NCBI GenBank assembly: GCA_017936385.1
Contig: JAGBFQ010000024.1
Coordinates: 4,927-68,926 of the forward strand
Length of the DNA stretch: 64,000 nucleotides
Direction of reading: 5' to 3'
From: Rikenellaceae bacterium
GTDB lineage: Bacteria > Bacteroidota > Bacteroidia > Bacteroidales > Rikenellaceae
Positions 1 through 64,000 of this stretch are shown here, in pieces. The position numbers and the translations under genes were made by a program. Positions within the stretch are counted from its first letter, which is position 1; each line of letters begins with the position of its first letter. The notes beneath the pieces were generated by a model. That model saw nothing but the letters and a program-made list of their open reading frames with translations. It did not search any database and was not told where the DNA came from.

Positions 1-298
1 GCACCGTATAGTGGCGGTTCAGCATGGGGTCGAACTTAGCCTCTTCGGTTTCGGGCACATACTCCTCGATGCGGCTTACGCCCTCGATACCCATGTTTTG
101 GGTAATCTCCACGGCATTTGTGCTCCACGGAGTAATCATCTCCTTACGGGGGCCGATGAACTTACCCTCCATGCGGTCACCCTCAACTCGTTTGGCGCCA
201 TCGAGCAGCCATTCGAGTTTGACATTATCGTCACTCGAAAGCGGATGATTGCACTCTACGGCGTAAATAACTGTCTGTTTGTCAAATAAGAATATCAT
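1..298 (-). CDS. purL: phosphoribosylformylglycinamidine (FGAM) synthase, large single-chain type, N-terminal fragment running off the window
   Basis: Hand translation of the minus strand from the ATG at 298. It reads MIFLFDKQTVIYAVECNHPLSSDDNVKLEWLLDGAKRVEGDRMEGKFIGPRKEMITPWSTNAVEITQNMGIEG... and stays open to position 1. This resembles the PurL N-terminal domain. It is absent from the ORF track because no stop lies inside the window. Confidence 0.75.
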   Translation of the reverse strand, partial: MIFLFDKQTVIYAVECNHPLSSDDNVKLEWLLDGAKRVEGDRMEGKFIGPRKEMITPWSTNAVEITQNMGIEGVSRIEEYVPETEEAKFDPMLNRHYTV

Positions 299-302
299 AA
301 TG

Positions 303-839
303 TTACTTGTTAGATTTATCGTATTCGGTTATGTGTTGTTTAATCTGTTCAATAATCTGTTCATCGCTCAATCCATCGCACTCCAATACCAAAGATGCTT
401 GCGAATAGTAAGGTTCGCGGTCCGGCAGATTGTGTGTGATGTATTCCAACAACTGCTCGTCGTTCATACCTCGGATGGCTGGTCGTTTCCAACGGCCATG
501 TTCACTGATGCGGCCGACAATATTTGCCGGCGAACGTTTCAGATATACCGTCGGACCGATGCTCTTCATCACCTCGATATTATCACCCTTGCAGGCCATA
601 CCTCCGCCCGTCGAAACCACAAGGTTGTCGCTACTCTCAGAGAGCCACTCCAACACCATTCTCTCGCGGCGACGAAACCACGGCTCGCCCTTCTCGGCAA
701 AAATCTCAGCCACGGTCATTCCCGCTGCTTGTTCAATCACCTTGTCGGAATCGAGCAATTTGTATCCCAACTCCGGGGCGAGTTTGCGACCAAGTTTACT
801 CTTGCCGCAACCCATGTATCCTATCAGAAACAGCGTCAT
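303..839 (-). CDS. aroK: shikimate kinase
   Basis: 178 aa. P-loop GYMGCGKS, followed by a DSD motif and the typical shikimate kinase length. Confidence 0.9.
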   Translation of the reverse strand: MTLFLIGYMGCGKSKLGRKLAPELGYKLLDSDKVIEQAAGMTVAEIFAEKGEPWFRRRERMVLEWLSESSDNLVVSTGGGMACKGDNIEVMKSIGPTVYLKRSPANIVGRISEHGRWKRPAIRGMNDEQLLEYITHNLPDREPYYSQASLVLECDGLSDEQIIEQIKQHITEYDKSNK

Positions 840-842
840 AAT

Positions 843-3569
843 CTAAAACAAATTCAACTGTTCGGTCGGAGGATTAAGGCTCTCGGCCACATCCTCCTGG
901 TCATCTTCAACTATCTCCACCTGGCCATCTTCCAATGCTTGCGGCTGCGAGTTCGAACGTCCTTCCGACGGCACTTGAGTCTGGTCATCCTCAGCGTCGT
1001 CACTCGCCGGTTCTTCAGGTGCGGGTTTTACGCCCTTCAGAAGTTCGATGGTGGCGACTTCGAACGTTGTCAGTCGTTTACCTTTGGCGCGGTGGCTCTT
1101 GATGGCAATGAACTCCTCGGGGTCTATCATCTCCTCAGCACGTGCGGCGTGTGCTCCACCGAACACCACCTTAATAATACTACGTGAATCGCACGCCACA
1201 TGTTTCATCACGCAGTCGTCATCCACGAATTGTTGCATCTTTTCGCTATCTTCGGCTTGGAATCGTTTGAGGTAGTAGTACCTTTGGGTATCATCCCAAT
1301 AGACCACATCCAACACTGTTCGTGCGTCGTACTTCATCACCTTGATGGTATCCTCGGGGAAGTGATGTCCCAACTCGAAGTCCGTAACATAATATTTGCT
1401 CGAAGTCACAACCAGCAATTTGTCACCACCCTTGAACTCACCCAGCGGTCGTCCGTGGCCCTCGGTGTTGAGTCGTCGAACCTCCTCGTCAAACCATACT
1501 TGTTCGCCACCCAACGTACTTGTTCCCTTCTGTTTGAGCACAATCTTGCTTATACCGTAGCGCGAGAACAGATTACCCTGACTTTGGCGGCCCTTGATGG
1601 CTATGGTTGCGAAGTCAAGCTCCGTGATGACCTTTTTCAGACGCGGACGCGGACGGAAGTAGACCTTCAGCACCTCGGCCTCGCCGTTATGGTTGACACT
1701 CATATAGAGTATGTCGCTACCGGCCGTACCTTTGGTAAGGTTGTAGACCTTGTCGCGGGTAATGCTCGTGATGGCACAACGTTTCATCATAATGGGGCCG
1801 TTCTTACCATCCCTATACAATATATTATATATAGTGCGTTCGTCGCCTCGTTTGAACACTCCTATATAGTGAATATTCTTGGCAAAGAAATCTTTCTCCT
1901 GCACTTTGCGAATTGTGTACTCGCCGTTCTTGCAGATAATGATAATATCGTCGATATCCGAGCAGTCGCACACCAACTCGGCATCCTTCATACTCTTGCC
2001 GATTCCGAAGAATCCCTCGGCCCTATCCACATACAATTTGGCATTATTGACTGCCACCTTAACTGCATCAATCAAGTCGAAGGAACGGATTTCGGTGCGT
2101 CGTTCGCGTCCCTTGCCATACTTCTCCTTGATATGCGTATAGTAGTTAATGGTATAATCAACGATATGTTCGATATTGTGACGCACCTGTTTCTCCTCGG
2201 CCTCGATGGCGCGAATTTGCTCATCGGCCTTATCGGCGTTGTAACGCGAGATTCGGATAAACGGCAGTTCGGTCAGGCGCACAACATCCTCTGCCGAAAC
2301 CGCTCTGCGTAACTGCTTTTTGAACGGTTCCAAACCCTCGTCCACAGCCGAATACGCAGCCTCTTTGGTTCGGCACCCCTCGATGCGTTGGTAGATTTTG
2401 TTCTGAATAAAGATTCGCTCCAGACTTGTCATATGCCAAGCGTCGGCCAACTCGTCCAGACGGATTTCCAATTCTCGGCGCAACAAACCCTTGGTGTGTT
2501 CGGCACTATAACGCAGAATCTCGCTCACACCCATAAAGTGAGGTTTATCCTCGTAAATCACACACGAGTTGGGCGAAATCGAAACCTCGCAATCGGTGAA
2601 TGCGTACAGTGCGTCGATAGTCTTGTCGCTCGACTCGTCGTTGCTCACCTGAACGATAATTTCGACCGTTGCAGCAGTATTGTCGTCCACCTTCTTGATT
2701 TTGATTTTACCCTTCTCGAAGGCCTTCTTGATGGAGGCAATGATACTGCCCGAGGTTGTACCATAAGGGATTTCGGTTATCGACAGCGTACGTTTGTCAA
2801 TCTTCGAAATCTTGGCGCGCACCTTCACTGCGCCGCCCCTCAAGCCGTCGTTATATTTCGACACGTCGATATAACCGCCCGTCGGGAAATCGGGATAGAG
2901 TTCAAACTCCTCGCCACGCAGGTAGGCAATGCTCGCGTCCAACAACTCGTTGAAGTTGTGTGGCAGAATCTTCGAGGCCAAACCCACGGCAATACCCTCG
3001 GCTCCTTGAGCCAGCACCAACGGGAATTTCACAGGCAGAGTCACAGGTTCCTCATTACGGCCGTCATACGACATCATCCACGCTGTGGTCTTGGGATTGA
3101 ATACCACCTCCAGCGCGAACTTCGACAGACGAGCCTCGATATAACGAGGTGCCGCTGCATCGTCACCCGTAAGGATGTTACCCCAGTTACCTTGACACTC
3201 CACCAGCAAGTCTTTCTGACCCAACTGCACCAGCGCGTCACCAATCGAGGCATCGCCGTGCGGGTGAAACTGCATGGTGTGACCAACGATGTTTGCCACC
3301 TTGTTGAAACGTCCGTCATCCAGCCTGCGCATCGAGTGCATGATACGTCGTTGCACCGGTTTGAAACCATCCTCCAAATGGGGCACGGCACGTTCCAAAA
3401 TAACATACGAAGCATAGTCGAGCCACCAATTCTTGAATTGGCCTGCCAGCATGGTCGTATGACCACCATCATTGGTAAAGCGGTCGTATTTCGACGATTT
3501 GCGAACCTCCGTCACAGCTGTTTCGGCCACTTGGTTCTCCATCTGGTTCATCTGTATCTCCTTGTCCAT
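843..3569 (-). CDS. parC: DNA topoisomerase IV subunit A (GyrA/ParC family)
   Basis: 908 aa. Motifs FKPVQRRIMHSM, HPHGDASIGDALV and the active-site Tyr context AAPRYIEARL. It lies directly downstream of a ParE/GyrB-type gene. The acidic C-terminal tail is not GyrA-like. Confidence 0.85.
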   Translation of the reverse strand: MDKEIQMNQMENQVAETAVTEVRKSSKYDRFTNDGGHTTMLAGQFKNWWLDYASYVILERAVPHLEDGFKPVQRRIMHSMRRLDDGRFNKVANIVGHTMQFHPHGDASIGDALVQLGQKDLLVECQGNWGNILTGDDAAAPRYIEARLSKFALEVVFNPKTTAWMMSYDGRNEEPVTLPVKFPLVLAQGAEGIAVGLASKILPHNFNELLDASIAYLRGEEFELYPDFPTGGYIDVSKYNDGLRGGAVKVRAKISKIDKRTLSITEIPYGTTSGSIIASIKKAFEKGKIKIKKVDDNTAATVEIIVQVSNDESSDKTIDALYAFTDCEVSISPNSCVIYEDKPHFMGVSEILRYSAEHTKGLLRRELEIRLDELADAWHMTSLERIFIQNKIYQRIEGCRTKEAAYSAVDEGLEPFKKQLRRAVSAEDVVRLTELPFIRISRYNADKADEQIRAIEAEEKQVRHNIEHIVDYTINYYTHIKEKYGKGRERRTEIRSFDLIDAVKVAVNNAKLYVDRAEGFFGIGKSMKDAELVCDCSDIDDIIIICKNGEYTIRKVQEKDFFAKNIHYIGVFKRGDERTIYNILYRDGKNGPIMMKRCAITSITRDKVYNLTKGTAGSDILYMSVNHNGEAEVLKVYFRPRPRLKKVITELDFATIAIKGRQSQGNLFSRYGISKIVLKQKGTSTLGGEQVWFDEEVRRLNTEGHGRPLGEFKGGDKLLVVTSSKYYVTDFELGHHFPEDTIKVMKYDARTVLDVVYWDDTQRYYYLKRFQAEDSEKMQQFVDDDCVMKHVACDSRSIIKVVFGGAHAARAEEMIDPEEFIAIKSHRAKGKRLTTFEVATIELLKGVKPAPEEPASDDAEDDQTQVPSEGRSNSQPQALEDGQVEIVEDDQEDVAESLNPPTEQLNLF

Positions 3570-3583
3570 AGCTCCTCTCCTCC

Positions 3584-5446
3584 TTAAATCAAATCTTCAA
3601 CATAGTCGGCCTCAACCCTCAGGTTGTCGATAATGAAATCGCGGCGGTCGGGGGTGTTGGTACCCATATAAAACTCCAACATTTCGTGAATAGTATCATC
3701 CTTCGAGAGTTTGACTTTATCCAAACGAATGTTATCGCCAATAAACTCGCGGAACTCATCGGGCGAAATCTCACCCAAACCTTTGAATCGGGTGATTTCG
3801 GGATTCTTGCCCAACTTGGCAATGGCCTTTTGACGCTCCTCCTCGCTGTAACAATAGATTGTCTCCTTCTTGTTGCGCACGCGGAACAGCGGAGTCTGCA
3901 ACACATACAAGTGGCCCTTGCGAATCACGTCGGGGAAGAACTGCAGGAAGAATGTCAACATCAGCAGACGGATGTGCATACCGTCCACATCGGCATCGGT
4001 TGCAATCACAATCTTGTTGTAACGCAGATTCTCGACATCCTCTTCGATGTTAAGTGCGGCTTGAAGGAAGTTGAACTCCTCATTATCGTACACCACCTTT
4101 TTGCTGTGGCCAAAGCTATTGAACGGTTTACCACGCAGCGAGAACACCGCTTGGGTCAACACATTTCGACTTTTGGTAATCGAACCACTCGCCGACTTAC
4201 CCTCGGTGATGAACAACATAGTCTTTTCGGCCAAATCGCTCTTATCGTTACGGTGAATCTTGCAGTCCCTCACTTTTTCGTTGTTAAGGCTCACCTTCTT
4301 GGCATTCTCGCGTGCTTTTTTCTGCACACCCGAAATCGCTTTACGCTCCTTCTCATTCTCGGCAATCTTACGTCCCAACGTTTCGGCCGTCGTGGGGTTC
4401 TTGTGCAGGTAGTTGTCGAGGTGTTCGCCCATAAAGTCCACAATGTAGTTTCGCAGCGACACACCCGGTTCAATCTCCTTGCTACCGAGTTTAATTTTGG
4501 TTTGCGACTCAAACACGGGGTCGGTAACTTTGACCGCCACAGCCGCGATTATCGAAGTTCGGATGTCCGAAGCGTCGAAATCCTTGCGATAAAACTCCTT
4601 GATAGTTTTGGTCAAAGCCTCACGGAAAGCCGCCTGATGGGTACCTCCCTGCGGAGTGTATTGACCGTTGACAAACGAGAAATAGGTTTCGCCGTAGCTT
4701 GTACCGTGGGTCAACACAATCTCTATATCCTTGCCCGTAAGGTGGATGGGTGCATAGAGCGGCTCCTCGCCCAAACTCTCGTTCACCAAATCCAACAGAC
4801 CGTTCTTCGACACGTAGTTCACGCCGTTGAAACGGATGGTAAGTCCCGAGTTGAGGTAGGTATAGTTCTTAACGAGCTGTTCAACGAAATCCAGATTATA
4901 GCTATACTCACCGAACACCTCCTTATCAACTTTATATCGGATGCAGGTTCCGTTCTTCTCACTCAAGCCACTCTCCCATTGGTCGCTCTGTTCGAGTCCT
5001 TGAGCAAAAGTTACGGTATGCGCCTCGCCATCGCGCACCGAGCGTGCCGTAAACTCGCTCGACAGCATATTCACAGCCTTGACACCAACACCATTCAAAC
5101 CCACGGTTTTCTTAAAAGCGGAACCTTCGCCATATTTTGCACCTGTATTCATCTCGCTCACCGCCTTGGTCAGCGAGTTCAGCGGAATACCTCGTCCATA
5201 GTCACGCACGGTAACAAAATCATCCTCGATGGTGAGTTCAATCTGTTTACCGTTGCCCATGATAAATTCGTCGATAGAGTTATCCACGACCTCTTTGATG
5301 AGGACATAGATACCGTCATCGGATTGCGAACCGTCGCCGAGTTTGCCGATATACATACCCGGACGGCGGCGAATATGTTCACGCGGGTTAAGCGTGATAA
5401 TATCGTCGTCGGTGTAGTTATTGATTTGTATTTGCTGTTGGCTCAT
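3584..5446 (-). CDS. parE: DNA topoisomerase IV subunit B (GyrB/ParE family)
   Basis: 620 aa. GHKL ATPase motif EVVDNSIDE and Toprim motifs EGKSASG and [12 protein letters not shown]. The short (ParE-like) length is paired with parC. Confidence 0.85.
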
Positions 5447-5606
5447 ATTGTGTATTTCTCTATTCTCTTTCTTTGGTATTCTGTCAAGCGCAGATTATCC
5501 GCTCTATTACTTATCCCCCCTATCTCATGGGGAAGTCCCTCTATTGCCCCCCTCACTTATGTTGCGTGGGCAAAATTACCGCCCCACTCTGCCATTTGGC
5601 GTCAGA

Positions 5607-6428
5607 CTATTTGCGCGAGGCTCTGATTTCGGCGTCGAGTTGCTCTTTGGCTGCCACCATTTGCTCGCGCGTCACATCCATCAGCTCCTTGAGCTCAGCA
5701 GTTGCAACCTCCTCGGCCGAAATCGACGGCAGAACCTTAATTCCCAAGTCGTGTTTCCAACGGAACAAGAACGATTTGCGAAATGTTTGGCGTGTTCCGC
5801 TCACAACAATGGGTTGAATTCCCACTCCGGCACTCTTTGCAAGGTTAAACGCACCTGTTTTGAATTTACCCATCTGGTCATTTTTCGAACGTGTACCCTC
5901 GGGGAACATTGCCACACACACACCACGGTCAAGCCACATCTTGCCTTTTTTCATCACCTCCATTGCACCTTTCTTGGTTCCGCGGTCGACAAGTATGTCG
6001 CCGTGCATTGCTATCATCTGTCCGAAGCCGGGCATAGTCCTCAACTCCTTTTTGGCAACCCAGCGGAAGTTCAGGCCCACGAAGTAGAGATAAGGCACAT
6101 CGAACATCGAGCAGTGGTTAACCACCACAACCCACGGTTTTGTGGAGTCTATATTTTCGAAACCCGAGTGGTGTTTGCGCCACCCCCACGGCAGACTGAA
6201 GAATCCCGTAGCAAAGATTCTCGACACCTCGTGAATGATGGTGCGCTTGGAATCAAAGGGCACGGTCAGCACCCACAAAACGGCCGTAACCACCACCATA
6301 ACAGTCACAAGCACGACCCACAAAAGGATATAAAACAGTGAAATCATAGTCAAATGCTCTAAAAATTTTACAATTTTAGTTATTTTAAATGAATTCACAC
6401 GCGCATGCGACCGTTTTTTTATCAACAT
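5607..6428 (-). CDS. plsC: 1-acyl-sn-glycerol-3-phosphate acyltransferase (LPLAT family)
   Basis: HxxxxD motif in VVNHCSMFD and the FPEGTRS motif, with an N-terminal TM helix. The true start may be the internal Met at about 6347 (MISLFYIL...). Confidence 0.8.
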   Translation of the reverse strand: MLIKKRSHARVNSFKITKIVKFLEHLTMISLFYILLWVVLVTVMVVVTAVLWVLTVPFDSKRTIIHEVSRIFATGFFSLPWGWRKHHSGFENIDSTKPWVVVVNHCSMFDVPYLYFVGLNFRWVAKKELRTMPGFGQMIAMHGDILVDRGTKKGAMEVMKKGKMWLDRGVCVAMFPEGTRSKNDQMGKFKTGAFNLAKSAGVGIQPIVVSGTRQTFRKSFLFRWKHDLGIKVLPSISAEEVATAELKELMDVTREQMVAAKEQLDAEIRASRK

Positions 6429-6474
6429 TTAATCAAAAATCACTACCTTTGACCCGTCAAACCATAAAATTTCA

Positions 6475-7365
6475 ATGATGAAAAAAGCGTATGTATTCCC
6501 CGGACAAGGGGCACAATTCCCCGGAATGGGACGCGACCTTTACGAAAGTTCGCAGGTGGCGAAAGAGATGTTTGAGAGAGCGAACCAGGTACTCGGCTTC
6601 CGCATTACCGACATCATGTTTGGCGAGGATGCCGAGGCATTGAAACAGACAGCCGTAACACAACCTGCAGTATTCCTGCACTCGGTCATCATGGCCAAAG
6701 TTCTGGGTGAGGAATTTGCGCCCGACATGGTTGCTGGTCACTCACTTGGAGAGTTTTCGGCGCTTGTGGCTGCAGGCGCCCTGTCATTCGAGGACGGACT
6801 TAAATTGGTAGCCAAACGTGCTGCCGCAATGCAGAAGGCTTGCGAAGCTGCACCCTCAACCATGGCTGCTGTTCTCGGCCTTGAGGATAGTGTGGTTGAA
6901 CAGGCTTGTGCCGAAATCGACGGCGTGGTGGTTGCAGCAAACTACAACTGTCCCGGACAGCTGGTAATTTCGGGAACTATCGAGGCGGTGGACGCTGCAT
7001 GCGCCAAACTCAAAGCGTTGGGTGCACGACGTGCCCTGCGTCTGCCCGTAGGAGGTGCTTTCCACTCGCCGCTTATGGAGCCTGCGCGTGTCGAGTTGAG
7101 CGAGGCAATAGAGCAAGCGGAGTTCATGACACCCCGTTGCCCGGTCTACCAAAATGTAGATGCAAAACCACACACCGACCCCTCGCAAATCAAGCAAAAT
7201 CTGGTAGCTCAACTGACCTCTCCCGTGCGTTGGACCTACTGTGTTCAGAACATGATTTCGGATGGTGCGAGCGACTTCACGGAGCTTGGTCCGGGCAAAG
7301 TTCTCCAGGGACTTATCACCAAGATTAACAAGGATGTAAGCGCCGTATCTAAAGAAACAATTTAA
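6475..7365 (+). CDS. fabD: malonyl-CoA:ACP transacylase
   Basis: 296 aa. Motifs FPGQGAQ and the active-site GHSLGEFSAL. Confidence 0.95.
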   Translation: MMKKAYVFPGQGAQFPGMGRDLYESSQVAKEMFERANQVLGFRITDIMFGEDAEALKQTAVTQPAVFLHSVIMAKVLGEEFAPDMVAGHSLGEFSALVAAGALSFEDGLKLVAKRAAAMQKACEAAPSTMAAVLGLEDSVVEQACAEIDGVVVAANYNCPGQLVISGTIEAVDAACAKLKALGARRALRLPVGGAFHSPLMEPARVELSEAIEQAEFMTPRCPVYQNVDAKPHTDPSQIKQNLVAQLTSPVRWTYCVQNMISDGASDFTELGPGKVLQGLITKINKDVSAVSKETI

Positions 7366-7369
7366 GCAA

Positions 7370-7406
7370 CATAGGCTGTTCGAAATTCGAACAGCCTATG
7401 CTTTTT
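7370..7406. terminator. bidirectional rho-independent terminator between convergent fabD and recR
   Basis: Near-perfect palindrome CATAGGCTGTTCGAA-A-TTCGAACAGCCTATG followed by CTTTTTC. Confidence 0.8.
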
Positions 7407-7421
7407 CTTAGGGATATTTCT

Positions 7422-8024
7422 TTACAAAGTCTGGCGATTATTCAGTGCATGGCGGATGGTATACTCGTCGGCGTACTCAATCTCATCACCAAAGCCAATT
7501 CCTCGCGCCAAAGTGGTAATTTTAACCTCGGGATAGTTCTTCAGACGGCTCTTGATGTAGAACATCGTAGTCTCGCACTCCATCGATGTTCCGATGGCCA
7601 AAATCACCTCCTTGACCCCTTCGGTCACAACATTATCCACCAGCAAATCAATCTTCAAATCCGACGGGCCAACACCTCGCATGGGCGAAATAACATCACC
7701 CAATACGTGATACAATCCCCGATACGTTTTAGTATTTTCGATGCTCATCACATCACCCACATGCTCAACAACACAAATGGTCGAACGGTCGCGTCGCGCA
7801 TCGCTACAAATGGGGCACAACTCACTATCCGACAAATTATTGCATCGTCTACAATAGCGAATCCCCGTACGAAAACGGCTCACTGCGTCCACAAATTGTT
7901 CGACCTCAGCTTCGGTACGACGCAGCAAGTGCAACGACAATCTGAGCGCGGTTCGTCCTCCCACTCCAGGCAGCTTGGCAAACTCGCCAACCACATCATT
8001 CAGCAACTCCGACATATCAATCAA
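7422..8024 (-). CDS. recR: recombination protein RecR
   Basis: 200 aa. Helix-hairpin-helix N-terminus, C4 zinc finger CRRCNNLSDSELCPIC and a Toprim domain. Confidence 0.95.
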   Translation of the reverse strand: MIDMSELLNDVVGEFAKLPGVGGRTALRLSLHLLRRTEAEVEQFVDAVSRFRTGIRYCRRCNNLSDSELCPICSDARRDRSTICVVEHVGDVMSIENTKTYRGLYHVLGDVISPMRGVGPSDLKIDLLVDNVVTEGVKEVILAIGTSMECETTMFYIKSRLKNYPEVKITTLARGIGFGDEIEYADEYTIRHALNNRQTL

Positions 8025-8787
8025 TAATAGCTATGGAGGAGGTAAGCAGCCAGCCTTTATTGCCATCAGCAATCGAAACCTCGCTCCAATCGCCCAAGCG
8101 GTCGAGTACCGTCACTCGCGTACCCTCGTGAATCACAAAAATATCTTTACTCGTCCTCTCGGGCGAACTTTTAACCGGCACGGCGCTCTGCATAACAACC
8201 GCCTCCGAGGAGTGTAGCGCCCTTGTGCGTTGTGCCGAAGCAAAACTCATCGACAACACAACCAACAGACCTGCCACAACGGCCACACCAAAGCCCACTT
8301 TACGGTAACGCAAACCTATTGGCAACAGATAGAACATCAGAGCCACCAAAGCCACCAACAGCATCACAAGCGAGGTAACAGCCCAAGCATTACTACTCAT
8401 AGCCGTACGCACACCTCGCATCCAGCGTGAAGCAAAAAACTCGGGCACAACTTCAATTTGGTCTTTGACGTATCCTTCGGCCACACGCAGATTATACTGT
8501 GTATCCTCATCCGCAGGGTCGAGTCTGAGAGCCTTATTGTAGTAGAGCACCGCCTTACCGATAGAACCGTTTTTGAAGTGCGCACCACCCATATTGTAAT
8601 ACAACTTGGGGCTTACCATACCAGCCCCTTCGATTGAGTCATAGATAGCAATAGCCCCGGCCCAATCTCCATTCATATAGGCCGTATTTGCGCTATCCCA
8701 CTGACGGTCATACACACCGCCCGCATGCACCAATTGAACGCCCAACAACAGGGTGAAAACAAATATTAATACACGTTTTATAATCAT
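8017..8787 (-). CDS. batE: BatE-like TPR / SH3 domain membrane protein
   Basis: Signal/TM N-terminus, TPR repeats (YYNMGGAHFKNGSIGKAVLYYNKALRLDP), internal TM helices and a C-terminal SH3-like segment (VIHEGTRVTVLDRLGDWSEV). It lies immediately downstream of the batD-like gene. Confidence 0.7.
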   Translation of the reverse strand: MIIKRVLIFVFTLLLGVQLVHAGGVYDRQWDSANTAYMNGDWAGAIAIYDSIEGAGMVSPKLYYNMGGAHFKNGSIGKAVLYYNKALRLDPADEDTQYNLRVAEGYVKDQIEVVPEFFASRWMRGVRTAMSSNAWAVTSLVMLLVALVALMFYLLPIGLRYRKVGFGVAVVAGLLVVLSMSFASAQRTRALHSSEAVVMQSAVPVKSSPERTSKDIFVIHEGTRVTVLDRLGDWSEVSIADGNKGWLLTSSIAIID

Positions 8788-8792
8788 GGCCT

Positions 8793-10664
8793 CTATATCT
8801 TTTTAAGCGATTCGATTTTCGACAACAATTTGACGCTATCAGCATACACCTCCTGCATCTGACCCGACGCCAAGGGTGAATATTGCGCCATCTCGCACTC
8901 CGAAATCAGTTCGATGAAACGTTGAGCCTGCTCCTCGGCAAAGCCTCGTTTGGTGAGTTCTCCGCGAATATTCTCCTTACTGAGGTTGGCCACGGGGATA
9001 TTGAGTTTATCACTCATATAGCCCCACAGCGCGCGCAGGGTTTCATCATAGAATCCGCGTTCGTTACCCTCGGTCATATATCTTTGCGCCGCTTTGAGTC
9101 GTTGCAGAGCCACCTTATTAGCCTTCTTACCACGCACAAAGGTTGCATTATTCATATTGTTGATATATCGTTTCAGCGGCAGATAAGCAAGTACAAACAC
9201 CAATATCAGTCCTGCAACCAGAATGAAGTACAACGGGCTCCACATAAACAATCGACCTTTGGGTGAAAGTTCCGCCGCACCCAACTTGATGAAACGAATG
9301 TCTTTGTCCAACATCTTCACCTCCTCTTTGCTCAATCCGCTCACAATACCCGACATCGTATGGCATGCCATAGAATCTGCCTCAACGCGGATTGTCATTT
9401 CGCGCGTGTTGAGTGTTACATATTTGGCTGTTCGGGGATTGAAGTAGCTGAACTCCACCGCAGGGATGGTAAACTCGCCCTCGGCACGAGCGATGAACGG
9501 ATACTCAAACTGACGATAACCCGAAATTCCAGACGAAGAACTTTGTAGGCTTTCGGTCATCTTGACATTATACTGTTCGAACGAGGTTGGCAGCGTAAGA
9601 GTCGGAGCCTGAATCAACGGCAAGTTGCCACGTCCCGAGACCTTAACCGTGTAGGTTGCGCTCGAGTTGGCGTTGATTTGGTCGGCAGGCAGTGTTGCGT
9701 CGAGCGTAAACTGTCCGACGGCACCCGCAAAGCTATGCGGCGCACCCGAAGGCAATTCAAGCACCTCGACCATTTGGCGCGTCGAAGTCAACGTCTTGCG
9801 CACCTCCTGTACCACGTCCATAGCACCAAAGAAGTCGTCGAACATTGATTGGCGTCCCGCAGGTTGTGTTACGATGCGTGCCACAACGGTCAACTCGAAC
9901 GGCTCAATCTGCAATCGTCCAACCTGTTGCGGGAAAAGCAGATACTCTTGCAGAATGTGGGTATCATAAACCTTTCCGTTGTAGGCTTCGCTTTGCCACG
10001 TATAGTCCACGCCTTTGAGTTCCTGCATCCAGAAACCGTTAAAGGTCGGGAACTTGGAATTCTCGATTCCGCTAAGTTGTGTACGGGTATATAGTTTGAT
10101 TGTTGCGCGAATAGGCTCTCCCTTATAGACCCTGGTTTTATCCAAATTCACCGCTACGAATATATCATCCTTGCCGATTCCCTTGGTCGATTGCTTACCT
10201 CCTTGAGTGCGTTGAGCGTCTTGTTGCGCGCCACTTTGCGTAGTCGGCGAACCTCCGGCCGAAGCACCCTCGTCCACCACGGCAATAGTTTGCGGGCGGG
10301 TCATATACTTCTCATCATCCACCTCTACGGTAGCCTCCGAGATTGTTGCCGTACCCTCGCTATTAGCCTGCACCACATAGGTATAGGTGTAGCTCACCGA
10401 TTTGGTAATCTCGCCGTTAACGATACTTGTCGACGAAGAATAAGAGGTCGACGGTCCGGCCATAACATCCAGCCCTTTGAATTCAGGGCCATCAAACTTG
10501 TCGGGTTTGGCATTTACCACAAACTCGATGCGAAACAATTCGCCCATCTGCACTGCGCCAGGGGCAGCCACCTCGAAGGTTATTCCCCCTTTCTGCGCCA
10601 GCGCCGGGAGCGAGCACATCGCCATGGCAAATGTCAATAAAAGAGTCTTTATACGTCCGTACAT
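8793..10664 (-). CDS. batD: BatD-like (oxygen tolerance) membrane protein
   Basis: The internal Met gives a signal peptide MYGRIKTLLLTFAMAMCSLPALAQ. A large beta-rich ectodomain is followed by a C-terminal TM helix and helical tail. The ORF-track start at 10790 would overlap the fumarate hydratase stop, so the ATG at 10664 is preferred. Confidence 0.7.
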   Translation of the reverse strand: MYGRIKTLLLTFAMAMCSLPALAQKGGITFEVAAPGAVQMGELFRIEFVVNAKPDKFDGPEFKGLDVMAGPSTSYSSSTSIVNGEITKSVSYTYTYVVQANSEGTATISEATVEVDDEKYMTRPQTIAVVDEGASAGGSPTTQSGAQQDAQRTQGGKQSTKGIGKDDIFVAVNLDKTRVYKGEPIRATIKLYTRTQLSGIENSKFPTFNGFWMQELKGVDYTWQSEAYNGKVYDTHILQEYLLFPQQVGRLQIEPFELTVVARIVTQPAGRQSMFDDFFGAMDVVQEVRKTLTSTRQMVEVLELPSGAPHSFAGAVGQFTLDATLPADQINANSSATYTVKVSGRGNLPLIQAPTLTLPTSFEQYNVKMTESLQSSSSGISGYRQFEYPFIARAEGEFTIPAVEFSYFNPRTAKYVTLNTREMTIRVEADSMACHTMSGIVSGLSKEEVKMLDKDIRFIKLGAAELSPKGRLFMWSPLYFILVAGLILVFVLAYLPLKRYINNMNNATFVRGKKANKVALQRLKAAQRYMTEGNERGFYDETLRALWGYMSDKLNIPVANLSKENIRGELTKRGFAEEQAQRFIELISECEMAQYSPLASGQMQEVYADSVKLLSKIESLKKI

Positions 10665-10749
10665 GTGCTTGTATTTTTGTGTAGACAGCCCCGATGCTCG
10701 CACCATAAGCGAACATCGGGACAGTCTATTAACGTACCACCAGGGTATT

Positions 10750-12360
10750 TTAGTGTTTGAAGTCTGCGAAGAAATCGTTACCCTTATCATCTACGATGAT
10801 GAATGCAGGGAAGTTCTCGATACGAATCTTACGAACGGCCTCCATACCTAGTTCGGGGAAGTCCACAACCTCGACACTCTTAATCGAGTTCTTGGCAAGG
10901 ATTGCAGCCGGACCGCCAATCGAGCCGAGATAGAAACCACCATGTTTCTTACAAGCGTCGGTTACCTCTTGCGAACGGTTACCTTTGGCAACCATCACCA
11001 TCGAGCCACCCAACGATTGGAACAGGTCAACATAGGGGTCCATACGACCTGCTGTGGTCGGGCCGAAACTACCCGAAGCCATACCTGCGGGGGTCTTGGC
11101 AGGACCTGCGTAATATACGGGGTGGTTTTTGAAGTACTCGGGCATGGGTTGACCTTCGTCAATCATCTGTTTGATGCGTGCGTGAGCGATGTCACGAGCA
11201 ACAATCAGCGTACCTTTCAGATTCAGACGGGTTTTGATGGGATATTTGGTCAGCGTAGCCAAAACTTTGTCCATACCCTCGTCGAGGTCGATATCCACTG
11301 CGGGCGACATTGCGGGAGCTTGTGCGGGCAGGTATTTCGAAGGTTCTTTTTCGAGTTGCTCCAACCAGATACCGTCGGCATTGATTTTGGCCTTGATATT
11401 ACGGTCGGCGCTACAACTTACACCGATACCAACGGGGCACGAAGCCGCGTGGCGAGGCATACGAATCACGCGCACGTCATATACAAAGTACTTACCACCG
11501 AATTGAGCACCGATACCGCTTTTTTGGCAGATTTCAAGCACTTTGGCCTCCCACTCCAAGTCACGGAAAGCACGTCCACCCTCGTTACCGCTGGTAGGAA
11601 GGTTGTCGAAGTAGCCTGCCGATGCTTTCTTGACGGCAGCCAGGTTTGCCTCGGCCGAAGTACCGCCCACAACGATTGCCAAGTGGTAGGGAGGACATGC
11701 CGAAGTACCCAGGTCTTTGATGTGCTCGGTGATGAATTTGGTCAGATTCTCCTCGGTCAGCAGGGCTTTGGTCTGTTGGTAGAGGAAAGTTTTGTTGGCC
11801 GAACCACCACCTTTGGTGATAAACAGGAATTTATACTCATTGCCTTTGGTAGCATAGAGGTCGATTTGTGCGGGCAGGTTGGTGCCGCTGTTTTTCTCGT
11901 CGAGCATTGTGAAAGGAACCACCTGCGAATAACGCAGGTTACGCTCAGCGTAGGTTTGATAGACACCGCGCGAGATACACTCGGCATCATCCACACCGGT
12001 ATAAACATTCTCACCCTTCTTACCGATGCAGATTGCGGTACCGGTATCTTGGCAGGTGGGGAGTTCGCCCTCGGCTGCCACGCATTGGTTTACGAGCATG
12101 GTGTACGCCACGAATTTATCGTTATCCGTAGCCTCGGGGTCATTCAGAATGTTATTGAGTTTTTGGAGGTGCGAGCCGCGCAGGTAGAACGAAACGTCGG
12201 CATAGGCCTCCTTCGAGAGCAGTTCAAGACCTTTGGGGTCGATGCGCAAAATCTGACGGTCGCCACACTGTTCGACAGTCACATAGTCTTTGGTTAGCAA
12301 ACGATACTGAGTGGTGTCCTCTCCCATTTCGAAAGGCTCTTGATAGATGAATTCTGCCAT
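10750..12360 (-). CDS. fumB: class I (Fe-S dependent) fumarate hydratase
   Basis: 536 aa fusing alpha and beta domains. Motifs [26 protein letters not shown] and GPTTAGRMD. Confidence 0.9.
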
Positions 12361-12494
12361 AATGGTTTGTCTATTTTGATTGTGTTTTGTTTTGATTATT
12401 CGTTTTCTGTTTTGCTTTGACGCATTTGTTCGGCGCCTTTACATCATGCAAATTTAGCACAAAGTTAGCGAAATCCCAAAAAAATCAGCATCCG

Positions 12495-13214
12495 CTACAC
12501 CCCTCGGCCTGTCAGGCGTTGCATAAAATCCTCCTTATAGGAGTTCGACATAGGCAACGACTCCGCACCCACCGTCACGTGCATATTACCAACCGTGGTT
12601 ACGCGGTCGAGGTTGACAATGTAGCTGCGGTGGATTCGCTGGAAGTGTTCCGAGGGCAAAGACTGCTCGACCGAGCGCATGCTCATCAACGATTTCAGTT
12701 CACCATTCACCGTTCGAATACGCACATAATCCTTCTCTCCCTTGACATACAAAATCTCGTCCAACGGAATGACATGTTGTTTATAGTCCGCCTTGACGAT
12801 AATCGAGCGGGGAGCGGTGGCCGTAGGTGTTGCCGGCTGCTCCGTGCGGCGCGGAGCAAACCATGCCAAAGCCTTGTCCACAGCATGGCGGAACTCGTCG
12901 TAGTTAAAAGGCTTGAGCAGATAGTCAATAGCGTCGGCCTTGAAACCCTCCAAAGCATACTGCTCAAAAGCCGTGGTAAACACCACCTTGGTGTTCTTTC
13001 CCACCCTGTGCGCCAACTCCAAGCCATTCACTTGGGGCATCTGTATATCGAGGAACGCCAAGTCCACGGGGTTCTCCTCCATCATTTTCAACGCTGCCAC
13101 GCCGTCTATGCAACGTGCCAGCAACTCCAATTCGGGGGTACGACGCACATACTCTTCCAACAATTCGAGAGCCAAAGGCTCATCATCCACAATAATACAC
13201 TTGAGTTTACCCAT
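12495..13214 (-). CDS. LytTR-family response regulator
   Basis: Receiver domain (IIVDDEPLALELL, FLDIQMP) plus a C-terminal LytTR DNA-binding domain. It is adjacent to its kinase. Confidence 0.9.
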   Translation of the reverse strand: MGKLKCIIVDDEPLALELLEEYVRRTPELELLARCIDGVAALKMMEENPVDLAFLDIQMPQVNGLELAHRVGKNTKVVFTTAFEQYALEGFKADAIDYLLKPFNYDEFRHAVDKALAWFAPRRTEQPATPTATAPRSIIVKADYKQHVIPLDEILYVKGEKDYVRIRTVNGELKSLMSMRSVEQSLPSEHFQRIHRSYIVNLDRVTTVGNMHVTVGAESLPMSNSYKEDFMQRLTGRGV

Positions 13215-13225
13215 ATATAAAGTTT

Positions 13226-14329
13226 TTATATATACAATTTAAGTTGTGTCGAGAAATCCTTGCCATCACACGTCATCGTCAATTTATGCTCGTTCGGATA
13301 GAGCAACTCCAGACGTCGACGCAGATTGACGACTCCGATTCCCGAGCCGCTTCGGTCTGCATCCGTCTTGGGGAAGTAGCTATTATGCACCTGACAAACC
13401 ACCACACGACGGCCCAACTCCTCGGTAACTGCAATTTCAATATTAATGTACGACGGTTCGGTGTACGACACGCCATGTTTGAAGGCGTTCTCGACCGGCG
13501 ACATAAACATCAACGGAGCAATCATCACACCACTATCACTCTGAGCAATATTGGCCGTCAGTTGCACATTGTCGGTCAAGCGAAGTTTCATAAGGTCGAT
13601 ATAGCTACGCATGAAATCCAGCTCCTTGCTGAGCGGCACCTCCTTGAGTTGGTCATCATACAGCACATAACGCAACACCTTGCTCAGATTGTGAGTTGCC
13701 TGCTGCGCCCGTTGACCGTCAATCGAGATGAGCGAATAGATATTGTTCATGGCATTGAATAGGAAGTGCGGATTGAGTTGCGCCCGTAGATTGCGCAATT
13801 CTGCTTCGCGCTGCTCCGACTCTTGCTTTTGTCGTTTGCTCTCCTCGCGCATATAGTCTACCATATATCGCAACGTAATCGACAGGCCTACGGTCATTGC
13901 CAAAATAACACTGTAATAGAACACCGTATTGCTGAAAATCAGCGGCCGCGAACTGATATTAAAGATTGAGCGGAAGTGGTTCTGCCAATAGAACGAGCCG
14001 ATGGCAATGGCAAAAATCAACAACAAATTGACCACAACAAACCACAAACGTTTCTTCTGTCCACCCATCCACAGACGGTCAAACAGATAGTAGTAGTCGA
14101 AATAGAATAACAGAATGAACATCACCGGCAGACCAACGTACGTAGCAAAGTGTTGGCTTGTGATGTCGCGCAACGACTCACCATCATTCATACCCTGAAG
14201 TATCGGCCACACAATAACAATCACCCAAGCAATGATATTGAGTGCCACGTAAGCCTTGTGTTGTGCCGTATTTCGTTCCTCCTTGCGTCCGAAAGCCCGC
14301 TCCTTAAACTCTTCAAAAGTCATATCCAA
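13226..14329 (-). CDS. sensor histidine kinase, LytS/YehU-like (His_kinase + HATPase)
   Basis: Multi-TM N-terminus, H-box LNPHFLFNAMNN and an ATPase region NAFKHG ... GSGIGVVNLRRRLELLY. Confidence 0.85.
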   Translation of the reverse strand: MDMTFEEFKERAFGRKEERNTAQHKAYVALNIIAWVIVIVWPILQGMNDGESLRDITSQHFATYVGLPVMFILLFYFDYYYLFDRLWMGGQKKRLWFVVVNLLLIFAIAIGSFYWQNHFRSIFNISSRPLIFSNTVFYYSVILAMTVGLSITLRYMVDYMREESKRQKQESEQREAELRNLRAQLNPHFLFNAMNNIYSLISIDGQRAQQATHNLSKVLRYVLYDDQLKEVPLSKELDFMRSYIDLMKLRLTDNVQLTANIAQSDSGVMIAPLMFMSPVENAFKHGVSYTEPSYINIEIAVTEELGRRVVVCQVHNSYFPKTDADRSGSGIGVVNLRRRLELLYPNEHKLTMTCDGKDFSTQLKLYI

Positions 14330-14454
14330 CGTTGGTTAATTCATTCGACGATAGTGCAAAGATAACACTTGTCGCTCAACTGCCGCACTCCTCGAAATAA
14401 AAAAACGCAAAAAAACGTTCGATAATTAAACTTTTTAAGTACTTTTGTGCCATT

Positions 14455-14955
14455 ATGAACCACAAGATTACAAAATTAACAACCATGGCCGCTGCTCTGT
14501 TTGCAGCCGCCATCTCTCTGTGTGGATGCTTTCCCGAAAACGACGGCTCTCAAACATTCACCAAAGGAGACTTCATTATCGAAGGTCGAATTACCGACTA
14601 TTATCAGAAACCCATCACCAAAGTTCCCGATGGTTTCGAAGCCGACAGTGTAAGAGTGATTCTGTATCGTGTCACCGCCAAGGACCAAACTTTGGCAATC
14701 ACCCCAGCTGAGCAAATTTGCGACACGGTGTGGGCTGACGCAACGGGTCGTTACCAGGTTAAGGATAGCGACTTGACGGAGGTTTCTAATGTTTATGGCT
14801 TGTATATTAGTGATGCGGCTGACAAGTTTCACGCCGAGGAGCGTTACTTCCTGTCACAGGAGTCGACCATCTATGAACGTGGCGACAAATACGAACTTGT
14901 CACCACATTCAACTGCATTCTCTACCCTCACGACTGGCCCGGCCTCAACAAGTAG
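14455..14955 (+). CDS. hypothetical lipoprotein
   Basis: 166 aa with a signal peptide and lipobox-like AISLCGC. No recognisable domain. Confidence 0.55.
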   Translation: MNHKITKLTTMAAALFAAAISLCGCFPENDGSQTFTKGDFIIEGRITDYYQKPITKVPDGFEADSVRVILYRVTAKDQTLAITPAEQICDTVWADATGRYQVKDSDLTEVSNVYGLYISDAADKFHAEERYFLSQESTIYERGDKYELVTTFNCILYPHDWPGLNK

Positions 14956-14980
14956 ACCATTCAACCACAAAACAAAAAAA

Positions 14981-15014
14981 GCAGTCTGACAAAGTTTATT
15001 GTCAGACTGCTTTT
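14981..15014. terminator. bidirectional rho-independent terminator; marks the left edge of the AT-rich island and ends the T6SS-like operon
   Basis: GCAGTCTGAC-AAAGTTTATT-GTCAGACTGC hairpin, flanked by AAAAAAA on the left and TTTT on the right. Confidence 0.85.
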
Positions 15015-15041
15015 GTATATATGCATCAGGGAGAGGGGACT

Positions 15042-16346
15042 CTAATACGCCTCAACCCTTAATTTCACTCCTCCGATTGAGATTATATCACCAGGTCTTA
15101 TCTCCATTCCCTCTTGTGAAACCATATCGGAATTAACAAATGTTCCATTAAGCGAACGTGTCCATATTTCTTTAGACTCCTTGCACCATTGGCCATCACG
15201 GATATACCAAATATCCCTTTCGCAATCCAATTCCAAAGTACAATGACGACGAGAAATATACGTGGATGCTAATTCCGATAATTGTATCATATTAAAAACG
15301 GAATTATCAGCACGACCAATCGTTATAATACGTCTTGGAGACTGTGCAATTTCAGGCAATCTATAATATTTACCACAATCATCGCCTTGCATTACATGTA
15401 ACACCAATCCATTTTGAATAACTATTGGAGCTTCAACCTGACTATCTCTTGCGCCTTTGTAAGGATAACAGTTTGCGGGCATTTTATCGAGCAGTTCATC
15501 AATATTTCTTGCTCGTTTGCTTGCATCTGCTTGCAAACAAGCATTCAGAATACTTAACCACATTTCACTATTTTCATCCCTCAACAATAGGTTGCTATTC
15601 CACTCATTATTCCTTGCGCGTGTTTGATACAGAACCCAATCCGAGTCCGTATTCAATGGTCCAAAGGGCAACTCACCTGTCAATAGCTGATAAAGAATAA
15701 CTCCAAACGAAAATATATCAACCGTAGGCAAAATGGTAGAACATTTCTCAATGCGATATAATTCGGGAGCTCGATAAGCTTTCGTACTATCTACCGTTCT
15801 CATCTGCCTTGAGCTATTATCAATGGCGCCACGTCGCCCAAATGTCACATAATTAGTTATCACAGCATGGTCGCCCTCTGTAATCAACACATCCTCGGGA
15901 GTTAATTGACCATGTACTTTTCCCGATTTATGCAAATCTCTCAAACCATACAGAATCTCCTTCACTACTTTGATTGTATTCAGCCTTGGATTTGACATCA
16001 AGTGCGACAACTCTTCCGAACTACAATATTCCATCAACAAATATGGATTACCATTCACACGTCCCGAGTGTGTGATGGTTGTCAAATAATTACTCTTAAT
16101 CCTACAACTCTTTATTTCATTCTCGGCCGAATGCAACATACTTTGACGTAGACGAGATTCCACATCCCAAAGTTTGAGTAGTTTTAGAATATACTCTTTT
16201 CCTGAAGTATCATTCACTTTGAACTTTTGGTCGGTTTGAGAGAAACCCAATACCCGTTCCACTCTAAACTTACCATCTATCATATCATGCATGCGAAAAT
16301 CGCAGCGTTGAACTATATTATTTTTCATATCATATTCATTTTTCAA
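15042..16346 (-). CDS. Ser/Thr protein kinase-like domain (predicted pseudokinase) fused to a C-terminal FHA domain
   Basis: 434 aa. The kinase fold is recognisable (YILK lysine, YRAPE, DIFSFGVILYQLLTGELPF). The catalytic loop reads HGQLTPED instead of HRDLKPxN, and DFG is replaced by TNY. The C-terminal FHA is canonical (IGR...ISRRHC...SLNGTFVN). Confidence 0.85.
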   Translation of the reverse strand: MKNEYDMKNNIVQRCDFRMHDMIDGKFRVERVLGFSQTDQKFKVNDTSGKEYILKLLKLWDVESRLRQSMLHSAENEIKSCRIKSNYLTTITHSGRVNGNPYLLMEYCSSEELSHLMSNPRLNTIKVVKEILYGLRDLHKSGKVHGQLTPEDVLITEGDHAVITNYVTFGRRGAIDNSSRQMRTVDSTKAYRAPELYRIEKCSTILPTVDIFSFGVILYQLLTGELPFGPLNTDSDWVLYQTRARNNEWNSNLLLRDENSEMWLSILNACLQADASKRARNIDELLDKMPANCYPYKGARDSQVEAPIVIQNGLVLHVMQGDDCGKYYRLPEIAQSPRRIITIGRADNSVFNMIQLSELASTYISRRHCTLELDCERDIWYIRDGQWCKESKEIWTRSLNGTFVNSDMVSQEGMEIRPGDIISIGGVKLRVEAY

Positions 16347-16379
16347 GTATTACCCAAAGAGATTACAACACATCAACAA

Positions 16380-16823
16380 TTATATTTTTCGTGTTTTAAT
16401 ATTAAATTCAAAGAGTCGATTTCCCATTTTGATAATATCCCCCGGTTCCAACTTAATTCCGGCGCCAGCATGGACATAAGTTGAATTATCATGTGAACGG
16501 TCCTCAATGAACCAGTGGCCATCAGAGAAGAAGAAACATGCTTGTTCTTCATCATCTATAGACCTATCATGCGGCACGGTGTTTTGACGCGAAAGATAAA
16601 CCTCTGCACCTTCTTCATAAACCTCCTCCGGCATTTCACGCTCTCCGGGTTGTGCTATTGGTCGTAACGTACAATAAGGTATCTCCTCTTCATTGTAGTC
16701 AAACACTTCCTCCTCTGCAACAGGAACTTTTGTCACAATCTCATCTGTCATCTCTGCCAAGCAATTCGGGCAGATGTGCATCCCATTTATTACGGGATAG
16801 CCACAATTATTACATTGTATCAT
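16380..16823 (-). CDS. zinc-ribbon protein with a C-terminal degenerate FHA-like domain
   Basis: 147 aa. N-terminal CNNCGYPVINGMHICPNC and an acidic linker. The C-terminus (FFFSDGHWFIEDRSHDNSTYV...GDIIKMGNRLFEF) has FHA-like periodicity but lacks the S-x-x-H pair. Confidence 0.65.
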   Translation of the reverse strand: MIQCNNCGYPVINGMHICPNCLAEMTDEIVTKVPVAEEEVFDYNEEEIPYCTLRPIAQPGEREMPEEVYEEGAEVYLSRQNTVPHDRSIDDEEQACFFFSDGHWFIEDRSHDNSTYVHAGAGIKLEPGDIIKMGNRLFEFNIKTRKI

Positions 16824-16863
16824 TTGATTGATTATTAGTTCATTTTTGATTAAAATTCAACAC

Positions 16864-17610
16864 CTATATTGATTGGTTTAACATATACTCAAATGCTTTT
16901 TCAGCTTGTAGTTCTTCACGAGTAGCATTCCAACCATCATCTATTTTTGTCAGAATCTCCTTATTCTTATTTTCAATTTTCTCACCTACACGACTTATAC
17001 TATCTTTGGCCTTTTTAATAGTTCGAGCGAAATAGTCGTCAAATATTTCTATACATTTAAATTTTTCTGATGACTTTACTACCTTTTGAGTCAATGTTGA
17101 CACACTATATCCACAGCGAGAACAGAGTATATTTTTAAAATTTATAATAGCAGGTTTGATGCTTCCGACAGGAATATATTTAGCAAGCTTTGCACCTGGT
17201 ATAGCTCCTACTAGGTTTAAAAAACCACCAAGGACATCACCTACAGCAAAACACCCAACAGCCAAAGCTAAACTACAAACCATTCCAATTGGCCCTGGAA
17301 CAAAACTACCCACTTCTGCTGCCGACTTCAATATGACTAATTGTATATCAGCAACGCATTTTGACAAATCTGCTGCGATATTAATAATGTCATCTATATT
17401 GCCTTTCTTTAAAGTGATAGCTAACTTGTCTAATAGGGAAAGAATTTCATCCCATTTTGTAAGTATTATGCTTAATCCAAAAGGATTAGTCCATTTACAA
17501 TTTGCCAAATCGGACTTTATTCCTTCAACACCTGCTCTTTTTAAAGTAGTATGAAACTGCCTTATAACATTACTTAGGCCTTCTAGAATTTCAGTTGATA
17601 TAGTAGCCAT
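16864..17610 (-). CDS. hypothetical helical protein with a central glycine-zipper / predicted TM hairpin
   Basis: 248 aa. The hydrophobic Gly-rich core is VGSFVPGPIGMVCSLALAVGCFAVGDVLGGFLNLVGAIPGA, flanked by charged helical regions. No family recognised. Confidence 0.65.
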   Translation of the reverse strand: MATISTEILEGLSNVIRQFHTTLKRAGVEGIKSDLANCKWTNPFGLSIILTKWDEILSLLDKLAITLKKGNIDDIINIAADLSKCVADIQLVILKSAAEVGSFVPGPIGMVCSLALAVGCFAVGDVLGGFLNLVGAIPGAKLAKYIPVGSIKPAIINFKNILCSRCGYSVSTLTQKVVKSSEKFKCIEIFDDYFARTIKKAKDSISRVGEKIENKNKEILTKIDDGWNATREELQAEKAFEYMLNQSI

Positions 17611-17618
17611 GCAAATGA

Positions 17619-19307
17619 TTAAGATATGGTCAATTGATAACTAAAACTCTTTCTCAACTCAATATTAATCTTCAAATAATTGAAGAAATCGGAATTATTA
17701 ACTTCGGTTTTCAAGGCCTCCGACAGGATATTGAAATGTATGTTTATACACTTCTCAATATGGCCATCGATAGGAACATAGCTCTCGGAAAGTGATATAT
17801 TGCAAGAGTTGATGGCTTCTTCGCCAAAAGCACGCATGAATTCTACTTTGCAATATTGCAACAGGTCGATTTTCGTAAACAAACGGTCGTTGCTATTCAC
17901 AATATGCCTTACCAACTCTTTACGAGTATTCAAGTCCTTGATTTTATTTCGTCCTCCGGTTGCATCTATCAATGCTTCTATATCTCCAACAGCAGCATTC
18001 GTCGATGTTAATTTGCCTCCACGTCTTAAAAGATTACCACGTTCTCCATTTGTCGTAAAATATGTCAGAACCATTGGTTGCTGATTATTTTGAGGTTTGC
18101 GTATAGCATATGCACCCCCATACGAACGAGGACGTTCTGAACGATACTCATCAAGTGAATCATAAATCTGCATCATCGAATGACGCAACGAGCGCAACAT
18201 TGCACCATCATGCAACGAATTACTATCCACAAATGCGTAGTAATCATTCACATAGTGATGATACAGACTGGTTATATCTTCACGTATACGCTCGTTGTCA
18301 TATTGGCTCACGTCAAAATCTCGGATAAAGTAATCTTGAGCCAACTCTTGATTTTGTACAACCTCTAAAAAATATGTATCTGTTTTATCATTCTCCAAAC
18401 GTTGTATCGGTTCGCTATAACTCAGTTTCACATTTTGAATATCATAATTCACAACCGGAATGCTATTCAACTGTATGGCTGTTTCAAGTGGTAATGAGAT
18501 ATTTTCAGACGACTTAATTCGTATCCACAAAAAGCGATTACCTACAAACGGTTCTATTACCTCTTGTGCATAGGAGTCCATTATCCATGCCGGTATTTCG
18601 CCACGATTGAGAGTCCGTTTATTGGAGCACTTCCCAAATCGGTAAAGCCACAACCCATAATAAACCAAACTTTCTTTCCAAAACTCCTTTAGCATAAAAT
18701 TTGAATTCATTGCACATGGAGTATCATCCATCACCAACGACATAGGAATCTGCACGTCACCCACTTCGGCCATGAGTTGGTTCGATGGTAATGGATGTGA
18801 AAAAGCGATTGTGACATCTTCTAATGTATTAACTTCCCCCAAAGCGTCAAATGCCAACCAAATTTCATGTTTGTGTCTATTTTCTGGCCAAGTAGCTTGT
18901 AATGGTGCCCTATTGGGTTGCAACAACGTATTATTCATAAAACAGGCAGCAATACGTCCGGGAATAATACGACTCTTAAAAATAGGACGGTAATTACATT
19001 TTGTTGCCTTATATGAGAACGCATCATTCTCATCAATGTAATAAGGGGTGTACTCCTGTCCATTGCCTATGCTCACCACCGTAACAGCGGGCTGTGCTTG
19101 CAAATTACCATGTTGCAAAACTTGATTGCAAAACTGTTCTGATAATTTCGCAACCGTTTGGTCCATTTTTCTCTCAATCTCACAAGATTGATGAGCCATG
19201 GCAACGAGCATCATTTTGGCAATAGGGTCAGATAACGAAATACGCTGTTCGTCCTGTTCCAAGGCTCGTTGCAAGTCGACTACTTTATTTCTTACTTTTA
19301 TGTCCAT
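17619..19307 (-). CDS. tssF: TssF-like T6SS baseplate subunit (gp6-like)
   Basis: 562 aa. The N-terminal pattern DPIAKMMLVAMAHQSCEIERKMDQTVAKLSEQFCNQVL...QPAVTVV parallels the conserved TssF DPyVErL..gfAFL...kLDdE.PelTe..l..L.P.yl..iPs block. Its start overlaps the tssE-like stop by 1 nt. Confidence 0.7.
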   Translation of the reverse strand: MDIKVRNKVVDLQRALEQDEQRISLSDPIAKMMLVAMAHQSCEIERKMDQTVAKLSEQFCNQVLQHGNLQAQPAVTVVSIGNGQEYTPYYIDENDAFSYKATKCNYRPIFKSRIIPGRIAACFMNNTLLQPNRAPLQATWPENRHKHEIWLAFDALGEVNTLEDVTIAFSHPLPSNQLMAEVGDVQIPMSLVMDDTPCAMNSNFMLKEFWKESLVYYGLWLYRFGKCSNKRTLNRGEIPAWIMDSYAQEVIEPFVGNRFLWIRIKSSENISLPLETAIQLNSIPVVNYDIQNVKLSYSEPIQRLENDKTDTYFLEVVQNQELAQDYFIRDFDVSQYDNERIREDITSLYHHYVNDYYAFVDSNSLHDGAMLRSLRHSMMQIYDSLDEYRSERPRSYGGAYAIRKPQNNQQPMVLTYFTTNGERGNLLRRGGKLTSTNAAVGDIEALIDATGGRNKIKDLNTRKELVRHIVNSNDRLFTKIDLLQYCKVEFMRAFGEEAINSCNISLSESYVPIDGHIEKCINIHFNILSEALKTEVNNSDFFNYLKINIELRKSFSYQLTIS

Positions 19308-19837
19308 TATTTATTATTTAAAAATGGGTCCATAAAGAATTCTACCTCACGATGATACTCTCCCTCGCGAGTACCAATATATTCATTATGGGTTAGCAAA
19401 CCTTTAACTAACACTCGAACAACATATTTACTGTTCTCGCCACGATGGGAATACTTATTTTTCTCCATACTTAGTTGCACCTCTACTTCAAGTTGTTGCA
19501 GAAATGGGATATAGTATAGAATGCTATCACGAACACTCTTTTCGCATTGTTTGATGCCAGCTCGTGACATCTGCACCTTCTCCTCCCTGTTGTTTTTGTG
19601 TTTTACAATCTTAAAATCCGCTCCATGATTGAAATCAACCAAATTCATGGCAATAAATTCATTGTCCCAAAAGCTAAATCCAAATTCTTCATCAGCCTTA
19701 AAACGTCGAATACTTGTAAAAACAACTGTATCCACCCAATTGTCTATGACAGTGGACACTTGGGTTAACGGACGCTCAATCTGTAAATTCAATTGTTCGT
19801 CGTTGACAAAACGTATGGGAGAATTGCTATAATGCAT
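19307..19837 (-). CDS. tssE: TssE-like / gp25-like baseplate wedge protein
   Basis: 176 aa. Assigned from its position immediately upstream of tssF and weak gp25-like features (VIDNWVDTVVFT..., SVRDSILYYIPFLQQLEVEV). Sequence support is modest. Confidence 0.5.
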   Translation of the reverse strand: MHYSNSPIRFVNDEQLNLQIERPLTQVSTVIDNWVDTVVFTSIRRFKADEEFGFSFWDNEFIAMNLVDFNHGADFKIVKHKNNREEKVQMSRAGIKQCEKSVRDSILYYIPFLQQLEVEVQLSMEKNKYSHRGENSKYVVRVLVKGLLTHNEYIGTREGEYHREVEFFMDPFLNNK

Positions 19838-19839
19838 CT

Positions 19840-27586: not shown

Positions 27587-28993
27587 TTATTTAATTTCAT
27601 TTGTCCATTCTGTCACGCCGTTTTCTCCATTATGTCCTGTCAACTTAATGTAGAAGTTCTTTGCGGCAAAGAAGGGCTTCAATTCTATCTCAATCTCAAT
27701 ATCTTTGGTCTTTTCGTTACGAACAATCTTAGGATTGGAGTATCCCTCGATAAGTTTACCGGGACCTTTGTAATCCTCGAGAAAATCTATAACTTGTTCT
27801 CGAAGTTCTTGAGCTAACTTACCATTCCAATTTTTGAATGCTTCATCATTGAAGAAATTAGAGAATACCTTGCCTATCCAGTCGAATACGCGAACAATGG
27901 GATACTCTTGCAAACCAATAGTTGCACCATTATAAAGTGAGCGGTTCGAAAAGGCCATTACTCTATTTTCCTCAAATGTCATAGGTACGACACCCTTGTC
28001 AATCAAAGCGGTAAGCTCGGACTTGAGCAAATCAAGACGAGTGCCTTTTGCCATATCTATTGTGCCATATTTCTTTCCGGCAATACCTTGTGAAATCGGA
28101 GTTTCATCTGTATTGCTCATACGACCGGCAATAGCTGCGGAAGGGGGCAGGAATAAATCTTCTTCCTCCTCATTATTTTCATCCGATTTCTTACGACCAA
28201 GAATATAGTTACAAGCCATAATAACGTTGGCCAAGTAGGCGTCCGTATCACTCAAGTTGGCTTTATCCAAACCCTTGTTCAGAAGTTTAAGTGTAGGCGA
28301 GTCAGCATAATCCGTAACCAGCATTACTTTGTTTCGATACGCCATCTGTCCCCACATATTCACCACCTGCTTGCTACCCAAATAACCTGGGCTTACAAGA
28401 AGTGAATAATTCTCTTTCAACGACAGACGGTCGTAACTTCTGTTCAACTCATCACGTACTGCTGCAAATACACGACCATCAGGGTCTCCCAAATCCTCTT
28501 TATCTACGTTTATCAGATTCAGACATTGGAGTTTTGCTTGACCTGAGTTTGCAAAGAATTCTCCAAGCGAACGATAAGCAGTTTCCAATTTGCGAGTCTG
28601 CTCATGCACACTACCAAGATTTTGAAGTAGGTTCTTTTCAGCAGCCTTTGCAGCCTCTTGACACTTCTCTACAGCTTCAGACGCAGTTGTAGCCTCACTA
28701 TCAAGGATATTCAGCCACATGAGCAAATCTGTCTTCAAACGTTTACGTTGTTCTGCAAATTCACTATCTTGCAAAAAGATTTTTTTTGCAGCTCTGCTTT
28801 CGGGATTCATATTCTCCAATCCGTCTGCCATCGTTTCCAAAAGGTCGAAATCGCCATAGTCTTCCAAACCTTCTATGCTTTCTTTTAAACGTTCAGCAGG
28901 ATTGTCAATTTTCTTTATCTCTTCCAAATAAGCACTTTCGGCTGTTGTAACAACGCTCGCGGCTTGTGCTTGTGGCATCAATTCTTCTGACAT
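27587..28993 (-). CDS. tssC: TssC contractile sheath large subunit
   Basis: 468 aa from the internal Met (MSEELMPQAQ). The ORF-track start at 29092 would overlap tssB by 71 nt. Size and position after tssB fit, and the conserved-looking core is VTDYADSPTLKLL...ACNYILGR...GIAGKKYGTIDMAKGTR. Confidence 0.8.
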   Translation of the reverse strand: MSEELMPQAQAASVVTTAESAYLEEIKKIDNPAERLKESIEGLEDYGDFDLLETMADGLENMNPESRAAKKIFLQDSEFAEQRKRLKTDLLMWLNILDSEATTASEAVEKCQEAAKAAEKNLLQNLGSVHEQTRKLETAYRSLGEFFANSGQAKLQCLNLINVDKEDLGDPDGRVFAAVRDELNRSYDRLSLKENYSLLVSPGYLGSKQVVNMWGQMAYRNKVMLVTDYADSPTLKLLNKGLDKANLSDTDAYLANVIMACNYILGRKKSDENNEEEEDLFLPPSAAIAGRMSNTDETPISQGIAGKKYGTIDMAKGTRLDLLKSELTALIDKGVVPMTFEENRVMAFSNRSLYNGATIGLQEYPIVRVFDWIGKVFSNFFNDEAFKNWNGKLAQELREQVIDFLEDYKGPGKLIEGYSNPKIVRNEKTKDIEIEIELKPFFAAKNFYIKLTGHNGENGVTEWTNEIK

Positions 28994-29021
28994 AATTATA
29001 TCTGAATTTATCGGGTTTACT

Positions 29022-29471
29022 TTATTGATTTTTCTCCAACTCTGCAAGAAGTGCTTGCAATGCAACAACCAGGTGTTTCCTGCTTTCTTCATCTTCGAAT
29101 GCGCGTCTAAGAACTTTATTCTTAATCAACTGTTGCTCAATCGCATTATAAGAGTCAATAGCTGCTTTTTGTTGACCCAAATAAGCACTTTGCTTTATCA
29201 GTTCTTTATCATCAAAGTCCTTAATCGCATTGAATTTGAAATTCTCCTTTATAGGACGACCTTCCAAATCCAGCATTTGCACATTGCGTTTTTCGGGTTG
29301 GTAGCGTTCAAAGACATCCTCCATAGTTTCGGGTTGAAAAACTTCACCCGGTTTAACCGGTGCCACGTCCGTAAACTGGTCTACATAAAGAGTTCTGTTT
29401 TGTGGAAATTCAATAATCCCATCTACTGCCTCAGCATCGAGGACTTTCGAAATTACTGTTTTCTTTGCCAT
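29022..29471 (-). CDS. tssB: TssB contractile sheath small subunit
   Basis: 149 aa. FKFNAIKDFDDKELIKQSAYLGQQ resembles the TssB F.smdDF.P..va.qv..L block. It lies directly upstream of tssC. Confidence 0.7.
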   Translation of the reverse strand: MAKKTVISKVLDAEAVDGIIEFPQNRTLYVDQFTDVAPVKPGEVFQPETMEDVFERYQPEKRNVQMLDLEGRPIKENFKFNAIKDFDDKELIKQSAYLGQQKAAIDSYNAIEQQLIKNKVLRRAFEDEESRKHLVVALQALLAELEKNQ

Positions 29472-29498
29472 ATTAGTGATATTTTAAGTGTTTATTCT

Positions 29499-31751
29499 TT
29501 AATTCGAATGTGATACATCCCATTTAAGTTCATCTTGTTCACTTATTGTGAGGGTCACACTATCACCCTCGTTCAACTCACCTGAGATTATCATCTTTGA
29601 TAATGGTCGACGAATATCCTTTCGGAGAATTCCAAGAATAGGTCTTGCTCCATACTGAGCATTAAACCCACTCATTGCAATCTTGTGGACAGCCTTATCA
29701 TCAACAGTAAGTGTAATATTTTGTTCTTCCAAAGTTTTCAACAATCCCTTCAAGTGAATATTGAAAATCATCGTTACAATCTTCTCGTTGATTGGTGCGA
29801 AAGGAACAATTTCAGTAAGGCGAGCCAAAAATTCCGGACGGAAATGTCCTTGCATCACTTCAAGCATATCATTATGTGTCGGGACAATATTTTTTGCAAA
29901 TTGTTCAAACACATATTGACTACCAATATTGGAAGTGAAAATAATTAACGCATTAGAGAAATCGCCCACACGACCCAATCTATCATGTAACTTACCCTCA
30001 TCAAGAATCTGCAAGAATAAGTCAAATACTGAACGATGAGCCTTTTCAATTTCATCAAAAAGCACAATAGAATATGGTTTCTGGCGGATTTGGTTTACCA
30101 ACAAACCACCTTCTTCATAACCAACATATCCTGGAGGCGCGCCATAAAGCAGAGCCACCGAGTGCTCTTCCTTATATTCCGACATATCAAATCGAAGAAT
30201 TGCTGTATCATCCTGGAATAAAAACTCCGCTAATGATTTTGCAAGTTCGGTCTTACCTGTTCCAGTAGGACCGAGGAAGAAGAAACTTCCGATAGGTTGT
30301 CCTTTTTTGTTCAATCCGGAACGAGACTCATAAATCGAATCCAACACCGCTTTGATTGCATGGTCTTGACCGACTACACGTTTCTTCAGTATATCCTCCG
30401 CATTAACAAGTCTATCACGTTCTGCCGCTTGAACATTACCTAACGGGATACCTGTTTTTTGCGACACAACCTCCATCAGATGCTCGACCCCTACAATATC
30501 TTTCTTTTCTTCAGGATTCAAATCATTTTTGATTTTCAACAAGGCCATTGTCCTATCTATCAAATCTATTGCAGAGTCAGGCAGATGTTTTTCACTGAAA
30601 TATCTCTTGGCAAGTCTAATTGAATTTATCGTAAAATCTTCCGAGACCGTCAAATTATGGAATGTTTCGAATGATTTTACAACAGATTGAAGAATAATGT
30701 TGGTGGCATCAACAGAAGGTTCCTCGATAATAATACGCTCAAACTTGCCTAAGATTTCTTTATCCGTTTCTATATTCTTTGTAAATCCTTCTATCGAGGA
30801 GGTACAAATACACAACAAACCTTGATTCAACGAAGATTTCAAAAGGTTAATTGTACCATTGAGTGTACCCTGTTTATCCATTAATTTATCGAATGATTCA
30901 ATAACAAGAATCGCATTATCCTTGTCAGATAACTCATCCAATATTTTTTTCATTCGACCCTCAATTTCGCTTTTGTACGAAACGCCAATAGACAAAGCAA
31001 TTGTATCAAGTTCATAAACCTGTGCATTTTGCAGATAAGTAGGAACAACGCCTTTCGATATTGCTTGCACAAAAGCATTCACCAATGCAGTTTTACCGAC
31101 ACCCGATTCTCCTGTTATAAGAATATTGGATTTAGTTTTACGTCCAAGAATTCCATAAATTTCTCCAAGCTCTTTCTCAAAACCAATAGTTTCAGACAAT
31201 TGTCCATCGGATTGTTGCTGATTCTTAAGAATGCAATAACTCTCGATACTTTTACCCGCAGAATTTTTTGAACGTTTTTTCACTTCGCCATTAGATGTAT
31301 TACCTCCTATAACGTTTTGACTTCCACAAGCAGCAACAATACTTTCTTTTTGAAGCGGCAATGTTTTCAGCTGTTCAAATGTAAATCCGACACCAGGAGT
31401 TACAACTGCTATAAGTAGTGAGATAGCGTCAATCGACTCTTTCTTGGCTGCGGCACGAATACTATCAGCCTCACTAACAACTGCCTTTGTCAATGCTGAA
31501 AAACCTTTAGCTGAAGAATCAGAACTTTTCTTGGACATTTTAATTCGCATGTCAGCCCACTCCAATATATAGTAATAATCCGCATCTAAAGTCTTCTCAA
31601 CAAAAGAAACCAAACCAATATCTTTGTGTAAAAGAGCCTTCAAAACATGAGCCGGTTCTATGGCCGCATTCATATTCTCTTTTGCATACGCCTCTGCTAT
31701 CTGAAAAACTTCAATTACACTTTCGTCAAATCCGTCTAATTTATTGGTCAT
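29499..31751 (-). CDS. clpV: ClpV (TssH) AAA+ sheath-recycling ATPase, ClpB family
   Basis: 750 aa. Clp_N-like N-domain, D1 Walker A GESGVGKT and D2 Walker A GPTGTGKT with Walker B VLFDEIEKAH. The D1 Walker B reads ILVIESFD (degenerate). Confidence 0.9.
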   Translation of the reverse strand: MTNKLDGFDESVIEVFQIAEAYAKENMNAAIEPAHVLKALLHKDIGLVSFVEKTLDADYYYILEWADMRIKMSKKSSDSSAKGFSALTKAVVSEADSIRAAAKKESIDAISLLIAVVTPGVGFTFEQLKTLPLQKESIVAACGSQNVIGGNTSNGEVKKRSKNSAGKSIESYCILKNQQQSDGQLSETIGFEKELGEIYGILGRKTKSNILITGESGVGKTALVNAFVQAISKGVVPTYLQNAQVYELDTIALSIGVSYKSEIEGRMKKILDELSDKDNAILVIESFDKLMDKQGTLNGTINLLKSSLNQGLLCICTSSIEGFTKNIETDKEILGKFERIIIEEPSVDATNIILQSVVKSFETFHNLTVSEDFTINSIRLAKRYFSEKHLPDSAIDLIDRTMALLKIKNDLNPEEKKDIVGVEHLMEVVSQKTGIPLGNVQAAERDRLVNAEDILKKRVVGQDHAIKAVLDSIYESRSGLNKKGQPIGSFFFLGPTGTGKTELAKSLAEFLFQDDTAILRFDMSEYKEEHSVALLYGAPPGYVGYEEGGLLVNQIRQKPYSIVLFDEIEKAHRSVFDLFLQILDEGKLHDRLGRVGDFSNALIIFTSNIGSQYVFEQFAKNIVPTHNDMLEVMQGHFRPEFLARLTEIVPFAPINEKIVTMIFNIHLKGLLKTLEEQNITLTVDDKAVHKIAMSGFNAQYGARPILGILRKDIRRPLSKMIISGELNEGDSVTLTISEQDELKWDVSHSN

Positions 31752-31878
31752 ATCTAAACAATTAAAAGGTTAATGTAAGTTAGGTTATATTTACACAAAC
31801 TCACGGCAAACATCAAGACCTAATTTTAGTTATGCTGATAAACATTCATTCCAAGAACAAGTGTTTCACCATTCATAA

Positions 31879-32448
31879 CTATATTTTGCCAATATCATTT
31901 TTACTAATTTCCACACATATATATCCAAACAAATTCAGATATACACCAACCATTGGTTTTCTATCTTCAACATAACACAACTCCCCACACAATCCTTTCA
32001 ATGGTCCACGTACTATTTCTATTTTTTCGCCCAATTCAAACACTGTTTCAGCTACTTTGACCTTCGAGTCTGCATTACTTAACATAAATTTCAACCTATC
32101 AATCTGCTCTTCAGGTATTATTGCTGCCTCAGACTGTCCTGGATACGACAATAGTTTATAAACAAAGGAGTATGATTTTATCTCCTGCTCAACACGTTTA
32201 TTCACGTACGCAAAAACGACCATCGGGATAACAACCTTTTCTATTCTCTTTTTACGGTCGCTCCATTGGTGTATTTCAGTTTGTGTCGGCACATAATTTC
32301 GAATTCCCAACTTGGTCAATTTCTCACTCGTTTTCTTCTCTGTATTCATTTGAACGAGCATCGCAATCCAATATTTAGGGCACGCTTCGCGTTCGTTTGT
32401 CACATCAACAAACGAACGGTCGCATTTATTACACCCAATATTAGACAT
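31879..32448 (-). CDS. UpxY-family (NusG-like) transcription antiterminator; first gene of the T6SS-like operon
   Basis: 189 aa. NGN domain (WIAMLVQMNTEKKTSEKLTKLGIRNYVPT...VIPMVVFAYV) and a C-terminal KOW motif (GEKIEIVRGPLKGLCGEL). Confidence 0.8.
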   Translation of the reverse strand: MSNIGCNKCDRSFVDVTNEREACPKYWIAMLVQMNTEKKTSEKLTKLGIRNYVPTQTEIHQWSDRKKRIEKVVIPMVVFAYVNKRVEQEIKSYSFVYKLLSYPGQSEAAIIPEEQIDRLKFMLSNADSKVKVAETVFELGEKIEIVRGPLKGLCGELCYVEDRKPMVGVYLNLFGYICVEISKNDIGKI

Positions 32449-32467
32449 TTTATCGGCCTATTTCTAC

Positions 32468-32488
32468 ACATCTTCTAAAAGGAGATGT
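32468..32488. repeat. inverted repeat, left arm (IR-L) of the putative inverton
   Basis: ACATCTTCTAAAAGGAGATGT is the exact reverse complement of 32645-32665. Confidence 0.9.
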
Positions 32489-32598
32489 ATATAGGGCGTA
32501 TCATAATGTAAAATAATTAGTTTATGAATGCTAAAGTCAAATAAAATGGTGTAATATGTATAAAAAAGATGATTAAATAGATATTTATTTGTTTTATA

Positions 32599-32631
32599 AT
32601 TGGGTGGAAATAAAAAAAATACATATCTTTG
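32599..32631 (+). promoter_or_regulatory. Bacteroides sigma-A type promoter inside the inverton, currently facing away from the operon
   Basis: ATTG (32599-32602), a 21-nt spacer, then TATCTTTG (32624-32631). This matches the TTTG / TAnnTTTG consensus on the plus strand. Confidence 0.55.
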
Positions 32632-32644
32632 TGAAATATAACAC

Positions 32645-32665
32645 ACATCTCCTTTTAGAAGATGT
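32645..32665. repeat. inverted repeat, right arm (IR-R) of the putative inverton
   Basis: ACATCTCCTTTTAGAAGATGT is the exact reverse complement of 32468-32488. Confidence 0.9.
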
Positions 32666-32722
32666 ACATTAAGTTATAAACGCAAAGGGGACGGGTTGTT
32701 TTACGAATAGTTTTCACACAAA

Positions 32723-32768
32723 ACGCCACGAGGTTCGACCATAATGGTCGAACCTCGTGGCGTTTTTG
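32723..32768. terminator. strong bidirectional terminator downstream of lpxA; marks the right edge of the AT-rich island
   Basis: 18-bp perfect stem ACGCCACGAGGTTCGACC / GGTCGAACCTCGTGGCGT with a 5-nt loop, flanked by AAAA and TTTTT. Confidence 0.9.
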
Positions 32769-32780
32769 CACAAGCACTTA

Positions 32781-33578
32781 TTAGTCTTCGGTATCGCCGA
32801 GTGCTGCGTTGTATGGTTTGATTACGCCACGTTTCGAGGCACGAACAAAATCCACAATCAAATCACGTTCGGGGCTACGTTTTACCGTATCCTCAACAAT
32901 ATCGCATGCTCTGCCATAGCCATAGCCGCTTTGGAACAGAATACGGAAAATCTCTTGTATCTCGCCAATCTTTTCAGAAGTGAAACCTCTACGACGAAGG
33001 CCTATATAGTTGGCCCCCACAAACGACAACGGGTTACGAGCCGCCTTAACAAACGGAGGAACATCCTTACCCACCAGCGAGCCGCCACTTACCATAGCGT
33101 GTTCGCCAATTCGCACGAATTGGTGCACCGCAGAGTTTCCGCCCAAAATAGCCCAATCGCCAATCACAACCTCACCCGCAACCAACACGGCATTCACAAT
33201 CACGCAGTGGCTACCCACCACGACATCGTGACCGATGTGCGAACATGCCATAAAGAGGTTATAGCTACCAATCACGGTTTTACCCTTGGCTGCCGTACCA
33301 CGGTTGATGGTACAAGCCTCGCGGAAGGTGTTATAGTCGCCGATTTCGAGCGTGGTGTATTCGCCCTTGAATTTCAAATCTTGAGGCTCGCCGCCAAGGA
33401 TTGCGCCGAACACCTTGCAACCCTTACCCATGCGTGTACCGGGCAGAACCTGCGAGTTGGGGCCGATATAACAATCGTCGCCAATCACAACATCCGAACC
33501 CACATAGGCAAACGGTTCGATGGTTACGTTCTGGCCGATTACAGCATCGGGATGAACGTATGCTAAATTACTAATCAT
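32781..33578 (-). CDS. lpxA: acyl-ACP:UDP-N-acetylglucosamine O-acyltransferase
   Basis: 265 aa. Left-handed beta-helix hexapeptide repeats through the N-terminal two thirds and a helical C-terminus. It lies downstream of lpxC-fabZ. Confidence 0.9.
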   Translation of the reverse strand: MISNLAYVHPDAVIGQNVTIEPFAYVGSDVVIGDDCYIGPNSQVLPGTRMGKGCKVFGAILGGEPQDLKFKGEYTTLEIGDYNTFREACTINRGTAAKGKTVIGSYNLFMACSHIGHDVVVGSHCVIVNAVLVAGEVVIGDWAILGGNSAVHQFVRIGEHAMVSGGSLVGKDVPPFVKAARNPLSFVGANYIGLRRRGFTSEKIGEIQEIFRILFQSGYGYGRACDIVEDTVKRSPERDLIVDFVRASKRGVIKPYNAALGDTED

Positions 33579-33614
33579 TATTAATACTATTGGTATTGTT
33601 GGTTATATTATTGA

Positions 33615-35009
33615 TTACTCCTTGATTTTTGAAACCTGAGCCATCATCTCTGCCTCACATGCCAGCTTATCAGCTACGAATGCTTTGGCCTCCATTACCA
33701 CAATTCCTCGGCGTATAGGTTCTATAAGTTTAAGTTCGAATTGGAGAGTATCACCCGGCACCACTTTGTGTTTGAAGCGCACGTTGTCGATTTTCATAAA
33801 GTAGGTCGAGTATCGGCACCCTTTCTCCATGTTGTGCATTGCAAGTATACCGCCACATTGCGCCATGGCCTCGATGAGCAGTACTCCGGGCATAACAGGC
33901 TCTTCGGGGAAGTGCCCCGCAAAGAACGACTCGTTATAGGTCACATTCTTCACACCCATAACACTACTATCGTCGATATACATAATTTTGTCTACCAACA
34001 AGAAAGGTTGACGGTGTGGCAGACACTCTTTAATCTGATTCAGGTCGTAGACCGGTTTTTGTTGCGGGTCATACTTGTAGCGCGGTTTTTGGCTTTGGCT
34101 GCGACGATTCTTGCGCAACATTTTGCACAGTTCGGTATTTGCAAAGTGACCGGGGCGGGTTGCCATCACACGACCCTTGATACGTACTCCGAGCAGCGCC
34201 AAATCGCCCGTCAAATCGAGCAATTTGTGTCGTGCAGGTTCGTTGATAAAGCGCAGTTCAAGGTTATTGAGGTATCCGCCGGTGATTTGAACATCCTCAC
34301 GGTGGAAAGCCTTGCGCAGATAGTCGAGTTCATCATCCGACACGGGTCGTTCAACCACGATGATTGCGTTGTCGATGTCGCCACCTTTAACCAAGTTGTT
34401 TTGCAGCAACGGGAAAATCTCGTGCAGGAACACAAACGTACGACATGGAGCAATCTGTGCAGCATAGTCGTCCTTACCATAAGCGAAGGTTGCGTATTGG
34501 TTGCCCAGAACCTTGCTTCCATAGTCGACATGCAGCGAGATGCTGAACTCATCGTCGGGGAAGATGTCAATCACAATTCCGCGCTCTTCGTTCACGTAGG
34601 AGATTCGTTCGCTGGGTGTGTAGAACTGAATTTCGGCCTCTTGTTCGGCCAAGCCCACTCGTGCAATTTCTGCCACATAGTCCCTTGCCGAGCCATCCAT
34701 GATGGGGACTTCGGGACCGTTGACTTCGACCACTGCGTTGTCTACTCCACTCATCCACAGCGCCGACATGATATGCTCGATAGTCGAGACTTTTGCTCCG
34801 TCTTTTTCGATGGTTGTACTTCTCGAAGTGTCGGTCACAAAATCACTCAGCGCAGGTATCTCCGGGGCACCTTCGAGGTCGACGCGGCGGAATACGATAC
34901 CGTGTCCGGCAGGTGCCGGAAGAACCGTCATGCTCACAGCCAAACCGGTGTGCAAGCCGCGTCCAGAGAATTGAATCGACTGATTCAATGTTTTTTGTTT
35001 GTTTGTCAT
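33615..35009 (-). CDS. lpxC/fabZ: bifunctional UDP-3-O-acyl-GlcNAc deacetylase / 3-hydroxyacyl-ACP dehydratase
   Basis: 464 aa. N-terminal LpxC (GRGLHTG..., HIMSAL) fused to a C-terminal FabZ hot-dog domain (LPHRQPFLLVD, FFAGHFP..PVMPGVL). This fusion is typical of Bacteroidetes. Confidence 0.95.
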   Translation of the reverse strand: MTNKQKTLNQSIQFSGRGLHTGLAVSMTVLPAPAGHGIVFRRVDLEGAPEIPALSDFVTDTSRSTTIEKDGAKVSTIEHIMSALWMSGVDNAVVEVNGPEVPIMDGSARDYVAEIARVGLAEQEAEIQFYTPSERISYVNEERGIVIDIFPDDEFSISLHVDYGSKVLGNQYATFAYGKDDYAAQIAPCRTFVFLHEIFPLLQNNLVKGGDIDNAIIVVERPVSDDELDYLRKAFHREDVQITGGYLNNLELRFINEPARHKLLDLTGDLALLGVRIKGRVMATRPGHFANTELCKMLRKNRRSQSQKPRYKYDPQQKPVYDLNQIKECLPHRQPFLLVDKIMYIDDSSVMGVKNVTYNESFFAGHFPEEPVMPGVLLIEAMAQCGGILAMHNMEKGCRYSTYFMKIDNVRFKHKVVPGDTLQFELKLIEPIRRGIVVMEAKAFVADKLACEAEMMAQVSKIKE

Positions 35010-35037
35010 AAAGGTCTTTTTTATGGATAAACTCCGG

Positions 35038-35045
35038 CAAAGTTA
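35038..35045 (-). promoter_or_regulatory. candidate -7 box for lpxC-fabZ
   Basis: Plus-strand CAAAGTTA equals TAACTTTG on the minus strand (TAnnTTTG), about 30 nt upstream of the ATG at 35009. Confidence 0.4.
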
Positions 35046-35066
35046 TGAAATTATTTCAAAAGATTG

Positions 35067-35074
35067 TAATTTTG
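35067..35074 (+). promoter_or_regulatory. candidate -7 box for the divergent TonB-C-like gene
   Basis: TAATTTTG matches TAnnTTTG, about 20 nt upstream of the ATG at 35095. Confidence 0.4.
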
Positions 35075-35094
35075 CTGTGTTTTTGCAGCGTACA

Positions 35095-35934
35095 ATGGAT
35101 AAAAATCGAGAAAAACATACACCAAAGCCCCGACCCACGGGACGCAAAAGAGAGCGACTCAAACTGCCCTTCGACAACCGACCGACCGACATCGGCGAAT
35201 GGAGCTATGACAATCGACGCGGATTGCTCATAACCATCATTGCCTACCTGCTGTTGGCCATCGCCTTCGTAAGTTCCAAAGTCACCGTAACATCAAAACA
35301 TGCCGACCAATTCATGGTCGTTGATTTACAAACACTTGCCGAACTGCAAAAGCAAAAAGAACAACTCGAAGAGCAGGTTAAGGAGCGTCAACAAAACCTC
35401 GACGACATGAGCGACGTGCGCAACCGCATATCGAACCAGGAGGCCGAAGAGCGCGAGATGGATAATCGCCTGCGTGACGACCGAAGTACCGACATGGAAA
35501 AACTCACAGCCGATGCCCAACGTGCCCAAGAGCGTATGCGTGCCAACCGCGAACGTTACGAGCAAGGGCTGGCTGACGAACAGGCCATGCGCCGTAAGCC
35601 CGAGAAGGCTCAATCGGAGCCCTCCAATGCCCCATCGTCCAAAGTCAAGGGGCGTGTGACGGCATCGTATTCGTTCCGTAACCCCGTGCGCACGGCTCAA
35701 TACCTCGACATCCCGGCCTATCGTTGCGAGAATGGCGGCGAGGTGATTGTAAACGTAACCATCAATCGTAATGGTGATGTGATGGCGGCATCGGTCGACA
35801 AAGGTCGTTCGGCACCCGACGAGTGTATGTGGGAAACCGCTCTCGAATCGACCCACAAGTCACGATTCAACATCGATACCTCAGCTCCCGACCGACAAAC
35901 GGGAACCATAACCTACATGTTCATTCCGCAATAA
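35095..35934 (+). CDS. membrane-anchored protein with coiled coil and TonB C-terminal-like domain
   Basis: 279 aa from the internal Met (MDKNREKH). One TM helix, a charged coiled coil, and a C-terminus GGEVIVNVTINRNGDVMAASV...ALESTHKSRFN...GTITYMF that resembles the TonB_C fold. Confidence 0.55.
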   Translation: MDKNREKHTPKPRPTGRKRERLKLPFDNRPTDIGEWSYDNRRGLLITIIAYLLLAIAFVSSKVTVTSKHADQFMVVDLQTLAELQKQKEQLEEQVKERQQNLDDMSDVRNRISNQEAEEREMDNRLRDDRSTDMEKLTADAQRAQERMRANRERYEQGLADEQAMRRKPEKAQSEPSNAPSSKVKGRVTASYSFRNPVRTAQYLDIPAYRCENGGEVIVNVTINRNGDVMAASVDKGRSAPDECMWETALESTHKSRFNIDTSAPDRQTGTITYMFIPQ

Positions 35935-36009
35935 GACGGCGAGCAATAAAACTCTCTCAAGCGCGTTGTTCCCCTGAGAGAGCACATAAAACAGAAAAAC
36001 ACAAGGAAT

Positions 36010-37497
36010 ATGTTAACAAATAGTATCATATTAGTCTTCGCAGTGGTCATGCTGAGTGCGATTCTGGTCAGTCAGGCCGGAGCCAAATTCGGCGTTCCTT
36101 CGCTGCTTCTGTTCTTGATGGTGGGCATGGCCTTCGGAACAGATGGCTACGGTTTGGAATTCAATAGTTCACTGTTGGCTCAATTCATCGGAATGATAGC
36201 CCTGTCGATTATTCTGTTCTCGGGCGGACTCGATACAAAATTCACCGACATACGCCCCGTACTCGCTCAAGGCTCCATTCTGGCAACCATTGGGGTGGTG
36301 ATGATGGCCTTCGTGACGGGAGGTTTCATTTACCTTGCAAGCGTGGTTTTCAATCTCGGGCTGTCGTTCACCGAATCACTGCTGATGGCCTCCATCATGT
36401 CGTCGACCGATTCGGCATCGGTGTTCTCGATGCTGGGCAACAGCCGCGGACTCAAACACAATCTCAAACCGCTGCTGGAGTTCGAAAGTGGCAGTAACGA
36501 CCCTATGGCTGTAATTATGACCGTCATCGTGTTGGATATGGTGGTTGGCGACACCGAAGTTGGCGCATGGAGCACCGTTTTCAAATTGGTGAGCCAAATC
36601 GCCATCGGTTTTGCGTCAGGTGTGCTGTGTGGCAAGGCCATTGTGTGGACACTCAATAAAGCAAAGGTGAGCAACACCTCGCTCAGTTCTATCATGTTGT
36701 TGTCGTTCGTATTCATCACCTTCTCGATTACCGACTTGATAAAAGGCAACGGCTATCTGGCTGTATACATCGCAGGCATGGTGATTGGCAACACCCACAA
36801 CGTATTCGGCCGCAAGGGGTTAGCCAAGTCATTAGACGGTTACACATGGCTGGTTCAAATTGTAATGTTTATCTCGTTGGGTCTGTTGGTGACACCGCAC
36901 AAACTGATTGAACCTCAAACCGCTCTGTTGGGTGTGGCCGTAGGTCTGTTTATGATTATTATAGCTCGCCCGCTCACGGTATTCGTTTGCTTGGCCCCAT
37001 TCCGCGACATGCCACGCAAAGCAAAACTCTACGCCAGCTGGGTGGGATTGCGCGGAGCCGTACCCATCATCCTTGCCACCTATCCGCTGGTAGCGGTTAA
37101 CAGAGGTTTCGACCCGGAGGTTGCCGATATGATTTTTAATGTGGTATTCTTTATCACAATTCTGTCGTTGGCGCTGCAAGGTTCGACGGTCAACTACATG
37201 GCCGACAAGCTGGGACTTTCGACCCCCATGCGAGGCGACAGTTTCGGTATCGACCTACCCGACAATATCAAGGCAGCACTAACGGAACTCGATGTAACTG
37301 AGTCATTTCTGGCAGGCGGTGCAACCATGCGCGAAGTGACCTTGCCCGAACACACCCTGGTGCTGTTTGTCAAACGTGGCGACCGCTACATTGTTCCCAA
37401 AGGAGGTACCCGTTTGGCCGTCGGTGACGTACTATTGTTGGTGTGGGATGACGATAGCGATATAAACGAACAACTCAAAGAGTTGGAGATAATGTGA
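36010..37497 (+). CDS. cation:proton antiporter (CPA1, NhaP2-type) with C-terminal TrkA_C-like domain
   Basis: 495 aa. About 12 TM helices with Na/H-exchanger-like composition and a soluble tail LPEHTLVLFVKRGDRYIVPKGGTRLAVGDVLLLV. Confidence 0.8.
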   Translation: MLTNSIILVFAVVMLSAILVSQAGAKFGVPSLLLFLMVGMAFGTDGYGLEFNSSLLAQFIGMIALSIILFSGGLDTKFTDIRPVLAQGSILATIGVVMMAFVTGGFIYLASVVFNLGLSFTESLLMASIMSSTDSASVFSMLGNSRGLKHNLKPLLEFESGSNDPMAVIMTVIVLDMVVGDTEVGAWSTVFKLVSQIAIGFASGVLCGKAIVWTLNKAKVSNTSLSSIMLLSFVFITFSITDLIKGNGYLAVYIAGMVIGNTHNVFGRKGLAKSLDGYTWLVQIVMFISLGLLVTPHKLIEPQTALLGVAVGLFMIIIARPLTVFVCLAPFRDMPRKAKLYASWVGLRGAVPIILATYPLVAVNRGFDPEVADMIFNVVFFITILSLALQGSTVNYMADKLGLSTPMRGDSFGIDLPDNIKAALTELDVTESFLAGGATMREVTLPEHTLVLFVKRGDRYIVPKGGTRLAVGDVLLLVWDDDSDINEQLKELEIM

Positions 37498-37538
37498 TAA
37501 AATTGTAACTTTGCGGCGTATTGATAACTTTTGGATAA

Positions 37539-38624
37539 ATGAAGAAATTTTTAGCCGCATGTGCAATCCTCCTGTGTGTCGGTATGACAACCAGAGCACA
37601 AACCTTTGAATGGGACGTCCACTTCCAAACCCGATTCGACAACCGCGAAAACGAAAAAGTACCTTTGGCCAAATCACGAACCATCTTTGGTTCGGTACTA
37701 TCGCCCACCATTGGTGTGGCTTGGGGCGAAGGAAGCCGCTTTATGGCCGGTGTCGAACTTATGAGCGAATTTGGAGCCGAAAAATTGCTCAACACCCCGC
37801 AACCTATTGCCTATTATAGCTACAAAGACGAGCACTTCGGAGCCTATGCAGGTATCTTCCACCGCTCGAATATGATTGGTTCGTATGCCAATACCATCTT
37901 CTCGTCGAGCTACACCTTCTACAACCAACTGCTGCACGGTACACTGCTCCAATACAAGGGCAAGTATGGCAAATTGGAGTTGGGTCTGGATTGGGACGGC
38001 AAGTACGAGGCCGACACTCCGAATCGTGAGGCGTTCCGTGTATTCTCGGCCGGTCGTTTCGAAATTCCGTTCTTCTTTGCCGGTTATAGTTTCCACATGT
38101 ACCACCTGGCAAGTAGTGGCACAGGCATAAAAGGCGTGTGCGACAACATCATCGCCTACCCCTACGTGGGTGTTAACTTCGCCTCGGCTCTGCCCCTCGA
38201 CAAATTCTACATTCAGTTGGGATGGCAACAATCGGCTCAACGCGACCGCAAAGCCAGCTCGGAATTCATGTTGCCCAATGGTGGTGAAGTCGAATTCCGC
38301 ATCGAGAAATGGGGCGTCGGACTGCTCGACATCTTCTACTATGGCGACAACCTTCTGCCTCTGTACGGCATCAGCGGTCTGTATTCGTGCGAGCCTCTGT
38401 ACCAAGCGCCTTACGGAATTCTCAACCACGCCGAAATCTACTATACGGCTGTAAAACGCAACGGTATCAACCTCAAGTTCCAACTCAAATTCAAAACCGA
38501 TGGCAAACACCTCGGCATGGAACAGGTTGCCAATCTGGTCATCAATCTCAACAATAAACAATTCGGTCAGGAAATCACATTTGGCCGTAAACGCGACGCC
38601 GTTAAGAGCCAAACACTGAACTAA
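37539..38624 (+). CDS. hypothetical outer-membrane beta-barrel-like protein
   Basis: 361 aa. Signal peptide MKKFLAACAILLCVGMTTRAQ, alternating aromatic/Gly beta-strand pattern and a C-terminal aromatic-rich region. No named family recognised. Confidence 0.5.
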   Translation: MKKFLAACAILLCVGMTTRAQTFEWDVHFQTRFDNRENEKVPLAKSRTIFGSVLSPTIGVAWGEGSRFMAGVELMSEFGAEKLLNTPQPIAYYSYKDEHFGAYAGIFHRSNMIGSYANTIFSSSYTFYNQLLHGTLLQYKGKYGKLELGLDWDGKYEADTPNREAFRVFSAGRFEIPFFFAGYSFHMYHLASSGTGIKGVCDNIIAYPYVGVNFASALPLDKFYIQLGWQQSAQRDRKASSEFMLPNGGEVEFRIEKWGVGLLDIFYYGDNLLPLYGISGLYSCEPLYQAPYGILNHAEIYYTAVKRNGINLKFQLKFKTDGKHLGMEQVANLVINLNNKQFGQEITFGRKRDAVKSQTLN

Positions 38625-38649
38625 TAAACGCCCAAAGTCACACCCGCCG

Positions 38650-39162
38650 ATGAAACGCCTGCTTGTCATAACACTCCTTGCAACCCTCTGTTGTGAGCTT
38701 TCGGCCCAATCTTTGAAGATTGGCAGCAAGGCCCCCAAGACGGAATCTTTTGTGTGGCTCACAACGTACCCCTTAACAAAGAAACGAACCACTCTTGTGG
38801 AGTTCTTTCACTCGTCGAACAGAAGTTGCACCGACCGAATCCAACTGCTCGAACAATTGGCCTCACAACACGCCGACTCATTGAACGTGATTGTGATTGT
38901 GCGAGGTGACGACCAACGAGGACACCAAATGTTGATAAACGGCGAGCAACACTACCACGTGGCACAACTCTCGCCACGAGCCATGAGAAGCATGGGCGTC
39001 AGATACGTTCCGTATGCTTACGTCACATGCCCCAAACGCCGAACCTTGTGGTGCGGCAACCCCGTTTTTCTGGAACACGAAACTTTGAAAATATTAATCA
39101 GCGACGGAAAATACCATGACAGACCACTACGAAAAGCAGCATCGGGCCGAACACGCCGATAG
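38650..39162 (+). CDS. thioredoxin-fold (TlpA-like) exported protein with degenerate CxxC
   Basis: 170 aa. Signal peptide, G-x-x-AP-like start (IGSKAPK), LVEFFHSSNRSC in place of FWASWCxPC, and a late VPYAYV motif. The 3-prime end overlaps the longest meaB ORF. Confidence 0.45.
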   Translation: MKRLLVITLLATLCCELSAQSLKIGSKAPKTESFVWLTTYPLTKKRTTLVEFFHSSNRSCTDRIQLLEQLASQHADSLNVIVIVRGDDQRGHQMLINGEQHYHVAQLSPRAMRSMGVRYVPYAYVTCPKRRTLWCGNPVFLEHETLKILISDGKYHDRPLRKAASGRTRR

Positions 39163-40216
39163 TGCCTTGGATGTGATGGCGGGTGTGAGCAATCAACCCG
39201 TAACCAACCCCTATTTTGTGCGCAAACGCCGACCGACTCTCTCGACCGACCAATATGTCGACGGAATCCTCGGCGGTGACGTTACCGTGTTGTCGCAGGC
39301 CATAACCCTGGTCGAGAGCAACAACCCGGCGCACTATGCACAAGCACAGGAAATCATCGAACGCTGCCTGCCCTATGCCGGCAAATCCATCCGTATCGGA
39401 ATCACAGGAGTGCCGGGTGCAGGTAAATCAACCTTCATCGAGGCTGTTGGCGGAATGGTGGTCGACAAGGGACACAAACTTGCAGTGCTGGCTATCGACC
39501 CGAGTTCGGAACGCAGCAAGGGTTCGATTCTTGGTGACAAGACCCGTATGGTAAGCCTTTCGGCGAACTCCAAAGTGTTCATTCGCCCCTCGCCGTCGGC
39601 AGGCTCTTTAGGCGGCGTGGCACGCAAAAGCCGCGAAACAATGATTCTGTGTGAGGCAGCAGGCTTCGACGTTATTTTTATCGAAACGGTGGGCGTTGGC
39701 CAGAGCGAAACGGCTGTTCACTCGATGGTAGACATCTTCATGTTGTTGCAAATTGCCGGTGCAGGCGACGAACTACAAGGTATCAAACGAGGTATTATGG
39801 AGATGGCCGACCTGATGGTAATCACCAAAGCCGAAGGCGAAAACCTGCATCGTGCAGAGTTGGCCAGACGACAATTTGCCAATGCGCTGATGTTGTTCCC
39901 GTTGAGCGAGTCGGAGTGGCGTCCTCAGGTATTCTGCTGTTCGTCGGTTCAGAAGACCGGCTTGGAGGAGGTATGGACGGGCGTCGAGGAGTTCATCATG
40001 TATGTCAAACGCAACGGATTCTTCCACCGCAATCGCCATAACCAAAACCGCTATTGGATGCGCGAAACAATCAACGAAACGCTGCGCAACAGTTTCTTCC
40101 AAGACCCCGAAATCGAGCGCGAAATGGCCGAATGCGAACAATTGGTCAAGGAGGATAAGATGAGTTCGTTCGTGGCGGCCAAACGACTGCTCGACATCTA
40201 CTTTGCCAAGAAGTAA
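39116..40216 (+). CDS. meaB: methylmalonyl-CoA mutase-associated GTPase MeaB/ArgK
   Basis: P-loop GVPGAGKST plus the DPSS and ETVGVGQSE motifs. The start may instead be the Met at 39176, which would remove the overlap with the upstream ORF. Confidence 0.9.
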   Translation: MTDHYEKQHRAEHADSALDVMAGVSNQPVTNPYFVRKRRPTLSTDQYVDGILGGDVTVLSQAITLVESNNPAHYAQAQEIIERCLPYAGKSIRIGITGVPGAGKSTFIEAVGGMVVDKGHKLAVLAIDPSSERSKGSILGDKTRMVSLSANSKVFIRPSPSAGSLGGVARKSRETMILCEAAGFDVIFIETVGVGQSETAVHSMVDIFMLLQIAGAGDELQGIKRGIMEMADLMVITKAEGENLHRAELARRQFANALMLFPLSESEWRPQVFCCSSVQKTGLEEVWTGVEEFIMYVKRNGFFHRNRHNQNRYWMRETINETLRNSFFQDPEIEREMAECEQLVKEDKMSSFVAAKRLLDIYFAKK

Positions 40217-40268
40217 CATTTAACAAAAACATCTACTTGAAGTATAATCAACTAAAACCCAAAACAAA

Positions 40269-41960
40269 GTGAAACTGCAATTAGACTTTCAACCTAAATT
40301 GTTCACTAAACTGCGCGGTTACAACCGACAAACCTTTGTCAGCGACCTTATTGCAGGTCTGATTGTCGGTATTGTGGCTCTGCCTCTGGCCATCGCGTTC
40401 GGTATCGCCAGCGGTGTAAGCCCCGTGCAAGGACTTATCACGGCCATCATCGGCGGATTCATCGTATCGCTGCTGGGCGGTTCGAGCGTCCAAATCGGCG
40501 GACCCACGGGAGCGTTTATCGTCATCGTGGCAGGCGTTATTGCCGAGTTCGGCCTGGGCGGTCTGATGATTGCCACCATTATGGCAGGTATTATTTTGGT
40601 ACTGATGGGAGTGTTCAAACTCGGAGTGGTCATCAAGTTCATTCCCTACCCCATCGTTGTTGGATTCACGGGCGGTATTGCGCTTACAATCTTCACAACA
40701 CAAATCAAAGACCTGACGGGTATGAGTATCGAAAGCGTGCCCGCAGACTTTCTGTCGAAGTGGGCCTGCTACTTCCAAAACTTGGGTAGCATCGACCCGT
40801 GGGCTCTCGGTATCGGCTTGGTGAGCATTGTCATCATCGCTTTAACGCCCATGATTTCACACAAGATTCCCGGTTCGCTGGTAGCCATCGTGCTGATGAC
40901 CGTGGTGACGATTTGCCTTGAAAAGTGGGCAGGCGTAAGCGTCGAAACCATCGGACAACGCTTTCCCGAAATCACCTCGGGATTCAGCTTTGCCGACCTC
41001 AAACCCACAGGTATCGACATCAATTTCAGCCAGCTGTCGCCGCTTATTTCGGTGGCCTTCACTATCGCCATTTTGGGTGCTATCGAGTCGCTGCTGTCGG
41101 CTACCGTGGCCGATGGTGTGACGGGCGGACACCACAATGCCAACACCGAGCTGATTGGCCAAGGCGTAGCTAACATTTTGGTTCCATTCTTCGGCGGAAT
41201 CCCCGTTACGGGAGCCATCGCGCGTACCATGACCAACATCAACAATGGCGGTAAAACCCCCGTTGCAGGTCTGATTCACGCCGTGGTTCTGCTGCTCATC
41301 CTGCTGTTCCTCACCCCGCTGATTGTACACATTCCGATGGCTTGTTTGGCAGGTGTACTCGTTGTGGTATCGTACAATATGAGCGGCTGGCGTACCATTC
41401 GTTCGCTGATGCGCGCACCTAAAAGCGACATTGCTGTGCTGTTCACCACGATGATTCTTACCGTGGTGTTCGACCTTACAATTGCCATCGAAATCGGTCT
41501 GTTGCTGGCAGTTATTCTGTTTATGAAACGACTGATGGAGACCACCAAAATTTCGGTTGTCACCGAGGAGATTGACTTGGCAAAAGGAACCGACAACTCG
41601 CATCACGAACGTCTGAATGTGGCCGAAGGTGTCGAGGTTTATGAGATTGACGGTCCGTATTTCTTTGGCGTAGCCACCAAGTTCGACGAGGTTATGCGTA
41701 ATCTGGAGCCTCAACCCAAGGCTCGAATCATCCGTATGCGTCGTGTGCCGTTCATTGATTCGACTGGTCTGCACAATCTTGAGATATTGGTTGAGTCGTC
41801 GCACAAACGCGGCATCGAGGTTATTCTGTCGGGTGTAGGCAGTGGCGTTCGCACCACGCTGGAGCACGCCAAGTTCGACAAACTCGTGGGTAAAGAGAAC
41901 ATCTGTTCGAACATCCAAATGGCTGTTGAGCGTGCCAACGCGATTGTTGGTAAGGCTTAG
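40269..41960 (+). CDS. SulP-family anion permease with C-terminal STAS domain
   Basis: 563 aa with a GTG start. Multi-TM SulP core and a STAS tail (RIIRMRRVPFIDSTGLHNLEILV). Confidence 0.9.
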   Translation: MKLQLDFQPKLFTKLRGYNRQTFVSDLIAGLIVGIVALPLAIAFGIASGVSPVQGLITAIIGGFIVSLLGGSSVQIGGPTGAFIVIVAGVIAEFGLGGLMIATIMAGIILVLMGVFKLGVVIKFIPYPIVVGFTGGIALTIFTTQIKDLTGMSIESVPADFLSKWACYFQNLGSIDPWALGIGLVSIVIIALTPMISHKIPGSLVAIVLMTVVTICLEKWAGVSVETIGQRFPEITSGFSFADLKPTGIDINFSQLSPLISVAFTIAILGAIESLLSATVADGVTGGHHNANTELIGQGVANILVPFFGGIPVTGAIARTMTNINNGGKTPVAGLIHAVVLLLILLFLTPLIVHIPMACLAGVLVVVSYNMSGWRTIRSLMRAPKSDIAVLFTTMILTVVFDLTIAIEIGLLLAVILFMKRLMETTKISVVTEEIDLAKGTDNSHHERLNVAEGVEVYEIDGPYFFGVATKFDEVMRNLEPQPKARIIRMRRVPFIDSTGLHNLEILVESSHKRGIEVILSGVGSGVRTTLEHAKFDKLVGKENICSNIQMAVERANAIVGKA

Positions 41961-41984
41961 AGCGAGCCTTGAGATTTACAAAAA

Positions 41985-42017
41985 ATGGCTGTCGAAATCT
42001 TTCGACAGCCATTTTTT
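41985..42017. terminator. bidirectional rho-independent terminator
   Basis: TGGCTGTCGAAA-TC-TTTCGACAGCCA hairpin flanked by AAAAAA and TTTTTTT, between convergent genes. Confidence 0.85.
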
Positions 42018-43303
42018 TAGTTGCGTGAATTCAGATATTTGTACATCTTATCGAGATTACCATCCCAGATATTGACATCCACTTGAGGTGTGATTCCACC
42101 CACCTTGCCGCTATCGGTAAACTGCCAAACAACCCAATTATCGGGACGTTCGGGCTTACGTCGTCTTTTCAGGTCATGACGTACGTAGCGGGCAATCCAG
42201 AAATCATACTTTTTGAAACGCTTGTCGGTCAGAAAATCGCGGCGATAGGCCGTGTAGGTGTAAATCACGGGGCGCACACCATAGTATGCCTCGATGGCCT
42301 CCAACCATTCAAGACACATCTCTTTGAGGCGCTCTTCTCCTATCTCGGCCACCTTATCGCGGTCGATTTCGACATCCAGCACAGGAGGAAAGTCACCCGG
42401 ATGCCACACCGTGTTACGAATATAGTTGTTCACTTGGTCGGGAATAGTTGAAGTTGTACGCAGGAAGTGATACGAACCTTTGACAAGTCCGTAGGTTTGC
42501 GCCATCTTCACATTTCGACTGTATTGCGGGTCTTGGTAGGTCGCGCCCTCGGTCGATTTCATCAATACGAACCACACGGGTTGCAGGTAGGTGGTATCCT
42601 CGGCACCCACGGGGTAGACCTCGCCACGACGGTTGCAATAGAGTGCCAAGTCGCCCCAAGTTATACTCTTTTGGTGGTGCGACACGTCAATACCATAGAC
42701 CTTATCCCCATACTTGTATTTCATCCCTTCGGGTCGGCAAAGAGAGTCCTGCGCCCAATAGCCGAATTCGAACTTTCGCGTCGAATCATTTTGTTGTCGT
42801 CCCACACCGTGCCGTTGTCCATGGTGCCAACGTCCAGCATAGACATCGTGGTCGCGGTGGCGCATAATGCCCACTCCGTGAGGAATAAAGCCACGGAACG
42901 CACCTTCGTAGCGTGTGGAGTCGGTCACCCACTCTCCATAAATCAGAGAATCGGCCTGCCACGTTCCTTCGAAAACGGCTACGCTGTCGGCATGACACAG
43001 CGAACCTTGTCCATGGCGAAGTCCCTTGTGCCAACGTCCGCGATAGACACTGCCGTCGGGATAAATACATCGACCTCGACCATGAATAGTGTCACACACG
43101 AACTCACCCCGATAGCAAGTTCCATCGACCAAGAGCCACTCACCCCAGCCGTGTTTCTGTCCACGCAACCATTCACCCGTATAACTCGACCCGTCGCGCC
43201 AAATTTTCTCCACCTGTCGCACGGTTGTATAGCGCAGGTACAAACCAACACCCAGCAGGGCTGCCACAGCGACAGCCAATATCGTAATCTTGTTTCTTGT
43301 CAC
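42017..43303 (-). CDS. MORN-repeat / glycoside hydrolase family 25 muramidase
   Basis: 428 aa. N-terminal TM helix, MORN repeats (YTGEWLRGQKHGWGEW, YRGRWHKGLRHGQG) and GH25 motifs GIDVSHHQ, MKSTEG, GSYHF, LDVE. Confidence 0.85.
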   Translation of the reverse strand: MTRNKITILAVAVAALLGVGLYLRYTTVRQVEKIWRDGSSYTGEWLRGQKHGWGEWLLVDGTCYRGEFVCDTIHGRGRCIYPDGSVYRGRWHKGLRHGQGSLCHADSVAVFEGTWQADSLIYGEWVTDSTRYEGAFRGFIPHGVGIMRHRDHDVYAGRWHHGQRHGVGRQQNDSTRKFEFGYWAQDSLCRPEGMKYKYGDKVYGIDVSHHQKSITWGDLALYCNRRGEVYPVGAEDTTYLQPVWFVLMKSTEGATYQDPQYSRNVKMAQTYGLVKGSYHFLRTTSTIPDQVNNYIRNTVWHPGDFPPVLDVEIDRDKVAEIGEERLKEMCLEWLEAIEAYYGVRPVIYTYTAYRRDFLTDKRFKKYDFWIARYVRHDLKRRRKPERPDNWVVWQFTDSGKVGGITPQVDVNIWDGNLDKMYKYLNSRN

Positions 43304-43304
43304 G

Positions 43305-44492
43305 TTAAAACTCTATTTTATCCAGAATACCCGTCAATGCCGCAATCGCCACACCATAGTTGGTAATTGGCACCTCGGCAGCCCGTGCCCGTGCCACGCG
43401 GCTCATCACATGTCGACGGTTGAACATACACGCGCCACAGTGAATAATAAGGTCGTACGAACTGAGGTCATCGGGAAAATCCGCACCACCAACAACATCC
43501 ACGGTCAACGCCTCACCCACCTTTCGGCGCAACATTCGCGGCAATTTCACGCGGCCTATATCTTCGTTTTGAGGTGCGTGAGTGCACGCCTCGACAATCA
43601 GCACACGCGACTGCTCGGTCAGCGCGGCTATCATCTTCGCACCCTCGACAAACTCACCAATATCGCCCTTGTAGCGGGCCATCAGCACCGAGAACGAAGT
43701 TAACTTCGACCCTTCGGGCTTCTGCCGCCACACCGCATCGAACACCTGCGAATCGGTAATAATCAGCCGGGGTGGTTCGGCCAAAGCACTCAATGCTGCG
43801 GCCATATCCTCCGTCGTGCAACACATTGCACGACATCCCCTATCGAGCAACTCGCGCAGGGTTTGCACCTGCGGTTGAATCAATCGTCCTTTGGGCGCTT
43901 GTTTATCTTGAGGCATAACGAGCAGAACGGTATCGCCCGCCTCACAAAAACCTTCGGTCAGCAATCGCGGCTCCTCGGCTCGGCATGCAGCCAAACGACG
44001 ACGCAGTTCATCCATACCCTCTCCCGTCAGCGCGCTTGTGCATACGGGAGCTATCCGCGTGGCCTGCTCTACGCGAACGGCAACACTTTCGGCTTCACCC
44101 ACACGGTCACATCCCGCCACAACCGTTACCACAGCAACTTCACGTTGACGCAGCTCCTCGACCACGGCCAACTCCACGCTCCAATCCTCGCTATCCGCAA
44201 ACAGCACCACAGCAATATCCGTACGGTCCATAACCCGTCGGGTAGCGCGCACACGTTCCGTACCCAGCACCGTATTGTCGTCGAGTCCCGGTGTATCGAC
44301 AAGTGTCACCGCTCCCAAGTCTGGCAACTCCATAGGTTTATTCACGGGGTCGGTGGTTGTTCCTGCGACATTCGACACAAGGGCTACTTGTTGTCCGGTG
44401 AGGGCATTGATTAGCGACGATTTGCCGCTATTGCAACGACCAAAGAAGCCGATATGCAAGCGTTCGGAAGAGGGAGTTTGAGCCATAAACAT
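43305..44492 (-). CDS. hydF: [FeFe]-hydrogenase maturation GTPase HydF
   Basis: G1 motif GRCNSGKSSLINAL, G3 motif DTPG, and C-terminal cluster ligands CTHAPQ...HCGACMF. It sits in a block with hydG and hydE. Confidence 0.85.
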   Translation of the reverse strand: MFMAQTPSSERLHIGFFGRCNSGKSSLINALTGQQVALVSNVAGTTTDPVNKPMELPDLGAVTLVDTPGLDDNTVLGTERVRATRRVMDRTDIAVVLFADSEDWSVELAVVEELRQREVAVVTVVAGCDRVGEAESVAVRVEQATRIAPVCTSALTGEGMDELRRRLAACRAEEPRLLTEGFCEAGDTVLLVMPQDKQAPKGRLIQPQVQTLRELLDRGCRAMCCTTEDMAAALSALAEPPRLIITDSQVFDAVWRQKPEGSKLTSFSVLMARYKGDIGEFVEGAKMIAALTEQSRVLIVEACTHAPQNEDIGRVKLPRMLRRKVGEALTVDVVGGADFPDDLSSYDLIIHCGACMFNRRHVMSRVARARAAEVPITNYGVAIAALTGILDKIEF

Positions 44493-45916
44493 TAAAATCT
44501 GAAATCTCGCTGGCCGAGCGAAATTTCGCCCAGACGTCGCTCGGTTATATCTCTTACTTTGTCCGAAGGAATCATCTTCAACTCGCGAGCAATCACATCC
44601 ACGCCCAAGCTACGGGTGTGCGGCGAGGCATAATCCTCCAAATACTCCTTGAGGGTCATCAGTGCATTCGGTCCACAGCAATTGCCTATCTTACCGCTCT
44701 TGGCCAACATCATAAAGCGGTCGCCCGTGCGTCCCTCGCGGTAACAGGCTGTGCAGAAACTTGGTACATAACCCAATTCCAACAGCCACGCCACAATCTC
44801 ATCCAATGAGCGTGTATCCGAAATGTCAAATTGAGCCGACCTATCGGCATCCTCAACTCCCTCGGCATAACCGCCCACGCTGGTACGCGAGCCGCCGCTG
44901 ATTTGCGACACACCCACATCCAATACCAACTCCCGTGAACGAGCCGACTCGCGGGTCGAAACAATCATTCCCGTATAAGGCACCGCCAAACGCAGCACCG
45001 CCACAATTCGACGGAATACCTCGTCGGTCACGGCATTGGGGAAGTCGGCCGGGTCGATGTCGTCGGCCGGACGTATGCGCGGAACGCTAATGGTGTGAGG
45101 TCCCACTCCGAAACGAGCCTCCAAGTGTTCGGCATGCATCAGCAGTCCCACCAAGTCATAGCGGTAGTTGGTCAATCCAAACAGTGCACCGATTCCCACA
45201 TCATCAATTCCACCCTCCATTGCGCGGTCCATAGCCTCGGTATGGTAGGCCCAATCGCTCTTGGGGCCCGTGGGGTGAAGTTGCTCATAGGTTGCGCGGT
45301 CATAGGTCTCCTCAAAGAGAATATAGGTTCCGATTCCCGCATCGCGCAGCAGTCGATAGTTTTCGACCGTAGTTGCGGCAATATTCACATTCACTCGGCG
45401 GATTGCTCCGTTGCGGTGGTGAATCGAGTAGATGGTATCAATCGACTCCAGCACATACTCAATGGGGCTTTGAATGGGGTGTTCGCCCGTTTCGAGCGCA
45501 AGGCGTTTGTGCCCCATATCCTGCAACGCGATAACCTCGCGGCGAATCTCCTCCTGCGAGAGTTTGCGACGCGGGATGGTACGGTTCTTGGCATGATAGG
45601 GACAATAGACGCAACCATTGATGCAATAGTTCGACAAGTACAACGGTGCAAACATCACAATACGGTTGCCATAGATGCGTTGTTTAATCTCTCGTGCCAA
45701 TTCAAACAAGCGTGCCACCTGCTCCTCGCGGTCGCACTCCATAAGCACCGCAGCCTCACGGTGTGTCAAACCTTTGTGCTCGGCGGCCTTTGAGAGTATC
45801 TCGTCCACCAGAGCCACATCATTTCGGTGGGCGGCGGCATACTCCAAAGTCGCCCTCACCTCGCCGTCGTGAATAAACTCGGCGGCGTGTTCCGATTTTA
45901 CGTTATATTCGACCAT
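44492..45916 (-). CDS. hydG: [FeFe]-hydrogenase maturase HydG (radical SAM tyrosine lyase)
   Basis: Radical SAM motif CINGCVYCPY and a C-terminal Cys cluster region (SFCTACYR). The internal Met (MVEYNV) is preferred because the ORF-track start at 45970 overlaps hydE. Confidence 0.9.
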   Translation of the reverse strand: MVEYNVKSEHAAEFIHDGEVRATLEYAAAHRNDVALVDEILSKAAEHKGLTHREAAVLMECDREEQVARLFELAREIKQRIYGNRIVMFAPLYLSNYCINGCVYCPYHAKNRTIPRRKLSQEEIRREVIALQDMGHKRLALETGEHPIQSPIEYVLESIDTIYSIHHRNGAIRRVNVNIAATTVENYRLLRDAGIGTYILFEETYDRATYEQLHPTGPKSDWAYHTEAMDRAMEGGIDDVGIGALFGLTNYRYDLVGLLMHAEHLEARFGVGPHTISVPRIRPADDIDPADFPNAVTDEVFRRIVAVLRLAVPYTGMIVSTRESARSRELVLDVGVSQISGGSRTSVGGYAEGVEDADRSAQFDISDTRSLDEIVAWLLELGYVPSFCTACYREGRTGDRFMMLAKSGKIGNCCGPNALMTLKEYLEDYASPHTRSLGVDVIARELKMIPSDKVRDITERRLGEISLGQRDFRF

Positions 45917-45935
45917 TTTTAGTTTCTCCTCAGTT

Positions 45936-46973
45936 TTATCGTTTGAAATCTCCACGTGCGTAATCCACATGGTAGCCGATTTCGTTCAACTCTTTTTCTA
46001 ATTGCGCCAGCCCCTCGGCAGCCTCGCTACCACTGCTGGCCTTGCCCTCATAGATGGCGTATTTACTCCTCACACTTCGGGGCGATAGGTTGGGCATCAC
46101 CACATTTGCACCCGAAAGTATTCCTTCGCGGCGTCCATTAGGCGCGAGTGTAGCCAACGCCGTTGTTGCTGGTATCAGAGTCCGCGGGAACATCAACCTT
46201 ACGACCGCCACCAAAAGCAGTGTCATTCGCAGACTTCCCGCCGAGTGCTCTCCCAATGGTGTATCTCGGTGGGGAATAAACGGGCCAATGCCTATCATCT
46301 CGGGATTCACCCGCTCCATAAACAGCAAATCCTCCACAAGCGACTCCACCGTCTGTCCGGGTACTCCGACCATCATACCCACACCCGTTTGGAATCCCAA
46401 CTCCTTTAGGTCGGCAATACACCTCAAACGTCTTTCCCACGACATCTCGCTCGGGTGCAGGCTCTCATATAGTGTTCGGTCTGCCGCCTCGTGACGCAAC
46501 AGATAGCGGTCGGCACCCGCCTGCCGCAACACCTCATAAGACTCCCTGCTACGTTCGCCCAACGACAATGTAACAGCCGCGCCCTCACACTCGCGTTTGA
46601 TTTGCCCTATGAGCCGCGTCAGCCTTGCATCCGTCCACACAGCATCCTCGCCCCCCTGCAACACAAAGGTCCTAAAACCTGCGGCATAGCCCTCACGACA
46701 GCACTCCAAAATCTGCTCATCACTGAGGCGGTATCTCTCGGCTCGGGTGTTGCTACGTCGGAGTCCGCAATACAAACAGTCGTTACGACAGACACTTCCA
46801 ACCTCAACAAGTCCCCTCACATAAATGCCGCGTCCGAACTGCTCACATGCAGTTCGGACAGCTTCATGGCGCAAAAAACCAAGAGTCGGGTCGTCACACT
46901 CGGCAAGGAGCGTGCGGTAGCCCGCGGCGTCAAGTCTGTGCGTGCGGGTCAGACGTTCGGCCAACTCTTTCAT
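45936..46973 (-). CDS. hydE: [FeFe]-hydrogenase maturase HydE (radical SAM)
   Basis: 345 aa. Motif CRNDCLYCGLR with BioB-like architecture, adjacent to hydG and hydF. Confidence 0.9.
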   Translation of the reverse strand: MKELAERLTRTHRLDAAGYRTLLAECDDPTLGFLRHEAVRTACEQFGRGIYVRGLVEVGSVCRNDCLYCGLRRSNTRAERYRLSDEQILECCREGYAAGFRTFVLQGGEDAVWTDARLTRLIGQIKRECEGAAVTLSLGERSRESYEVLRQAGADRYLLRHEAADRTLYESLHPSEMSWERRLRCIADLKELGFQTGVGMMVGVPGQTVESLVEDLLFMERVNPEMIGIGPFIPHRDTPLGEHSAGSLRMTLLLVAVVRLMFPRTLIPATTALATLAPNGRREGILSGANVVMPNLSPRSVRSKYAIYEGKASSGSEAAEGLAQLEKELNEIGYHVDYARGDFKR

Positions 46974-46990
46974 TTATAGCGAAGTTTATT

Positions 46991-48433
46991 CTATCGTTTC
47001 AACAACTCCTTGTTATAGGTTTGACGACCGGCCTCAAATGTAGTGTGGGTACTCGGACCCGAGATACATCCACCCTCACAAGCCATAACCTCGATGAATT
47101 GGGCAGGCACTTTGGCGGGTACTTTGCCATAAACCTTCATCAAGCCGACATTCTTCTTGGTAAGTGGCGACACCAGCGCGTTGGTAAACTCAAAAGCACC
47201 TCCGACGTGTGCCTTAACAGCGGCGGTAACACCACCCGTTGCTGCAAAACCGTGAGCCGTGCGAATCGAGGTGAACGGAATCTGGTAAACTCTCTTTTCG
47301 TTCATATCAATACCCATACCGTCGAAGATTGCGTGCAACTCCTCGAAAGTCATCACATAGCTTACCAAGTCATCCTTGCGCGCCTCTTTACGTTTGGCGA
47401 TACACGGGCCTACGAACACCAATTTGGCGTCGGGGTATTTCTCACGTGCGATTTCGGCGGTATAGTACATCGGCGAGCGAGTCGTCGAGATGTATTTCTT
47501 CAATTCGGGGGCGTGCTTCTCGGCCATCTCGATGTATGCGGGGCAACACGAGGTGGTCATAAACGGAGCACCCTCCTCCATACGCTCTTTGAACTCGGCA
47601 GTCTCTTTCTCGGTGGTAACCATAGCGCCCTGAGCTACCTCAATTACATCGGTAAAGCCGATAGCCTTGATAGCACCATATACCTGCTCGGTAGGAACGT
47701 TATATTGCGACAGCACTGCGGGGGCAACCATAGCCACCACTTGTTCGCCGCGGCGAATGCTTTGCAGAATATCGAACACTTGCGAAATCTCGAAAATAGC
47801 ACCGAACGGGCAACTATTCAGACACTTTCCGCAATAGATACACTTCGACTCGTCGATATGCTCCACGCCATACTCGTCTTTGGTAATTGCACCCACAGGA
47901 CACGACTCTTCGCACGGAACGGGAATATAAACGAGTGCGTGATAGGGGCAGTTCTCGAAACACTTACCGCAGCTGATACAGATACTGTGGTTGATGCGTC
48001 CCTGACTTGTCTCGGGGTCAAACTCGATGGCGTTCTTGGGGCAAGCACTTGCACAAGCACGAGCCACACAACCACGACACAAGTTAGTAATATTGTAGTT
48101 GGTGCGCACACACGACGAACAAGCCTCGTCAATCACGCACATGATATTCTCTTTAAGTTTGTCACGTTTGAGCGCTTGGCGGGCGTACTCCGACAGAGGG
48201 GTAAGTTCGTCCGTTTCGTCGCTCATATCGAATCCCATCAGCGGGAGCGATTTGTATTTCCATACAGCTCTCTCTTTGTGCACACAGCAACGGCCCAACA
48301 CTTTGGAGCGTTTGGGGCTAAGTTCGATGGGCAGTCGGTCGATTTCCTCTACAAGTTTGTTTTCATTCCACAGTTTGATGAGTTTGGTCAACAATCTTTG
48401 TCGAACAATCATCACATTATTCTTAATTGCCAT
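46991..48433 (-). CDS. hydA: [FeFe] hydrogenase catalytic subunit with ferredoxin-like 4Fe-4S domains
   Basis: H-cluster motifs TSCCPAY, GPCIAKRKE and MACEGGCISGP, plus CxxCxxCxxxCP motifs (CISCGKCFENCP, CIYCGKCLNSCP). The start is taken at the internal Met (MAIKNN). Confidence 0.85.
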   Translation of the reverse strand: MAIKNNVMIVRQRLLTKLIKLWNENKLVEEIDRLPIELSPKRSKVLGRCCVHKERAVWKYKSLPLMGFDMSDETDELTPLSEYARQALKRDKLKENIMCVIDEACSSCVRTNYNITNLCRGCVARACASACPKNAIEFDPETSQGRINHSICISCGKCFENCPYHALVYIPVPCEESCPVGAITKDEYGVEHIDESKCIYCGKCLNSCPFGAIFEISQVFDILQSIRRGEQVVAMVAPAVLSQYNVPTEQVYGAIKAIGFTDVIEVAQGAMVTTEKETAEFKERMEEGAPFMTTSCCPAYIEMAEKHAPELKKYISTTRSPMYYTAEIAREKYPDAKLVFVGPCIAKRKEARKDDLVSYVMTFEELHAIFDGMGIDMNEKRVYQIPFTSIRTAHGFAATGGVTAAVKAHVGGAFEFTNALVSPLTKKNVGLMKVYGKVPAKVPAQFIEVMACEGGCISGPSTHTTFEAGRQTYNKELLKR

Positions 48434-48555
48434 AACGGGTTTTTCGTTTATGTTTGCCGCGAAGATACCATTTTTTATGCAAATAAAAAAGAGTTGCCCG
48501 ACAAAACTTGTCAAACAACTCCACATACACCCAAATGTGTATAAAACAAGAGGTC

Positions 48556-49845
48556 TTACAAACCAAATTTGGCCTTGATTTCATCCACGCAATCCAGGCG
48601 TTCCCAACCGAAATACTCGATTTCGCGCTCAACCTGTTTGCCGCCCTCCCAGAACTTCTCGACAGCCTTGTAGGGACGGTTACCGAAGTGACCATACGAT
48701 GCTGTTGCCTCGAAAATGGGGTTCTTCAGACCAAAGCGTTTAACAATCGCTGCGGGACGCAGGTCGAACATCTCGGCTACCTTCTCGGCAACCTCACCGT
48801 CGGTCATCTCTACCTTCGAGGTGCCATAGGTATCAACATACACGCTCAGAGGTTGTGCTATACCGATTGCATAGGAGAGTTGAACCAAAATCTCGTCAGC
48901 AACGCCTGCTGCTACCATATTTTTGGCAATATGGCGAGCTGCGTATGCTGCCGAACGGTCGACCTTCGACGAGTCCTTACCCGAGAATGCACCGCCACCG
49001 TGTGCGCCACGGCCACCATAGGTGTCGACGATAATCTTACGGCCGGTCAGACCCGTATCACCGTGCGGGCCACCAATCACAAACTTACCGGTGGGGTTTA
49101 CGTGCAGGATATAGTTGTCATCGATGAGTTCCGAGAGTTTATCACCTGCACGCTCCAGACGAGCCTTCACTCGAGGAATCAGAATGTTGCGAACATCCTC
49201 TTTGATGATGCGGCCCATCTCCTCCTCGGCTTGTTTGTCGGTGCGGCCCTCACCGGCTACCACAAAATCGTCGTGTTGGGTCGAAACCACAATGGTGTGA
49301 ACACGTACGGGTTTGTTATCGTCGCCGTACTCGATGGTAACTTGGCTCTTCGAGTCGGGACGCAAGTAGGTCATCACCTTACCCTCGCGGCGAATTACCG
49401 CCAACTCTTTGAGGATAACGTGTGCCAGAATCAGCGTTGCGGGCATATACTCTTTGGTCTCGCTCGAGGCGTAACCGAACATAATACCTTGGTCACCTGC
49501 GCCTTGGTCCTCGTCTTTCTCGCGCACAACGCCTTGGTTGATATCGGAGCTTTGCTCGTGGATAGCCGAGAGGATACCGCACGAATTGCCGTCAAATTGA
49601 TACTCGCTCTTGGTGTAGCCGATACGGTTGATAACGCCGCGTGCAACGCTCTGAACATCGACATATGCATCGCTGCGCACCTCACCTGCAACTACCACCA
49701 TACCTGTGGTGCAGAGGGTTTCGCAAGCTACTTTCGAATTGGGGTCATGACGAAGGAACTCGTCAAGAATGGCGTCCGAAATTTGGTCGGATACTTTGTC
49801 GGGATGTCCCTCGGACACCGACTCTGATGTAAACAAAAATCCCAT
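48556..49845 (-). CDS. metK: S-adenosylmethionine synthetase
   Basis: 429 aa. Motifs [19 protein letters not shown] and GGGAFSGKD. Confidence 0.97.
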
Positions 49846-49976
49846 CTTTCAATCAGTTTTTTGAGTATTAAACGTATTTAAAGTGGGAAAAATTGGCTGG
49901 CTGTATAAAAGAATGCTGTTTTAGCGTTTTTTTATTGTGGTTGCAATCAGTCCAAATCTTTCCACATTTTCGGCCG

Positions 49977-49984
49977 CAAAGGTA
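49977..49984 (-). promoter_or_regulatory. candidate -7 box for metK
   Basis: Plus-strand CAAAGGTA equals TACCTTTG on the minus strand (TAnnTTTG). It would leave a ~125-nt leader. Confidence 0.35.
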
Positions 49985-50127
49985 ACCATTTTTTGCGAAA
50001 AAAAAACTTTTTTCGGCCGTTTTACAAAATATTCCGCACATCTTATCAGTTATACTTGCAACCAACACACAGTATGCCTATTGACAAACTCGACTTTTGC
50101 GTAAAACAACAAACACAAGAGAAAAGT

Positions 50128-51543
50128 ATGAAAAACAATTTTTTATCAACCTTTGCGACCATTGCTCTGTCGGCCGCAGTGGGAGGCGGTGTGGGATACT
50201 TCGCCTCGCAAAACAACGCTCAAATCAGTTCGTGGTACAACACTATTAATAATATGGGCGACACAACCGGGGTCACCAACGGCAGCAATGCCGACACCTA
50301 TTTTGCATCGCTATCCAACGAGTCGGCTCTCGAGTACCCCGACTTGACGGCTGCTGCCGAGCGTGGAGTTCGCGCTGTGGTGAGCGTAGTCAAGACCGAG
50401 GAAGTTGCCATGTCGCAGGATTGGAATCCGTTTTTCGGGTTCTTCGGTGCCCCACAATACGGAGGTGAAGGTTCGCGCAGTCAAACCTCATCGGGTTCGG
50501 GTGTGATTCTCTCGCCCGACGGCTACATCGTAACCAACAACCACGTTGTGGAGAACGCCTCGTCACTCAAGGTGCGCCTGAATGATGGACAAAACTTCGA
50601 GGCTCGAATCATCGGCACAGACCCCACTACCGACATTGCCCTTATCAAGATTGACGCTGAGGGACTCCCCACCCTACCCTTCGGAAGTTCGGATGCGCTG
50701 CGTCTGGGCGAATGGGTGTTGGCAATAGGCAGCCCCTACGACCTGCAATCGACCGTTACGGCGGGTATCGTAAGTGCCAAAGCACGCACGCTGAGGGTTA
50801 TTCCCAACGCATTCAGCATTGAGTCGTTCATCCAAACCGACGCCGCGGTGAATCCCGGTAACTCGGGCGGTGCGTTGGTCAACTCACGAGGCGAACTTAT
50901 CGGAATCAACACCGTAATCAAATCGCCCACGGGAAGTTATGCGGGTTACTCGTTTGCCGTGCCCGAGACCATCGTTCAAAAAGTAGTGGCCGACCTCAAG
51001 GAGTTTGGCGTTGTACAACGTGCATTACTCGGTATTTCGTACCGCGTAATCGACCAACAATTCATCGACGAGATGGGTTCCAAGCTCGGCATTGACGCTG
51101 TGGGTGGTGTCTATGTGGCCGAGGTCGACCCCAACGGAGCCGCCAAGAGTGCAGGTATCCAATCGGGTGACATAATTGTCGAGATTGACGGTACACCGAT
51201 TAACTCGCAAGCCTCGCTTTCGGAACTTGTCGGACGCCGTCGCCCGGGCGATAAAATCACGGTTGTGGTAAAAAGAGATAAAAAAGTGAAACCTTTTGAA
51301 GTAGTTTTGCGTAATAAGACAGGAAAGACAGAATTGACATCGCAAACCGACGCCGAAACCGCTCTGGGAGGTGCGTTTTTGGAGTTGGACGGAAAGAGCC
51401 TTAAGGAGTATGGCGTCAAGGGCGGTGTAAGAGTAACCGAGGTGCAGCCCGGAGGTGTGTTGAGCAATGCCGGTATTCGCAAGGGATACATCATTACGCA
51501 CATCAACGAAAAACCCATTCGCTCGATTCGTGACATTCAATAA
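50128..51543 (+). CDS. htrA: HtrA/DegQ-family periplasmic serine protease with two PDZ domains (C-terminus cut by an in-frame TAA)
   Basis: 471 aa from the internal Met (MKNNFLSTFATIAL). Catalytic triad context TNNHVV / TDIALIKI / GNSGGALVN, followed by two PDZ-like regions. Confidence 0.9.
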   Translation: MKNNFLSTFATIALSAAVGGGVGYFASQNNAQISSWYNTINNMGDTTGVTNGSNADTYFASLSNESALEYPDLTAAAERGVRAVVSVVKTEEVAMSQDWNPFFGFFGAPQYGGEGSRSQTSSGSGVILSPDGYIVTNNHVVENASSLKVRLNDGQNFEARIIGTDPTTDIALIKIDAEGLPTLPFGSSDALRLGEWVLAIGSPYDLQSTVTAGIVSAKARTLRVIPNAFSIESFIQTDAAVNPGNSGGALVNSRGELIGINTVIKSPTGSYAGYSFAVPETIVQKVVADLKEFGVVQRALLGISYRVIDQQFIDEMGSKLGIDAVGGVYVAEVDPNGAAKSAGIQSGDIIVEIDGTPINSQASLSELVGRRRPGDKITVVVKRDKKVKPFEVVLRNKTGKTELTSQTDAETALGGAFLELDGKSLKEYGVKGGVRVTEVQPGGVLSNAGIRKGYIITHINEKPIRSIRDIQ

Positions 51544-51643
51544 ATTGAGGGCAAAATCACACTGATTGAGGGTTTCTACCCGGGTGGACGCAGTATCGGC
51601 TACGTGATAGTGGAAAAATAATAGTAGAAAGAAACAAGAATAG

Positions 51644-52504
51644 ATGAGACAGCTTAAAATCACAAAATCAATCACGAACCGCGAAAGCGCTTCGCTTGAC
51701 AAGTACTTACAGGAAATCGGCAAAGAGGACTTGATTTCGGTGGAGGAAGAGGTAGAACTCGCCCAACGTATCAAAAAAGGTGACCAAGAGGCTCTTGAAA
51801 AACTGACAAAAGCAAACCTGCGTTTCGTGGTGTCGGTGGCCAAGCAGTACCAAAACCAAGGACTCAGCCTGCCAGACTTGATTAACGAAGGTAACCTCGG
51901 ATTGATTAAAGCTGCCGAAAAATTTGATGAAACACGTGGTTTCAAATTCATTTCGTATGCCGTGTGGTGGATTCGTCAATCTATTCTGCAGGCTCTGGCC
52001 GAGCAGTCGCGTATCGTGCGTTTGCCGCTCAACCAAGTGGGCTCGCTCAACAAAATCAACAAGGCGTTTGCGCGCTTTGAGCAGGAGAACGAACGTACCC
52101 CCTCGCCCGAGGAGTTGGCTCAAGCGTTGGACCTGCCCAAAGAGAAGGTTACCGATACCATGAGAGTTGCCGGTCGCCACGTTTCGGTGGACGCGCCGTT
52201 TGCCGATGGCGAGGACAACAACCTGTTGGATGTGTTGGTAAATGCCGATTCGCCCAATGCCGACCGCGGATTGATTAACGAGTCGCTTTCGACCGAAGTT
52301 GAACGTGCGTTGGCTACGCTGACCGACCGCGAGAGAGATATTGTTAAGTACTTCTTCGGTATCGGTTGCCAAGAGATGACCCTTGAGGAGATTGGCGACA
52401 AGTTTGGTCTGACCCGTGAGCGCGTACGCCAAATCAAGGAGAAGGCTATCCGCCGTCTGCGTCAGAACTCGCGTAGCAAATTGCTGAAGTCGTATCTTGG
52501 TTAG
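51644..52504 (+). CDS. rpoD: primary RNA polymerase sigma factor (Bacteroidetes sigma-A)
   Basis: 286 aa. Region 2 ([21 protein letters not shown]) and region 4 ([24 protein letters not shown]). Confidence 0.95.
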
Positions 52505-52521
52505 GCTTCGGGGTACTAAAG

Positions 52522-52565
52522 AAAAGAGCGTGTCCAACAAGTTTTTGGACACGCTCTTTTCTGTC
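52522..52565 (+). terminator. rho-independent terminator after rpoD
   Basis: AAAAGAGCGTGTCCAA / TTGGACACGCTCTTTT is a 16-bp stem followed by a T-rich run. Confidence 0.85.
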
Positions 52566-52692
52566 GGAAGTTGTATAACAAGAGGGATTTCAAGGCTTGC
52601 AAAGCCCGAAAAAGCGCAGTTTACTAAAGTGTAAATGAGCATTTTGAGGGCGAGCGTAACGAAGAAATCACCTTGTTAGACAACTTCCTTTT

Positions 52693-53388
52693 TTATGCCA
52701 ACTCCTTGAGCACCTCTACTAACTGCGGAACTCCTTCGGCCGCTCGCTCCTTGATGTGGTAAATCTTGTTGCGGATAAGTCCCGTCGAAGGATTGCCTGG
52801 GTCTACCAAATAGATGGGTACATCCTTATCAACATACATCACAAGTGACGCCGCAGGATAGACTCCGAGCGAGGTTCCGACCACAACCATCAGGTCGGCC
52901 GAACGCGCAATCTCACAACAACGGTCGAACATCGGAACAGACTCACCGAAGAACACAATATGCGGTCGTAACAATGCGCCATCGGGGGCTGTGGCATCCA
53001 GAGATTGTTCCCAGCCGTCAATGGGCACGATAAGTTCGGGGTTACGCGAACTGCGAAGTTTGGTTAGCTCGCCATGCAGGTGGGTCACGTGGCTACTTCC
53101 GGCACGTTCGTGGTAGTTGTCGACATTTTGCGTCACAACCTCCACATCAAACCACTGCTCAAGGTCGCGTATGGCGTAGTGTCCCGCGTTAGGTTCGTGC
53201 GACATCATCTCGCGGCGTCGCATATTATAGAACTCCACAACCTTGGCACGGTCGGCCGCCAAAGCCTCGGGGGTACACACCTCCTCGATACGATACGACG
53301 CCCAAAGGCCGTCACTGTCGCGGAAAGTTGCGAGTCCACTGTCCGCACTCATTCCCGCACCCGTAAATACAACAAGTCTCTTTTTCAC
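52693..53388 (-). CDS. cobB: NAD-dependent protein deacylase (Sir2 family)
   Basis: 231 aa. Motifs GAGMSADSGLATFR, QNVDNYHERAG and HLHGEL. Confidence 0.9.
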   Translation of the reverse strand: MKKRLVVFTGAGMSADSGLATFRDSDGLWASYRIEEVCTPEALAADRAKVVEFYNMRRREMMSHEPNAGHYAIRDLEQWFDVEVVTQNVDNYHERAGSSHVTHLHGELTKLRSSRNPELIVPIDGWEQSLDATAPDGALLRPHIVFFGESVPMFDRCCEIARSADLMVVVGTSLGVYPAASLVMYVDKDVPIYLVDPGNPSTGLIRNKIYHIKERAAEGVPQLVEVLKELA

Positions 53389-53394
53389 ACCAAA

Positions 53395-54750
53395 CTACAA
53401 CTTAAACAGTCCCAATTCATTAACGAATACAAGGGTTATAAGAATCGGAATGACATATTTCAGCGCCACGACCCACACCTTGGCCAATCGCCAGCGCAGG
53501 GTTCCGTGGTTTGTCACCTCGTTGATGAGCTCCGACTTATCCAATCGCCAGCCCATGAACACACACAGAAGCAGGCTACCCAGCGGCATCATAATCTTGG
53601 CGGTCACATAGTCCAAAAGGTCGAACAGACACATACCCGCAATCTGCACGTCATTCATCACGCCCAAACTCAGCGAAGCAAACACAGCCAGCACCGCCGC
53701 AAGGCACGACACAACAAGTGCCGACTTACGATTCGAGAGTCTGAACTCCTCTTCGACATAGGCTGTCACCACTTGATGCAACGAAATCAACGAAGTGATA
53801 GAGGCCAAAGCCAACAGCAGAAAGAAGAAGAATGACCACACCGAACCCCAAGGCAGTTGGGCAAAGATATTAGGCAGAGTGACAAATACAAGATTCGGGC
53901 CTTGAGTGGGCTCGATTCCGAAAGTAAACACAGCAGGAAAAATCACAACACCAGCCAGCAGCGCAACCGAGGTATCGAGCAGACTCACGGTGGTAACCGT
54001 ACGCGGCAGGTTGACATCCTTCTCGAAGTAGGATGCATAGGTAATCATCACACCTGCGCCCAAACTCAGCGAGAAGAAGGCTTGCCCCATGGCACTCAGT
54101 ACAACACTCGAATTGATGGCCGAGAAGTCGGGTTTGAACAGAAACGACAGGCCCTCGCGTGCGCCGTCCAACGTCAGCGAGTTGCCACACAGCACCACCA
54201 ACAGCACAAACAACAAGGGCATCATGAATTTCGATGCTCGTTCGATACCCTTCTGCACACCACCTATAATAATAAGGTGAGTTATCAGGAACATCAGCAC
54301 CGTCCAAAATATAGGTTGGAAAGGTGAGGAAGAGAACTCAACGAACGATTGAGAAAATTGTTCGCTGGTCATTCCCTCTATTCCACCCGACACCGACTCC
54401 CACATATATTGGAATGTCCAACCTGCCACCACGGTATAGAAACCGAGAATCAACAAGCAAGAGAACACTCCCAAGTAGCCAATTCGGCTGAATACAGGGT
54501 GACTGCTCATACGACGAAAGGCCTCCACCGAGTTTGTTTTGGCCATACGACCGAGTGTCATTTCGGCCATCAGTGTGGGAATACCGAGGATAAAGACACA
54601 AATCAAGTAGACCAACAAGAAAGCACCTCCGCCATTCTGTCCCGCCTCGTAGGGGAATCTCCAGATATTACCGAGTCCGACGGCACTGCCTACGGCCGCC
54701 ATGATAATACCAATTTTACTCTTAAAAGTTGCGCGTGAATCACTATTCAT
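53395..54750 (-). CDS. sodium-dependent transporter (SNF / neurotransmitter:sodium symporter family)
   Basis: GLGNIWRFPY signature and ~12 TM helices. The start is taken at the internal Met (MNSDSRATF). Confidence 0.9.
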   Translation of the reverse strand: MNSDSRATFKSKIGIIMAAVGSAVGLGNIWRFPYEAGQNGGGAFLLVYLICVFILGIPTLMAEMTLGRMAKTNSVEAFRRMSSHPVFSRIGYLGVFSCLLILGFYTVVAGWTFQYMWESVSGGIEGMTSEQFSQSFVEFSSSPFQPIFWTVLMFLITHLIIIGGVQKGIERASKFMMPLLFVLLVVLCGNSLTLDGAREGLSFLFKPDFSAINSSVVLSAMGQAFFSLSLGAGVMITYASYFEKDVNLPRTVTTVSLLDTSVALLAGVVIFPAVFTFGIEPTQGPNLVFVTLPNIFAQLPWGSVWSFFFFLLLALASITSLISLHQVVTAYVEEEFRLSNRKSALVVSCLAAVLAVFASLSLGVMNDVQIAGMCLFDLLDYVTAKIMMPLGSLLLCVFMGWRLDKSELINEVTNHGTLRWRLAKVWVVALKYVIPILITLVFVNELGLFKL

Positions 54751-54803
54751 AAGGTTCAAAATTTGGGTTACGGGACAAAAATACAAAAAAATACCGAAAA
54801 AAG

Positions 54804-54834
54804 TTTGCAGGTATCAAAATTTGTCGTATATTTG
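54804..54834 (+). promoter_or_regulatory. consensus Bacteroides promoter for tRNA-Gln
   Basis: TTTG (54804-54807), a 19-nt spacer, then TATATTTG (54827-54834). It lies ~20 nt upstream of the tRNA 5-prime end. Confidence 0.7.
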
Positions 54835-54854
54835 CATCGCTTTTCCAAGCTAAT

Positions 54855-54925
54855 TGAGCTATGGTGTAATGGTAACACTGCAGATTTTGGTTCTGTCATT
54901 CTTGGTTCGAATCCAGGTAGCTCAA
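54855..54925 (+). tRNA. tRNA-Gln (anticodon UUG)
   Basis: Hand-folded cloverleaf. Acceptor TGAGCTA/TAGCTCA, D-arm GTGT-AATGGTA-ACAC, anticodon arm GCAGA-TTTTGGT-TCTGT (TTG at positions 34-36), T-arm CTTGG-TTCGAAT-CCAGG, discriminator A, no encoded CCA. Confidence 0.9.
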
Positions 54926-55015
54926 CACAAAAGACACCCCGAGGGCCGATTTAATGGTACGGAGTGTCTTTTTTGTGTTTGTACGCCACTACGTATTTAA
55001 CGAAACCGAAACTAT

Positions 55016-55741
55016 ATGACCACACAACAACGCGCCAAACGACGCAGACATCTTAACCCTAAACTCCGCCCCTATCTCTACGGCTTCCTGATTATCATGG
55101 CGGCCTACATCACCCATGGTGTAATCAAACGCCAAGCAGTCAAAGAGGATTTGGAGATGTTACATCGGGCACAAACTGCAACCATACACTATCAATACAA
55201 ATACTCGCGCATGTTCCGCGACCTTAACGATGTGCAACTCGAGTCGGCACGCAAGGTGGGTTTCGAACCACTCGCCACACGCGACAGCAAACCCTCGAAA
55301 CGCTACAAGACCCTCGAAAGTTGCGAACTCTACCAACTTGACCCGCTGAAATATTCGGTGCCTATTTTGGTTCCCGAGGCGGCCGAGCTATTGGAGGATA
55401 TCGGACGCGGTTTTGCCGATTCACTCGACCGTCGTTTCGGAATTAGAGGAGTGTGCCCCTTTGTGACAAGCGTCACGCGCACCGAAGAGGATGTCAAAAA
55501 ACTACGCCGCTCGGGCAACGTCAACGCCTCGAAGAACTCCTGTCACGTCTACGGCACAACGTTCGACATGGCCTACAACCGTTTTTATAAGCACACGGGA
55601 GTCACGGCAACCATCAAGTCGGCCATGATGAAACAGATGCTGGCCGAGGTGCTCAAGAATCTGCGTGACCAAGGACGTTGTCACGTCAAATACGAGTACA
55701 AACAAGCCTGTTTCCACATCACCGTCGCCGCACAAGAGTAA
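55016..55741 (+). CDS. membrane-anchored hypothetical protein, possibly LAS/VanY-type (M15-like) peptidase
   Basis: 241 aa. Basic N-terminus plus a TM helix. SCHVYGTTFDM resembles the S-x-H-x-x-G-x-x-x-D zinc-ligand motif of VanY-like enzymes. The product call is tentative. Confidence 0.5.
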   Translation: MTTQQRAKRRRHLNPKLRPYLYGFLIIMAAYITHGVIKRQAVKEDLEMLHRAQTATIHYQYKYSRMFRDLNDVQLESARKVGFEPLATRDSKPSKRYKTLESCELYQLDPLKYSVPILVPEAAELLEDIGRGFADSLDRRFGIRGVCPFVTSVTRTEEDVKKLRRSGNVNASKNSCHVYGTTFDMAYNRFYKHTGVTATIKSAMMKQMLAEVLKNLRDQGRCHVKYEYKQACFHITVAAQE

Positions 55742-55767
55742 AAAATCAAACCCACCTATAAAACTAA

Positions 55768-55806
55768 AGCGTGTGTCCTTTTCGCTTAAGGACACACGCT
55801 TTTTTA
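55768..55806. terminator. bidirectional rho-independent terminator
   Basis: AGCGTGTGTCCTT-TTCGCTT-AAGGACACACGCT hairpin followed by TTTTTT, between convergent genes. Confidence 0.85.
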
Positions 55807-55828
55807 ATTATGAATCGCAAATTGTGAA

Positions 55829-57106
55829 TTACTTATTCAGTTGCGCCTCGTAGGTCTTGTCCGACATGTCGGGCATAGGCTTTTGGTACTCTCCGGCAAG
55901 CAGTTTCTCGCGGATTTTGCTGAAGCAATCCAGCGTATAGTTCACATCCTCCAGCGTATGAACCGCCGTGGGGATAATACGCAGAATAATCTCGCCCTTC
56001 GGAATTACGGGGTAAACAACCACCGAGCAGAACAACGAGTAGTTTTCGCGCAAGTCAACAACCAAGTTGGTTGCCTCCTCGACACCACCCTTCATATAGA
56101 CGGGAGTCACAGGCGACAGCGTACCGCCAATATCGAAACCACGCTCGCGGAAACCGCCTTGCAGTGCACGGGTAATCTCCCAAAGTTTCTCTTGATACTC
56201 AGGGTGTTTGCGAATCAAATCCAGACGCTTCAGAGCACCAATCACCATAGGCATGGGAAGACTCTTGGCGTAGGTTTGCGAACGCATGTTATAGCTGAAA
56301 AGGTCAACCAGCCACTTGTGCGAAGCAACGAAAGCACCGATACCTGCCATCGATTTTGCAAAAGTATTGAACAACACGTCAACGCCATCCACAACACCAA
56401 AGTGAGCAGCCGTACCCTTACCACCGGGACCCATGGTACCGAAACCATGAGCGTCGTCCACCAACAGACGGAAACTGAACTCGCTCTTCAGTGCAACAAT
56501 CTCGTCGAGTTTACCCAAGTCACCCTTCATACCGAATACGCCCTCGGTAATCACCAAAATACCGCCACCATTAGCCTCAGCTACGGCAGTTGCGTGACCG
56601 AGTTGTTTGCGCAGGCTGGCCATATCGTTGTGACCGAACACAAATCGTTTGCCTTTATGCATACGCAATCCGTCGATGATACAAGCGTGCGCCTCGGCGT
56701 CATAGACCACCACATCGCGGGGAGTCAACAGACAGTCGATAATCGACACCATACCCTGATAACCGTAGTTCAGCAGGAAGGCATCCTCCTTACCCACGAA
56801 TGCTGCCAGCTCACGCTCCAACTGCTCGTGATACTTGGTTTGACCACTCATCATACGGGCACCCATAGGGGCTGCCATACCAAATTGTGCCGCACCTTCG
56901 GCGTCGGCTTTACGTACTTCGGGGTGGTTGGCCAGACCGAGGTAGTTATTCAAGCTCCAGTTAAGCACCGGTTTGCCGCGAAAGGTCATGTGAGGAGCGA
57001 TGTCGCCTTCGAGCTTAGGGAAGGCAAAATAGCCATGAGCATACTGCATATACTGACCGATGGGGCCGCCTGCATTCTTCTTCAATCTTTCAAGAATATC
57101 AACCAT
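55829..57106 (-). CDS. PLP-dependent alpha-oxoamine synthase (8-amino-7-oxononanoate synthase / serine palmitoyltransferase-like)
   Basis: 425 aa. Motifs NNYLGLANHPEV and DDAHGFG, with the PLP-lysine context NTFAKSMAGIGAF. Substrate cannot be assigned from sequence alone. Confidence 0.85.
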   Translation of the reverse strand: MVDILERLKKNAGGPIGQYMQYAHGYFAFPKLEGDIAPHMTFRGKPVLNWSLNNYLGLANHPEVRKADAEGAAQFGMAAPMGARMMSGQTKYHEQLERELAAFVGKEDAFLLNYGYQGMVSIIDCLLTPRDVVVYDAEAHACIIDGLRMHKGKRFVFGHNDMASLRKQLGHATAVAEANGGGILVITEGVFGMKGDLGKLDEIVALKSEFSFRLLVDDAHGFGTMGPGGKGTAAHFGVVDGVDVLFNTFAKSMAGIGAFVASHKWLVDLFSYNMRSQTYAKSLPMPMVIGALKRLDLIRKHPEYQEKLWEITRALQGGFRERGFDIGGTLSPVTPVYMKGGVEEATNLVVDLRENYSLFCSVVVYPVIPKGEIILRIIPTAVHTLEDVNYTLDCFSKIREKLLAGEYQKPMPDMSDKTYEAQLNK

Positions 57107-57343
57107 AAGATTTATGTTTGTTAATTATAAGTTTGAATGAATCGTAACAAAATATTCGGTGGCAAAATTACGTTTTTTTTGCCGAAACAGCCATCGGTTT
57201 GGCAGACTTTTTTCGGCCTTAGGGGGAAAAATAGGTATAAATATGTAGCGAAATATTTTTGTGATATTGTATTAATTTGTACATTTGCGTCGGTATTTGT
57301 GCCCGCTTATGAACGGACGCAGATAACAATGTGGTTATTCGAA

Positions 57344-58414
57344 ATGAAAAGAACGTCGAACATACTGAGATTGATTGCTGCCATGACCATCGCTATTGTG
57401 GCCTTAACTATGCCACAGCAGTGTCTGGCCGCAGGAAAACGCAAAGTCAAGGTCATCAGCGAAGAGCAGGCCACAAAGCCGCTGAGCTACAACAAACTGC
57501 TCAAAAGCCACGACTACGAAACTATGTACGACCGCGCCTTGGAGTACTTCAACTTCCGCAAAAAGAACCGTAAAGGCGAGATGGTCAACACCTATAACAA
57601 CTACGTCAAAACGGCAGCTCTGTTGGAGCGAGCCACTCCCCGTTTCGGAGGTACCGAACGTGAGGACTCGGTGGCTTACTACTTGGCGACGTCGTACTAC
57701 AAACAGGGCGACTTCCTGACCAGCGCCTACATGTTCGACAACTTCCGTAAGCGTTTCCCGCGAAGCGTGTTCATCGAGGATGTGACCTACATGTATGCAC
57801 TGAGCTACTACTATGCATCGCCTGCTCCCGAGTACGACCAAACCACCACTTTGCAAGCCATGGTGGCGATTCATGAGTACCTGGAGAGATACCCGGCAAG
57901 CAAAGAGCGCCAGGGGCTGAACGACAAACTTGATGAGTTGCAACAAAAACTCTACGACAAGAGCTACATGAACGCCCGCGTGTACTACAAAATCGGCGAG
58001 TATAAGGCGGCCGTTACGGCTATCAGTAATGCCATCGACAAATATCCCAAGTCGAACCACCGCGAGGAGTTACTCTACTTGGTTACGCGTTCGCAGTACA
58101 ACTTGGCCCGCAACTCGGTGGATTCGAAAAAGACCGACCGCTACCTCGACGTCATGGACCGCTGTTATAGTTTCTTGGGCGAGTACCCCGAGTCAAAGTA
58201 CGCCAAAGAGAGTAACAAAATGCTCAGCGAGGCCAAGGAGTTCATCGCCGAACAGAAACTCGACCGCTCGACCGAAATTGTGGTTAAGGAGAACGAGAAC
58301 CGTTTCTTGCAGCAAGCCGCCCAAGCCAGTGAGGAGTTGAAAGCTGCGCAAGAGGAACAGCAGAAGCAGAAAGATGCACGCAAACAGGCGCGTAAAGAGA
58401 AAAAACAGAAATAA
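57344..58414 (+). CDS. bamD: BamD-like TPR outer-membrane assembly lipoprotein
   Basis: 356 aa from the internal Met (MKRTSNILRLIAAM...). Signal peptide, TPR-like helical repeats and a K/E/Q-rich tail. The gene order bamD, omega-like, coaBC, recN supports the call. Confidence 0.7.
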   Translation: MKRTSNILRLIAAMTIAIVALTMPQQCLAAGKRKVKVISEEQATKPLSYNKLLKSHDYETMYDRALEYFNFRKKNRKGEMVNTYNNYVKTAALLERATPRFGGTEREDSVAYYLATSYYKQGDFLTSAYMFDNFRKRFPRSVFIEDVTYMYALSYYYASPAPEYDQTTTLQAMVAIHEYLERYPASKERQGLNDKLDELQQKLYDKSYMNARVYYKIGEYKAAVTAISNAIDKYPKSNHREELLYLVTRSQYNLARNSVDSKKTDRYLDVMDRCYSFLGEYPESKYAKESNKMLSEAKEFIAEQKLDRSTEIVVKENENRFLQQAAQASEELKAAQEEQQKQKDARKQARKEKKQK

Positions 58415-58447
58415 GATAAGAATTAAATAATAAAAACCTATATAGTC

Positions 58448-58816
58448 ATGGATATCAAAAAGAATATTCCCAACAACACCGTATCGCGCAAATTGGACGC
58501 TCTGGATGCACCTACCGGCAACATCTACGAATCGGTTGCCATCATCGCCAAACGCGCCAACCAAATCTCGACCGACATCAAAAAAGAGTTGATGCGTAAA
58601 TTGGACGACTTCTCGTCGTCGACCGACTCGTTGGAGGAGACCTTCGAGAACCGCGAGCAAATCGAAATTTCGCGCTACTACGAGCGCCTGCCCAAACCCG
58701 CCATCATCGCAACCGAGGAGTTCTTGGATGACGAGGTTTACTTCCGCGAGGGCGGCGAGGCCGGCAAGAAAAAGGCTCAAGCCACTCGTGAGGCTGCCGC
58801 AGCTACTCAAGAGTAG
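58448..58816 (+). CDS. rpoZ: RNA polymerase omega subunit-like protein
   Basis: 122 aa. NIYESVAIIAKRANQIS matches the omega N-terminal helix motif. Confidence 0.6.
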   Translation: MDIKKNIPNNTVSRKLDALDAPTGNIYESVAIIAKRANQISTDIKKELMRKLDDFSSSTDSLEETFENREQIEISRYYERLPKPAIIATEEFLDDEVYFREGGEAGKKKAQATREAAAATQE

Positions 58817-58822
58817 TTTGTT

Positions 58823-60019
58823 ATGCTGAAGGGCAAACATATAATAATAGGTATTACGGGAGGCATCGCCGCTTATAAGGCGGCGGTGCTTGTTCGTTTA
58901 TTGGTGCGCGAGGGTGCCGAGGTGCAGGTACTGATGACTCGGGCGGCCAAAGAGTTTATCACCCCGCTGACGATGGCTACGTTGTCGAAACGTCCCATCT
59001 TGGTAGAGAATTTTAATCCTGAGAACGGCGCGTGGAACAGCCATATCGACTTGGGATGCTGGGCCGATGCAATGGTTATAGCCCCCGCAACAGCCAACAC
59101 GCTGGCTAAAATGGCTTGCGGAATAGGTGACTCGCTGTTGCTTACTACTTATCTTTCGGCTCGTTGCCCCATAGCAGTGGCTCCTGCAATGGACCTCGAT
59201 ATGATGGCTCACCAAGCGACACAACAGAATCTCGATACGCTCAAACAACGAGGCGTGATGATTATCGAAGCCGAGTCGGGAGAATTGGCAAGTGGCTTGA
59301 GCGGCAAGGGACGCATGGCAGAACCGGAGGTTATTGTGGAGAGTATCCGTCAGTTGCTGGGACGCAAACAGACTTTGGCCGGACGACGCGCCATGGTGAC
59401 CGCAGGTGCTACGATGGAGGCCATTGACCCGGTGCGTTACATAACCAACCACTCGACCGGCAAGATGGGTTATGCCATTGCCGCTGAATTGGCTGCGAGA
59501 GGTGCCGAAGTCAGACTTGTGAGCGGACGCACACAACTGCCATGCCCGAAAGGTGTGGAACGTGTGGATGTTGTGAGTGCCGAAGATATGTTCCGTGCGT
59601 GTTGTGCGGAGTGGGACGGTGCCGACATCGGTGTTATGTGCGCTGCGGTTGCTGACTACACCCCCGAGCAGGTAAGCCCGACCAAAATCAAAAAAAGTGA
59701 CGACGATATGTGCATCCGCCTGCGTCGCACACCAGACATTGCAGCCGAACTCGGACGACGCAAAGAGGGTCGTGTATTGGTGGGTTTTGCACTCGAGACC
59801 GATAACGAGCAGGTAAACGCCCAACAAAAGCTGGAGCGCAAGAATTTGGACTTTGTGGTATTGAACTCATTGCGTGACAAGGGAGCATGCTTTGGAGGCG
59901 ACACCAACAAGGTTTGTCTGATAGACCGTCAAGGCGAACAATCTTTCCCGCTTGAGAGCAAGGCTCGTGTGGCAGAACGTATCGTCGACAAAATCGAAGA
60001 AATACTCAAAACGAAGTAG
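58823..60019 (+). CDS. coaBC: bifunctional phosphopantothenoylcysteine decarboxylase / phosphopantothenate-cysteine ligase
   Basis: 398 aa. Flavoprotein N-domain (IIIGITGGIAAYK) and DFP C-domain (TAGATMEAIDPVRYITNHSTGKMG). Confidence 0.95.
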   Translation: MLKGKHIIIGITGGIAAYKAAVLVRLLVREGAEVQVLMTRAAKEFITPLTMATLSKRPILVENFNPENGAWNSHIDLGCWADAMVIAPATANTLAKMACGIGDSLLLTTYLSARCPIAVAPAMDLDMMAHQATQQNLDTLKQRGVMIIEAESGELASGLSGKGRMAEPEVIVESIRQLLGRKQTLAGRRAMVTAGATMEAIDPVRYITNHSTGKMGYAIAAELAARGAEVRLVSGRTQLPCPKGVERVDVVSAEDMFRACCAEWDGADIGVMCAAVADYTPEQVSPTKIKKSDDDMCIRLRRTPDIAAELGRRKEGRVLVGFALETDNEQVNAQQKLERKNLDFVVLNSLRDKGACFGGDTNKVCLIDRQGEQSFPLESKARVAERIVDKIEEILKTK

Positions 60020-60038
60020 ATTCACACACCGAACCACT

Positions 60039-61682
60039 ATGTTACAACTCCTGAAGGTCGAAAATTACGCTCTTATCGAGAGCCTCGAAATCGACTTCGC
60101 ACGCGGACTGAACATCATCACGGGCGAAACCGGTGCCGGTAAATCCATTTTGCTCGGCGCCTTGGGATTGCTGTTGGGTGGCAAGAACGAGAGCGGAGCA
60201 CAGAGAGATGCCAGCCGAAATTGTATGGTTGAAGGTGTTTTTGAGATGGACCGCTCGGCCTTCGAAGGGTGGATGGAAGAGAACGACCTCGAGTGGGAAC
60301 CGCAAGTCTCCATCCGTCGTGTGATTACACCCTCGGGCAAGAGCCGTGCATTCATTGGAGATATGCCGGTGCAGTTGAGCTTGTTGCGCGAGTTGGGCGA
60401 ACGACTCATTGACATCCACTCACAACACCGCAATTTGTTGATTAAGGACGACTCGTTCAGATTGGACATCGTGGACGGCGTTGCAGGTCAACAGGAGTTG
60501 GTGGCGAGCTATGCCGAGGAATACACACGTTTGGGAAATTTGCGCCGCGAGCTGAGCCAAATGCAACGCGAGGTGGAGGCCGAACGCAAACAATATGACT
60601 ACATTTCGTTCCAATACGAAGAGTTGAAGGCTGCCCAACTGCGCCCGGGTGAACAACAAGAGTTGGAGGAGGAGTATGCAATGCTCTCTAATGCCGACCG
60701 AATCGGAGAGGCCGTGGGAGGTGCTTTAGCGTCATTGGACGAGGAGCAAACGGGTGTTTTGGTGAGAGCCAAGACGATGGCTACGGAACTTGGCAAGGTG
60801 GCTGATATTTTTCCGCGCACGGCACCGTTGGCCGAGAGATTACAAAGTGTCTACGTGGAGTTGCGCGATATTGCCGCCGAGTTGGGCGATATGATTGACG
60901 GTGTGGGTGCCGACGACGCGCGTTTGGAGAACGTGGGAGCAAGAATAAACACACTCTACGACCTGCAACAGAAACATCGCGTGGGTAGTGTCGAGGAGTT
61001 GATTGAACTCCGCGAGGAGTACCACAAACGTCTGGAGGCAATGGATATGTCGAGCGAAAACTCGGCACGTATGGAGCAAGAGATTGCCCAAACGGAGAGT
61101 CGTTGCACGCAGTTGGCCGAACGCATCACTGCGGGACGACGTAAGGCTGCCCCCACGATTTCGAAGAGCGTGGTTGGGATGTTGACAAAACTTGGAATCG
61201 AGAGCGCTGTGTTCGAGGTTTCTGTTGAGCCTACGGGTGAGTTGTGTGCCAGCGGTGGTGACAGCGTAGAGTTCCTATTCAGCGCCAACAAAGGTATGGC
61301 CCCGCGCAGTATCGACCGCATCGCGTCGGGAGGTGAGATTTCGCGCGTAATGCTGGCTCTCAAGGCACTGATGGCCAGCCGCGCAGGTTTGCCGACCATC
61401 ATTTTTGATGAAATTGACACGGGAGTGTCGGGTCGTGTGGCAGACGAGGTTGGTGAAATTGTGGCCGAGATGGGTCATACGATGCAGGTTATCAATATCA
61501 CACACCTACCGCAGGTTGCCGCCAAAGGTGACAACCATCTGTTGGTCTACAAGTCGGAGGGTGCAACGCATATTCGCAAACTCTCGGCCGAGGAGCGCGT
61601 AGAACATATCGCGGCCATGTTGAGCGGTTCAACCGTCACCGAGGCAGCCGTGGCACAAGCACGCCAGCTACTCGGCAAATAA
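60039..61682 (+). CDS. recN: DNA repair protein RecN
   Basis: 547 aa from the internal Met (MLQLLKVENYALIE). Walker A GETGAGKSIL, a long coiled coil, signature SGGEISRVMLALK and Walker B IIFDEIDTGVSG. Confidence 0.95.
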   Translation: MLQLLKVENYALIESLEIDFARGLNIITGETGAGKSILLGALGLLLGGKNESGAQRDASRNCMVEGVFEMDRSAFEGWMEENDLEWEPQVSIRRVITPSGKSRAFIGDMPVQLSLLRELGERLIDIHSQHRNLLIKDDSFRLDIVDGVAGQQELVASYAEEYTRLGNLRRELSQMQREVEAERKQYDYISFQYEELKAAQLRPGEQQELEEEYAMLSNADRIGEAVGGALASLDEEQTGVLVRAKTMATELGKVADIFPRTAPLAERLQSVYVELRDIAAELGDMIDGVGADDARLENVGARINTLYDLQQKHRVGSVEELIELREEYHKRLEAMDMSSENSARMEQEIAQTESRCTQLAERITAGRRKAAPTISKSVVGMLTKLGIESAVFEVSVEPTGELCASGGDSVEFLFSANKGMAPRSIDRIASGGEISRVMLALKALMASRAGLPTIIFDEIDTGVSGRVADEVGEIVAEMGHTMQVINITHLPQVAAKGDNHLLVYKSEGATHIRKLSAEERVEHIAAMLSGSTVTEAAVAQARQLLGK

Positions 61683-61699
61683 CTCATAATCAGACGTCT

Positions 61700-62827
61700 A
61701 TGAAAATTGGAGGTATTATAGGTATGCTTGTAAGTTTTTTGATACTTGTGGGCGGATTGATTGTGTACATAGGTCGCCGCACGGCGTGGGCTTTGGAGTG
61801 CCGAGAGTGGATTCCGATTGTGGTCTACGCTCTGATGATGGGTGCTATCATGGGATTGATGGCCTTCTCGATGAGCGGAAGGGACGACAGCCCGTGGGCA
61901 CACGCCGCAGTGGTGACGGCCAATGTGGGTATTGGCATACTGATGATGCTGGTACTGTCGACCGTGGCCATGGACCTGACAAGAGTGATATTCAAGATGT
62001 CGCCTACGATATTTGGCGCGGGCGTCGGTATGCTAACCCTTACGATGAGCGCCTATGCACTCATTAACGCCGCGATACCGAGGATTAAACCCGTCGAAAC
62101 CGAACTGCGTGGATTGAGCCGCACGGTGCAAATTGTACAACTAAGCGACATACACTTGGGACACTTCAGAGGAGAGCGGCACCTGCAAGGGATTGTAAAC
62201 AAGGTGTTGAGTACCGACGCCGAAGCGGTGGTTATCACGGGCGACCTGTTCGACAGCAGCTACAACTACTCGGGCCAAACACTCAACCCGTTCAGACAAT
62301 TGACCGAGCGCATGCCTGTATGGTTTGTCGACGGCAACCACGACATCTACACCGATGACCGTGGCATCAAACAAGCACTCCGCGAACGTGGCGTGCAAGT
62401 GTTGGAGAACAGCTGCGAAGAGTTTAACGACAGCGGGTTGCAGATTATCGGACTCAACTACATGGCGGGCGAGGCCAACTCTTTCATGCACTCAACACCG
62501 CGCCCGGGAACAACCATTGAAGAAGTATTACCAGGCATCGAGTACGACCGCGAGCGCCCCACCCTACTACTACACCACAATCCCGTGGGTGTGCAGGCAG
62601 CTGAAGCCGAGGGCATAGACCTCTATTTGGCGGGGCATACCCATGGCGGTCAGCTGTTCCCCGTAACACTGATTAATGACGTGATGTTCGGCTACAACCG
62701 AGGTCGTTACCACGTAGGTGAGATGCAGATATACGTTTCGGAGGGTTCGGGAACGTTTGCCATGCCGATGCGCCTTGGAACTCACAGCGAAATCACCCTG
62801 CACACGTTGCGCCCCAAGGCGAAATAG
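61700..62827 (+). CDS. membrane-bound metallophosphoesterase (calcineurin-like)
   Basis: 375 aa. N-terminal TM helices, then LSDIHLG, GDLFD, GNHD and GHTHGGQ. Confidence 0.85.
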   Translation: MKIGGIIGMLVSFLILVGGLIVYIGRRTAWALECREWIPIVVYALMMGAIMGLMAFSMSGRDDSPWAHAAVVTANVGIGILMMLVLSTVAMDLTRVIFKMSPTIFGAGVGMLTLTMSAYALINAAIPRIKPVETELRGLSRTVQIVQLSDIHLGHFRGERHLQGIVNKVLSTDAEAVVITGDLFDSSYNYSGQTLNPFRQLTERMPVWFVDGNHDIYTDDRGIKQALRERGVQVLENSCEEFNDSGLQIIGLNYMAGEANSFMHSTPRPGTTIEEVLPGIEYDRERPTLLLHHNPVGVQAAEAEGIDLYLAGHTHGGQLFPVTLINDVMFGYNRGRYHVGEMQIYVSEGSGTFAMPMRLGTHSEITLHTLRPKAK

Positions 62828-62921
62828 CGGAAGAGAGCTGTTTTTTTTTGTAGCACCAAGGGCAAAACGATACGTTTTTTGCAAAATTATCTGTAACTTT
62901 GGGATTCAAGAATCAACGACC

Positions 62922-63869
62922 ATGGTAATAAAAGTTCTGCTCATAATAGCCATCACGCTGCTACTCATCGCAAGCATCGGAGGCATTTCGCTCATCAAAG
63001 AGACCAAATTCAACGTTGTGTGGATTATGGTCGTAATAGCACTGCTCTCACTTGCAGGCCTGGCCGTACTGCGCTACATACTCTCGGTACGCATTGTGTC
63101 CGAGGTTCACTCCCCGGGGCTGGCTCTGGCAAGCACGTGGCTGACTCTGGCCGTGTCGGTGTGTCTGTGCATTGGTGTCTACTACGCACGCAAACTTGTG
63201 ATGTACATCGACCGCATCAACTTTCAAAAACAACTGACCAACAAGCGAATCCTCTCAACCGTACTGCGCACCGAGGAGAAAGAGCGAATCCGCTTCTCCA
63301 AAGAGCTACACGACGGACTCGGGCCACTGTTGTCGTCGGCCAAGATGTCGCTGTCGGTGATTGACAAATCAAACCTCTCGGAGAGTGACGTCGAAATTCT
63401 GCGCGGCACAACCCAGGTTATAGAAGAGGCCGTGCGCTCGCTACGCGAAATATCGAACAACTTAAGTCCGCACGTACTCAACGAATTCGGACTCGGACGA
63501 GGTATCAGCAACTTCGTCACCAAGATAGCCACCATCAACAAGGTGGGCATCGACTACAAGTCAGGAATTGGCAGCCGACGTTTCGACACCGACATCGAGG
63601 TTATCCTCTACCGTGTGGTGTGCGAGCTTGTGGGCAACAGCCTGCGACACTCGGGTTGCACACGTATAGGCATTGCGCTCAACGCCACAAGCGACACTCT
63701 CACTATCGAATACAATGACAACGGACACGGATTCCGTCCCGAAGCCACCTACTCGGGAATGGGTCTGTCGAACATATCATCCCGAATCGGCTCGCTGAAC
63801 GGCTCGTTCGAACTCGAAAGCGCACCCGGACAAGGTATGAAAGCCCTAATCAGCGTCAAATTCAAATAA
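62922..63869 (+). CDS. sensor histidine kinase (HisKA_3 / NarL-partner type)
   Basis: 315 aa from the internal Met (MVIKVLLII). TM helices, H-box ERIRFSKELHDGLGPLL and HATPase GMGLSNISSRIGSLNG. Confidence 0.85.
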   Translation: MVIKVLLIIAITLLLIASIGGISLIKETKFNVVWIMVVIALLSLAGLAVLRYILSVRIVSEVHSPGLALASTWLTLAVSVCLCIGVYYARKLVMYIDRINFQKQLTNKRILSTVLRTEEKERIRFSKELHDGLGPLLSSAKMSLSVIDKSNLSESDVEILRGTTQVIEEAVRSLREISNNLSPHVLNEFGLGRGISNFVTKIATINKVGIDYKSGIGSRRFDTDIEVILYRVVCELVGNSLRHSGCTRIGIALNATSDTLTIEYNDNGHGFRPEATYSGMGLSNISSRIGSLNGSFELESAPGQGMKALISVKFK

Positions 63870-63872
63870 CGA

Positions 63873-64000
63873 ATGGAAACAACCAAGGAGATAAACGTAG
63901 CGGTGGTTGAGGACCACCAACTATTCCGCGAGGGATTGGTGCGCCTGCTGGATTTGCAACCCGGAATCAAGGTCAACATGCAGGCCGAAAACGGCGTCGA
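63873..64000 (+). CDS. response regulator (NarL/LuxR type), N-terminal fragment running off the window
   Basis: Hand translation METTKEINVAVVEDHQLFREGLVRLLDLQPGIKVNMQAENGV shows a receiver-domain start. It begins 4 nt after the kinase stop. Confidence 0.8.
   Translation, partial: METTKEINVAVVEDHQLFREGLVRLLDLQPGIKVNMQAENGV

What the first reader, a model, noticed from the sequence alone, without database searches (positions are those of the whole stretch)
15042..32448. Compact AT-rich T6SS-like operon with sheath, tube, spike, baseplate and ClpV but no recognisable membrane complex
Seen in sequence:
- Sixteen co-directional minus-strand ORFs are packed with tiny gaps or overlaps. tssE/tssF overlap by 1 nt, M23/tssG overlap by 23 nt, and the tssK/tssE gap is 2 nt.
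- By motif I can assign ClpV, TssB, TssC, 2x Hcp, VgrG, a DUF4280 PAAR-like cap, and TssG, TssK, TssE and TssF.
- The remaining ORFs are a UpxY-like factor, a Sec-signal M23 peptidase, a 248-aa Gly-zipper protein, a Zn-ribbon/FHA protein and an FHA-pseudokinase.
- None has the size or layout I would expect of TssJ/L/M (proteobacterial T6SS-i) or TssN/O/P/Q/R (Bacteroidetes T6SS-iii).
- There is no TssA and no obvious effector-immunity pair.
- Spot GC counts of 60-nt lines give 19/60 (line 20461) and 25/60 (line 17161) inside the island. The flanks give 30/60 (line 12001) and 38/60 (line 40441).

Established knowledge: ClpV plus TssK argue for a genuine T6SS rather than an extracellular contractile injection system. 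FHA/kinase modules are a T6SS-i (threonine phosphorylation pathway) trait, not one I know from Bacteroidales GA1-GA3 loci.

Inference: this is a minimal, horizontally acquired T6SS variant. How it is anchored in the envelope and what it delivers are unknown. It may be an undescribed architecture.
Basis: partly seen in the sequence, partly recalled or inferred. Interest (0 to 1): 0.88.

Follow-up and report, generated by a model that had tools for sequence, protein, structure and literature searches.

The report
Cut-down copy of new Bacteroidales T6SS
The island is a real, horizontally acquired type VI secretion gene cluster from a Bacteroidales lineage I could not find described, which lacks both known kinds of membrane anchor; this copy is a cut-down version that has lost the envelope and kinase genes its relatives carry and sits behind an invertible, currently OFF, promoter.

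Summary
There are sixteen co-directional minus-strand genes at 37.8% GC, in a 50-52% GC Rikenellaceae chromosome.

- **Parts confirmed:** ClpV, TssB, TssC, two Hcp, VgrG, a DUF4280 tip, TssG, TssK (by structure), TssF, a probable TssE, a Sec-exported M23 peptidase, a Zn-ribbon/FHA protein and an FHA-pseudokinase.
- **Membrane complex:** No TssJLM or TssNOPQR homologue is detectable here, or in about 100 related loci.
- **Lineage:** The cluster belongs to a separate clade. Its TssC is 34-43% identical to canonical T6SS-iii. The clade occurs in Alistipes, Parabacteroides, Phocaeicola, Muribaculaceae and other gut or rumen Bacteroidales. No paper I could search describes it.
- **Not minimal:** Full-length relatives carry seven more genes upstream of clpV. 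These are a PP2C phosphatase, two FHA-transmembrane proteins, a WG-repeat protein, an outer-membrane beta-barrel, a lipoprotein and a secreted protein. Downstream they carry a transmembrane Ser/Thr kinase and a second WG-repeat protein. These are the likely replacement envelope module.
- **This copy:** The window has none of them. It has a UpxY antiterminator and a 156-bp invertible promoter instead.
- **The 248-aa protein:** It sits in a variable cargo slot and is not an anchor.

Whether this copy fires is open.

The parts
32468..32665 (.). Invertible promoter. Perfect 21-bp inverted repeats (32468-32488 and 32645-32665) flank 156 bp. A Bacteroides-type -7 box, TATCTTTG, lies at 32624 on the + strand, pointing away from the operon (OFF).
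   Evidence: The end of contig L004 carries the inverted (ON) junction. Sister-clade locus L063 has a near-identical repeat core beside a tyrosine recombinase and a 58% identical UpxY.
31879..32448 (-). UpxY-like (NusG family) antiterminator, first gene of the operon
   Evidence: PF02357 at 9e-9. It is 58-62% identical to the UpxY of sister-clade loci. It is absent from the close (clade A) relatives wherever the region upstream of clpV is visible.
29499..31751 (-). ClpV (TssH) sheath-recycling ATPase
   Evidence: Clp_N, AAA_2 1e-58 and ClpB_D2-small. 43% identical to canonical ClpV.
29022..29471 (-). TssB, small sheath subunit
   Evidence: BLASTP 7e-23 to canonical TssB. No Pfam hit.
27587..28993 (-). 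TssC, large sheath subunit (468 aa; start corrected from 29092)
   Evidence: PF17541 at 7e-131. The exact product is on record. 34-43% identical to canonical T6SS-iii TssC.
27149..27559 (-). Hcp1 (TssD) tube protein
   Evidence: PF17642 at 5e-29.
26629..27078 (-). Hcp2 (TssD) tube protein
   Evidence: PF17642 at 3e-31.
23471..26617 (-). VgrG spike with an unusual, variable N-terminal extension of about 470 aa
   Evidence: Phage_GPD at residues 501-779 and Phage_base_V at 838-915. TIGR03361 at 3e-33. The extension varies between loci, and VgrG length ranges from 653 to 1240 aa.
22611..23453 (-). DUF4280 PAAR-like spike tip, followed by a Gly/Ala/Pro-rich linker and a short C-terminal tail
   Evidence: PF14107 at 1e-26. 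In relatives the same linker is followed by polymorphic C-terminal domains (HExxH, YkuD-like, M23) and small downstream ORFs.
21775..22566 (-). Sec-exported M23 peptidoglycan endopeptidase
   Evidence: PF01551 at 1e-24. All 12 stand-alone homologues aligned have a signal peptide; all but one read AQS at the predicted cleavage site (L016 reads TQS). In three loci the M23 domain is instead fused to DUF4280 and followed by a lipoprotein.
20847..21773 (-). TssG baseplate wedge (308 aa; start corrected)
   Evidence: BLASTP 2e-7 to the canonical TssG-position protein. Alignment A1.
19840..20838 (-). TssK baseplate protein: shoulder and neck only, with no C-terminal head domain
   Evidence: TIGR03353 at 1e-15. 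AlphaFold model with pLDDT 77. The top 15 Foldseek hits are TssK structures, the best being the N-terminal-domain construct 5MWN at E = 6e-9.
19307..19837 (-). Probable TssE (gp25-like) baseplate protein
   Evidence: hhalign E = 0.002 to canonical TssE. Weak GPW_gp25 hits in 4 of 9 members. phmmer 3e-4 to 9e-4 from three relatives. 179 clusters, all unannotated.
17619..19307 (-). TssF baseplate wedge
   Evidence: BLASTP 1e-7 over 513 aa to canonical TssF. PF05947 at 4e-4 and TIGR03359 at 1e-3.
16864..17610 (-). 248-aa helical protein with a Gly-zipper hydrophobic hairpin, sitting in the variable post-tssF cargo slot
   Evidence: 14 clusters at 90% identity and 52 representatives at 50%. The conserved part is residues 20-145 and the C-terminus varies. 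In other loci the slot holds lipase-like, phospholipase-like or PG-binding/TM proteins. The AlphaFold model (pLDDT 68) has no PDB match.
16380..16823 (-). Zn-ribbon plus degenerate FHA protein, conserved across the lineage
   Evidence: Zn_Ribbon_1 at 0.002 and FHA at 0.006. Present in 16 loci.
15042..16346 (-). Pseudokinase fused to a canonical FHA domain
   Evidence: Pkinase 1.5e-24 and FHA 5e-12. HRD is replaced by HGQ and DFG by TNY, conserved in 17 of 18 homologues.
14977..15014 (-). Intrinsic terminator (16-bp stem) that ends the operon
   Evidence: It is by far the strongest minus-strand terminator-like site in 14300-33000: a 16-pair stem, against at most 9 pairs for the other five. Homology to relatives stops at 15043.

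Best explanation
What it is. The island is a single 17.4-kb operon encoding the complete cytoplasmic firing machine of a type VI secretion system. That machine comprises the TssBC sheath, two Hcp, VgrG, a DUF4280 tip, the TssEFGK baseplate and the ClpV recycler. The operon also encodes a periplasmic M23 peptidoglycan endopeptidase, one or two cargo candidates, and two FHA proteins.

Lineage. It belongs to a Bacteroidales lineage that I could not find described. The lineage is sister to canonical T6SS-iii. It encodes neither TssJLM nor TssNOPQR.

Normal form of the lineage. Typical members have two extra modules:
- Upstream of clpV there is a block encoding a PP2C phosphatase, two FHA-transmembrane proteins, a periplasmic WG-repeat protein, an outer-membrane beta-barrel, a lipoprotein and a secreted protein.
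- Downstream there is a transmembrane Ser/Thr kinase and a secreted WG-repeat protein.

I infer that these form the envelope-spanning and activating module that docks the headless TssK baseplate, probably through phospho-threonine/FHA contacts.

This copy. The window copy is a mosaic, cut-down derivative. Both accessory modules are gone. The 5' end has been replaced by a UpxY antiterminator and an invertible promoter of the kind carried by the ICE-borne sister clade.

How it would work:
1. The promoter flips ON.
2. UpxY lets RNA polymerase read through all 16 genes.
3. M23 opens the cell wall locally.
4. The sheath contracts and ClpV recycles it.

What is shown and what is inferred:
- Shown: the gene identities, the lineage, the absences, the truncation, and the OFF orientation.
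- Inferred: the role of the envelope block, the role of M23, and whether this copy fires. If it does fire, it needs envelope parts encoded elsewhere in the genome. Otherwise it is inert.
For: Core parts are confirmed.

No TssN/O/P/R signal:
- None among the 16 island ORFs by BLASTP, or in the window by tblastn.
- None in any related locus by phmmer.
- In canonical T6SS-iii, tssN systematically lies between tssK and tssG, and TssN docks TssK (PMC10781749). Here tssG and tssK are 8 nt apart.
- This TssK shows no BLAST similarity to the Bacteroides TssK.

Separate clade:
- TssC identity is 53-98% within the clade and 34-43% to canonical loci. Five of the six canonical loci (three classes) share 54-75% with one another; the sixth, Runella, shares only 40-46% with them.

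Distribution:
- 15 species-level genomes carry it, including Phocaeicola intestinalis Sa1CVN1. A protein look-up found it in a second isolate, Parabacteroides pacaensis.
- 154 metagenome relatives were found.

Envelope block:
- It is present upstream of clpV in 13 of the 14 close-clade loci where any gene upstream of clpV is visible. The exception is the cut ORF of L013, which matched no block gene. The window itself has UpxY there instead.
- Its domains were identified by Pfam and NCBIfam.
- None of its genes has a match in the 64-kb window.
- The active kinase (intact VAIK, HRD and DFG, plus a TM helix) and the 397-aa WG-repeat protein are absent from the window. Homology stops at 15043.

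Promoter:
- The inverted repeats and the -7 box point away from the operon.
- An ON junction is seen at a contig end.
- A homologous switch with a recombinase occurs in L063.

Operon end: one strong terminator lies just downstream of the last gene's stop codon.
Against: - The envelope role of the upstream block rests on conserved linkage, predicted topology and domain content only. No interaction or phenotype data exist.
- The block could be purely regulatory, like TagQRST/PpkA/PppA/Fha in Pseudomonas.
- I could not search the rest of this genome. A second locus holding these genes, or a co-resident canonical T6SS-iii membrane complex, is not excluded.
- TssN-R could be too divergent for sequence methods, although no polytopic inner-membrane protein of TssN type exists in the island.
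Only one canonical Bacteroidales locus was compared directly.
- The ON-orientation evidence is an 8-nt junction at one contig end.
Confidence: 0.68

Rival explanations
1. Self-sufficient minimal T6SS. The 16 genes are all that is needed. The machine fires without a dedicated envelope complex. The M23 peptidase, and perhaps the 248-aa hydrophobic protein, provide the passage.
For: All 16 ORFs are intact. Copies in three metagenomes are identical where compared, and a fourth differs by a single base, a tssK nonsense mutation. The copy has acquired its own switch and antiterminator, which suggests use. M23 is Sec-exported and conserved. The 248-aa protein has a two-helix hydrophobic hairpin.
Against: Close relatives keep nine further conserved genes, six or seven of them with predicted membrane or secreted topology (the PP2C membrane helix was seen in the sequences but not listed by the scan). 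The 248-aa protein is replaced by unrelated lipase-like or other proteins in many loci, so it cannot be a core part. In both studied T6SS types the baseplate needs a membrane complex to assemble (PMC10781749).
Confidence: 0.12
2. Inactive remnant. The island is a partial transfer or deletion product of a full locus. It can no longer assemble at the envelope and is on its way to decay.
For: It lacks both accessory modules, and homology breaks off exactly at gene boundaries. The only kinase left is a pseudokinase. The promoter is OFF in the three contigs that span it and in the window. One natural allele has a TssK Y43* nonsense mutation as the only change in 11.5 kb. Loss of T6SS function is common in gut Bacteroidales (PMC11901371).
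Against: Sixteen ORFs in 17.4 kb of 38% GC DNA remain open. The inverted repeats are perfect, and an ON junction exists in a natural sample. A dedicated regulatory head was grafted onto the core, which argues for selection after the rearrangement.
Confidence: 0.3
3. Ordinary T6SS-iii (GA1-GA3) whose TssNOPQR genes lie in a second locus.
For: The sheath and tube match the Bacteroidetes-specific Pfam families PF17541 and PF17642. Multi-locus T6SS-iii systems exist (PMC10781749).
Against: TssC is only 39-41% identical to the multi-species Bacteroides ICE locus, and the lineage branches outside the six canonical loci sampled, which come from three classes. The gene order differs. There is no tssN between tssG and tssK. 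TssK is unrelated at sequence level to the TssN-binding Bacteroides TssK. Full-length relatives are contiguous 30-kb loci without any TssN-R.
Confidence: 0.04
4. Extracellular contractile injection system or prophage tail cluster mistaken for a T6SS.
For: Sheath, tube, spike and gp25-like proteins are shared with such systems.
Against: ClpV and a structurally confirmed TssK are present. Hcp is of T6SS type. There are no tail-fibre, tape-measure or lysis genes among the 16 ORFs.
Confidence: 0.02

Closest known systems
T6SS-iii of Bacteroidota (Bacteroidales GA1-GA3; Flavobacterium and others)
   Same: TssC and Hcp belong to the Bacteroidetes-specific families PF17541 and PF17642. The host phylum is the same. 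TssA and TssJLM are absent. ClpV, VgrG, a PAAR-like tip and TssEFGK are present. Relatives are carried on mobile elements: a relaxase in L006 and Tra genes in L063.
   Different: There is no TssN, O, P, Q or R. tssG and tssK are adjacent, with no tssN between them. TssC is only 34-43% identical. TssK shows no sequence similarity to the Bacteroides TssK. The gene order is clpV-tssB-tssC-hcp-hcp-vgrG-DUF4280-M23-tssG-K-E-F. The lineage carries Ser/Thr kinase, PP2C and FHA genes and its own set of envelope proteins.
T6SS-i threonine phosphorylation pathway (PpkA-PppA-Fha1 with TagQRST; TagH)
   Same: In full-length relatives there is a transmembrane Hanks-type kinase, a PP2C phosphatase and FHA proteins encoded inside a T6SS locus. 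The FHA domains hit TIGR03354 (TagH) at 1e-12 to 1e-14. An outer-membrane protein and a lipoprotein are encoded alongside.
   Different: The host phylum and the sheath family differ. There is no TssJLM for the pathway to act on. The FHA proteins are themselves membrane-anchored; one carries a periplasmic trypsin-like domain. There is an extra FHA-pseudokinase. The window keeps only the pseudokinase and a degenerate Zn-ribbon/FHA protein.
TagX (Acinetobacter) and MltE (EAEC): peptidoglycan hydrolases that let a T6SS cross the cell wall
   Same: A conserved, non-polymorphic peptidoglycan hydrolase is exported to the producer's periplasm and encoded inside the T6SS locus, with no immunity gene.
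   Different: It is an M23 endopeptidase, not a VanY-type L,D-endopeptidase or a lytic transglycosylase. In three relatives the same domain is fused to the DUF4280 spike tip and followed by a lipoprotein, which is the layout of an effector-immunity pair.
Bacteroides capsular polysaccharide loci: invertible promoter plus UpxY antiterminator
   Same: Inverted repeats flank a promoter with a TAnnTTTG -7 box. The first gene is a UpxY/NusG-like factor, followed by a long operon.
   Different: The switch controls a secretion machine, not a capsule. There is no UpxZ-like second gene. No invertase lies within the 64-kb window; a tyrosine recombinase is adjacent in sister-clade locus L063.
T6SS-iv (Amoebophilus) and extracellular contractile injection systems
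   Same: They are contractile machines in Bacteroidota without TssJLM or TssN-R.
   Different: Those systems lack ClpV and TssK. This one has both.

Membership tests
T6SS (general) | Contractile sheath TssB and TssC | tested here: met
   PF17541 at 7e-131. TssB BLASTP 7e-23 to canonical TssB.
T6SS (general) | Hcp tube, VgrG spike and a PAAR-type tip | tested here: met
   PF17642 twice, Phage_GPD and Phage_base_V, and DUF4280 at 1e-26.
T6SS (general) | Baseplate TssE, TssF, TssG and TssK | tested here: met
   TssK by NCBIfam 1e-15 and Foldseek 6e-9. TssF at 1e-7. TssG at 2e-7. TssE only weakly, hhalign 0.002.
T6SS (general) | ClpV sheath-recycling ATPase | tested here: met
   Clp_N plus two AAA modules. 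43% identical to canonical ClpV.
T6SS-i | Membrane complex TssJ, TssL and TssM, plus TssA | tested here: not met
   No Pfam hit for any of the 16 ORFs, and no NCBIfam hit for the 10 of them scanned. Only three ORFs carry a predicted hydrophobic membrane or signal segment (M23 signal peptide, the 248-aa protein, the DUF4280 tail). A fourth segment that passes the threshold, ClpV 107-125, lies in a cytoplasmic ATPase and was discounted.
T6SS-iii | Bacteroidetes-type TssC (PF17541) and TssD (PF17642), in a Bacteroidota host | tested here: met
   The host was named as a Rikenellaceae MAG.
T6SS-iii | [quoted passage not shown] At least tssN and tssP are nearly ubiquitous (PMC10781749). | tested here: not met
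   Nothing by Pfam or NCBIfam. Nothing by BLASTP or tblastn with B. finegoldii TssN, TssO (two copies), TssP and TssR. Nothing by phmmer over about 100 related loci. Sequence methods only.
T6SS-iii | tssN located between tssK and tssG | tested here: not met
   tssG (20847-21773) and tssK (19840-20838) are separated by 8 nt.
Bacteroidales GA1-GA3 | Near-identical DNA and gene order within an architecture | tested here: not met
   TssC is 39-41% identical to the multi-species Bacteroides, Phocaeicola and Parabacteroides locus, and the gene order differs.
T6SS threonine phosphorylation pathway | Active transmembrane Ser/Thr kinase, PP2C phosphatase and an FHA partner | tested here: not met
   The window has only a pseudokinase-FHA and a degenerate FHA. 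The active kinase and PP2C are present in relatives but absent from the window.
Extracellular contractile injection systems / T6SS-iv | No ClpV and no TssK; particles released by lysis | tested here: not met
   ClpV and TssK are both present.
Invertible-promoter/UpxY-controlled Bacteroidales operons | Inverted repeats around a promoter, both orientations present in populations, UpxY as first gene, and a site-specific recombinase | tested here: inconclusive
   Repeats, -7 box and UpxY are met. The second orientation is seen only as an 8-nt junction at the end of L004. There is no recombinase in the window: tblastn with the L063 recombinase found nothing, and the ten flank ORFs scanned with Pfam include none.

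The most novel reading that the evidence does not exclude
The lineage is a further T6SS subtype with a third, independently recruited envelope complex. That complex would be built from FHA-transmembrane proteins, an outer-membrane beta-barrel and a lipoprotein, and would be switched by Ser/Thr phosphorylation. Its TssK lacks a head domain and would dock through FHA/phospho-threonine contacts. The window would then show that the cytoplasmic core can be uncoupled from this module, placed under a phase-variable promoter, and kept in a natural population.
Probability: 0.35. Interest if true: 0.9.

Novelty: new variant of a known kind. Interest (0 to 1): 0.72.

Why it matters
Current reviews state that gut Bacteroidales have three T6SS architectures, all using the TssNOPQR membrane complex. 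A 2024 survey of 443 Bacteroidota systems found that complex, or part of it, in every one.

This lineage breaks that rule and was invisible to those profiles.
- Its TssB, TssE and TssG have no Pfam hit.
- Every homologue of its TssE and TssK that carries a name in the protein database is called 'hypothetical'.

It is nevertheless found in human, mouse, chicken, buffalo and other animal gut bacteria of several families. Two cultured species carry it.

If the linked envelope genes are its anchor, they would be a third independent answer to how a contractile machine is fixed in a Gram-negative envelope. They would also be the first Ser/Thr-phosphorylation-controlled T6SS in Bacteroidota that I know of.

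An invertible promoter in front of a T6SS would add antagonism to the traits that gut Bacteroidales vary by phase.

For annotation, the practical lesson is that T6SS surveys of gut metagenomes undercount these systems.

Tried and rejected
- **The 248-aa protein as membrane anchor: rejected.** It has only 14 clusters at 90% identity and 52 representatives at 50%. It occupies a slot filled by unrelated proteins in other loci. Only its N-terminal two-thirds is conserved. Its AlphaFold model (pLDDT 68) found nothing in the PDB at E <= 0.001.
- **Gly/Ala/Pro-rich linker as the Pfam pre-toxin TG domain:** I looked for this in the linker of the DUF4280 protein and in the similar hydrophobic stretch of the 248-aa protein. 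There was no hit even at E <= 5.
- **PDB sequence searches:** TssC, TssF and the TssE profile gave nothing useful. The TssK profile gave only weak TssK hits, so structure prediction was needed.
- **Boundary features:** There is no tRNA next to the island. None of the ten flank ORFs scanned with Pfam is an integrase, transposase or recombinase, and tblastn with the L063 recombinase found nothing in the window. I did not search for flanking direct repeats.
- **Sigma-70 promoter scan:** The count was below the shuffled expectation, and the model is not applicable to Bacteroidota.
- **Rfam:** Nothing in the island.
- **Literature:** Searches for a fourth architecture, for kinase/FHA/DUF4280 T6SS loci in Bacteroidota, and for invertible promoters on T6SS loci found no description. 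Coyne 2016 mentions two unclassified loci and a putative Prevotella stercorea system without detail.
- **Small ORF between the Zn-ribbon/FHA gene and the pseudokinase gene as immunity protein for the slot effector:** I considered this. The same 94-aa ORF accompanies four different slot proteins, so I dropped it.

Full report
**1. Observation**

ORFs and composition
- The window carries sixteen co-directional minus-strand ORFs between 15042 and 32448.
- The island is 37.8% G+C. The flanks are 50.1% and 51.6%.
- The flanks are ordinary chromosome. On the left are fumarase, BatD and a LytTR two-component pair. On the right are lpxA, lpxC/fabZ, a Na/H exchanger and a lipid A deacylase.
- One strong terminator (14977-15014) follows the last gene. 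No comparable one lies inside the cluster, so it reads as one operon.
- Two gene starts need correcting: TssC at 28993 and TssG at 21773.

**2. Identity of the parts**

Strong family hits
- Pfam and NCBIfam give clear hits for ClpV, TssC (PF17541, 7e-131), both Hcp (PF17642), VgrG, DUF4280, M23, the kinase-FHA protein and the NusG/UpxY-like protein.

Comparison with a canonical locus
- I fetched an annotated Bacteroides finegoldii locus that carries TssN, TssO (two copies), TssP (annotated as a PKD protein) and TssR.
- BLASTP against it supports TssB (7e-23), TssF (1e-7 over 513 residues) and TssG (2e-7).

TssK
- It matches TIGR03353 at 1e-15.
- An AlphaFold model (pLDDT 77) has TssK structures as its 15 best PDB matches, followed by Francisella IglD.
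- The model has the beta-sandwich shoulder and the helical neck, and then ends. The best match is the N-terminal-domain construct 5MWN.
- In T6SS-i, TssK interacts with the cytoplasmic domains of TssL and TssM (PMC10781749). To my knowledge it is the head domain, absent from this model, that makes that contact.

TssE
- The 176-aa ORF is a probable TssE: hhalign E = 0.002, a shared FG..WD.EF motif, weak gp25 hits in relatives, and a position next to tssF.

Kinase-FHA
- The kinase domain is dead (HGQ for HRD, TNY for DFG). Its FHA domain is canonical.

**3. What is absent**

- None of the 16 proteins matches TssJ/L/M, TssA, TssN or TssO in the Pfam scans of all 16 or the NCBIfam scan of 10.
- None matches the canonical TssN, O, P or R by BLASTP, and tblastn finds nothing anywhere in the 64 kb.
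- The literature sets the expectation. [quoted passage not shown]
- Here tssG and tssK are 8 nt apart.
- TssA is not part of T6SS-iii either: the same paper counts nine other core components.

**4. Relatives**

How they were found
- A protein search with the 248-aa ORF named the organism as a Rikenellaceae MAG and found only 14 clusters.
- The TssE-like and TssK-like proteins have 179 and 134 clusters. Those that carry a name are called 'hypothetical protein'.
- A scan of one genome per species with a TssG alignment returned 15 loci. They come from Alistipes, Parabacteroides, Bacteroides, Phocaeicola intestinalis (an isolate), Cryptobacteroides, Lentimicrobiaceae, Tannerellaceae and Muribaculaceae.
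- Parabacteroides pacaensis, another isolate, also carries the locus.
- A metagenome scan with TssB found 154 relatives.

Common gene order
- clpV-tssB-tssC-hcp-hcp-(small ORF)-vgrG-DUF4280-M23-tssG-tssK-tssE-tssF-[variable slot]-Zn-ribbon/FHA-(small ORF)-pseudokinase-FHA-transmembrane kinase-secreted WG-repeat protein.
- No locus gave a phmmer hit to canonical TssN/O/P/R.

TssC tree
- A neighbour-joining TssC tree separates two sister clades of this lineage from the six canonical T6SS-iii loci sampled, which come from three classes.
- The clades are a close clade A, which includes the window, and a clade B at 53-58% identity to the window.
- Identity to canonical loci is 34-43%. Five of the six canonical loci share 54-75% with one another; the sixth, Runella, shares only 40-46% with them.
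- Clade A TssC is 88-98% identical across host families. Most clade A loci are 33-41% G+C, and deeper branches reach 44-55%. One locus is followed by a relaxase. This fits recent horizontal spread.

**5. The turn: the window copy is cut down**

Upstream block
- The metagenome loci reach further upstream than the genome loci did.
- In 13 of the 14 clade A loci where any gene upstream of clpV is visible, clpV is preceded on the same strand by part or all of a conserved block. The exception is the cut ORF at the end of L013, which matched no block gene.
- The block holds these genes, with domains from Pfam and NCBIfam:
  - a PP2C phosphatase with a C-terminal membrane helix;
  - a 182-aa FHA-TM protein;
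  - a 505-520-aa FHA-FHA-TM protein with a periplasmic trypsin-like domain;
  - a secreted 560-aa WG-repeat protein;
  - a 225-aa outer-membrane beta-barrel;
  - a 470-630-aa lipoprotein;
  - a secreted 415-aa protein.
- None of these has any match in the window.

Downstream genes
- The active transmembrane kinase and the WG-repeat protein are also missing from the window.
- Nucleotide homology to relatives stops exactly at the pseudokinase stop codon (15043) and at the clpV start (31751).

Conclusion
The lineage has its own set of envelope proteins.

**6. What replaced the upstream block**

The switch
- Directly upstream of clpV lies a UpxY-like gene.
- Upstream of that gene, perfect 21-bp inverted repeats (32468-32488 and 32645-32665) enclose 156 bp.
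- The only Bacteroides-type -7 box (TATCTTTG, 32624) is on the plus strand. It points away from the operon, toward the strong palindromic terminator at 32720-32766. This is the OFF state.

Evidence for inversion
- One of four metagenome contigs with this locus (L004) ends at the switch.
- Its first 8 nt are the UpxY-side flank, joined to the repeat and then to the inverted segment. That is the ON junction.
- An 8-nt match has a chance probability of about 1.5e-5, but it is a single observation.

Origin of the module
- Clade B locus L063 lies on a conjugative element with TraM, TraN and TraG.
- It has a near-identical repeat core, 180 bp between the arms, an adjacent tyrosine recombinase, and a UpxY that is 58% identical to the window's.
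- The window is therefore a mosaic: a clade-B-type regulatory head on a clade-A core.
- tblastn with the L063 recombinase found nothing in the window.

**7. Cargo and the M23 peptidase**

DUF4280 proteins
- The DUF4280 proteins of the lineage are modular: tip domain, a conserved Gly/Ala/Pro-rich linker, then a C-terminal domain that differs between loci.
- That domain can be an HExxH motif, a YkuD-like domain, M23, or others. It is often followed by a small ORF.
- The window's version has the linker but only about 50 residues after it.

Post-tssF slot
- It holds the 248-aa family in some loci.
- In others it holds GHSLGG lipase-like proteins, a phospholipase-like protein, or a protein with a peptidoglycan-binding domain and TM helices.
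- A full profile search shows that only residues 20-145 of the 248-aa protein are conserved. The same motif occurs near the C-terminus of a 1915-aa protein.
- I read it as cargo or a cargo adaptor, not as an anchor. No immunity gene is evident beside it.

M23
- It behaves differently from cargo. It is conserved in sequence and position.
- All 12 stand-alone forms aligned have a Sec signal peptide, and no immunity gene follows any of them.
- In three deep-branching loci it is fused to the DUF4280 tip and followed by a lipoprotein.
- My inference is a cell-wall-opening role like TagX or MltE (PMC13584744). The fused form doubles as an effector.

**8. Mechanism**

Shown
- A complete cytoplasmic T6SS core of a separate lineage.
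- No known membrane complex.
- A conserved linked envelope/phospho-signalling module in relatives that is missing here.
- An OFF invertible promoter with UpxY.

Inferred
- In the lineage, the FHA-TM proteins, the kinase and the phosphatase form the inner-membrane platform.
- The beta-barrel, the lipoprotein and the periplasmic proteins form the outer part.
- The headless TssK is recruited through FHA/phospho-threonine contacts.
- FHA-TM-periplasmic-domain proteins can be structural ring components: the FHA domains here also match the cytoplasmic domain of the T3SS inner-membrane component (PF16697). In T6SS-i, the PpkA/Fha axis controls positioning and initiation (PMC12607579, listed).

The window copy has three possible states, which I could not separate:
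- it is complemented from elsewhere in the genome;
- it is inert;
- least likely, it is self-sufficient.

Evidence bearing on these states
- For decay: a natural TssK Y43* allele and the OFF state.
- Against decay: sixteen open reading frames, perfect repeats, an ON junction and a grafted regulatory head.

**9. Novelty**

- Reviews from 2025 and 2026 and a 2024 culture-collection study still list GA1-GA3 and T6SS-i to -iv only.
- My searches found no description of this architecture.
- Coyne 2016 noted two unclassified loci without detail.
- I rate it a new variant of a known kind. The core is clearly T6SS. The accessory envelope set, if confirmed as an anchor, would be new in kind.

**10. Limits**

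- All absences rest on sequence methods, plus one structure.
- GA2 and GA3 references were not available.
- The rest of this genome could not be searched.
- The downstream half of clade B was not seen.
- The envelope role of the block is untested.

Noticed in passing
window 32468-32665 (and L004 1-60; L063 6800-7025): An invertible promoter lies in front of the T6SS operon. Perfect 21-bp inverted repeats enclose 156 bp, and the -7 box is in the OFF orientation. The end of one metagenome contig carries the ON junction. A sister-clade ICE locus has almost the same repeat core next to a tyrosine recombinase.
   Followed up: partly
window 20710 (L002 position 8373): In metagenome sample ERZ27256931 the otherwise identical locus has one difference in 11.5 kb. 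It is a TAC to TAA change that truncates TssK at codon 43.
   Followed up: yes
window 23471-26617 (N-terminal 470 aa of VgrG): VgrG carries a long N-terminal extension, not a C-terminal one. It has coiled coils and a Gly-rich hydrophobic stretch, and it gives a weak WXG100 hit (0.0025). The extension varies in length and sequence between loci. Where it is shorter, a separate 109-132-aa ORF precedes vgrG in five of seven such loci.
   Followed up: partly
L048-L109 (clade B metagenome loci): The sister clade shows the gene order UpxY-clpV-tssB-tssC-hcp. Its second Hcp is often fused to very large C-terminal extensions, up to 1341 aa. A Tle1-like phospholipase and a DUF2931 protein follow DUF4280. 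Conjugative-transposon genes lie upstream. The downstream half of these loci was out of reach.
   Followed up: partly
L110 11021-11989 and 14435-15436: One clade A variant has an extra 322-aa kinase inserted between tssK and tssE. It also has a phospholipase-like protein in the post-tssF slot.
   Followed up: no
window 32720-32766: A perfect 23+23-nt palindrome with a 1-nt loop lies just downstream of lpxA. It would act as a bidirectional terminator and would stop transcription from the OFF-oriented promoter.
   Followed up: no
window 14455-14955 (+): A 166-aa predicted lipoprotein ORF (lipobox LCGC) with no Pfam match lies between the island's terminator and the LytTR two-component genes. Its G+C is intermediate (0.41-0.50), so it is unclear whether it came with the island.
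   Followed up: no
window 49911-49971 (-): A SAM-II (long-loop) riboswitch, 67 bits, lies upstream of the 429-aa minus-strand ORF 48556-49845.
   Followed up: no
L027 (Runella rosea plasmid NZ_CP030851.1): The TssC of this Cytophagales plasmid is only 40-46% identical to the other canonical T6SS-iii sheaths and 34-38% identical to the new lineage. It may mark yet another deep branch.
   Followed up: no

Follow-up and report, generated by a model that had tools for sequence, protein, structure and literature searches.

The last gene of a T6SS-iii-like operon from a gut Rikenellaceae bacterium encodes a protein that is, by every canonical motif of its sequence, a pseudokinase, and that carries a C-terminal FHA domain with an intact phosphothreonine pocket. 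As a rule the pseudokinase is paired with an active kinase, and this lineage has lost that active half. Judging from sequence, the protein probably acts in a PpkA/Fha-like T6SS switch, as its phospho-reader or scaffold, and would here be orphaned of its writer kinase. The features of the gene within the window (the whole 64-kb stretch of DNA that was analysed) are as follows:

15042..16328, minus strand: pseudokinase-FHA gene, 428 aa, ATG at 16328, stop codon at 15042-15044
15474..16286, minus strand: Hanks-type kinase-fold domain, catalytically degenerate (aa 15-285; PF00069 at 87.3 bits, Foldseek, profile alignment)
16230..16247, minus strand: former Gly-rich loop, GFSQTD for GxGxxG (GeGsfG in paralogues), with only the first Gly kept
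15891..15914, minus strand: former catalytic loop, HGQLTPED for HRDLKPxN (Asp to Gln, Lys to Thr, Asn to Asp)
15846..15854, minus strand: former DFG motif, NYV, with the Mg-binding Asp gone
15045..15413, minus strand: C-terminal FHA domain (aa 306-428; PF00498 at 46.4 bits; GR, SRRH, NGT)

The open reading frame is uninterrupted from 15042 to 16346 (minus strand) in the ORF listing. An earlier note on this DNA had placed the start at TTG 16346, which adds six residues and gives a 434-aa form. In database gene calls and in homologues the start is ATG 16328, and the resulting 428-aa protein matches NCBI MBP3426125.1 and the ENA/Logan gene calls exactly. Both domains score above their Pfam thresholds: Pkinase (PF00069) with E 1.5e-24 and 87.3 bits against a cutoff of 31.7 (aa 44-280 of the 434-aa form), and FHA (PF00498) with E 5.3e-12 and 46.4 bits against 20.7. 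A search of NCBIfam with the pseudokinase returned no specific family. The AF2 model, a check proposed in the earlier note and built on a 99-sequence alignment, shows a complete, bilobal kinase fold plus the FHA domain (pLDDT 92.9, pTM 0.92). With this model as query, the best Foldseek matches are Ser/Thr kinases (target-normalised TM-score 0.74-0.78 to Stk1, PknB and PknA). No hydrophobic or predicted membrane segment was found in the protein, which is consequently predicted to be soluble.

The register of the kinase motifs was taken from three independent alignments that agree (phmmer to StkP and MSK1, MAFFT with more than 60 canonical paralogues, and an HMM of canonical sequences only), and the motif coordinates were confirmed by translation. 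Structural landmarks are retained, as the earlier note had read them: the beta3 Lys (K49 in YILK) and the alphaC Glu (E71, the second E of SAENEIK) occupy the Lys and Glu columns of the canonical paralogues, and the APE motif is kept. Its description of the Gly-loop as GFSQTD, and of the catalytic loop as HGQLTPED with Asp, Lys and Asn lost, recurs in the same register in all three alignments. The DFG motif is lost as well, but its equivalent is NYV; the TNY given originally was off by one residue. In the profile alignment, which had been named as a check on the register, the columns of the Asp, Lys, Asn and Asp are all replaced, and the pseudokinase call holds.

Among the relatives of the protein the replacement residues are conserved clade-wide (H-C/G-Q-L-T-P-E-N and T-N-Y-V/I). 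Most members have HCQLTPEN with the Asn present, the change from Asn to Asp being a peculiarity of the window lineage. This conservation and the purifying selection on the replacement residues might be taken to mean that the domain is an atypical enzyme, still binding nucleotide and catalysing phosphotransfer or, for instance, AMPylation. WNK, CASK and SelO were all formerly labelled pseudokinases. The retained beta3 Lys and alphaC Glu, together with the catalytic-loop Asn of most relatives, fit such an activity, and the Asn that takes the place of the DFG Asp could contact metal. Nonetheless, four elements are lost jointly (Gly-loop, HRD Asp, catalytic Lys and DFG Asp), and the Pkinase HMM scores 87 bits here, compared with 146 bits for a canonical paralogue. 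Deep branches carry other catalytic-loop replacements (HGH, HCN, HGR, HTR, HCS), as expected where chemistry imposes no constraint. In addition, the beta3 Lys is itself substituted by I, M or T in a few clade members (P0022, P0121 and L013), which speaks against nucleotide binding, though it is also a sign that the clade tolerates some drift. We therefore regard an active enzyme as highly improbable.

In the FHA domain, all phosphothreonine-pocket residues (GR338-339, S359RRH362 and N394G395T) are present, in agreement with the earlier note, and they are invariant across the clade.

The 19 degenerate sequences are monophyletic in the tree, with zero canonical members within the clade, and degenerate motifs occur in only 3 of the 104 full-length 50%-identity representatives. 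The clade nests inside a Bacteroidota-wide kinase-FHA family with canonical GxGxxG, HRDLKPEN and DFG motifs. Homology of the window protein to these paralogues runs from end to end (HMM positions 1-430 to residues 1-428) at 28-45% identity. The window gene also shares the hallmarks of the parent family, i.e. a length of about 430 aa, a kinase domain with C-terminal FHA, and a zinc-ribbon-FHA (ZnR-FHA) gene directly upstream. The latter lies upstream of kinase-FHA or pseudokinase-FHA in 75 of 77 Bacteroidota loci, window included. Its product has non-canonical FHA loops in the pseudokinase clade and matches no specific NCBIfam family. Canonical loci usually combine the ZnR-FHA gene with PP2C, an FHA-trypsin-like protease and membrane kinases, and contain no T6SS genes; the pseudokinase clade is confined to the last position of a single T6SS-iii-like operon. 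These patterns suggest that a small monophyletic clade arose from a widespread cytoplasmic kinase-FHA protein of Bacteroidota and then joined this operon. Codon comparisons indicate that the clade is under strong purifying selection: dN/dS of the pseudokinase domain is 0.04-0.13, matching the FHA domain. For the window lineage itself the ratio is uninformative, as dS exceeds 2 (saturated) against the nearest relatives and same-species variants are at most two residues apart.

Around the gene, the following features complete the operon:

16864..32448, minus strand: rest of the T6SS-iii-like operon (Pfam and NCBIfam)
16380..16823, minus strand: ZnR-FHA gene, 147 aa, weak Pfam matches to zinc ribbon and FHA
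14977..15014, minus strand: intrinsic terminator hairpin, 16-bp stem and T-run, right after the pseudokinase stop and ending the operon

This rest of the operon encodes a NusG/UpxY-like protein, ClpV, TssB, TssC, two Hcp proteins, VgrG, a DUF4280/PAAR-like protein, an M23 peptidase, a 316-aa protein, TssK, a 176-aa protein, TssF and a variable 248-aa protein. The baseplate genes (for TssK, the 176-aa protein and TssF) immediately precede the pseudokinase gene. The 316-, 176- and 248-aa proteins gave no specific NCBIfam family. TssB/C, Hcp, VgrG, ClpV, TssK and TssF are found, and the island holds no recognisable Pfam or NCBIfam match to the TssNQOPR membrane complex. The GC content of the island is 36-40%, against 50% in the flanks, and the island is horizontally acquired. 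Carriers of the operon comprise Paraprevotella clara, Phocaeicola and Parabacteroides, as well as MAGs labelled Bacteroides, Alistipes, Rikenellaceae and Lentimicrobiaceae; for the P. clara protein on its own, the index of the assembly collection lists more than 3,000 blocks. From the conserved gene order we infer that the function of the pseudokinase is tied to the T6SS.

A gene for a membrane-spanning kinase directly follows the pseudokinase gene in all of the approximately 35 other-lineage T6SS-linked loci with downstream sequence (15 genome-derived and about 20 metagenomic). Two metagenomic loci that seemingly lacked it (L111 and L168) proved to be low-coverage, frameshifted assemblies in which the kinase is present after all. 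The kinase motifs (GEGGMG, VAIK, HRDxDPxN, DFG, APE) are intact in 15 of 15 examined sequences, which all share the activation-loop motif LT(A/S/T)(T/S/A)G. Next after the kinase, most of these loci carry a gene for a WG-repeat (WG_beta_rep) protein. The membrane kinase and the pseudokinase are distantly related paralogues whose kinase cores are about 30% identical. Given that the kinase adjoins in every one of these loci, the pseudokinase ordinarily belongs to a kinase/pseudokinase pair.

Kinase and WG protein are both missing only in the Rikenellaceae species of the window, as seen on six independent contigs (the window and five more). With tblastn over the whole 64-kb window we found no remnant of the membrane kinase, the WG protein or a 94-aa ORF, nor any PP2C or FHA-protease, so that the absence of a PP2C and of a second kinase, reported earlier for the island, extends to the entire window. 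The active kinase, the WG protein and the 94-aa ORF have thus been lost specifically in the lineage of the window. The gene was also rightly called the terminal one of its operon: the terminator, which is shared with a convergent lipoprotein gene, follows its stop codon, and the position is terminal here because the downstream kinase and WG genes were lost. The idea of a system rewired by design fares less well. As far as the missing kinase is concerned it does not stand, since the other lineages have one; the part on the phosphatase does, as no PP2C was found within 10 kb of any T6SS-type locus, and the PP2C cluster occurs at 54 canonical-clade loci against none of 15 T6SS-linked loci.

After such a deletion of kinase and sensor it might be argued that the protein has become a functionless remnant that has not yet decayed, and that the island may be heading to inactivation. 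Several observations point in this direction. Relative to the crown group, the kinase-fold domain of the window protein has a distance ratio of 1.56, against 0.84-1.26 for other operon proteins (1.17 for the FHA domain). The window protein alone carries the Asn to Asp change in the catalytic loop and lacks three residues of the activation segment, and in one strain (L082) tssK is cut short by a stop codon. However, distances to outgroups are not clearly raised (0.416 against 0.396; 0.445 against 0.439), and the window copy is a basal branch in the tree, a position that can explain its extra divergence without acceleration. The open reading frame moreover stays intact and near-identical across six contigs and four cluster variants (at most two amino-acid changes), and the key FHA residues are kept. 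Consequently, we consider decay an improbable explanation.

A pseudokinase with an intact FHA domain in a T6SS operon makes a scaffold or reader the most reasonable reading, and to that extent the phospho-dependent role proposed earlier stands. The membrane-spanning Ser/Thr kinase of the relatives would be the writer, pseudokinase-FHA and ZnR-FHA would be readers or scaffolds, and the periplasmic WG-repeat protein would act alongside kinase and pseudokinase-FHA. The FHA domain may dock on a phosphothreonine, probably in the conserved LTATG activation loop of the kinase or else on a baseplate protein, with the dead kinase domain as putative protein-interaction or allosteric module. As a whole, the module would link a signal from the envelope to the assembly of baseplate and sheath, in parallel to PpkA-Fha1 of proteobacterial T6SS but lacking a dedicated phosphatase. 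In the window the kinase, the WG protein and the 94-aa ORF have been deleted, which leaves the putative reader as last gene of the operon; it might either be served by a kinase encoded elsewhere in the host genome or work free of phosphorylation.

The latter thought can be taken further. Pseudokinase and FHA domain might be interaction modules of a structural part in the baseplate or membrane attachment, independent of phosphorylation throughout, with the kinase of the relatives a dispensable add-on regulator. FHA domains that act independently of phosphorylation usually lack the phosphothreonine-binding residues, and here the pseudokinase's FHA keeps every one of them. The absence of a predicted membrane segment and the co-inheritance of the active kinase in all other lineages also argue against a structural part. 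In its favour are the survival of pseudokinase-FHA and ZnR-FHA on all six contigs after loss of the kinase, the position directly behind the TssK, 176-aa and TssF genes, the undetectable TssNQOPR homologue, and the non-canonical FHA loops of the ZnR-FHA partner. In T7SSb there is a precedent in the pseudokinase of EssB/YukC contacting FHA domains of EssC/YukB (PMC9600267). Taken together, this explanation is unlikely.

If TssNQOPR is truly absent, one may also speculate that the complete module (ZnR-FHA, pseudokinase-FHA, membrane kinase and WG protein) attaches the apparatus to the envelope and triggers it, in what would be a distinct T6SS-iii subtype, and that the dead kinase is its baseplate-docking adaptor. 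We hold this to be a long shot. Were it true, the kinase-less Rikenellaceae variant would show that the adaptor works without its cognate writer or is rewired to another kinase.

To our knowledge, threonine phosphorylation has been described as a post-translational control of T6SS firing in proteobacterial T6SS-i alone. Our literature search for a pseudokinase or kinase/FHA module in Bacteroidota T6SS yielded nothing relevant and no published description, and a 2026 review lists only the uncharacterised tagA, tagB and tagC as accessory genes of gut Bacteroidales T6SS (PMC13584744). The locus points to a widespread T6SS-iii-like operon with its own module of kinase, pseudokinase and two FHA proteins, and it offers a clean evolutionary case of a bacterial kinase turned pseudokinase on recruitment beside a second, active kinase. 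The window is a natural 'writer-deleted' variant, and its comparison with kinase-bearing relatives bears directly on the need of the reader for its writer. Cultured carriers exist (P. clara, Phocaeicola intestinalis Sa1CVN1), in which the system can be tested.

Among the systems that resemble this one is the uncharacterised parent cassette of Bacteroidota (kinase-FHA, ZnR-FHA, FHA-protease, PP2C), which shares length, domain order and the upstream ZnR-FHA gene; it differs in its canonical motifs and in its PP2C, FHA-trypsin-like protease and membrane kinases, whereas the window clade is degenerate and sits in a T6SS operon. Eukaryotes have kinase/pseudokinase pairs such as STRAD-LKB1, HER3-EGFR and KSR-RAF, where, as here, a dead paralogous kinase domain is kept under purifying selection beside an active kinase. 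This likeness suggests an allosteric or scaffolding role for the pseudokinase, by analogy only; the present pair are distant paralogues.

EssB/YukC of T7SSb is likewise a bacterial pseudokinase dedicated to a secretion-system locus and cooperating with FHA domains. Through its pseudokinase domain, YukC binds the YukB/EssC FHA domains; it binds no ATP (PMC9600267). EssB, however, is a membrane protein with a truncated kinase fold and an extracellular domain, while the window protein is predicted to be soluble, its Hanks fold is complete, and the FHA domain, phosphothreonine pocket included, belongs to the same chain. The N-terminal pseudokinase, transmembrane helix and extracellular domain that mark EssB/YukC are not its architecture, and we detected no specific sequence relationship between the two, the top PDB matches of the window protein being active kinases.

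Finally, the PpkA (TagE)/Fha1 (TagH)/PppA (TagG) pathway of proteobacterial T6SS-i differs in several respects. The present system is T6SS-iii-like and from Bacteroidota, its FHA reader shares one chain with a dead kinase domain, its second FHA protein bears a zinc ribbon, no T6SS-linked locus has a PP2C (PppA/TagG), and the membrane Hanks kinase is absent from the window though present in related loci with downstream sequence. Neither FHA protein matched the Fha1/TagH family in NCBIfam or Pfam, the generic FHA domain alone being common. The resemblance lies in the organisation: FHA proteins are encoded within the T6SS cluster, and the single-pass membrane Hanks kinase of the relatives, with its periplasmic C-terminal part and periplasmic accessory protein, recalls PpkA and TagR. 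As in T6SS-i threonine phosphorylation, the outcome would presumably be post-translational control of assembly (PMC13584744).

The open reading frame that the earlier note had placed at 15042-16346 on the minus strand is real. In public gene calls the identical protein starts at the ATG at 16328, as do all homologues, so the product, here called pseudokinase-FHA, is 428 aa long. Pfam assigns a Pkinase domain (E 1.5e-24, 87.3 bits against a cutoff of 31.7) followed by an FHA domain (E 5.3e-12, 46.4 bits); the NCBI name of the protein (MBP3426125.1) is only 'FHA domain-containing protein'. The gene ends a 17.4 kb T6SS operon of 16 genes, all on the minus strand, within a low-GC island (36-40% GC against roughly 50% in the flanks) of an uncultured Rikenellaceae MAG:

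Genes 1-8, minus strand: NusG/UpxY-like, ClpV, TssB, TssC, two Hcp, VgrG, DUF4280/PAAR-like
Remaining genes, minus strand: M23 peptidase, 316-aa protein, TssK, 176-aa protein, TssF, 248-aa protein, zinc-ribbon-FHA, pseudokinase-FHA

The register of the catalytic motifs was obtained from three independent alignments: phmmer against the solved kinases StkP and MSK1, MAFFT of the window protein with >60 canonical paralogues (Bacteroidota kinase-FHA proteins with intact motifs), and an HMM for which only canonical paralogues were used. All three are concordant, and coordinates were checked by translation:

16230-16247, minus strand: GFSQTD in place of GeGsfG
15891-15914, minus strand: HGQLTPED in place of HrDlKPeN
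15846-15854, minus strand: NYV in place of DFG

The claim that the canonical catalytic motifs are replaced is thereby upheld, and the pseudokinase call stands, as profile alignment does not restore Asp, Lys, Asn or Asp at the catalytic positions. DFG is indeed lost, but its replacement had been read one residue out of register (as TNY rather than NYV). The domain keeps K49 (YILK), E71 (the second Glu of SAENEIK) and APE, and the phosphothreonine pocket of the FHA domain (GR, SRRH, NGT) is retained as had been proposed. The Asn to Asp change in the catalytic loop is specific to the window's lineage, most relatives having HCQLTPEN. AlphaFold2, run on a 99-sequence alignment, gave a kinase-like model (pLDDT 92.9, pTM 0.92) with low confidence confined to the activation segment (aa 168-175), which Foldseek groups with Ser/Thr kinases including bacterial Stk1, PknB and PknA (target-normalised TM-scores 0.74-0.78). 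Taken together with the motif alignments, the fold is therefore intact and the chemistry is not; neither ATP binding nor atypical catalysis is likely.

GTDB species genomes were scanned, and the 78 loci obtained span Bacteroidota, from Bacteroidales to Chitinophagales, Cytophagales, Saprospiraceae and Balneolales. The motif table separates the family cleanly: sequences with >=47% identity to the query are all degenerate, and those with <=45% are all canonical (GEGxFG, ALK, E, HRDLKPEN, DFG, PPE). In the degenerate sequences the Gly-loop is gone, HRD has become HCQ, HGQ, HGH, HCN, HGR or HTR, the catalytic Lys is mostly Thr and DFG is NY(V/I). Among 1.84 billion 50%-identity representatives, 148 clusters fell below 1e-30, and just 3 of the 104 full-length cluster representatives (P0121-P0123) have the degenerate pattern. 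A neighbour-joining tree unites the 19 degenerate sequences in one clade without any canonical member. Within this clade dN/dS is 0.04-0.13 for the pseudokinase domain (and the same for the FHA domain), and the replacement residues are among the best-conserved alignment columns; the pseudokinase is a gene that is maintained rather than decaying.

Degenerate members are confined to the 3' end of a T6SS operon of the window type. In relatives (Paraprevotella clara, 14/14 GTDB loci, P0002, P0003 and about 20 metagenomic loci) a kinase gene (~552 aa) lies within about 15 nt 3' of the pseudokinase gene; P0002 and P0003, both with this kinase, are the nearest relatives of the query (71-73% identical). 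All 15 membrane kinases examined have intact GEGGMG, VAIK, HRD(I/V)DP(S/T)N, DFG and APE motifs, a conserved activation loop LT(A/S/T)(T/S/A)G and one transmembrane helix. In most loci the gene after the kinase encodes a WG_beta_rep protein whose N-terminus has a hydrophobic, signal-like segment, and PP2C is absent from every T6SS-linked locus. One metagenomic relative (L103, 5307-8128) has two tandem membrane kinases 3' of the pseudokinase and lacks the WG-repeat protein; the module is hence variable in its downstream sensor part.

The zinc-ribbon-FHA gene lies directly upstream in 75 of 77 loci, canonical and degenerate alike. Within 10 kb of canonical members T6SS genes were not detected; the neighbours there are an FHA-TM-trypsin-like protease and a secreted protein of roughly 290 aa, as well as a membrane PP2C phosphatase and additional membrane kinases (Pfam-confirmed). 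Together with zinc-ribbon-FHA and the cytoplasmic kinase-FHA these make up a Ser/Thr signalling cassette that is conserved in Bacteroidota and apparently has not been described (loci L017-L081, e.g. L026 9516-16000), with components recurring in 36-62 canonical-clade loci in several orders.

The kinase fold is dead, the FHA pocket looks live, and the gene is under purifying selection and, inside the T6SS operon, strictly co-inherited with zinc-ribbon-FHA and an active membrane kinase, the latter missing from the window's lineage. We infer from sequence and synteny, the basis of every functional statement here, that the membrane kinase would autophosphorylate, perhaps sensing the envelope via its own periplasmic part and the WG protein. 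Pseudokinase-FHA would read a phosphothreonine through its FHA domain, and its dead kinase domain would offer a surface for interaction or allostery that couples the signal to the baseplate.

In the window itself a tblastn search of the whole 64 kb came up empty for the membrane kinase, the WG protein and a 94-aa ORF. The statements that no second kinase is present and that the gene is terminal are thus true for the window: a 16-bp-stem terminator (14977-15014) lies 27 nt past the stop codon, common to the pseudokinase gene and a convergent host lipoprotein gene, with a LytTR two-component system beyond. The same junction occurs in five more contigs from independent samples. As a design of the system, however, this layout does not hold; it is a derived state. 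Since the window is nested in a clade whose deeper and shallower branches all carry the kinase (neighbour-joining tree), lineage-specific deletion is the parsimonious reading. In the window the kinase-fold domain is more divergent from the crown group (ratio 1.56) than other operon proteins are (0.84-1.26); neither outgroup distances nor its place in the tree show clear acceleration, and the ORF is intact in all copies of the lineage. The window's pseudokinase-FHA is an orphaned reader, which may use a kinase whose gene lies elsewhere, function independently of phosphorylation or be vestigial, and the window represents a natural writer-deleted case.

Several further features of the island were observed. 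No TssN/O/P/Q/R membrane-complex protein was matched by Pfam or NCBIfam in 14400-32500, and among the proteins of the operon itself hydrophobic segments are limited to ClpV (aa 106-125, short), the N-terminus of the M23 peptidase, the PAAR-like protein (aa 173-198) and the 248-aa protein. Either the genes for the membrane complex lie elsewhere, or the anchoring of this T6SS subtype is different. The 248-aa gene (16864-17610, minus strand), after tssF, encodes a Gly-rich hydrophobic stretch (aa 100-137). Its slot is variable, with an unrelated 260-aa protein in P. clara and 33-79% identical homologues in other loci, and the product may be effector or immunity-type cargo rather than TssG. In the T6SS-linked clade zinc-ribbon-FHA (16380-16823, minus strand) has non-canonical FHA loops (SRQN, SIDDEEQA, DNST) and may lack classical phosphothreonine binding; Chitinophagales relatives keep an S-N-G loop. 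In VgrG (23471-26617, minus strand, 1048 aa) Phage_GPD begins only at residue 501, and Pfam matched nothing in the about 500 aa of the N-terminal half. A contig of the window's species from another sample (L082, 5491-6489, equal to window 19840-20838) carries a premature stop in tssK, which splits it into products of 42 aa and 285 aa, with 99% identity to the intact gene of the window; this nonsense mutation suggests that some strains carry an inactivated T6SS. Perfect 21-nt inverted repeats (32468-32488 and 32645-32665) surround a 156-nt segment immediately 5' of the NusG/UpxY-like gene that opens the operon. Inverted repeats flanking such a segment are the typical layout of Bacteroidales invertible promoters, so the whole operon, pseudokinase included, may be phase-variable. 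A 23-nt perfect palindrome with arms 1 nt apart (32720-32766), at the border of the island and host lpxA, could represent either a terminator or the remains of an integration site.

Full-text literature searches for a pseudokinase or kinase/FHA module in Bacteroidota T6SS turned up no account of one. The words 'kinase' and 'FHA' are absent from a 2024 membrane-complex study (PMC10781749), and a 2026 accessory-gene review mentions no pseudokinase and gives only tagA, tagB and tagC as Bacteroidales names (PMC13584744). Orthology of pseudokinase-FHA to Fha1/TagH or PpkA is rejected, because family-specific hits are lacking; PpkA and PppA counterparts are missing from the window. The proposed mechanism would parallel PpkA-Fha1 of T6SS-i (PMC13584744), here without a dedicated phosphatase. 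Like EssB/YukC of T7SSb (PMC9600267), the protein is a secretion-system pseudokinase partnering FHA domains, but it differs in topology, fold completeness and the kept phosphothreonine pocket. Phospho-regulation of T6SS and bacterial pseudokinases are both known, and the window locus is a variant of these.

Follow-up and report, generated by a model that had tools for sequence, protein, structure and literature searches.

From our analysis of the window (the whole stretch of 64,000 nucleotides), the gene heading a fifteen-gene T6SS operon was identified as upxY, whose product belongs to a separate and widespread non-capsule clade of UpxY proteins riding a tyrosine-recombinase/inverton cassette. 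Within its own coding sequence, upxY carries a hairpin followed by GCGAAGC, which is conserved at the nucleotide level across the clade and is probably a recruitment site for UpxY itself. We consider it likely that the upxY product is a locus-specific processive antiterminator in a portable cassette made up of inverton promoter, upxY, intragenic ops-like site and cargo. The wider proposal, in which this UpxZ-less branch of UpxY is a horizontally mobile module (tyrosine recombinase, inverton promoter, upxY and an opsX-like site dual-coded within the first ~24 codons of the gene) that drives long non-capsule operons in gut Bacteroidales, is one that we favour slightly.

The lead protein passed the NCBIfam model for UpxY (NF033644; 132.3 bits, cut-off 100), with the match extending over residues 27-185 and model positions 1-163 of 164 and taking in the KOW part with GEKIEIVRGPLKGLCGEL, and Pfam placed a NusG NGN domain at residues 25-119. 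In the AF2 model, residues 1-21 are disordered, the NGN fold begins at residue 26 and a beta-barrel KOW occupies residues 142-188; Foldseek with this model returned NusG and RfaH as the top matches. NF033644, Pfam and AF2 thus agree with the earlier note, which had described an NGN and KOW protein of UpxY-like length. An alignment of 24 proteins of the clade (about 60% identity) has 36 invariant residues, W27 among them, and the beta2-beta3 region of the window protein (VPTQTEIHQWSDRKKRIEKVVIP) is similar to the Class-1 signature LPTQFVIRQLYKRR[R/K]RVEVP. A zinc knuckle formed by the N-terminal cysteines (CNKC...C) was dropped, as these cysteines are not kept across the clade. Identity as LoaP was rejected with NF033641 below its cut-off (50.4 bits vs 125), and so was identity as RfaH, with TIGR01955 at 22.1 bits (cut-off 144.5) and a motif, CGCGAAGCG, that is not the 12-nt ops GGCGGTAGCnTG. 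A housekeeping NusG, or a second, redundant one, would have the NGN and KOW folds in common with the window protein; however, TIGR00922 gave only 30.7 bits (cut-off 135.7) where the UpxY model was passed, the gene sits between an inverton and a T6SS operon and not in a secE-nusG-rplK context, a very long branch separates the window UpxY from NusG in the tree, and the bona fide NusG of the same genome (TIGR00922 at 173.6 bits) adjoins rplK/rplA on contig C33. By the model scores and this separate rplK/rplA-linked gene we count a NusG identity as refuted, its probability being negligible. The homology to a general NusG that the earlier note had set against its own reading was not what we found, and the window protein is a true UpxY-type specialised NusG paralog. 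The same genome also has two UpxYs at capsule loci.

Table 1. Features of the T6SS locus and its upstream switch in the window.
Feature	Coordinates	Strand	Remarks
T6SS operon	15042..31751	minus	fifteen genes, 16.7 kb, Pfam
operon-end intrinsic terminator	14977..15014	minus	16-bp stem then T run
hcp1-hcp2 gap hairpin	27096..27129	minus	15-bp perfect stem, no U tract behind
upxY-clpV gap	31752..31878	minus	127 bp, non-coding, stops in all three frames
upxY	31879..32448	minus	189-aa UpxY-family NusG paralog
UpxY domains			N-terminal residues 1-21 disordered, NGN about 26-124, KOW about 140-188
ops-like element (putative)	32380..32418	minus	codons 11-24 of upxY; stem-loop running into CGCGAAGCG
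ops-like stem arms	32408-32418 and 32390-32400	minus	pause-hairpin-like
CGCGAAGCG	32383-32391	minus	fits YGCGNAGCR
proximal inverted repeat	32468..32488		19 nt upstream of upxY ATG
invertible segment, promoter-bearing	32489..32644	plus	156 nt between repeats
Bacteroides -7 box (TATCTTTG)	32624-32631	plus	sole TAnnTTTG in 32441-32700
distal inverted repeat (ACATCTCCTTTTAGAAGATGT)	32645..32665		21 nt, 100% complementary to proximal repeat

The fifteen co-directional genes behind upxY encode ClpV, TssB, TssC, Hcp1, Hcp2, VgrG, a DUF4280/PAAR protein and an M23 peptidase (genes 1-8), followed by a protein of 316 aa, a TssK-like protein, one of 176 aa, a TssF-like protein, two of 248 and 147 aa and a kinase-FHA protein (genes 9-15), so that the gap and the run of 15 genes previously described were borne out by measurement. 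The island, upxY included, has 37% GC vs 50% in the genome, and the whole of it arrived as a single unit. Compared with related loci, the upxY-clpV gap showed no homology except at the clpV start and neither a deletion scar nor a remnant ORF; it holds no TAnnTTTG box, and its fold was not above shuffles (z -0.5). In relatives, upxY is separated from the next gene by 8-15 bp, and the second gene encodes an FHA protein or ClpV. By gene position, the only basis on which its absence was judged, the UpxZ place is empty in the window, where the gap offers no open frame and the next gene is clpV; the earlier note had likewise seen no UpxZ-like partner. The small ORFs of the island and the small ORF after the genome's own capsule upxY gave no match to a family model.

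UpxY homologues at 54-67% identity to the window protein stand first in syntenic T6SS loci of many gut metagenomes (our loci L009-L016, L017, L019/L020, L021/L022, L024, L025 and L026). The usual order in these loci is tyrosine recombinase, inverton, UpxY, (FHA/kinase/PP2C module) and ClpV-TssBC-Hcp-VgrG, and upxY as lead gene behind the promoter was counted in 11 related loci. The locus from Ca. Cryptobacteroides faecipullorum (L017) is syntenic gene for gene with the window operon at 41-97% identity, and L021/L022 lies on a conjugative element (ICE) beside TraM/TraG genes, with ClpV directly after UpxY. The window locus has neither an adjacent recombinase nor the FHA/kinase module; an orphan gene homologous to the recombinases of these loci is present on contig C17. 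The distribution was read from metagenome contigs because species-representative genomes are nearly empty of homologues: a close homologue (E <= 1e-45) occurred in 0 of the 400 other Bacteroidales species genomes sampled, a match at E <= 1e-30 (39% identity) turned up in just 1 of 150 genomes from the same family, and the scan of genome contigs gave 2 loci. The phylogeny that the earlier note had proposed as a check places the window protein far from NusG, in a 33-row clade with an SH-aLRT of 99; its rows comprise 12 linked to T6SS, 7 recombinase-linked with other cargo, 14 unknown and 0 capsule, where the capsule labels are crude (BLAST to the capsule-locus ORFs of this genome) and 54 of the 92 rows in the tree are unlabelled. 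The cargo of the clade includes T6SS with or without FHA/Ser-Thr-kinase/PP2C, kinase/M48 protease sets, a dynamin-like GTPase and an AAA-trypsin giant protein. The idea of co-option therefore needs to be divided: a specialised paralog does lead a long AT-rich T6SS operon, but it is not a capsule UpxY recruited in this genome, and its clade was found at the head of T6SS loci across many organisms.

As had been noted from the sequence, upxY is the first gene after an inverton, which is bounded by perfect 21-nt inverted repeats (Table 1). Since the sole -7 box is on the plus strand, the assembly holds the switch in the OFF state, with the promoter directed away from upxY. In four related loci (L009, L012, L015 and L016), homologous repeats with the core ATCTYCT...AGRAGAT bound a segment of 154-175 bp that lies between recombinase gene and upxY. 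In the Logan contigs of the DNA runs, breaks fall at the inverton repeats in X2 and X4, and two loose ends, in X3 and X4, read GTAGAAAT(A) after position 32665, which matches the flipped junction and is a weak hint that both orientations exist; the locus turned up in none of the RNA runs. In the ON state, the proximal repeat would belong to a leader of ~48 nt, in the RNA of which this repeat folds into a 9-bp imperfect hairpin.

The ops-like element that the earlier note had looked for in a leader of ~50 nt lies instead inside the upxY ORF, as a 9-bp hairpin followed by CCGCGAAGCG ahead of the invariant Trp27 codon (fold z -3.5). GCG starts 20 nt before the Trp27 codon, a distance fixed in 24 of 27 distinct clade members, and each of the 24 loci has an in-frame ATG located 9-14 codons before the hairpin. 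Between the 12-mer consensus of the clade, CCGCGAAGCGCA, and B. fragilis opsA (ccgcgtagcgca), 11 of 12 positions agree, and the consensus has its GCGAAGC core in common with opsE (CTGCGAAGCATA); both ops sequences and the definition of the motif YGCGNAGCR are those of PMC11685472. In the stem, 91% of cells are paired and both sides have changed in 5 of 9 pairs, with compensatory changes of the types UA<->CG and UA<->AU at 13:8, a result equalled by 0 of 500 shuffles, and a single split between two subclades may supply much of this covariation signal. Among 4-6-fold degenerate codons, the share of the commonest codon is 0.90 in the element vs 0.45 elsewhere (p = 2e-4), and the peptide encoded there falls mostly within the residues disordered in the AF2 model. 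YGCGNAGCR occurs once only in the 17.8-kb island, and because the window holds no excess of the bare 9-mer (10 found vs 7.8 expected), the motif draws its weight wholly from conservation.

In every characterised capsule locus, ops precedes the start codon, at +9 to +111 (PMC11685472); an ORF-internal ops is without precedent in that set and could serve another role. Conceivably, the hairpin and GCGAAGC form a translational or mRNA-stability element, or the site of another protein, that tunes UpxY dosage, with UpxY recruited elsewhere or working without a specific site. Such a role would suit a position ~33 nt past the start codon, at which a hairpin in the RNA could hold translation back, and the upstream location of all characterised opsX sites; moreover, the group of clade members with M15-peptidase cargo keeps UpxY but lacks the element. 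Nevertheless, the near-identity of the consensus to opsA, its fit to the published YGCGNAGCR hairpin motif and the hairpin directly 5' of the motif, as in Class-1 opsX, speak for an ops. The conservation of GCGNAGC also exceeds the needs of a plain RNA stem, and the variants GGCGTAGCC and GCCGTAGGC keep the symmetry of the mini-hairpin. We regard a dosage role as quite unlikely and prefer to see in the element a candidate recruitment site for UpxY.

A further alternative is that upxY is a hitch-hiking remnant of a recombinase-inverton-upxY promoter cassette that took up a T6SS, and that the inverton promoter alone drives the T6SS operon, UpxY adding nothing to its expression. Cassette upxY genes can indeed be dispensable, for in cassettes of this type before resistance genes the gene may be intact, but it may also be fused or fully degenerate (Yan et al. 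2022, PMC8748976). The loss of the neighbouring recombinase and FHA/kinase module from the window locus, and the number of terminator-like sites within the operon, which is not in excess (12 vs 10.4 in shuffles), point the same way. However, the upxY ORF is intact, with the invariant residues given above, and the gene is kept in every examined T6SS locus, including two forms (the window locus and L021) that were compacted independently and have nothing else left between upxY and clpV; the ops-like element, in addition, is under selection at the nucleotide level. A passenger gene is accordingly unlikely, and a working antiterminator remains the reading that we follow. As for what would be antiterminated, the earlier note had pointed to a hairpin at hcp1. 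That hairpin exists (-24.4 kcal/mol, z -6.4), and strong hairpins of unrelated sequence occupy the corresponding place in L021/L022 (z -6.5) and L017 (z -3.8), but it has no U tract. Because of this, and because terminator-like sites are not in excess, the operon's need for antitermination, and for protection at the hcp1 hairpin, is supposed rather than demonstrated.

For the antiterminator reading, we infer the following course of pausing, UpxY loading, antitermination and feedback. A tyrosine recombinase acting in trans would flip the 156-bp segment to ON, and RNA polymerase would then begin transcription some 48 nt ahead of the upxY ATG. After about 115 nt of transcript, within codons 11-24, the polymerase would meet the hairpin and then CGCGAAGCG, a site whose architecture would be that of Class-1 Bacteroides opsX (pause hairpin and non-template-DNA hairpin), and UpxY from earlier transcripts would board the paused polymerase there. 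The UpxY-bearing polymerase would then resist pausing and termination over the 17-kb, 37%-GC foreign operon, the hcp1 hairpin included, and transcription would end at the intrinsic terminator behind the operon. Since upxY is the first gene, a positive feedback loop would sharpen the ON state.

Instead of acting on its own operon, the T6SS-borne UpxY might act mainly in trans, for example on capsule operons, so as to match the state of the cell surface to T6SS firing. The inverted-repeat family ATCTYCT..AGRAGAT also flanks a capsule-locus promoter on contig C2, one orphan recombinase could serve both T6SS and capsule loci, and the ops 12-mer of the clade is almost the same as a capsule opsA. 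However, a scan of the 400 nt upstream of the genome's own two capsule upxY genes turned up no ops-like motif of the GC[GC] type. The specificity of ops depends on a roughly 40-bp element that includes the hairpin region (PMC11685472), a region present only in the T6SS upxY, and the linkage of UpxY to its cargo is kept across hosts with differing capsule repertoires. Action mainly in trans is thus highly improbable, and we retain action of UpxY on its own operon.

How Bacteroidales regulate their T6SS is poorly understood; TetR-family repressors are all that the key papers propose. A NusG paralog and an inverton heading a widespread T6SS architecture suggest a testable two-layer control, namely a flip followed by processive elongation, of which the elongation layer would span 17-27 kb of AT-rich foreign operon. 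If the mobile-module proposal is true, T6SS would be under two coupled layers, phase variation and dedicated processive antitermination, and its control would not depend on the TetR regulators that have been put forward for GA1-GA3. An ops-like site in the antiterminator's own ORF would extend the recent opsX concept, as one stretch of 35 nt would have to specify a peptide as well as two hairpins, one in the RNA and one in the non-template DNA, and a polymerase pause within a translated region would bear on transcription-translation coupling in Bacteroidota. For annotation, caution should be exercised, as the name 'UpxY' is no marker of a capsule locus.

Compared with known systems, the locus has the TssB/TssC/Hcp(TssD)/VgrG/ClpV set in common with the T6SS-iii of GA1-GA3 (Coyne 2016, PMC4714493; Garcia-Bayona 2021, PMC8102008), and some related loci are ICE-borne. 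TetR-family regulators have been proposed for Bacteroidales T6SS (PMC4714493, PMC8102008), and the same two papers name no NusG, UpxY, antitermination or invertible promoter for T6SS; nor did the Bacteroidales T6SS literature that we covered make any link to NusG or UpxY, in keeping with the earlier note, which had not recognised a UpxY-T6SS association as described. By analogy, the window protein resembles RfaH of Enterobacteria as a NusG paralog that may be recruited to paused polymerase by a hairpin of the non-template strand (GCGGTAGC vs GCGAAGC) and that may activate long, horizontally acquired AT-rich operons for surface or secretion functions. Unlike RfaH, which is encoded away from its targets, the window upxY is the first gene of its putative target, and its KOW is predicted to be a beta barrel, with no sign of an autoinhibited alpha-hairpin state in the model. 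The layout of recombinase, inverton, upxY and non-capsule cargo is the same in the cassettes before antibiotic-resistance genes that Yan et al. 2022 (PMC8748976) describe from ICEs of Bacteroidales; this layout is often ICE-borne, and L021/L022 adjoins TraM/TraG here. In that study upxY is treated as a glycan-locus relic, often degenerate, and T6SS is mentioned only as content of ICE variable regions; upxY here is, in contrast, intact and conserved, with its own ops-like site and a complete T6SS operon as cargo.

A further comparison is with the UpxY antiterminators of capsule operons in B. fragilis (UpaY-UphY, above all Class-1 YA, YB and YE with their opsX sites; Saba et al. 2024, PMC11685472), whose NCBIfam model the window protein passes. 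They differ from the window protein in that its cargo is a T6SS and not polysaccharide synthesis, that no UpxZ partner follows it (by position), that it sits in a separate clade without capsule-linked members and that its switch relies on a tyrosine recombinase cassette, be it linked or orphan. The ops-like site is at codons 11-24, unlike opsX, which lies 9-111 nt ahead of the start codon. Nevertheless, as in B. fragilis, the gene is the first behind an invertible promoter and encodes NGN and KOW domains with a PTQ...basic beta2-beta3 hairpin, and its putative recruitment site, like Class-1 opsX, is a hairpin directly before YGCGNAGCR.

The curated family model assigns the protein encoded by upxY at the head of the T6SS operon to the UpxY family: NF033644 (NCBIfam) scored 132.3 bits (cut-off 100), covering residues 27-185 and nearly the full length of the model, and the NCBIfam models for LoaP (50 bits), NusG (31) and RfaH (22) all remained far under their cut-offs. 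A Pfam match to the NusG NGN domain covers residues 25-119. In an AlphaFold2 model that used 24 homologues as input (mean pLDDT 74.5), residues 1-21 are disordered (pLDDT <50), the NGN fold starts at residue 26 and a KOW beta-barrel spans residues 142-188; Foldseek searches with this model returned NusG, RfaH and Spt5 structures. The 1.84-Mb genome carries four NusG-like genes: a housekeeping NusG on contig C33 with rplK and rplA after it (TIGR00922, 173.6 bits; cut-off 135.7), one UpxY each on contigs C2 and C13, heading loci that encode a sugar transferase, UDP-glucose dehydrogenase and Wzx flippase, and the T6SS-linked upxY. With the UpxY model passed and a separate NusG beside rplK/rplA, the view of the earlier note that this gene is a specialised paralog and not a general NusG is upheld. 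On C2, a 129-aa ORF (C2:149785-150174) after the capsule upxY and the N-terminal end of the Bac_transf sugar transferase encoded next (C2:150645-151652) share the motif IHLY...W[VI]A[FY]..SAY.L. No UpxZ model matched either of them; going by the motif, the two stretches may be forms of a UpxZ-like domain, free-standing in the ORF and fused in the transferase.

The factual statements of the earlier note on upxY, the inverton, the gap and the operon were all borne out by our ORF, domain, repeat and gene calls (see table). The operon runs in the order ClpV, TssB, TssC, two Hcp/TssD, VgrG, DUF4280/PAAR, M23 peptidase, TssK-like and TssF-like, then several ORFs without assignment and a final kinase-FHA gene; the GC content of the T6SS block is ∼37%, against ∼50% for the genome.

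Coordinates of the features of the upxY-T6SS locus (window positions)
Feature	Position	Strand	Description
Inverted repeat pair	32468-32488 and 32645-32665		perfect, 21 nt; encloses 156 nt; directly upstream of upxY on the minus strand
Bacteroides-type -7 box	32624-32631	plus	TATCTTTG; only one in the inverton region
upxY ORF	31879-32448	minus	189 aa
Ops-like element (putative)	32418-32380	minus	CGTTCGTTTGT-TGATGTG-ACAAACGAACG; perfect 11-bp hairpin
upxY-clpV gap	31752-31878		127 bp, non-coding
T6SS operon	15042-31751		fifteen genes in the same direction, downstream of upxY
Hairpin after hcp1	27096-27129	minus	15 bp; z -6.4; no U tract
Operon-end terminator	15014-14977		16 bp

Since the sole -7 box of the inverton lies on the plus strand, the promoter faces away from upxY and the assembled state is OFF. 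The Logan contigs of three gut-metagenome runs (X2-X4) end at or near both inverted repeats (window 32459-32665), and two contigs go on past 32665 into GTAGAAAT(A). That stretch is the sequence left of the proximal repeat in reverse complement, as expected for a flipped (ON) junction. This observation hints that both orientations exist in the source samples. No recombinase lies next to the window locus in this genome; the only homologue of the locus-linked enzymes is an orphan tyrosine recombinase at C17:24690-25895 (53% identity). Repeats of the family ATCTYCT...AGRAGAT also flank a ∼210-bp stretch ahead of the capsule upxY on C2 (C2:148789-149040), including its promoter, and occur once on C36 (C36:70081). 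As the C2 capsule and T6SS loci share these repeats and the C17 homologue stands alone, a single recombinase may flip both promoters in trans.

We then fetched and compared the genomic contexts of upxY homologues. Hundreds of metagenomic homologues are 56-68% identical to the window protein, and their contexts show that the UpxY-T6SS linkage is conserved and recurrent, not a one-off. The recurrent order is a tyrosine recombinase, a gap of ∼290 bp with inverted repeats (21-27 nt, sharing the ATCTYCT...AGRAGAT core with the window repeats), UpxY, an FHA/kinase module, ClpV-TssB-TssC and further T6SS genes. The locus of Candidatus Cryptobacteroides faecipullorum (L017) lies on one strand throughout and is gene-for-gene syntenic with the window, with identities including 75% for ClpV, 88% for TssC, 97% for Hcp1 and 64% for TssF. 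It carries between upxY and clpV the ∼10-kb module that the window lacks, keeping only the unique 127-bp spacer where most related T6SS loci have the module. In relatives, the module encodes FHA, one or two Ser/Thr kinases, PP2C, FHA, FHA-trypsin, a WG-repeat protein and an OMP, and in most related loci also a ∼420-aa protein (L017 9326-19246 and L009 10595-20394 compared). A second, independent compact form is found in L021/L022, in which ClpV directly follows UpxY with an 8-bp junction and the locus adjoins conjugation genes (TraM, a TraG-like coupling protein) and a recombinase.

Close UpxY relatives also head other cargo. In L006 and L023 this is an M15 peptidase/STAS-kinase/phosphatase set; further relatives, members of the same clade as the window protein (see below), lead long, unrelated operons with a kinase and M48 protease (L035, 5184-9107), DUF445 (L039, 5263-6174), a dynamin-like GTPase (L041, 7260-8960), MORN-repeat and kinase genes (L049, 4850-13548) and a 1106-aa AAA-AAA-trypsin protein (L050, 10538-18046). 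Most of the last five loci have an upstream recombinase, and some of the cargo looks like defence or signalling systems. A maximum-likelihood tree (IQ-TREE, LG+G4, a quick search under a simple model) was built from 92 UpxY-like proteins, comprising 80 metagenome loci (27-60% identity), the context-examined loci and the genome's three other paralogs, with NusG as outgroup. The window protein fell in a clade of 33 rows (SH-aLRT 99), of which 12 are T6SS-linked, 7 have an upstream recombinase and other cargo, 14 are unlabelled and none is capsule-labelled; all 18 capsule-labelled rows, including the genome's own two, lie outside. As the capsule labels are crude (assigned by BLAST against the capsule ORFs of this genome), context labels are partial and many rows are unlabelled, the non-capsule character of the clade is well supported, not exhaustively proven. 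Among 400 other sampled Bacteroidales genomes (species representatives), none had a close homologue (E <= 1e-45), a rarity that fits patchy horizontal spread of the clade.

In Bacteroides, opsX is a ∼40-bp element in which a pause-hairpin-encoding region is followed by a non-template-strand hairpin, 5'-YGCGNAGCR, and the pause precedes the upxY start codon by 9 to 111 nt; opsE is printed as ...CTGCGAAGCATA and opsA as ...ccgcgtagcgca (PMC11685472, Saba et al., 2024). The earlier note had suggested looking for such an element in the ∼50-nt leader; the hairpin and motif sit instead within the ORF, at codons 11-24 (S-F-V-D-V-T-N-E-R-E-A), the hairpin running straight into CGCGAAGCG (32383-32391). 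The element is read as intragenic because 24/24 loci have an in-frame ATG ahead of the hairpin, at a distance of 9-14 codons (mostly 11), and the motif is only 12 nt from the codon of Trp27, which starts the confidently modelled first NGN strand. In 24 of the 27 distinct sequences of the non-capsule clade, GCG begins 20 nt before the invariant Trp27 codon. The clade consensus is TCGTTTGTC-AATGG-GACAAACGA-CC-GCGAAGCG-CA, whose 12-mer CCGCGAAGCGCA matches opsA at 11/12 positions; the variants GGCGTAGCC (L017, L019, L026) and GCCGTAGGC (L045, L066) keep the mini-hairpin symmetry, and the M15-peptidase group is the only one without the element. In the divergent subclade of L045 and L066, GCGAAGC is replaced by GCCGTAGGC behind a short GTCG-TTGA-CGAC hairpin, which may represent another specificity class of the same intragenic element.

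Changes in the stem are compensatory: it contains TTTG/CAAA in the T6SS group and TCAG/CTGA in the other-cargo group. In a 21-sequence alignment, 91% of cells are paired and 5/9 pairs change on both sides, although two subclades hold most of this signal, which may thus reflect few independent events; 0/500 shuffles equalled the alignment in pairing or in covariation score, and pairing in slid controls is 22-47%. At 4-6-fold degenerate residues, the share of the commonest codon is 0.90 within the element against 0.45 over the remainder of upxY (Mann-Whitney p = 2e-4), with codons fixed inside it (e.g., Arg always CGC, Gly always GGG). These observations are evidence that the element is under nucleotide-level selection. 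The encoded peptide falls mostly in the disordered residues 1-21 and is predicted from the model to be dispensable. The bare 9-mer YGCGNAGCR is not enriched in the window (10 found, 7.8 expected), so the weight of the motif rests on conservation and not on occurrence; the copy in upxY is the only one in the island. In the beta2-beta3 region, VPTQTEIHQWSDRKKRIEKVVIP is similar to the signature of Class-1 UpxY proteins, LPTQFVIRQLYKRR[R/K]RVEVP (PMC11685472).

Very stable hairpins of 14-15 bp follow hcp1 in three diverged loci, the window, L021/L022 (L021 15313-15375) and L017 (4597-4724), with z of about -6.5 in the window and L021 and -3.8 in L017 and no clear U tract; their sequences are unrelated and their position is shared. 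This hairpin may plausibly act as an attenuator or an mRNA stabiliser and would then determine the Hcp1-to-downstream ratio. Terminator-like sites within the operon showed no excess over shuffle expectation, and a requirement of the T6SS operon for antitermination is therefore plausible, not demonstrated.

In the proposed mechanism, a tyrosine recombinase would flip the segment ON, and transcription would start ∼48 nt before the ATG, judging from the -7 box. By analogy with Class-1 opsX, polymerase would pause ∼115 nt into the transcript at the hairpin/GCGAAGC, where UpxY would load, and the modified polymerase could then cross the foreign, AT-rich operon of 17 kb with no early termination, reading through the post-hcp1 hairpin. 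As upxY is first in the operon, the arrangement would give positive feedback.

A UpxY placed first in non-capsule operons behind invertible promoters has been described for ICE resistance genes, where the cassette upxY was read as a relic of glycan loci and T6SS figured only as ICE variable-region content (PMC8748976). Two reference papers on the architectures of Bacteroidales T6SS propose TetR regulators and name neither NusG nor UpxY, nor antitermination or invertible promoters (PMC4714493, PMC8102008). The earlier note did not recognise a UpxY-T6SS association as described; likewise, the full texts searched, a corpus with few subscription journals, contain no description of a link between T6SS and UpxY, NusG or antitermination in Bacteroid*. 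Compared with characterised capsule UpxY, the T6SS-linked upxY differs in its cargo, in a locus without UpxZ, in the separate clade of its protein and in the intragenic position of its putative ops-like site. In essence, a cassette that supplies the promoter switch, the elongation factor and the loading site itself would allow any Bacteroidales host to express a long foreign operon. RfaH serves xenogeneic operons in Enterobacteria, a role that the proposed role of this cassette would match.

Follow-up and report, generated by a model that had tools for sequence, protein, structure and literature searches.

Invertible promoters placed in front of upxY genes are known from gut Bacteroidales, where cassettes composed of an invertase, an invertible promoter and upxY have been catalogued with PhaseFinder, both as the classes IP-ARG-1 to -3 and at glycan loci (Yan et al. 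2022, PMC8748976). Of 96 such promoters in that study, 4 stood mainly in ON, and T6SS operons are named in passing among the variable regions found downstream of such promoters, in ICE34-like elements (PMC8748976). In Bacteroides fragilis, the promoter inversions at the capsular polysaccharide loci PSA-PSH are carried out by the global serine invertase Mpi, and UpxY and UpxZ take part in the regulation of these loci (Krinos 2001, Coyne 2003, Chatzidaki-Livanis 2009, as cited in PMC12632263), and the same source reports that the B. fragilis Tsr invertons act on local as well as on distant sites (Weinacht 2004, Roche-Hakansson 2007, Nakayama-Imaohji 2009, as cited in PMC12632263).

Here we analyzed a 198-bp element located within a 64-kb stretch of DNA, referred to as the window throughout, from a ruminant Rikenellaceae-like MAG. 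The element is very probably an inverton, that is, a site-specific-recombination switch that would control transcription of an apparent T6SSiii operon of ~17 kb. Switches of this kind are familiar from Bacteroidales, the T6SS cargo being the unusual part; noteworthy in this locus are an apparently complete T6SSiii operon as cargo, the absence of an adjacent invertase gene from the window and a position at the edge of an acquired island.

When compared with the cassettes of PMC8748976, the locus shares the repeat-flanked promoter, upxY as the first gene, a variable cargo and a mostly OFF state, and the invertases of those cassettes are of the tyrosine type. Unlike them, it has no neighbouring invertase gene, lpxA and a terminator being found in that place, it lies in a chromosomal low-GC island and not in an identified ICE, and an apparently complete T6SSiii operon follows its UpxY gene directly as the cargo. 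With the PSA-PSH loci, as outlined in PMC12632263, it has in common a repeat-promoter-repeat-upxY arrangement heading a long operon and, if our proposals hold, an invertase acting in trans over several loci and UpxY-type antitermination; in contrast to what is outlined there, it has no upxZ-like gene and carries genes for a secretion machine instead of a glycan locus. The Tsr invertons, likened here by description only, resemble the locus in their short near-palindromic repeats and in their tyrosine invertase, the type that we propose for the window switch, and they provide a precedent for a distant orphan site, but in that outline they control outer-surface proteins, SusC/D paralogues or EPS (PMC12632263). 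In the literature covered, which is incomplete, no description of a UpxY gene or an invertible promoter heading a T6SS was found beyond the mention in PMC8748976 and its preprint, so that the window locus, headed by a UpxY-family gene and a putative invertible promoter, differs in this respect from the T6SSiii loci described in that literature.

Repeats, promoter and gene content of the locus

The gene-proximal repeat, ACATCTTCTAAAAGGAGATGT (32468-32488), presumably a recombinase core site, and the distal repeat, ACATCTCCTTTTAGAAGATGT (32645-32665), are exact reverse complements of each other over 21 of 21 positions, as the preliminary description had reported, and lie 156 nt apart, with the complementarity of the arms stopping at 21 nt in both directions. 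Aligned as direct repeats the two copies agree at 16 of 21 positions; the six differences counted earlier are in fact five, at positions 7, 10, 11, 12 and 15. Each copy is near-palindromic (8 of 10 symmetric pairs), with 9-nt arms of the form ACATCTYCT around an asymmetric AAA centre, and a single copy folds as a hairpin. The earlier view that the pair is truly inverted, and not just two copies of one palindrome, was borne out by this asymmetric centre. The enclosed segment (32489-32644), which carries the promoter and stands in the OFF orientation in the assembly, had been called very AT-rich, and its GC content is indeed 20.5% against 47% for the window. Near-perfect repeats around an intergenic segment of ~150-320 bp are the form expected of an inverton, and the 21/21 pair with its 156 bp has this form.

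Allowing up to three mismatches, the 21-mer has only these two sites in the 64-kb window, two matches were found in 0 of 100 shuffles of the window, and the chance of meeting a perfect 21-nt inverted repeat within a distance of 1.2 kb, anywhere in 64 kb, was estimated analytically at below 1e-4. The repeats belong to a class that we write ATCTYCT-N3-5-AGRAGAT; half-sites of the window type were also found in nine related loci (L020, L028, L029, L035, L051, L096, L098, L100 and L108). The exact 21-mer had no match in 185,579 species-representative genomes, and the source species or this region is therefore not represented among them. A metagenome collection returned the exact 21-mer in one sequence, from two samples (L001 and L002), and did not return the locus of the window itself, which means that this collection does not contain the organism. 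The repeat core recognized by Mpi is ARACGTWCGT. The 21-mer ACATCTTCTAAAAGGAGATGT contains no ACGT, so the earlier remark that the repeats do not resemble the Mpi core holds for this consensus, and the element is not an inverton of the Mpi type.

Regarding the promoter, the Bacteroides consensus consists of a -33 TTTG and a -7 TAnnTTTG element, as given in PMC8748976. A perfect -7 box, TATCTTTG, lies on the plus strand at 32624-32631, 13 nt from the distal repeat, and points outward from the segment and away from the operon; 21 nt upstream of it, on the same strand, a -33 element at 32599-32602 reads ATTG and is imperfect with respect to TTTG. The positions, the spacing and the rightward direction of this promoter had been given before and were verified. 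A perfect box on the minus strand had been sought without success between the gene and the hairpin described below, and our scan agrees: with both strands considered from 32449 to 32780, TATCTTTG is the sole perfect TAnnTTTG. The single-mismatch box facing the gene was also recovered (TTTATTTG, 32538-32545, minus strand), and because of it the OFF orientation may not be fully silent. Inverting the segment in silico reproduced the predicted displacement of the perfect box to 32502-32509 on the minus strand. Additionally, a scan for sigma-70-type promoters gave 5 sites against 5.4 expected, with a model that is uninformative for Bacteroidota.

On the far side of the switch, the strong lpxA terminator hairpin reported at 32723-32763 extends slightly further, as a perfect 23-bp stem at 32720-32766 with T-runs on both strands. 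Its two strands fold at -44.5 and -42.5 kcal/mol (z -8.4 and -10.2), and it probably works as a bidirectional terminator that ends lpxA transcripts and keeps OFF-state transcription from entering lpxA in the antisense direction. The terminator scan run alongside the sigma-70 scan missed this long hairpin. Beyond it lies the housekeeping gene lpxA (32781-33578, minus strand), at the place where related loci have a tyrosine recombinase gene, accompanied by lpxC-fabZ (the LpxC-FabZ protein of the source organism is NCBI MBP3426142.1). The block from ~14.4 to 32.7 kb has a GC content of 36-40%, against 49-54% in both flanks, and in a related Rikenellaceae MAG, whose LpxC-FabZ falls in the same 90%-identity cluster, the genes after lpxA are unrelated ones, coding for an S9 peptidase and a NUDIX protein. 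The low GC content together with this difference in synteny indicates that the T6SS genes, the UpxY gene and the switch form an acquired island. The related MAG marks this island as accessory; the comparison did not yield its precise boundary or an empty site.

On the other side, 19 nt separate the switch from a gene of 189 codons on the minus strand (31879-32448), the first of the operon, which encodes a NusG paralogue of the UpxY family. The protein scores 132.3 bits against NCBIfam NF033644 (antiterm_UpxY; cutoff 100) and 36 bits against Pfam NusG (threshold 22), in agreement with its earlier designation as upxY-like. A gap of 127 nt, without an upxZ-like gene, leads to a gene for a ClpV-type AAA+ ATPase (29499-31751), whose product is 54-57% identical to the ClpV encoded after UpxY in five related loci (L021, L022, L037, L040 and L041). 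The T6SS-like character that had been attributed to the operon was confirmed by the genes that follow, all on the minus strand: a TssB-like small sheath subunit (29022-29471), which has no family match and is assigned by synteny, being 53-59% identical to the product of the gene between clpV and tssC in the same five loci; the sheath subunit TssC (27587-29092; Pfam TssC, E = 7e-131); Hcp, or TssD (26629-27078); the spike protein VgrG (23471-26617); a PAAR-like DUF4280 protein (22611-23453); and an M23 peptidase (21775-22566), a candidate effector, the last four having family matches. A TssK-like (19840-20838) and a TssF-like (17619-19307) baseplate protein match below the curated cutoffs, the latter weakly, and a Ser/Thr kinase with an FHA domain (15042-16346; family match) is encoded by the final gene of the low-GC island. 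Five further ORFs of the operon have no family match in Pfam or NCBIfam, and none was assigned as TssE, TssG or TssN-R. The T6SS of Bacteroidota is T6SSiii, which in human gut Bacteroidales occurs in the architectures GA1-GA3. The window operon is like it in having ClpV, TssB/C, Hcp, VgrG, a PAAR-like protein, TssK and TssF; within this core ClpV, TssC, Hcp, VgrG and the PAAR-like protein could be assigned clearly, TssK and TssF by matches below cutoff and TssB by synteny, and the T6SS ORFs are intact over ~17 kb.

Inversion and recombinases in related UpxY-led loci

To place the switch among its relatives, we compared it with 80 loci from species-representative genomes and with extra contigs for the nearest homologues of its UpxY-like protein, which has 641 homologues, the nearest at 66-68% identity. 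Perfect repeat pairs were found in ~30 of the 80 loci, with arms of 12-29 nt, 158-316 bp apart and ending 40-85 nt before the gene. The repeat-promoter-repeat-upxY layout named in the preliminary description was found widely in this set: among 22 segments analyzed upstream of UpxY-family genes, 21 carry a perfect TAnnTTTG pointing outward at 4-15 nt from one repeat, and the chance of a box so placed in AT-rich DNA is estimated at ~0.02 per locus. These 21 segments stand 19 in OFF and 2 in ON; the predominance of OFF matches the published proportion of mainly ON promoters, 4 of 96 (PMC8748976). The geometry from box to repeat is shared by L098-L108, and two other loci, L024 and L025, have a fixed TATCTTTG promoter without repeats.

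Comparison of near-identical loci shows that this layout inverts in relatives, since three pairs differ only by a reverse-complemented inner segment. In the first, from two Muribaculaceae genomes, L021 (OFF) and L022 (ON) share one 18-nt repeat; their flanks are identical on the gene side and almost so upstream, and their inner segments reach 88% identity only when one of them is reverse-complemented, versus 62% in the same orientation; in both loci the gene order is recombinase, switch, UpxY, ClpV, TssB and TssC. The second set, L100 and L102 (ON) versus L101 (OFF), encodes an identical UpxY protein and has the repeat CATCTTCTCTTAGGAGA, of the class of the window; here the single mismatch between the arms stays with the flank, which places the crossover, in our reading, in the central spacer or inward of it. 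The third comprises L098 and L099 (OFF) versus L106 (ON), again with the repeat class of the window. The UpxY-ClpV-TssB-TssC order also occurs in L037, L040 and L041; the switches of L040 and L041 are OFF, and the upstream sequence of L037 is too short to judge. In the closest relatives of the UpxY-like gene, sites of the window class (ATCTYCT) head FHA/kinase/PP2C signalling clusters.

The window itself was said to lack a recombinase gene, and none was found among its ~57 ORFs by Pfam and NCBIfam scans, nor did tblastn of the window with 13 recombinases, including those of the related loci, give a match. The place of an adjacent recombinase is taken by lpxA and the terminator, and an invertase of this switch must therefore act in trans. 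In nine related loci (L021, L022, L026, L035, L040, L041, L098, L100 and L108) the gene that ends immediately ahead of the distal repeat codes for a tyrosine recombinase of 395-416 aa; these enzymes have Phage_int_SAM_5 and Phage_integrase domains and sometimes an Arm-binding domain, and in L043-L047, which are Bacteroides loci, this position is taken by an enzyme of ~320 aa. Unlike in the Mpi system, the recombinases beside repeats of the window class are tyrosine and not serine enzymes. Recombinase identity follows the repeat class, being 62-96% within GTTCT, 55-62% within ATCTCC and 79-97% within GTTAC, versus 32-53% between classes, and this co-variation of enzymes and half-sites identifies the adjacent enzyme as the likely invertase and the half-sites as the sequences that it would bind. 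Furthermore, four switches of the ATCTCY class (L028, L029, L051 and L096) have no recombinase match in the fetched flank, and two of them, L029 and L051, belong to one MAG, where they share the common core ATCTCCTGCGAGGAGAT at two UpxY-led loci. Orphan switches of the same class, two of them in one MAG, make a trans-acting enzyme that serves several sites plausible here too. The invertase of the window switch is thus most likely a ~400-aa tyrosine recombinase of the clade found beside ATCTYCT switches and encoded elsewhere in the genome.

A different candidate came from the metagenome sequence that contains the exact 21-mer. In L001 and L002 a lone copy, followed by a T-run, lies just after two tandem tyrosine recombinase genes, and beyond it are a fragment resembling an Rhs C-terminus and small ORFs, including one for a DUF6939 protein. 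These recombinases were rejected as the cognate invertase, as the sequence has no other similarity to the window and they are unrelated to the recombinases beside switches of the same class; the match is probably coincidental, a hairpin-type 21-mer being not improbable in a collection of an estimated ~10^12 bases.

Orientation in the source species and alternative explanations

We then analyzed the orientation of the segment in the same organism. Exact-protein look-ups with UpxY, LpxA and LpxC-FabZ led to ruminant-gut metagenome contigs that are 99.96-100% identical to the window, from samples that include SRR12529165 and SAMN15830108 (ruminant). Ten contigs are shown for the species, and nine of them are OFF at the junctions that they cover, in keeping with the view that the assembly caught the OFF state: eight cover the whole switch, all in the orientation of the window, and the ninth, L012, which reaches 68 nt into the segment from its proximal side, is likewise OFF. 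No full-length ON contig of the species was found by these look-ups. Signs of the other orientation come from two contig ends. The flipped junctions expected at 32468 and 32665 are ATTTCTAC-repeat-GTGTTAT and AACAC-repeat-GTAGAAAT, respectively, and contig L009, one of the nine OFF contigs, starts with ATTTCTAC, followed by the repeat and by the inner segment in minus orientation. This junction of 8 nt is of the ON type and would be possible only in the flipped state, as ATTTCTAC reads as the gene-side flank in reverse complement; the opposite end of L009 has an OFF junction. The tenth contig, L011, which was present in two assemblies and is uninformative as to orientation, has its end exactly where the proximal repeat starts, a break suggestive of the de Bruijn graph fork expected when both orientations coexist. 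Taken together, these ends are suggestive of mixed orientation in at least two samples, and repeat-mediated library chimeras or a coverage gap could mimic them. The earlier proposal that the operon is phase-variable is hence carried by the inversion seen in relatives, with the 8-nt junction of L009 and the break of L011 as the signs at the locus itself, where flipping is likely.

The scarcity of ON junctions bears directly on the alternative that survives best, which is that the element is a relic: a true inverton by ancestry, whose invertase was lost as the low-GC island arrived without a recombinase gene, and which is now frozen in OFF, with the T6SS silent or read from a weak fixed promoter. 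We regard this as unlikely. It would account for every complete contig being OFF, for lpxA standing where seven relatives (L021, L022, L040, L041, L098, L100 and L108) have a recombinase gene ahead of the switch and for the one-mismatch box that faces the gene at 32538-32545, but the 21-nt arms are still identical, where drift would be expected without selection, and the T6SS ORFs have stayed intact over ~17 kb. The ON-type junction in L009 and the fork-type break in L011 also speak against a frozen state, as do the orphan switches of the same class elsewhere, two of them in one MAG, which are what a trans invertase predicts.

The possibility that the 21-mers do not recombine at all, and are either operators of a palindrome-binding regulator or small hairpins or terminators within a fixed regulatory region, appears very improbable to us. 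The near-palindromic, hairpin-forming nature of each copy would suit it, but the asymmetric centre is kept in inverted orientation (21/21 inverted versus 16/21 direct); homologous repeat pairs in relatives bound segments in both orientations, and the geometry between promoter and repeat is conserved. In this regard, the identical 21-mer past the recombinase genes of the unrelated L001 and L002 does look like a terminator, with its T-run, but neither copy in the window is followed by one. Least probable of all is a chance insertion upstream of the operon of a 198-bp miniature transposable element with 21-bp terminal inverted repeats, which would suit a short, AT-rich element with perfect terminal repeats that borders a low-GC island of horizontal origin, but there is one copy only in 64 kb, no target-site duplication beyond a 2-nt AC (short of what defines a MITE), no 21-mer in the 185,579 species-representative genomes, and a position relative to UpxY genes and a promoter geometry conserved across families with differing repeats, which argues for a dedicated switch. 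The inversion switch that we favor has its own counterpoints: neither a full-length ON contig of the species nor a recombinase gene in the window was found, the evidence for ON at this locus amounts to 8 nt in one contig plus contig breaks, a one-mismatch box faces the gene in the OFF orientation, and the ATTG element of the putative promoter is imperfect.

A proposed switch for type VI secretion

All these data are best accommodated by a model in which the two identical, inverted, near-palindromic 21-bp sites flank a 156-bp AT-rich cassette with a promoter at one of its ends. In the OFF orientation, the one assembled, the promoter would fire away from the operon and into the bidirectional lpxA hairpin, with no gene to serve. 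An invertase of the tyrosine type, encoded in trans, would bind the 21-bp sites and exchange strands in their asymmetric centre, and the 156-bp cassette would flip. In ON, the -7 box would be placed on the minus strand at 32509-32502, with a predicted transcription start ~5-8 nt downstream of it, near 32495, a few nucleotides before the proximal repeat, giving a 5' UTR of ~45 nt that includes the repeat. The first product in this state would be the UpxY-family antiterminator, which may then make RNA polymerase processive through the clpV, tssBC, hcp, vgrG, PAAR-like, baseplate and kinase genes.

To our knowledge, little has been reported on how Bacteroidales decide to build or fire a T6SS, and the locus described here offers a concrete answer for the regulation of some of their T6SS loci. 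Its architecture recurs in at least five other species-level genomes from Muribaculaceae, Cryptobacteroides and other Bacteroidales (L021, L022, L037, L040 and L041), with several uncultured lineages represented. More tentatively, and as a possibility that we hold somewhat short of an even chance, the T6SS could be a bistable bet-hedging trait at the level of the population, its orphan inverton one member of the multi-locus regulon of a single trans-acting tyrosine invertase, and the UpxY-type NusG paralogue a requirement for read-through of 17 kb; the combination of DNA inversion and operon-specific antitermination would then be an undescribed regulatory logic for type VI secretion. The comparative set also yields a map of repeat half-site classes against clades of tyrosine invertases, from which the recombinase serving a given orphan switch could be predicted. 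Under the proposed mechanism, a subpopulation alone would be armed at any time, which would bear on how T6SS antagonism in the gut is measured and modelled and would explain T6SS loci that are silent in isolates and MAGs.

The T6SS island and its surroundings

The T6SS block of the window (14400-32700) is a low-GC island, with 36-40% GC versus 49-54% in the flanks on either side. It is bordered by a LytTR/histidine-kinase pair at one end and by lpxA at the other, its terminal gene encodes a kinase-FHA protein (15042-16346), and no integrase or transfer genes were found within 14400-32700. In the related Rikenellaceae MAG GCA_017464745.1, the genes after lpxA are different ones, encoding an S9 peptidase and a NUDIX protein. 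The DNA between the invertible segment and lpxA includes a 23-bp hairpin (32720-32766) whose stem pairs perfectly and is accompanied by T-runs on either strand; it looks like a bidirectional terminator shielding lpxA against the transcription that the promoter would direct toward it in the OFF state.

Within the island, hcp and tssC are separated by a 508-nt gap (27079-27586) that contains overlapping ORFs on opposite strands: one of 136 aa on the minus strand (27149-27559) and one of 229 aa on the plus strand (27128-27817), the latter without a match in Pfam or NCBIfam. Elsewhere in the window (43305-48526), a [FeFe]-hydrogenase gene is adjoined by a HydF-type GTPase gene and a pair of radical-SAM genes resembling HydE/HydG-type maturases. 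The cluster appears to be ordinary metabolic context.

Other repeats and promoter-like stretches

Another perfect inverted repeat, of 15 nt, was found at 54694-54708 and 55091-55105 (GGCCGCCATGATAAT / ATTATCATGGCGGCC), with its arms 382 nt apart and located within the 5' ends of divergent SNF-family symporter and DUF5715 genes; by our own estimate, chance alone would yield about 0.07 such pairs in the window. Additionally, a 29-nt stretch lying antisense within clpV (31603-31631, plus strand) matches the promoter end of the invertible segment (32608-32636) at 76% identity, with ATATCTTTGTG common to both. This likeness may be due to chance, because 69 perfect TAnnTTTG boxes occur across the whole window.

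The exact 21-mer that forms the repeats of the switch is also present once in an unrelated metagenome contig (L001 1811-1831; L002 3702-3722), where a tandem pair of tyrosine recombinase genes lies just before it and a T-run follows. Beyond it lie an Rhs-C-terminus-like fragment and then a string of small ORFs including one DUF6939, a layout that resembles a recombinase-associated orphan toxin/immunity array. The identity of the 21-mer between this contig and the window is probably coincidental.

UpxY-family relatives and their promoters

The genes most similar to the UpxY-like gene of the window share 65-68% identity with it (L104, L098, L106 and L107) and are preceded by switches that flip and whose repeats belong to the window's class. 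The cluster driven by these switches (1742-12317 in L104), which is not a T6SS, encodes FHA proteins, two Ser/Thr kinases, a PP2C phosphatase, an FHA-trypsin protein and an OMP beta-barrel. Two other relatives (L024 and L025) carry a fixed TATCTTTG promoter, without flanking inverted repeats. It lies some 60-130 nt ahead of the UpxY-like match, which begins at position 3501 of both loci. Fixed and invertible promoters therefore coexist within this UpxY subfamily.
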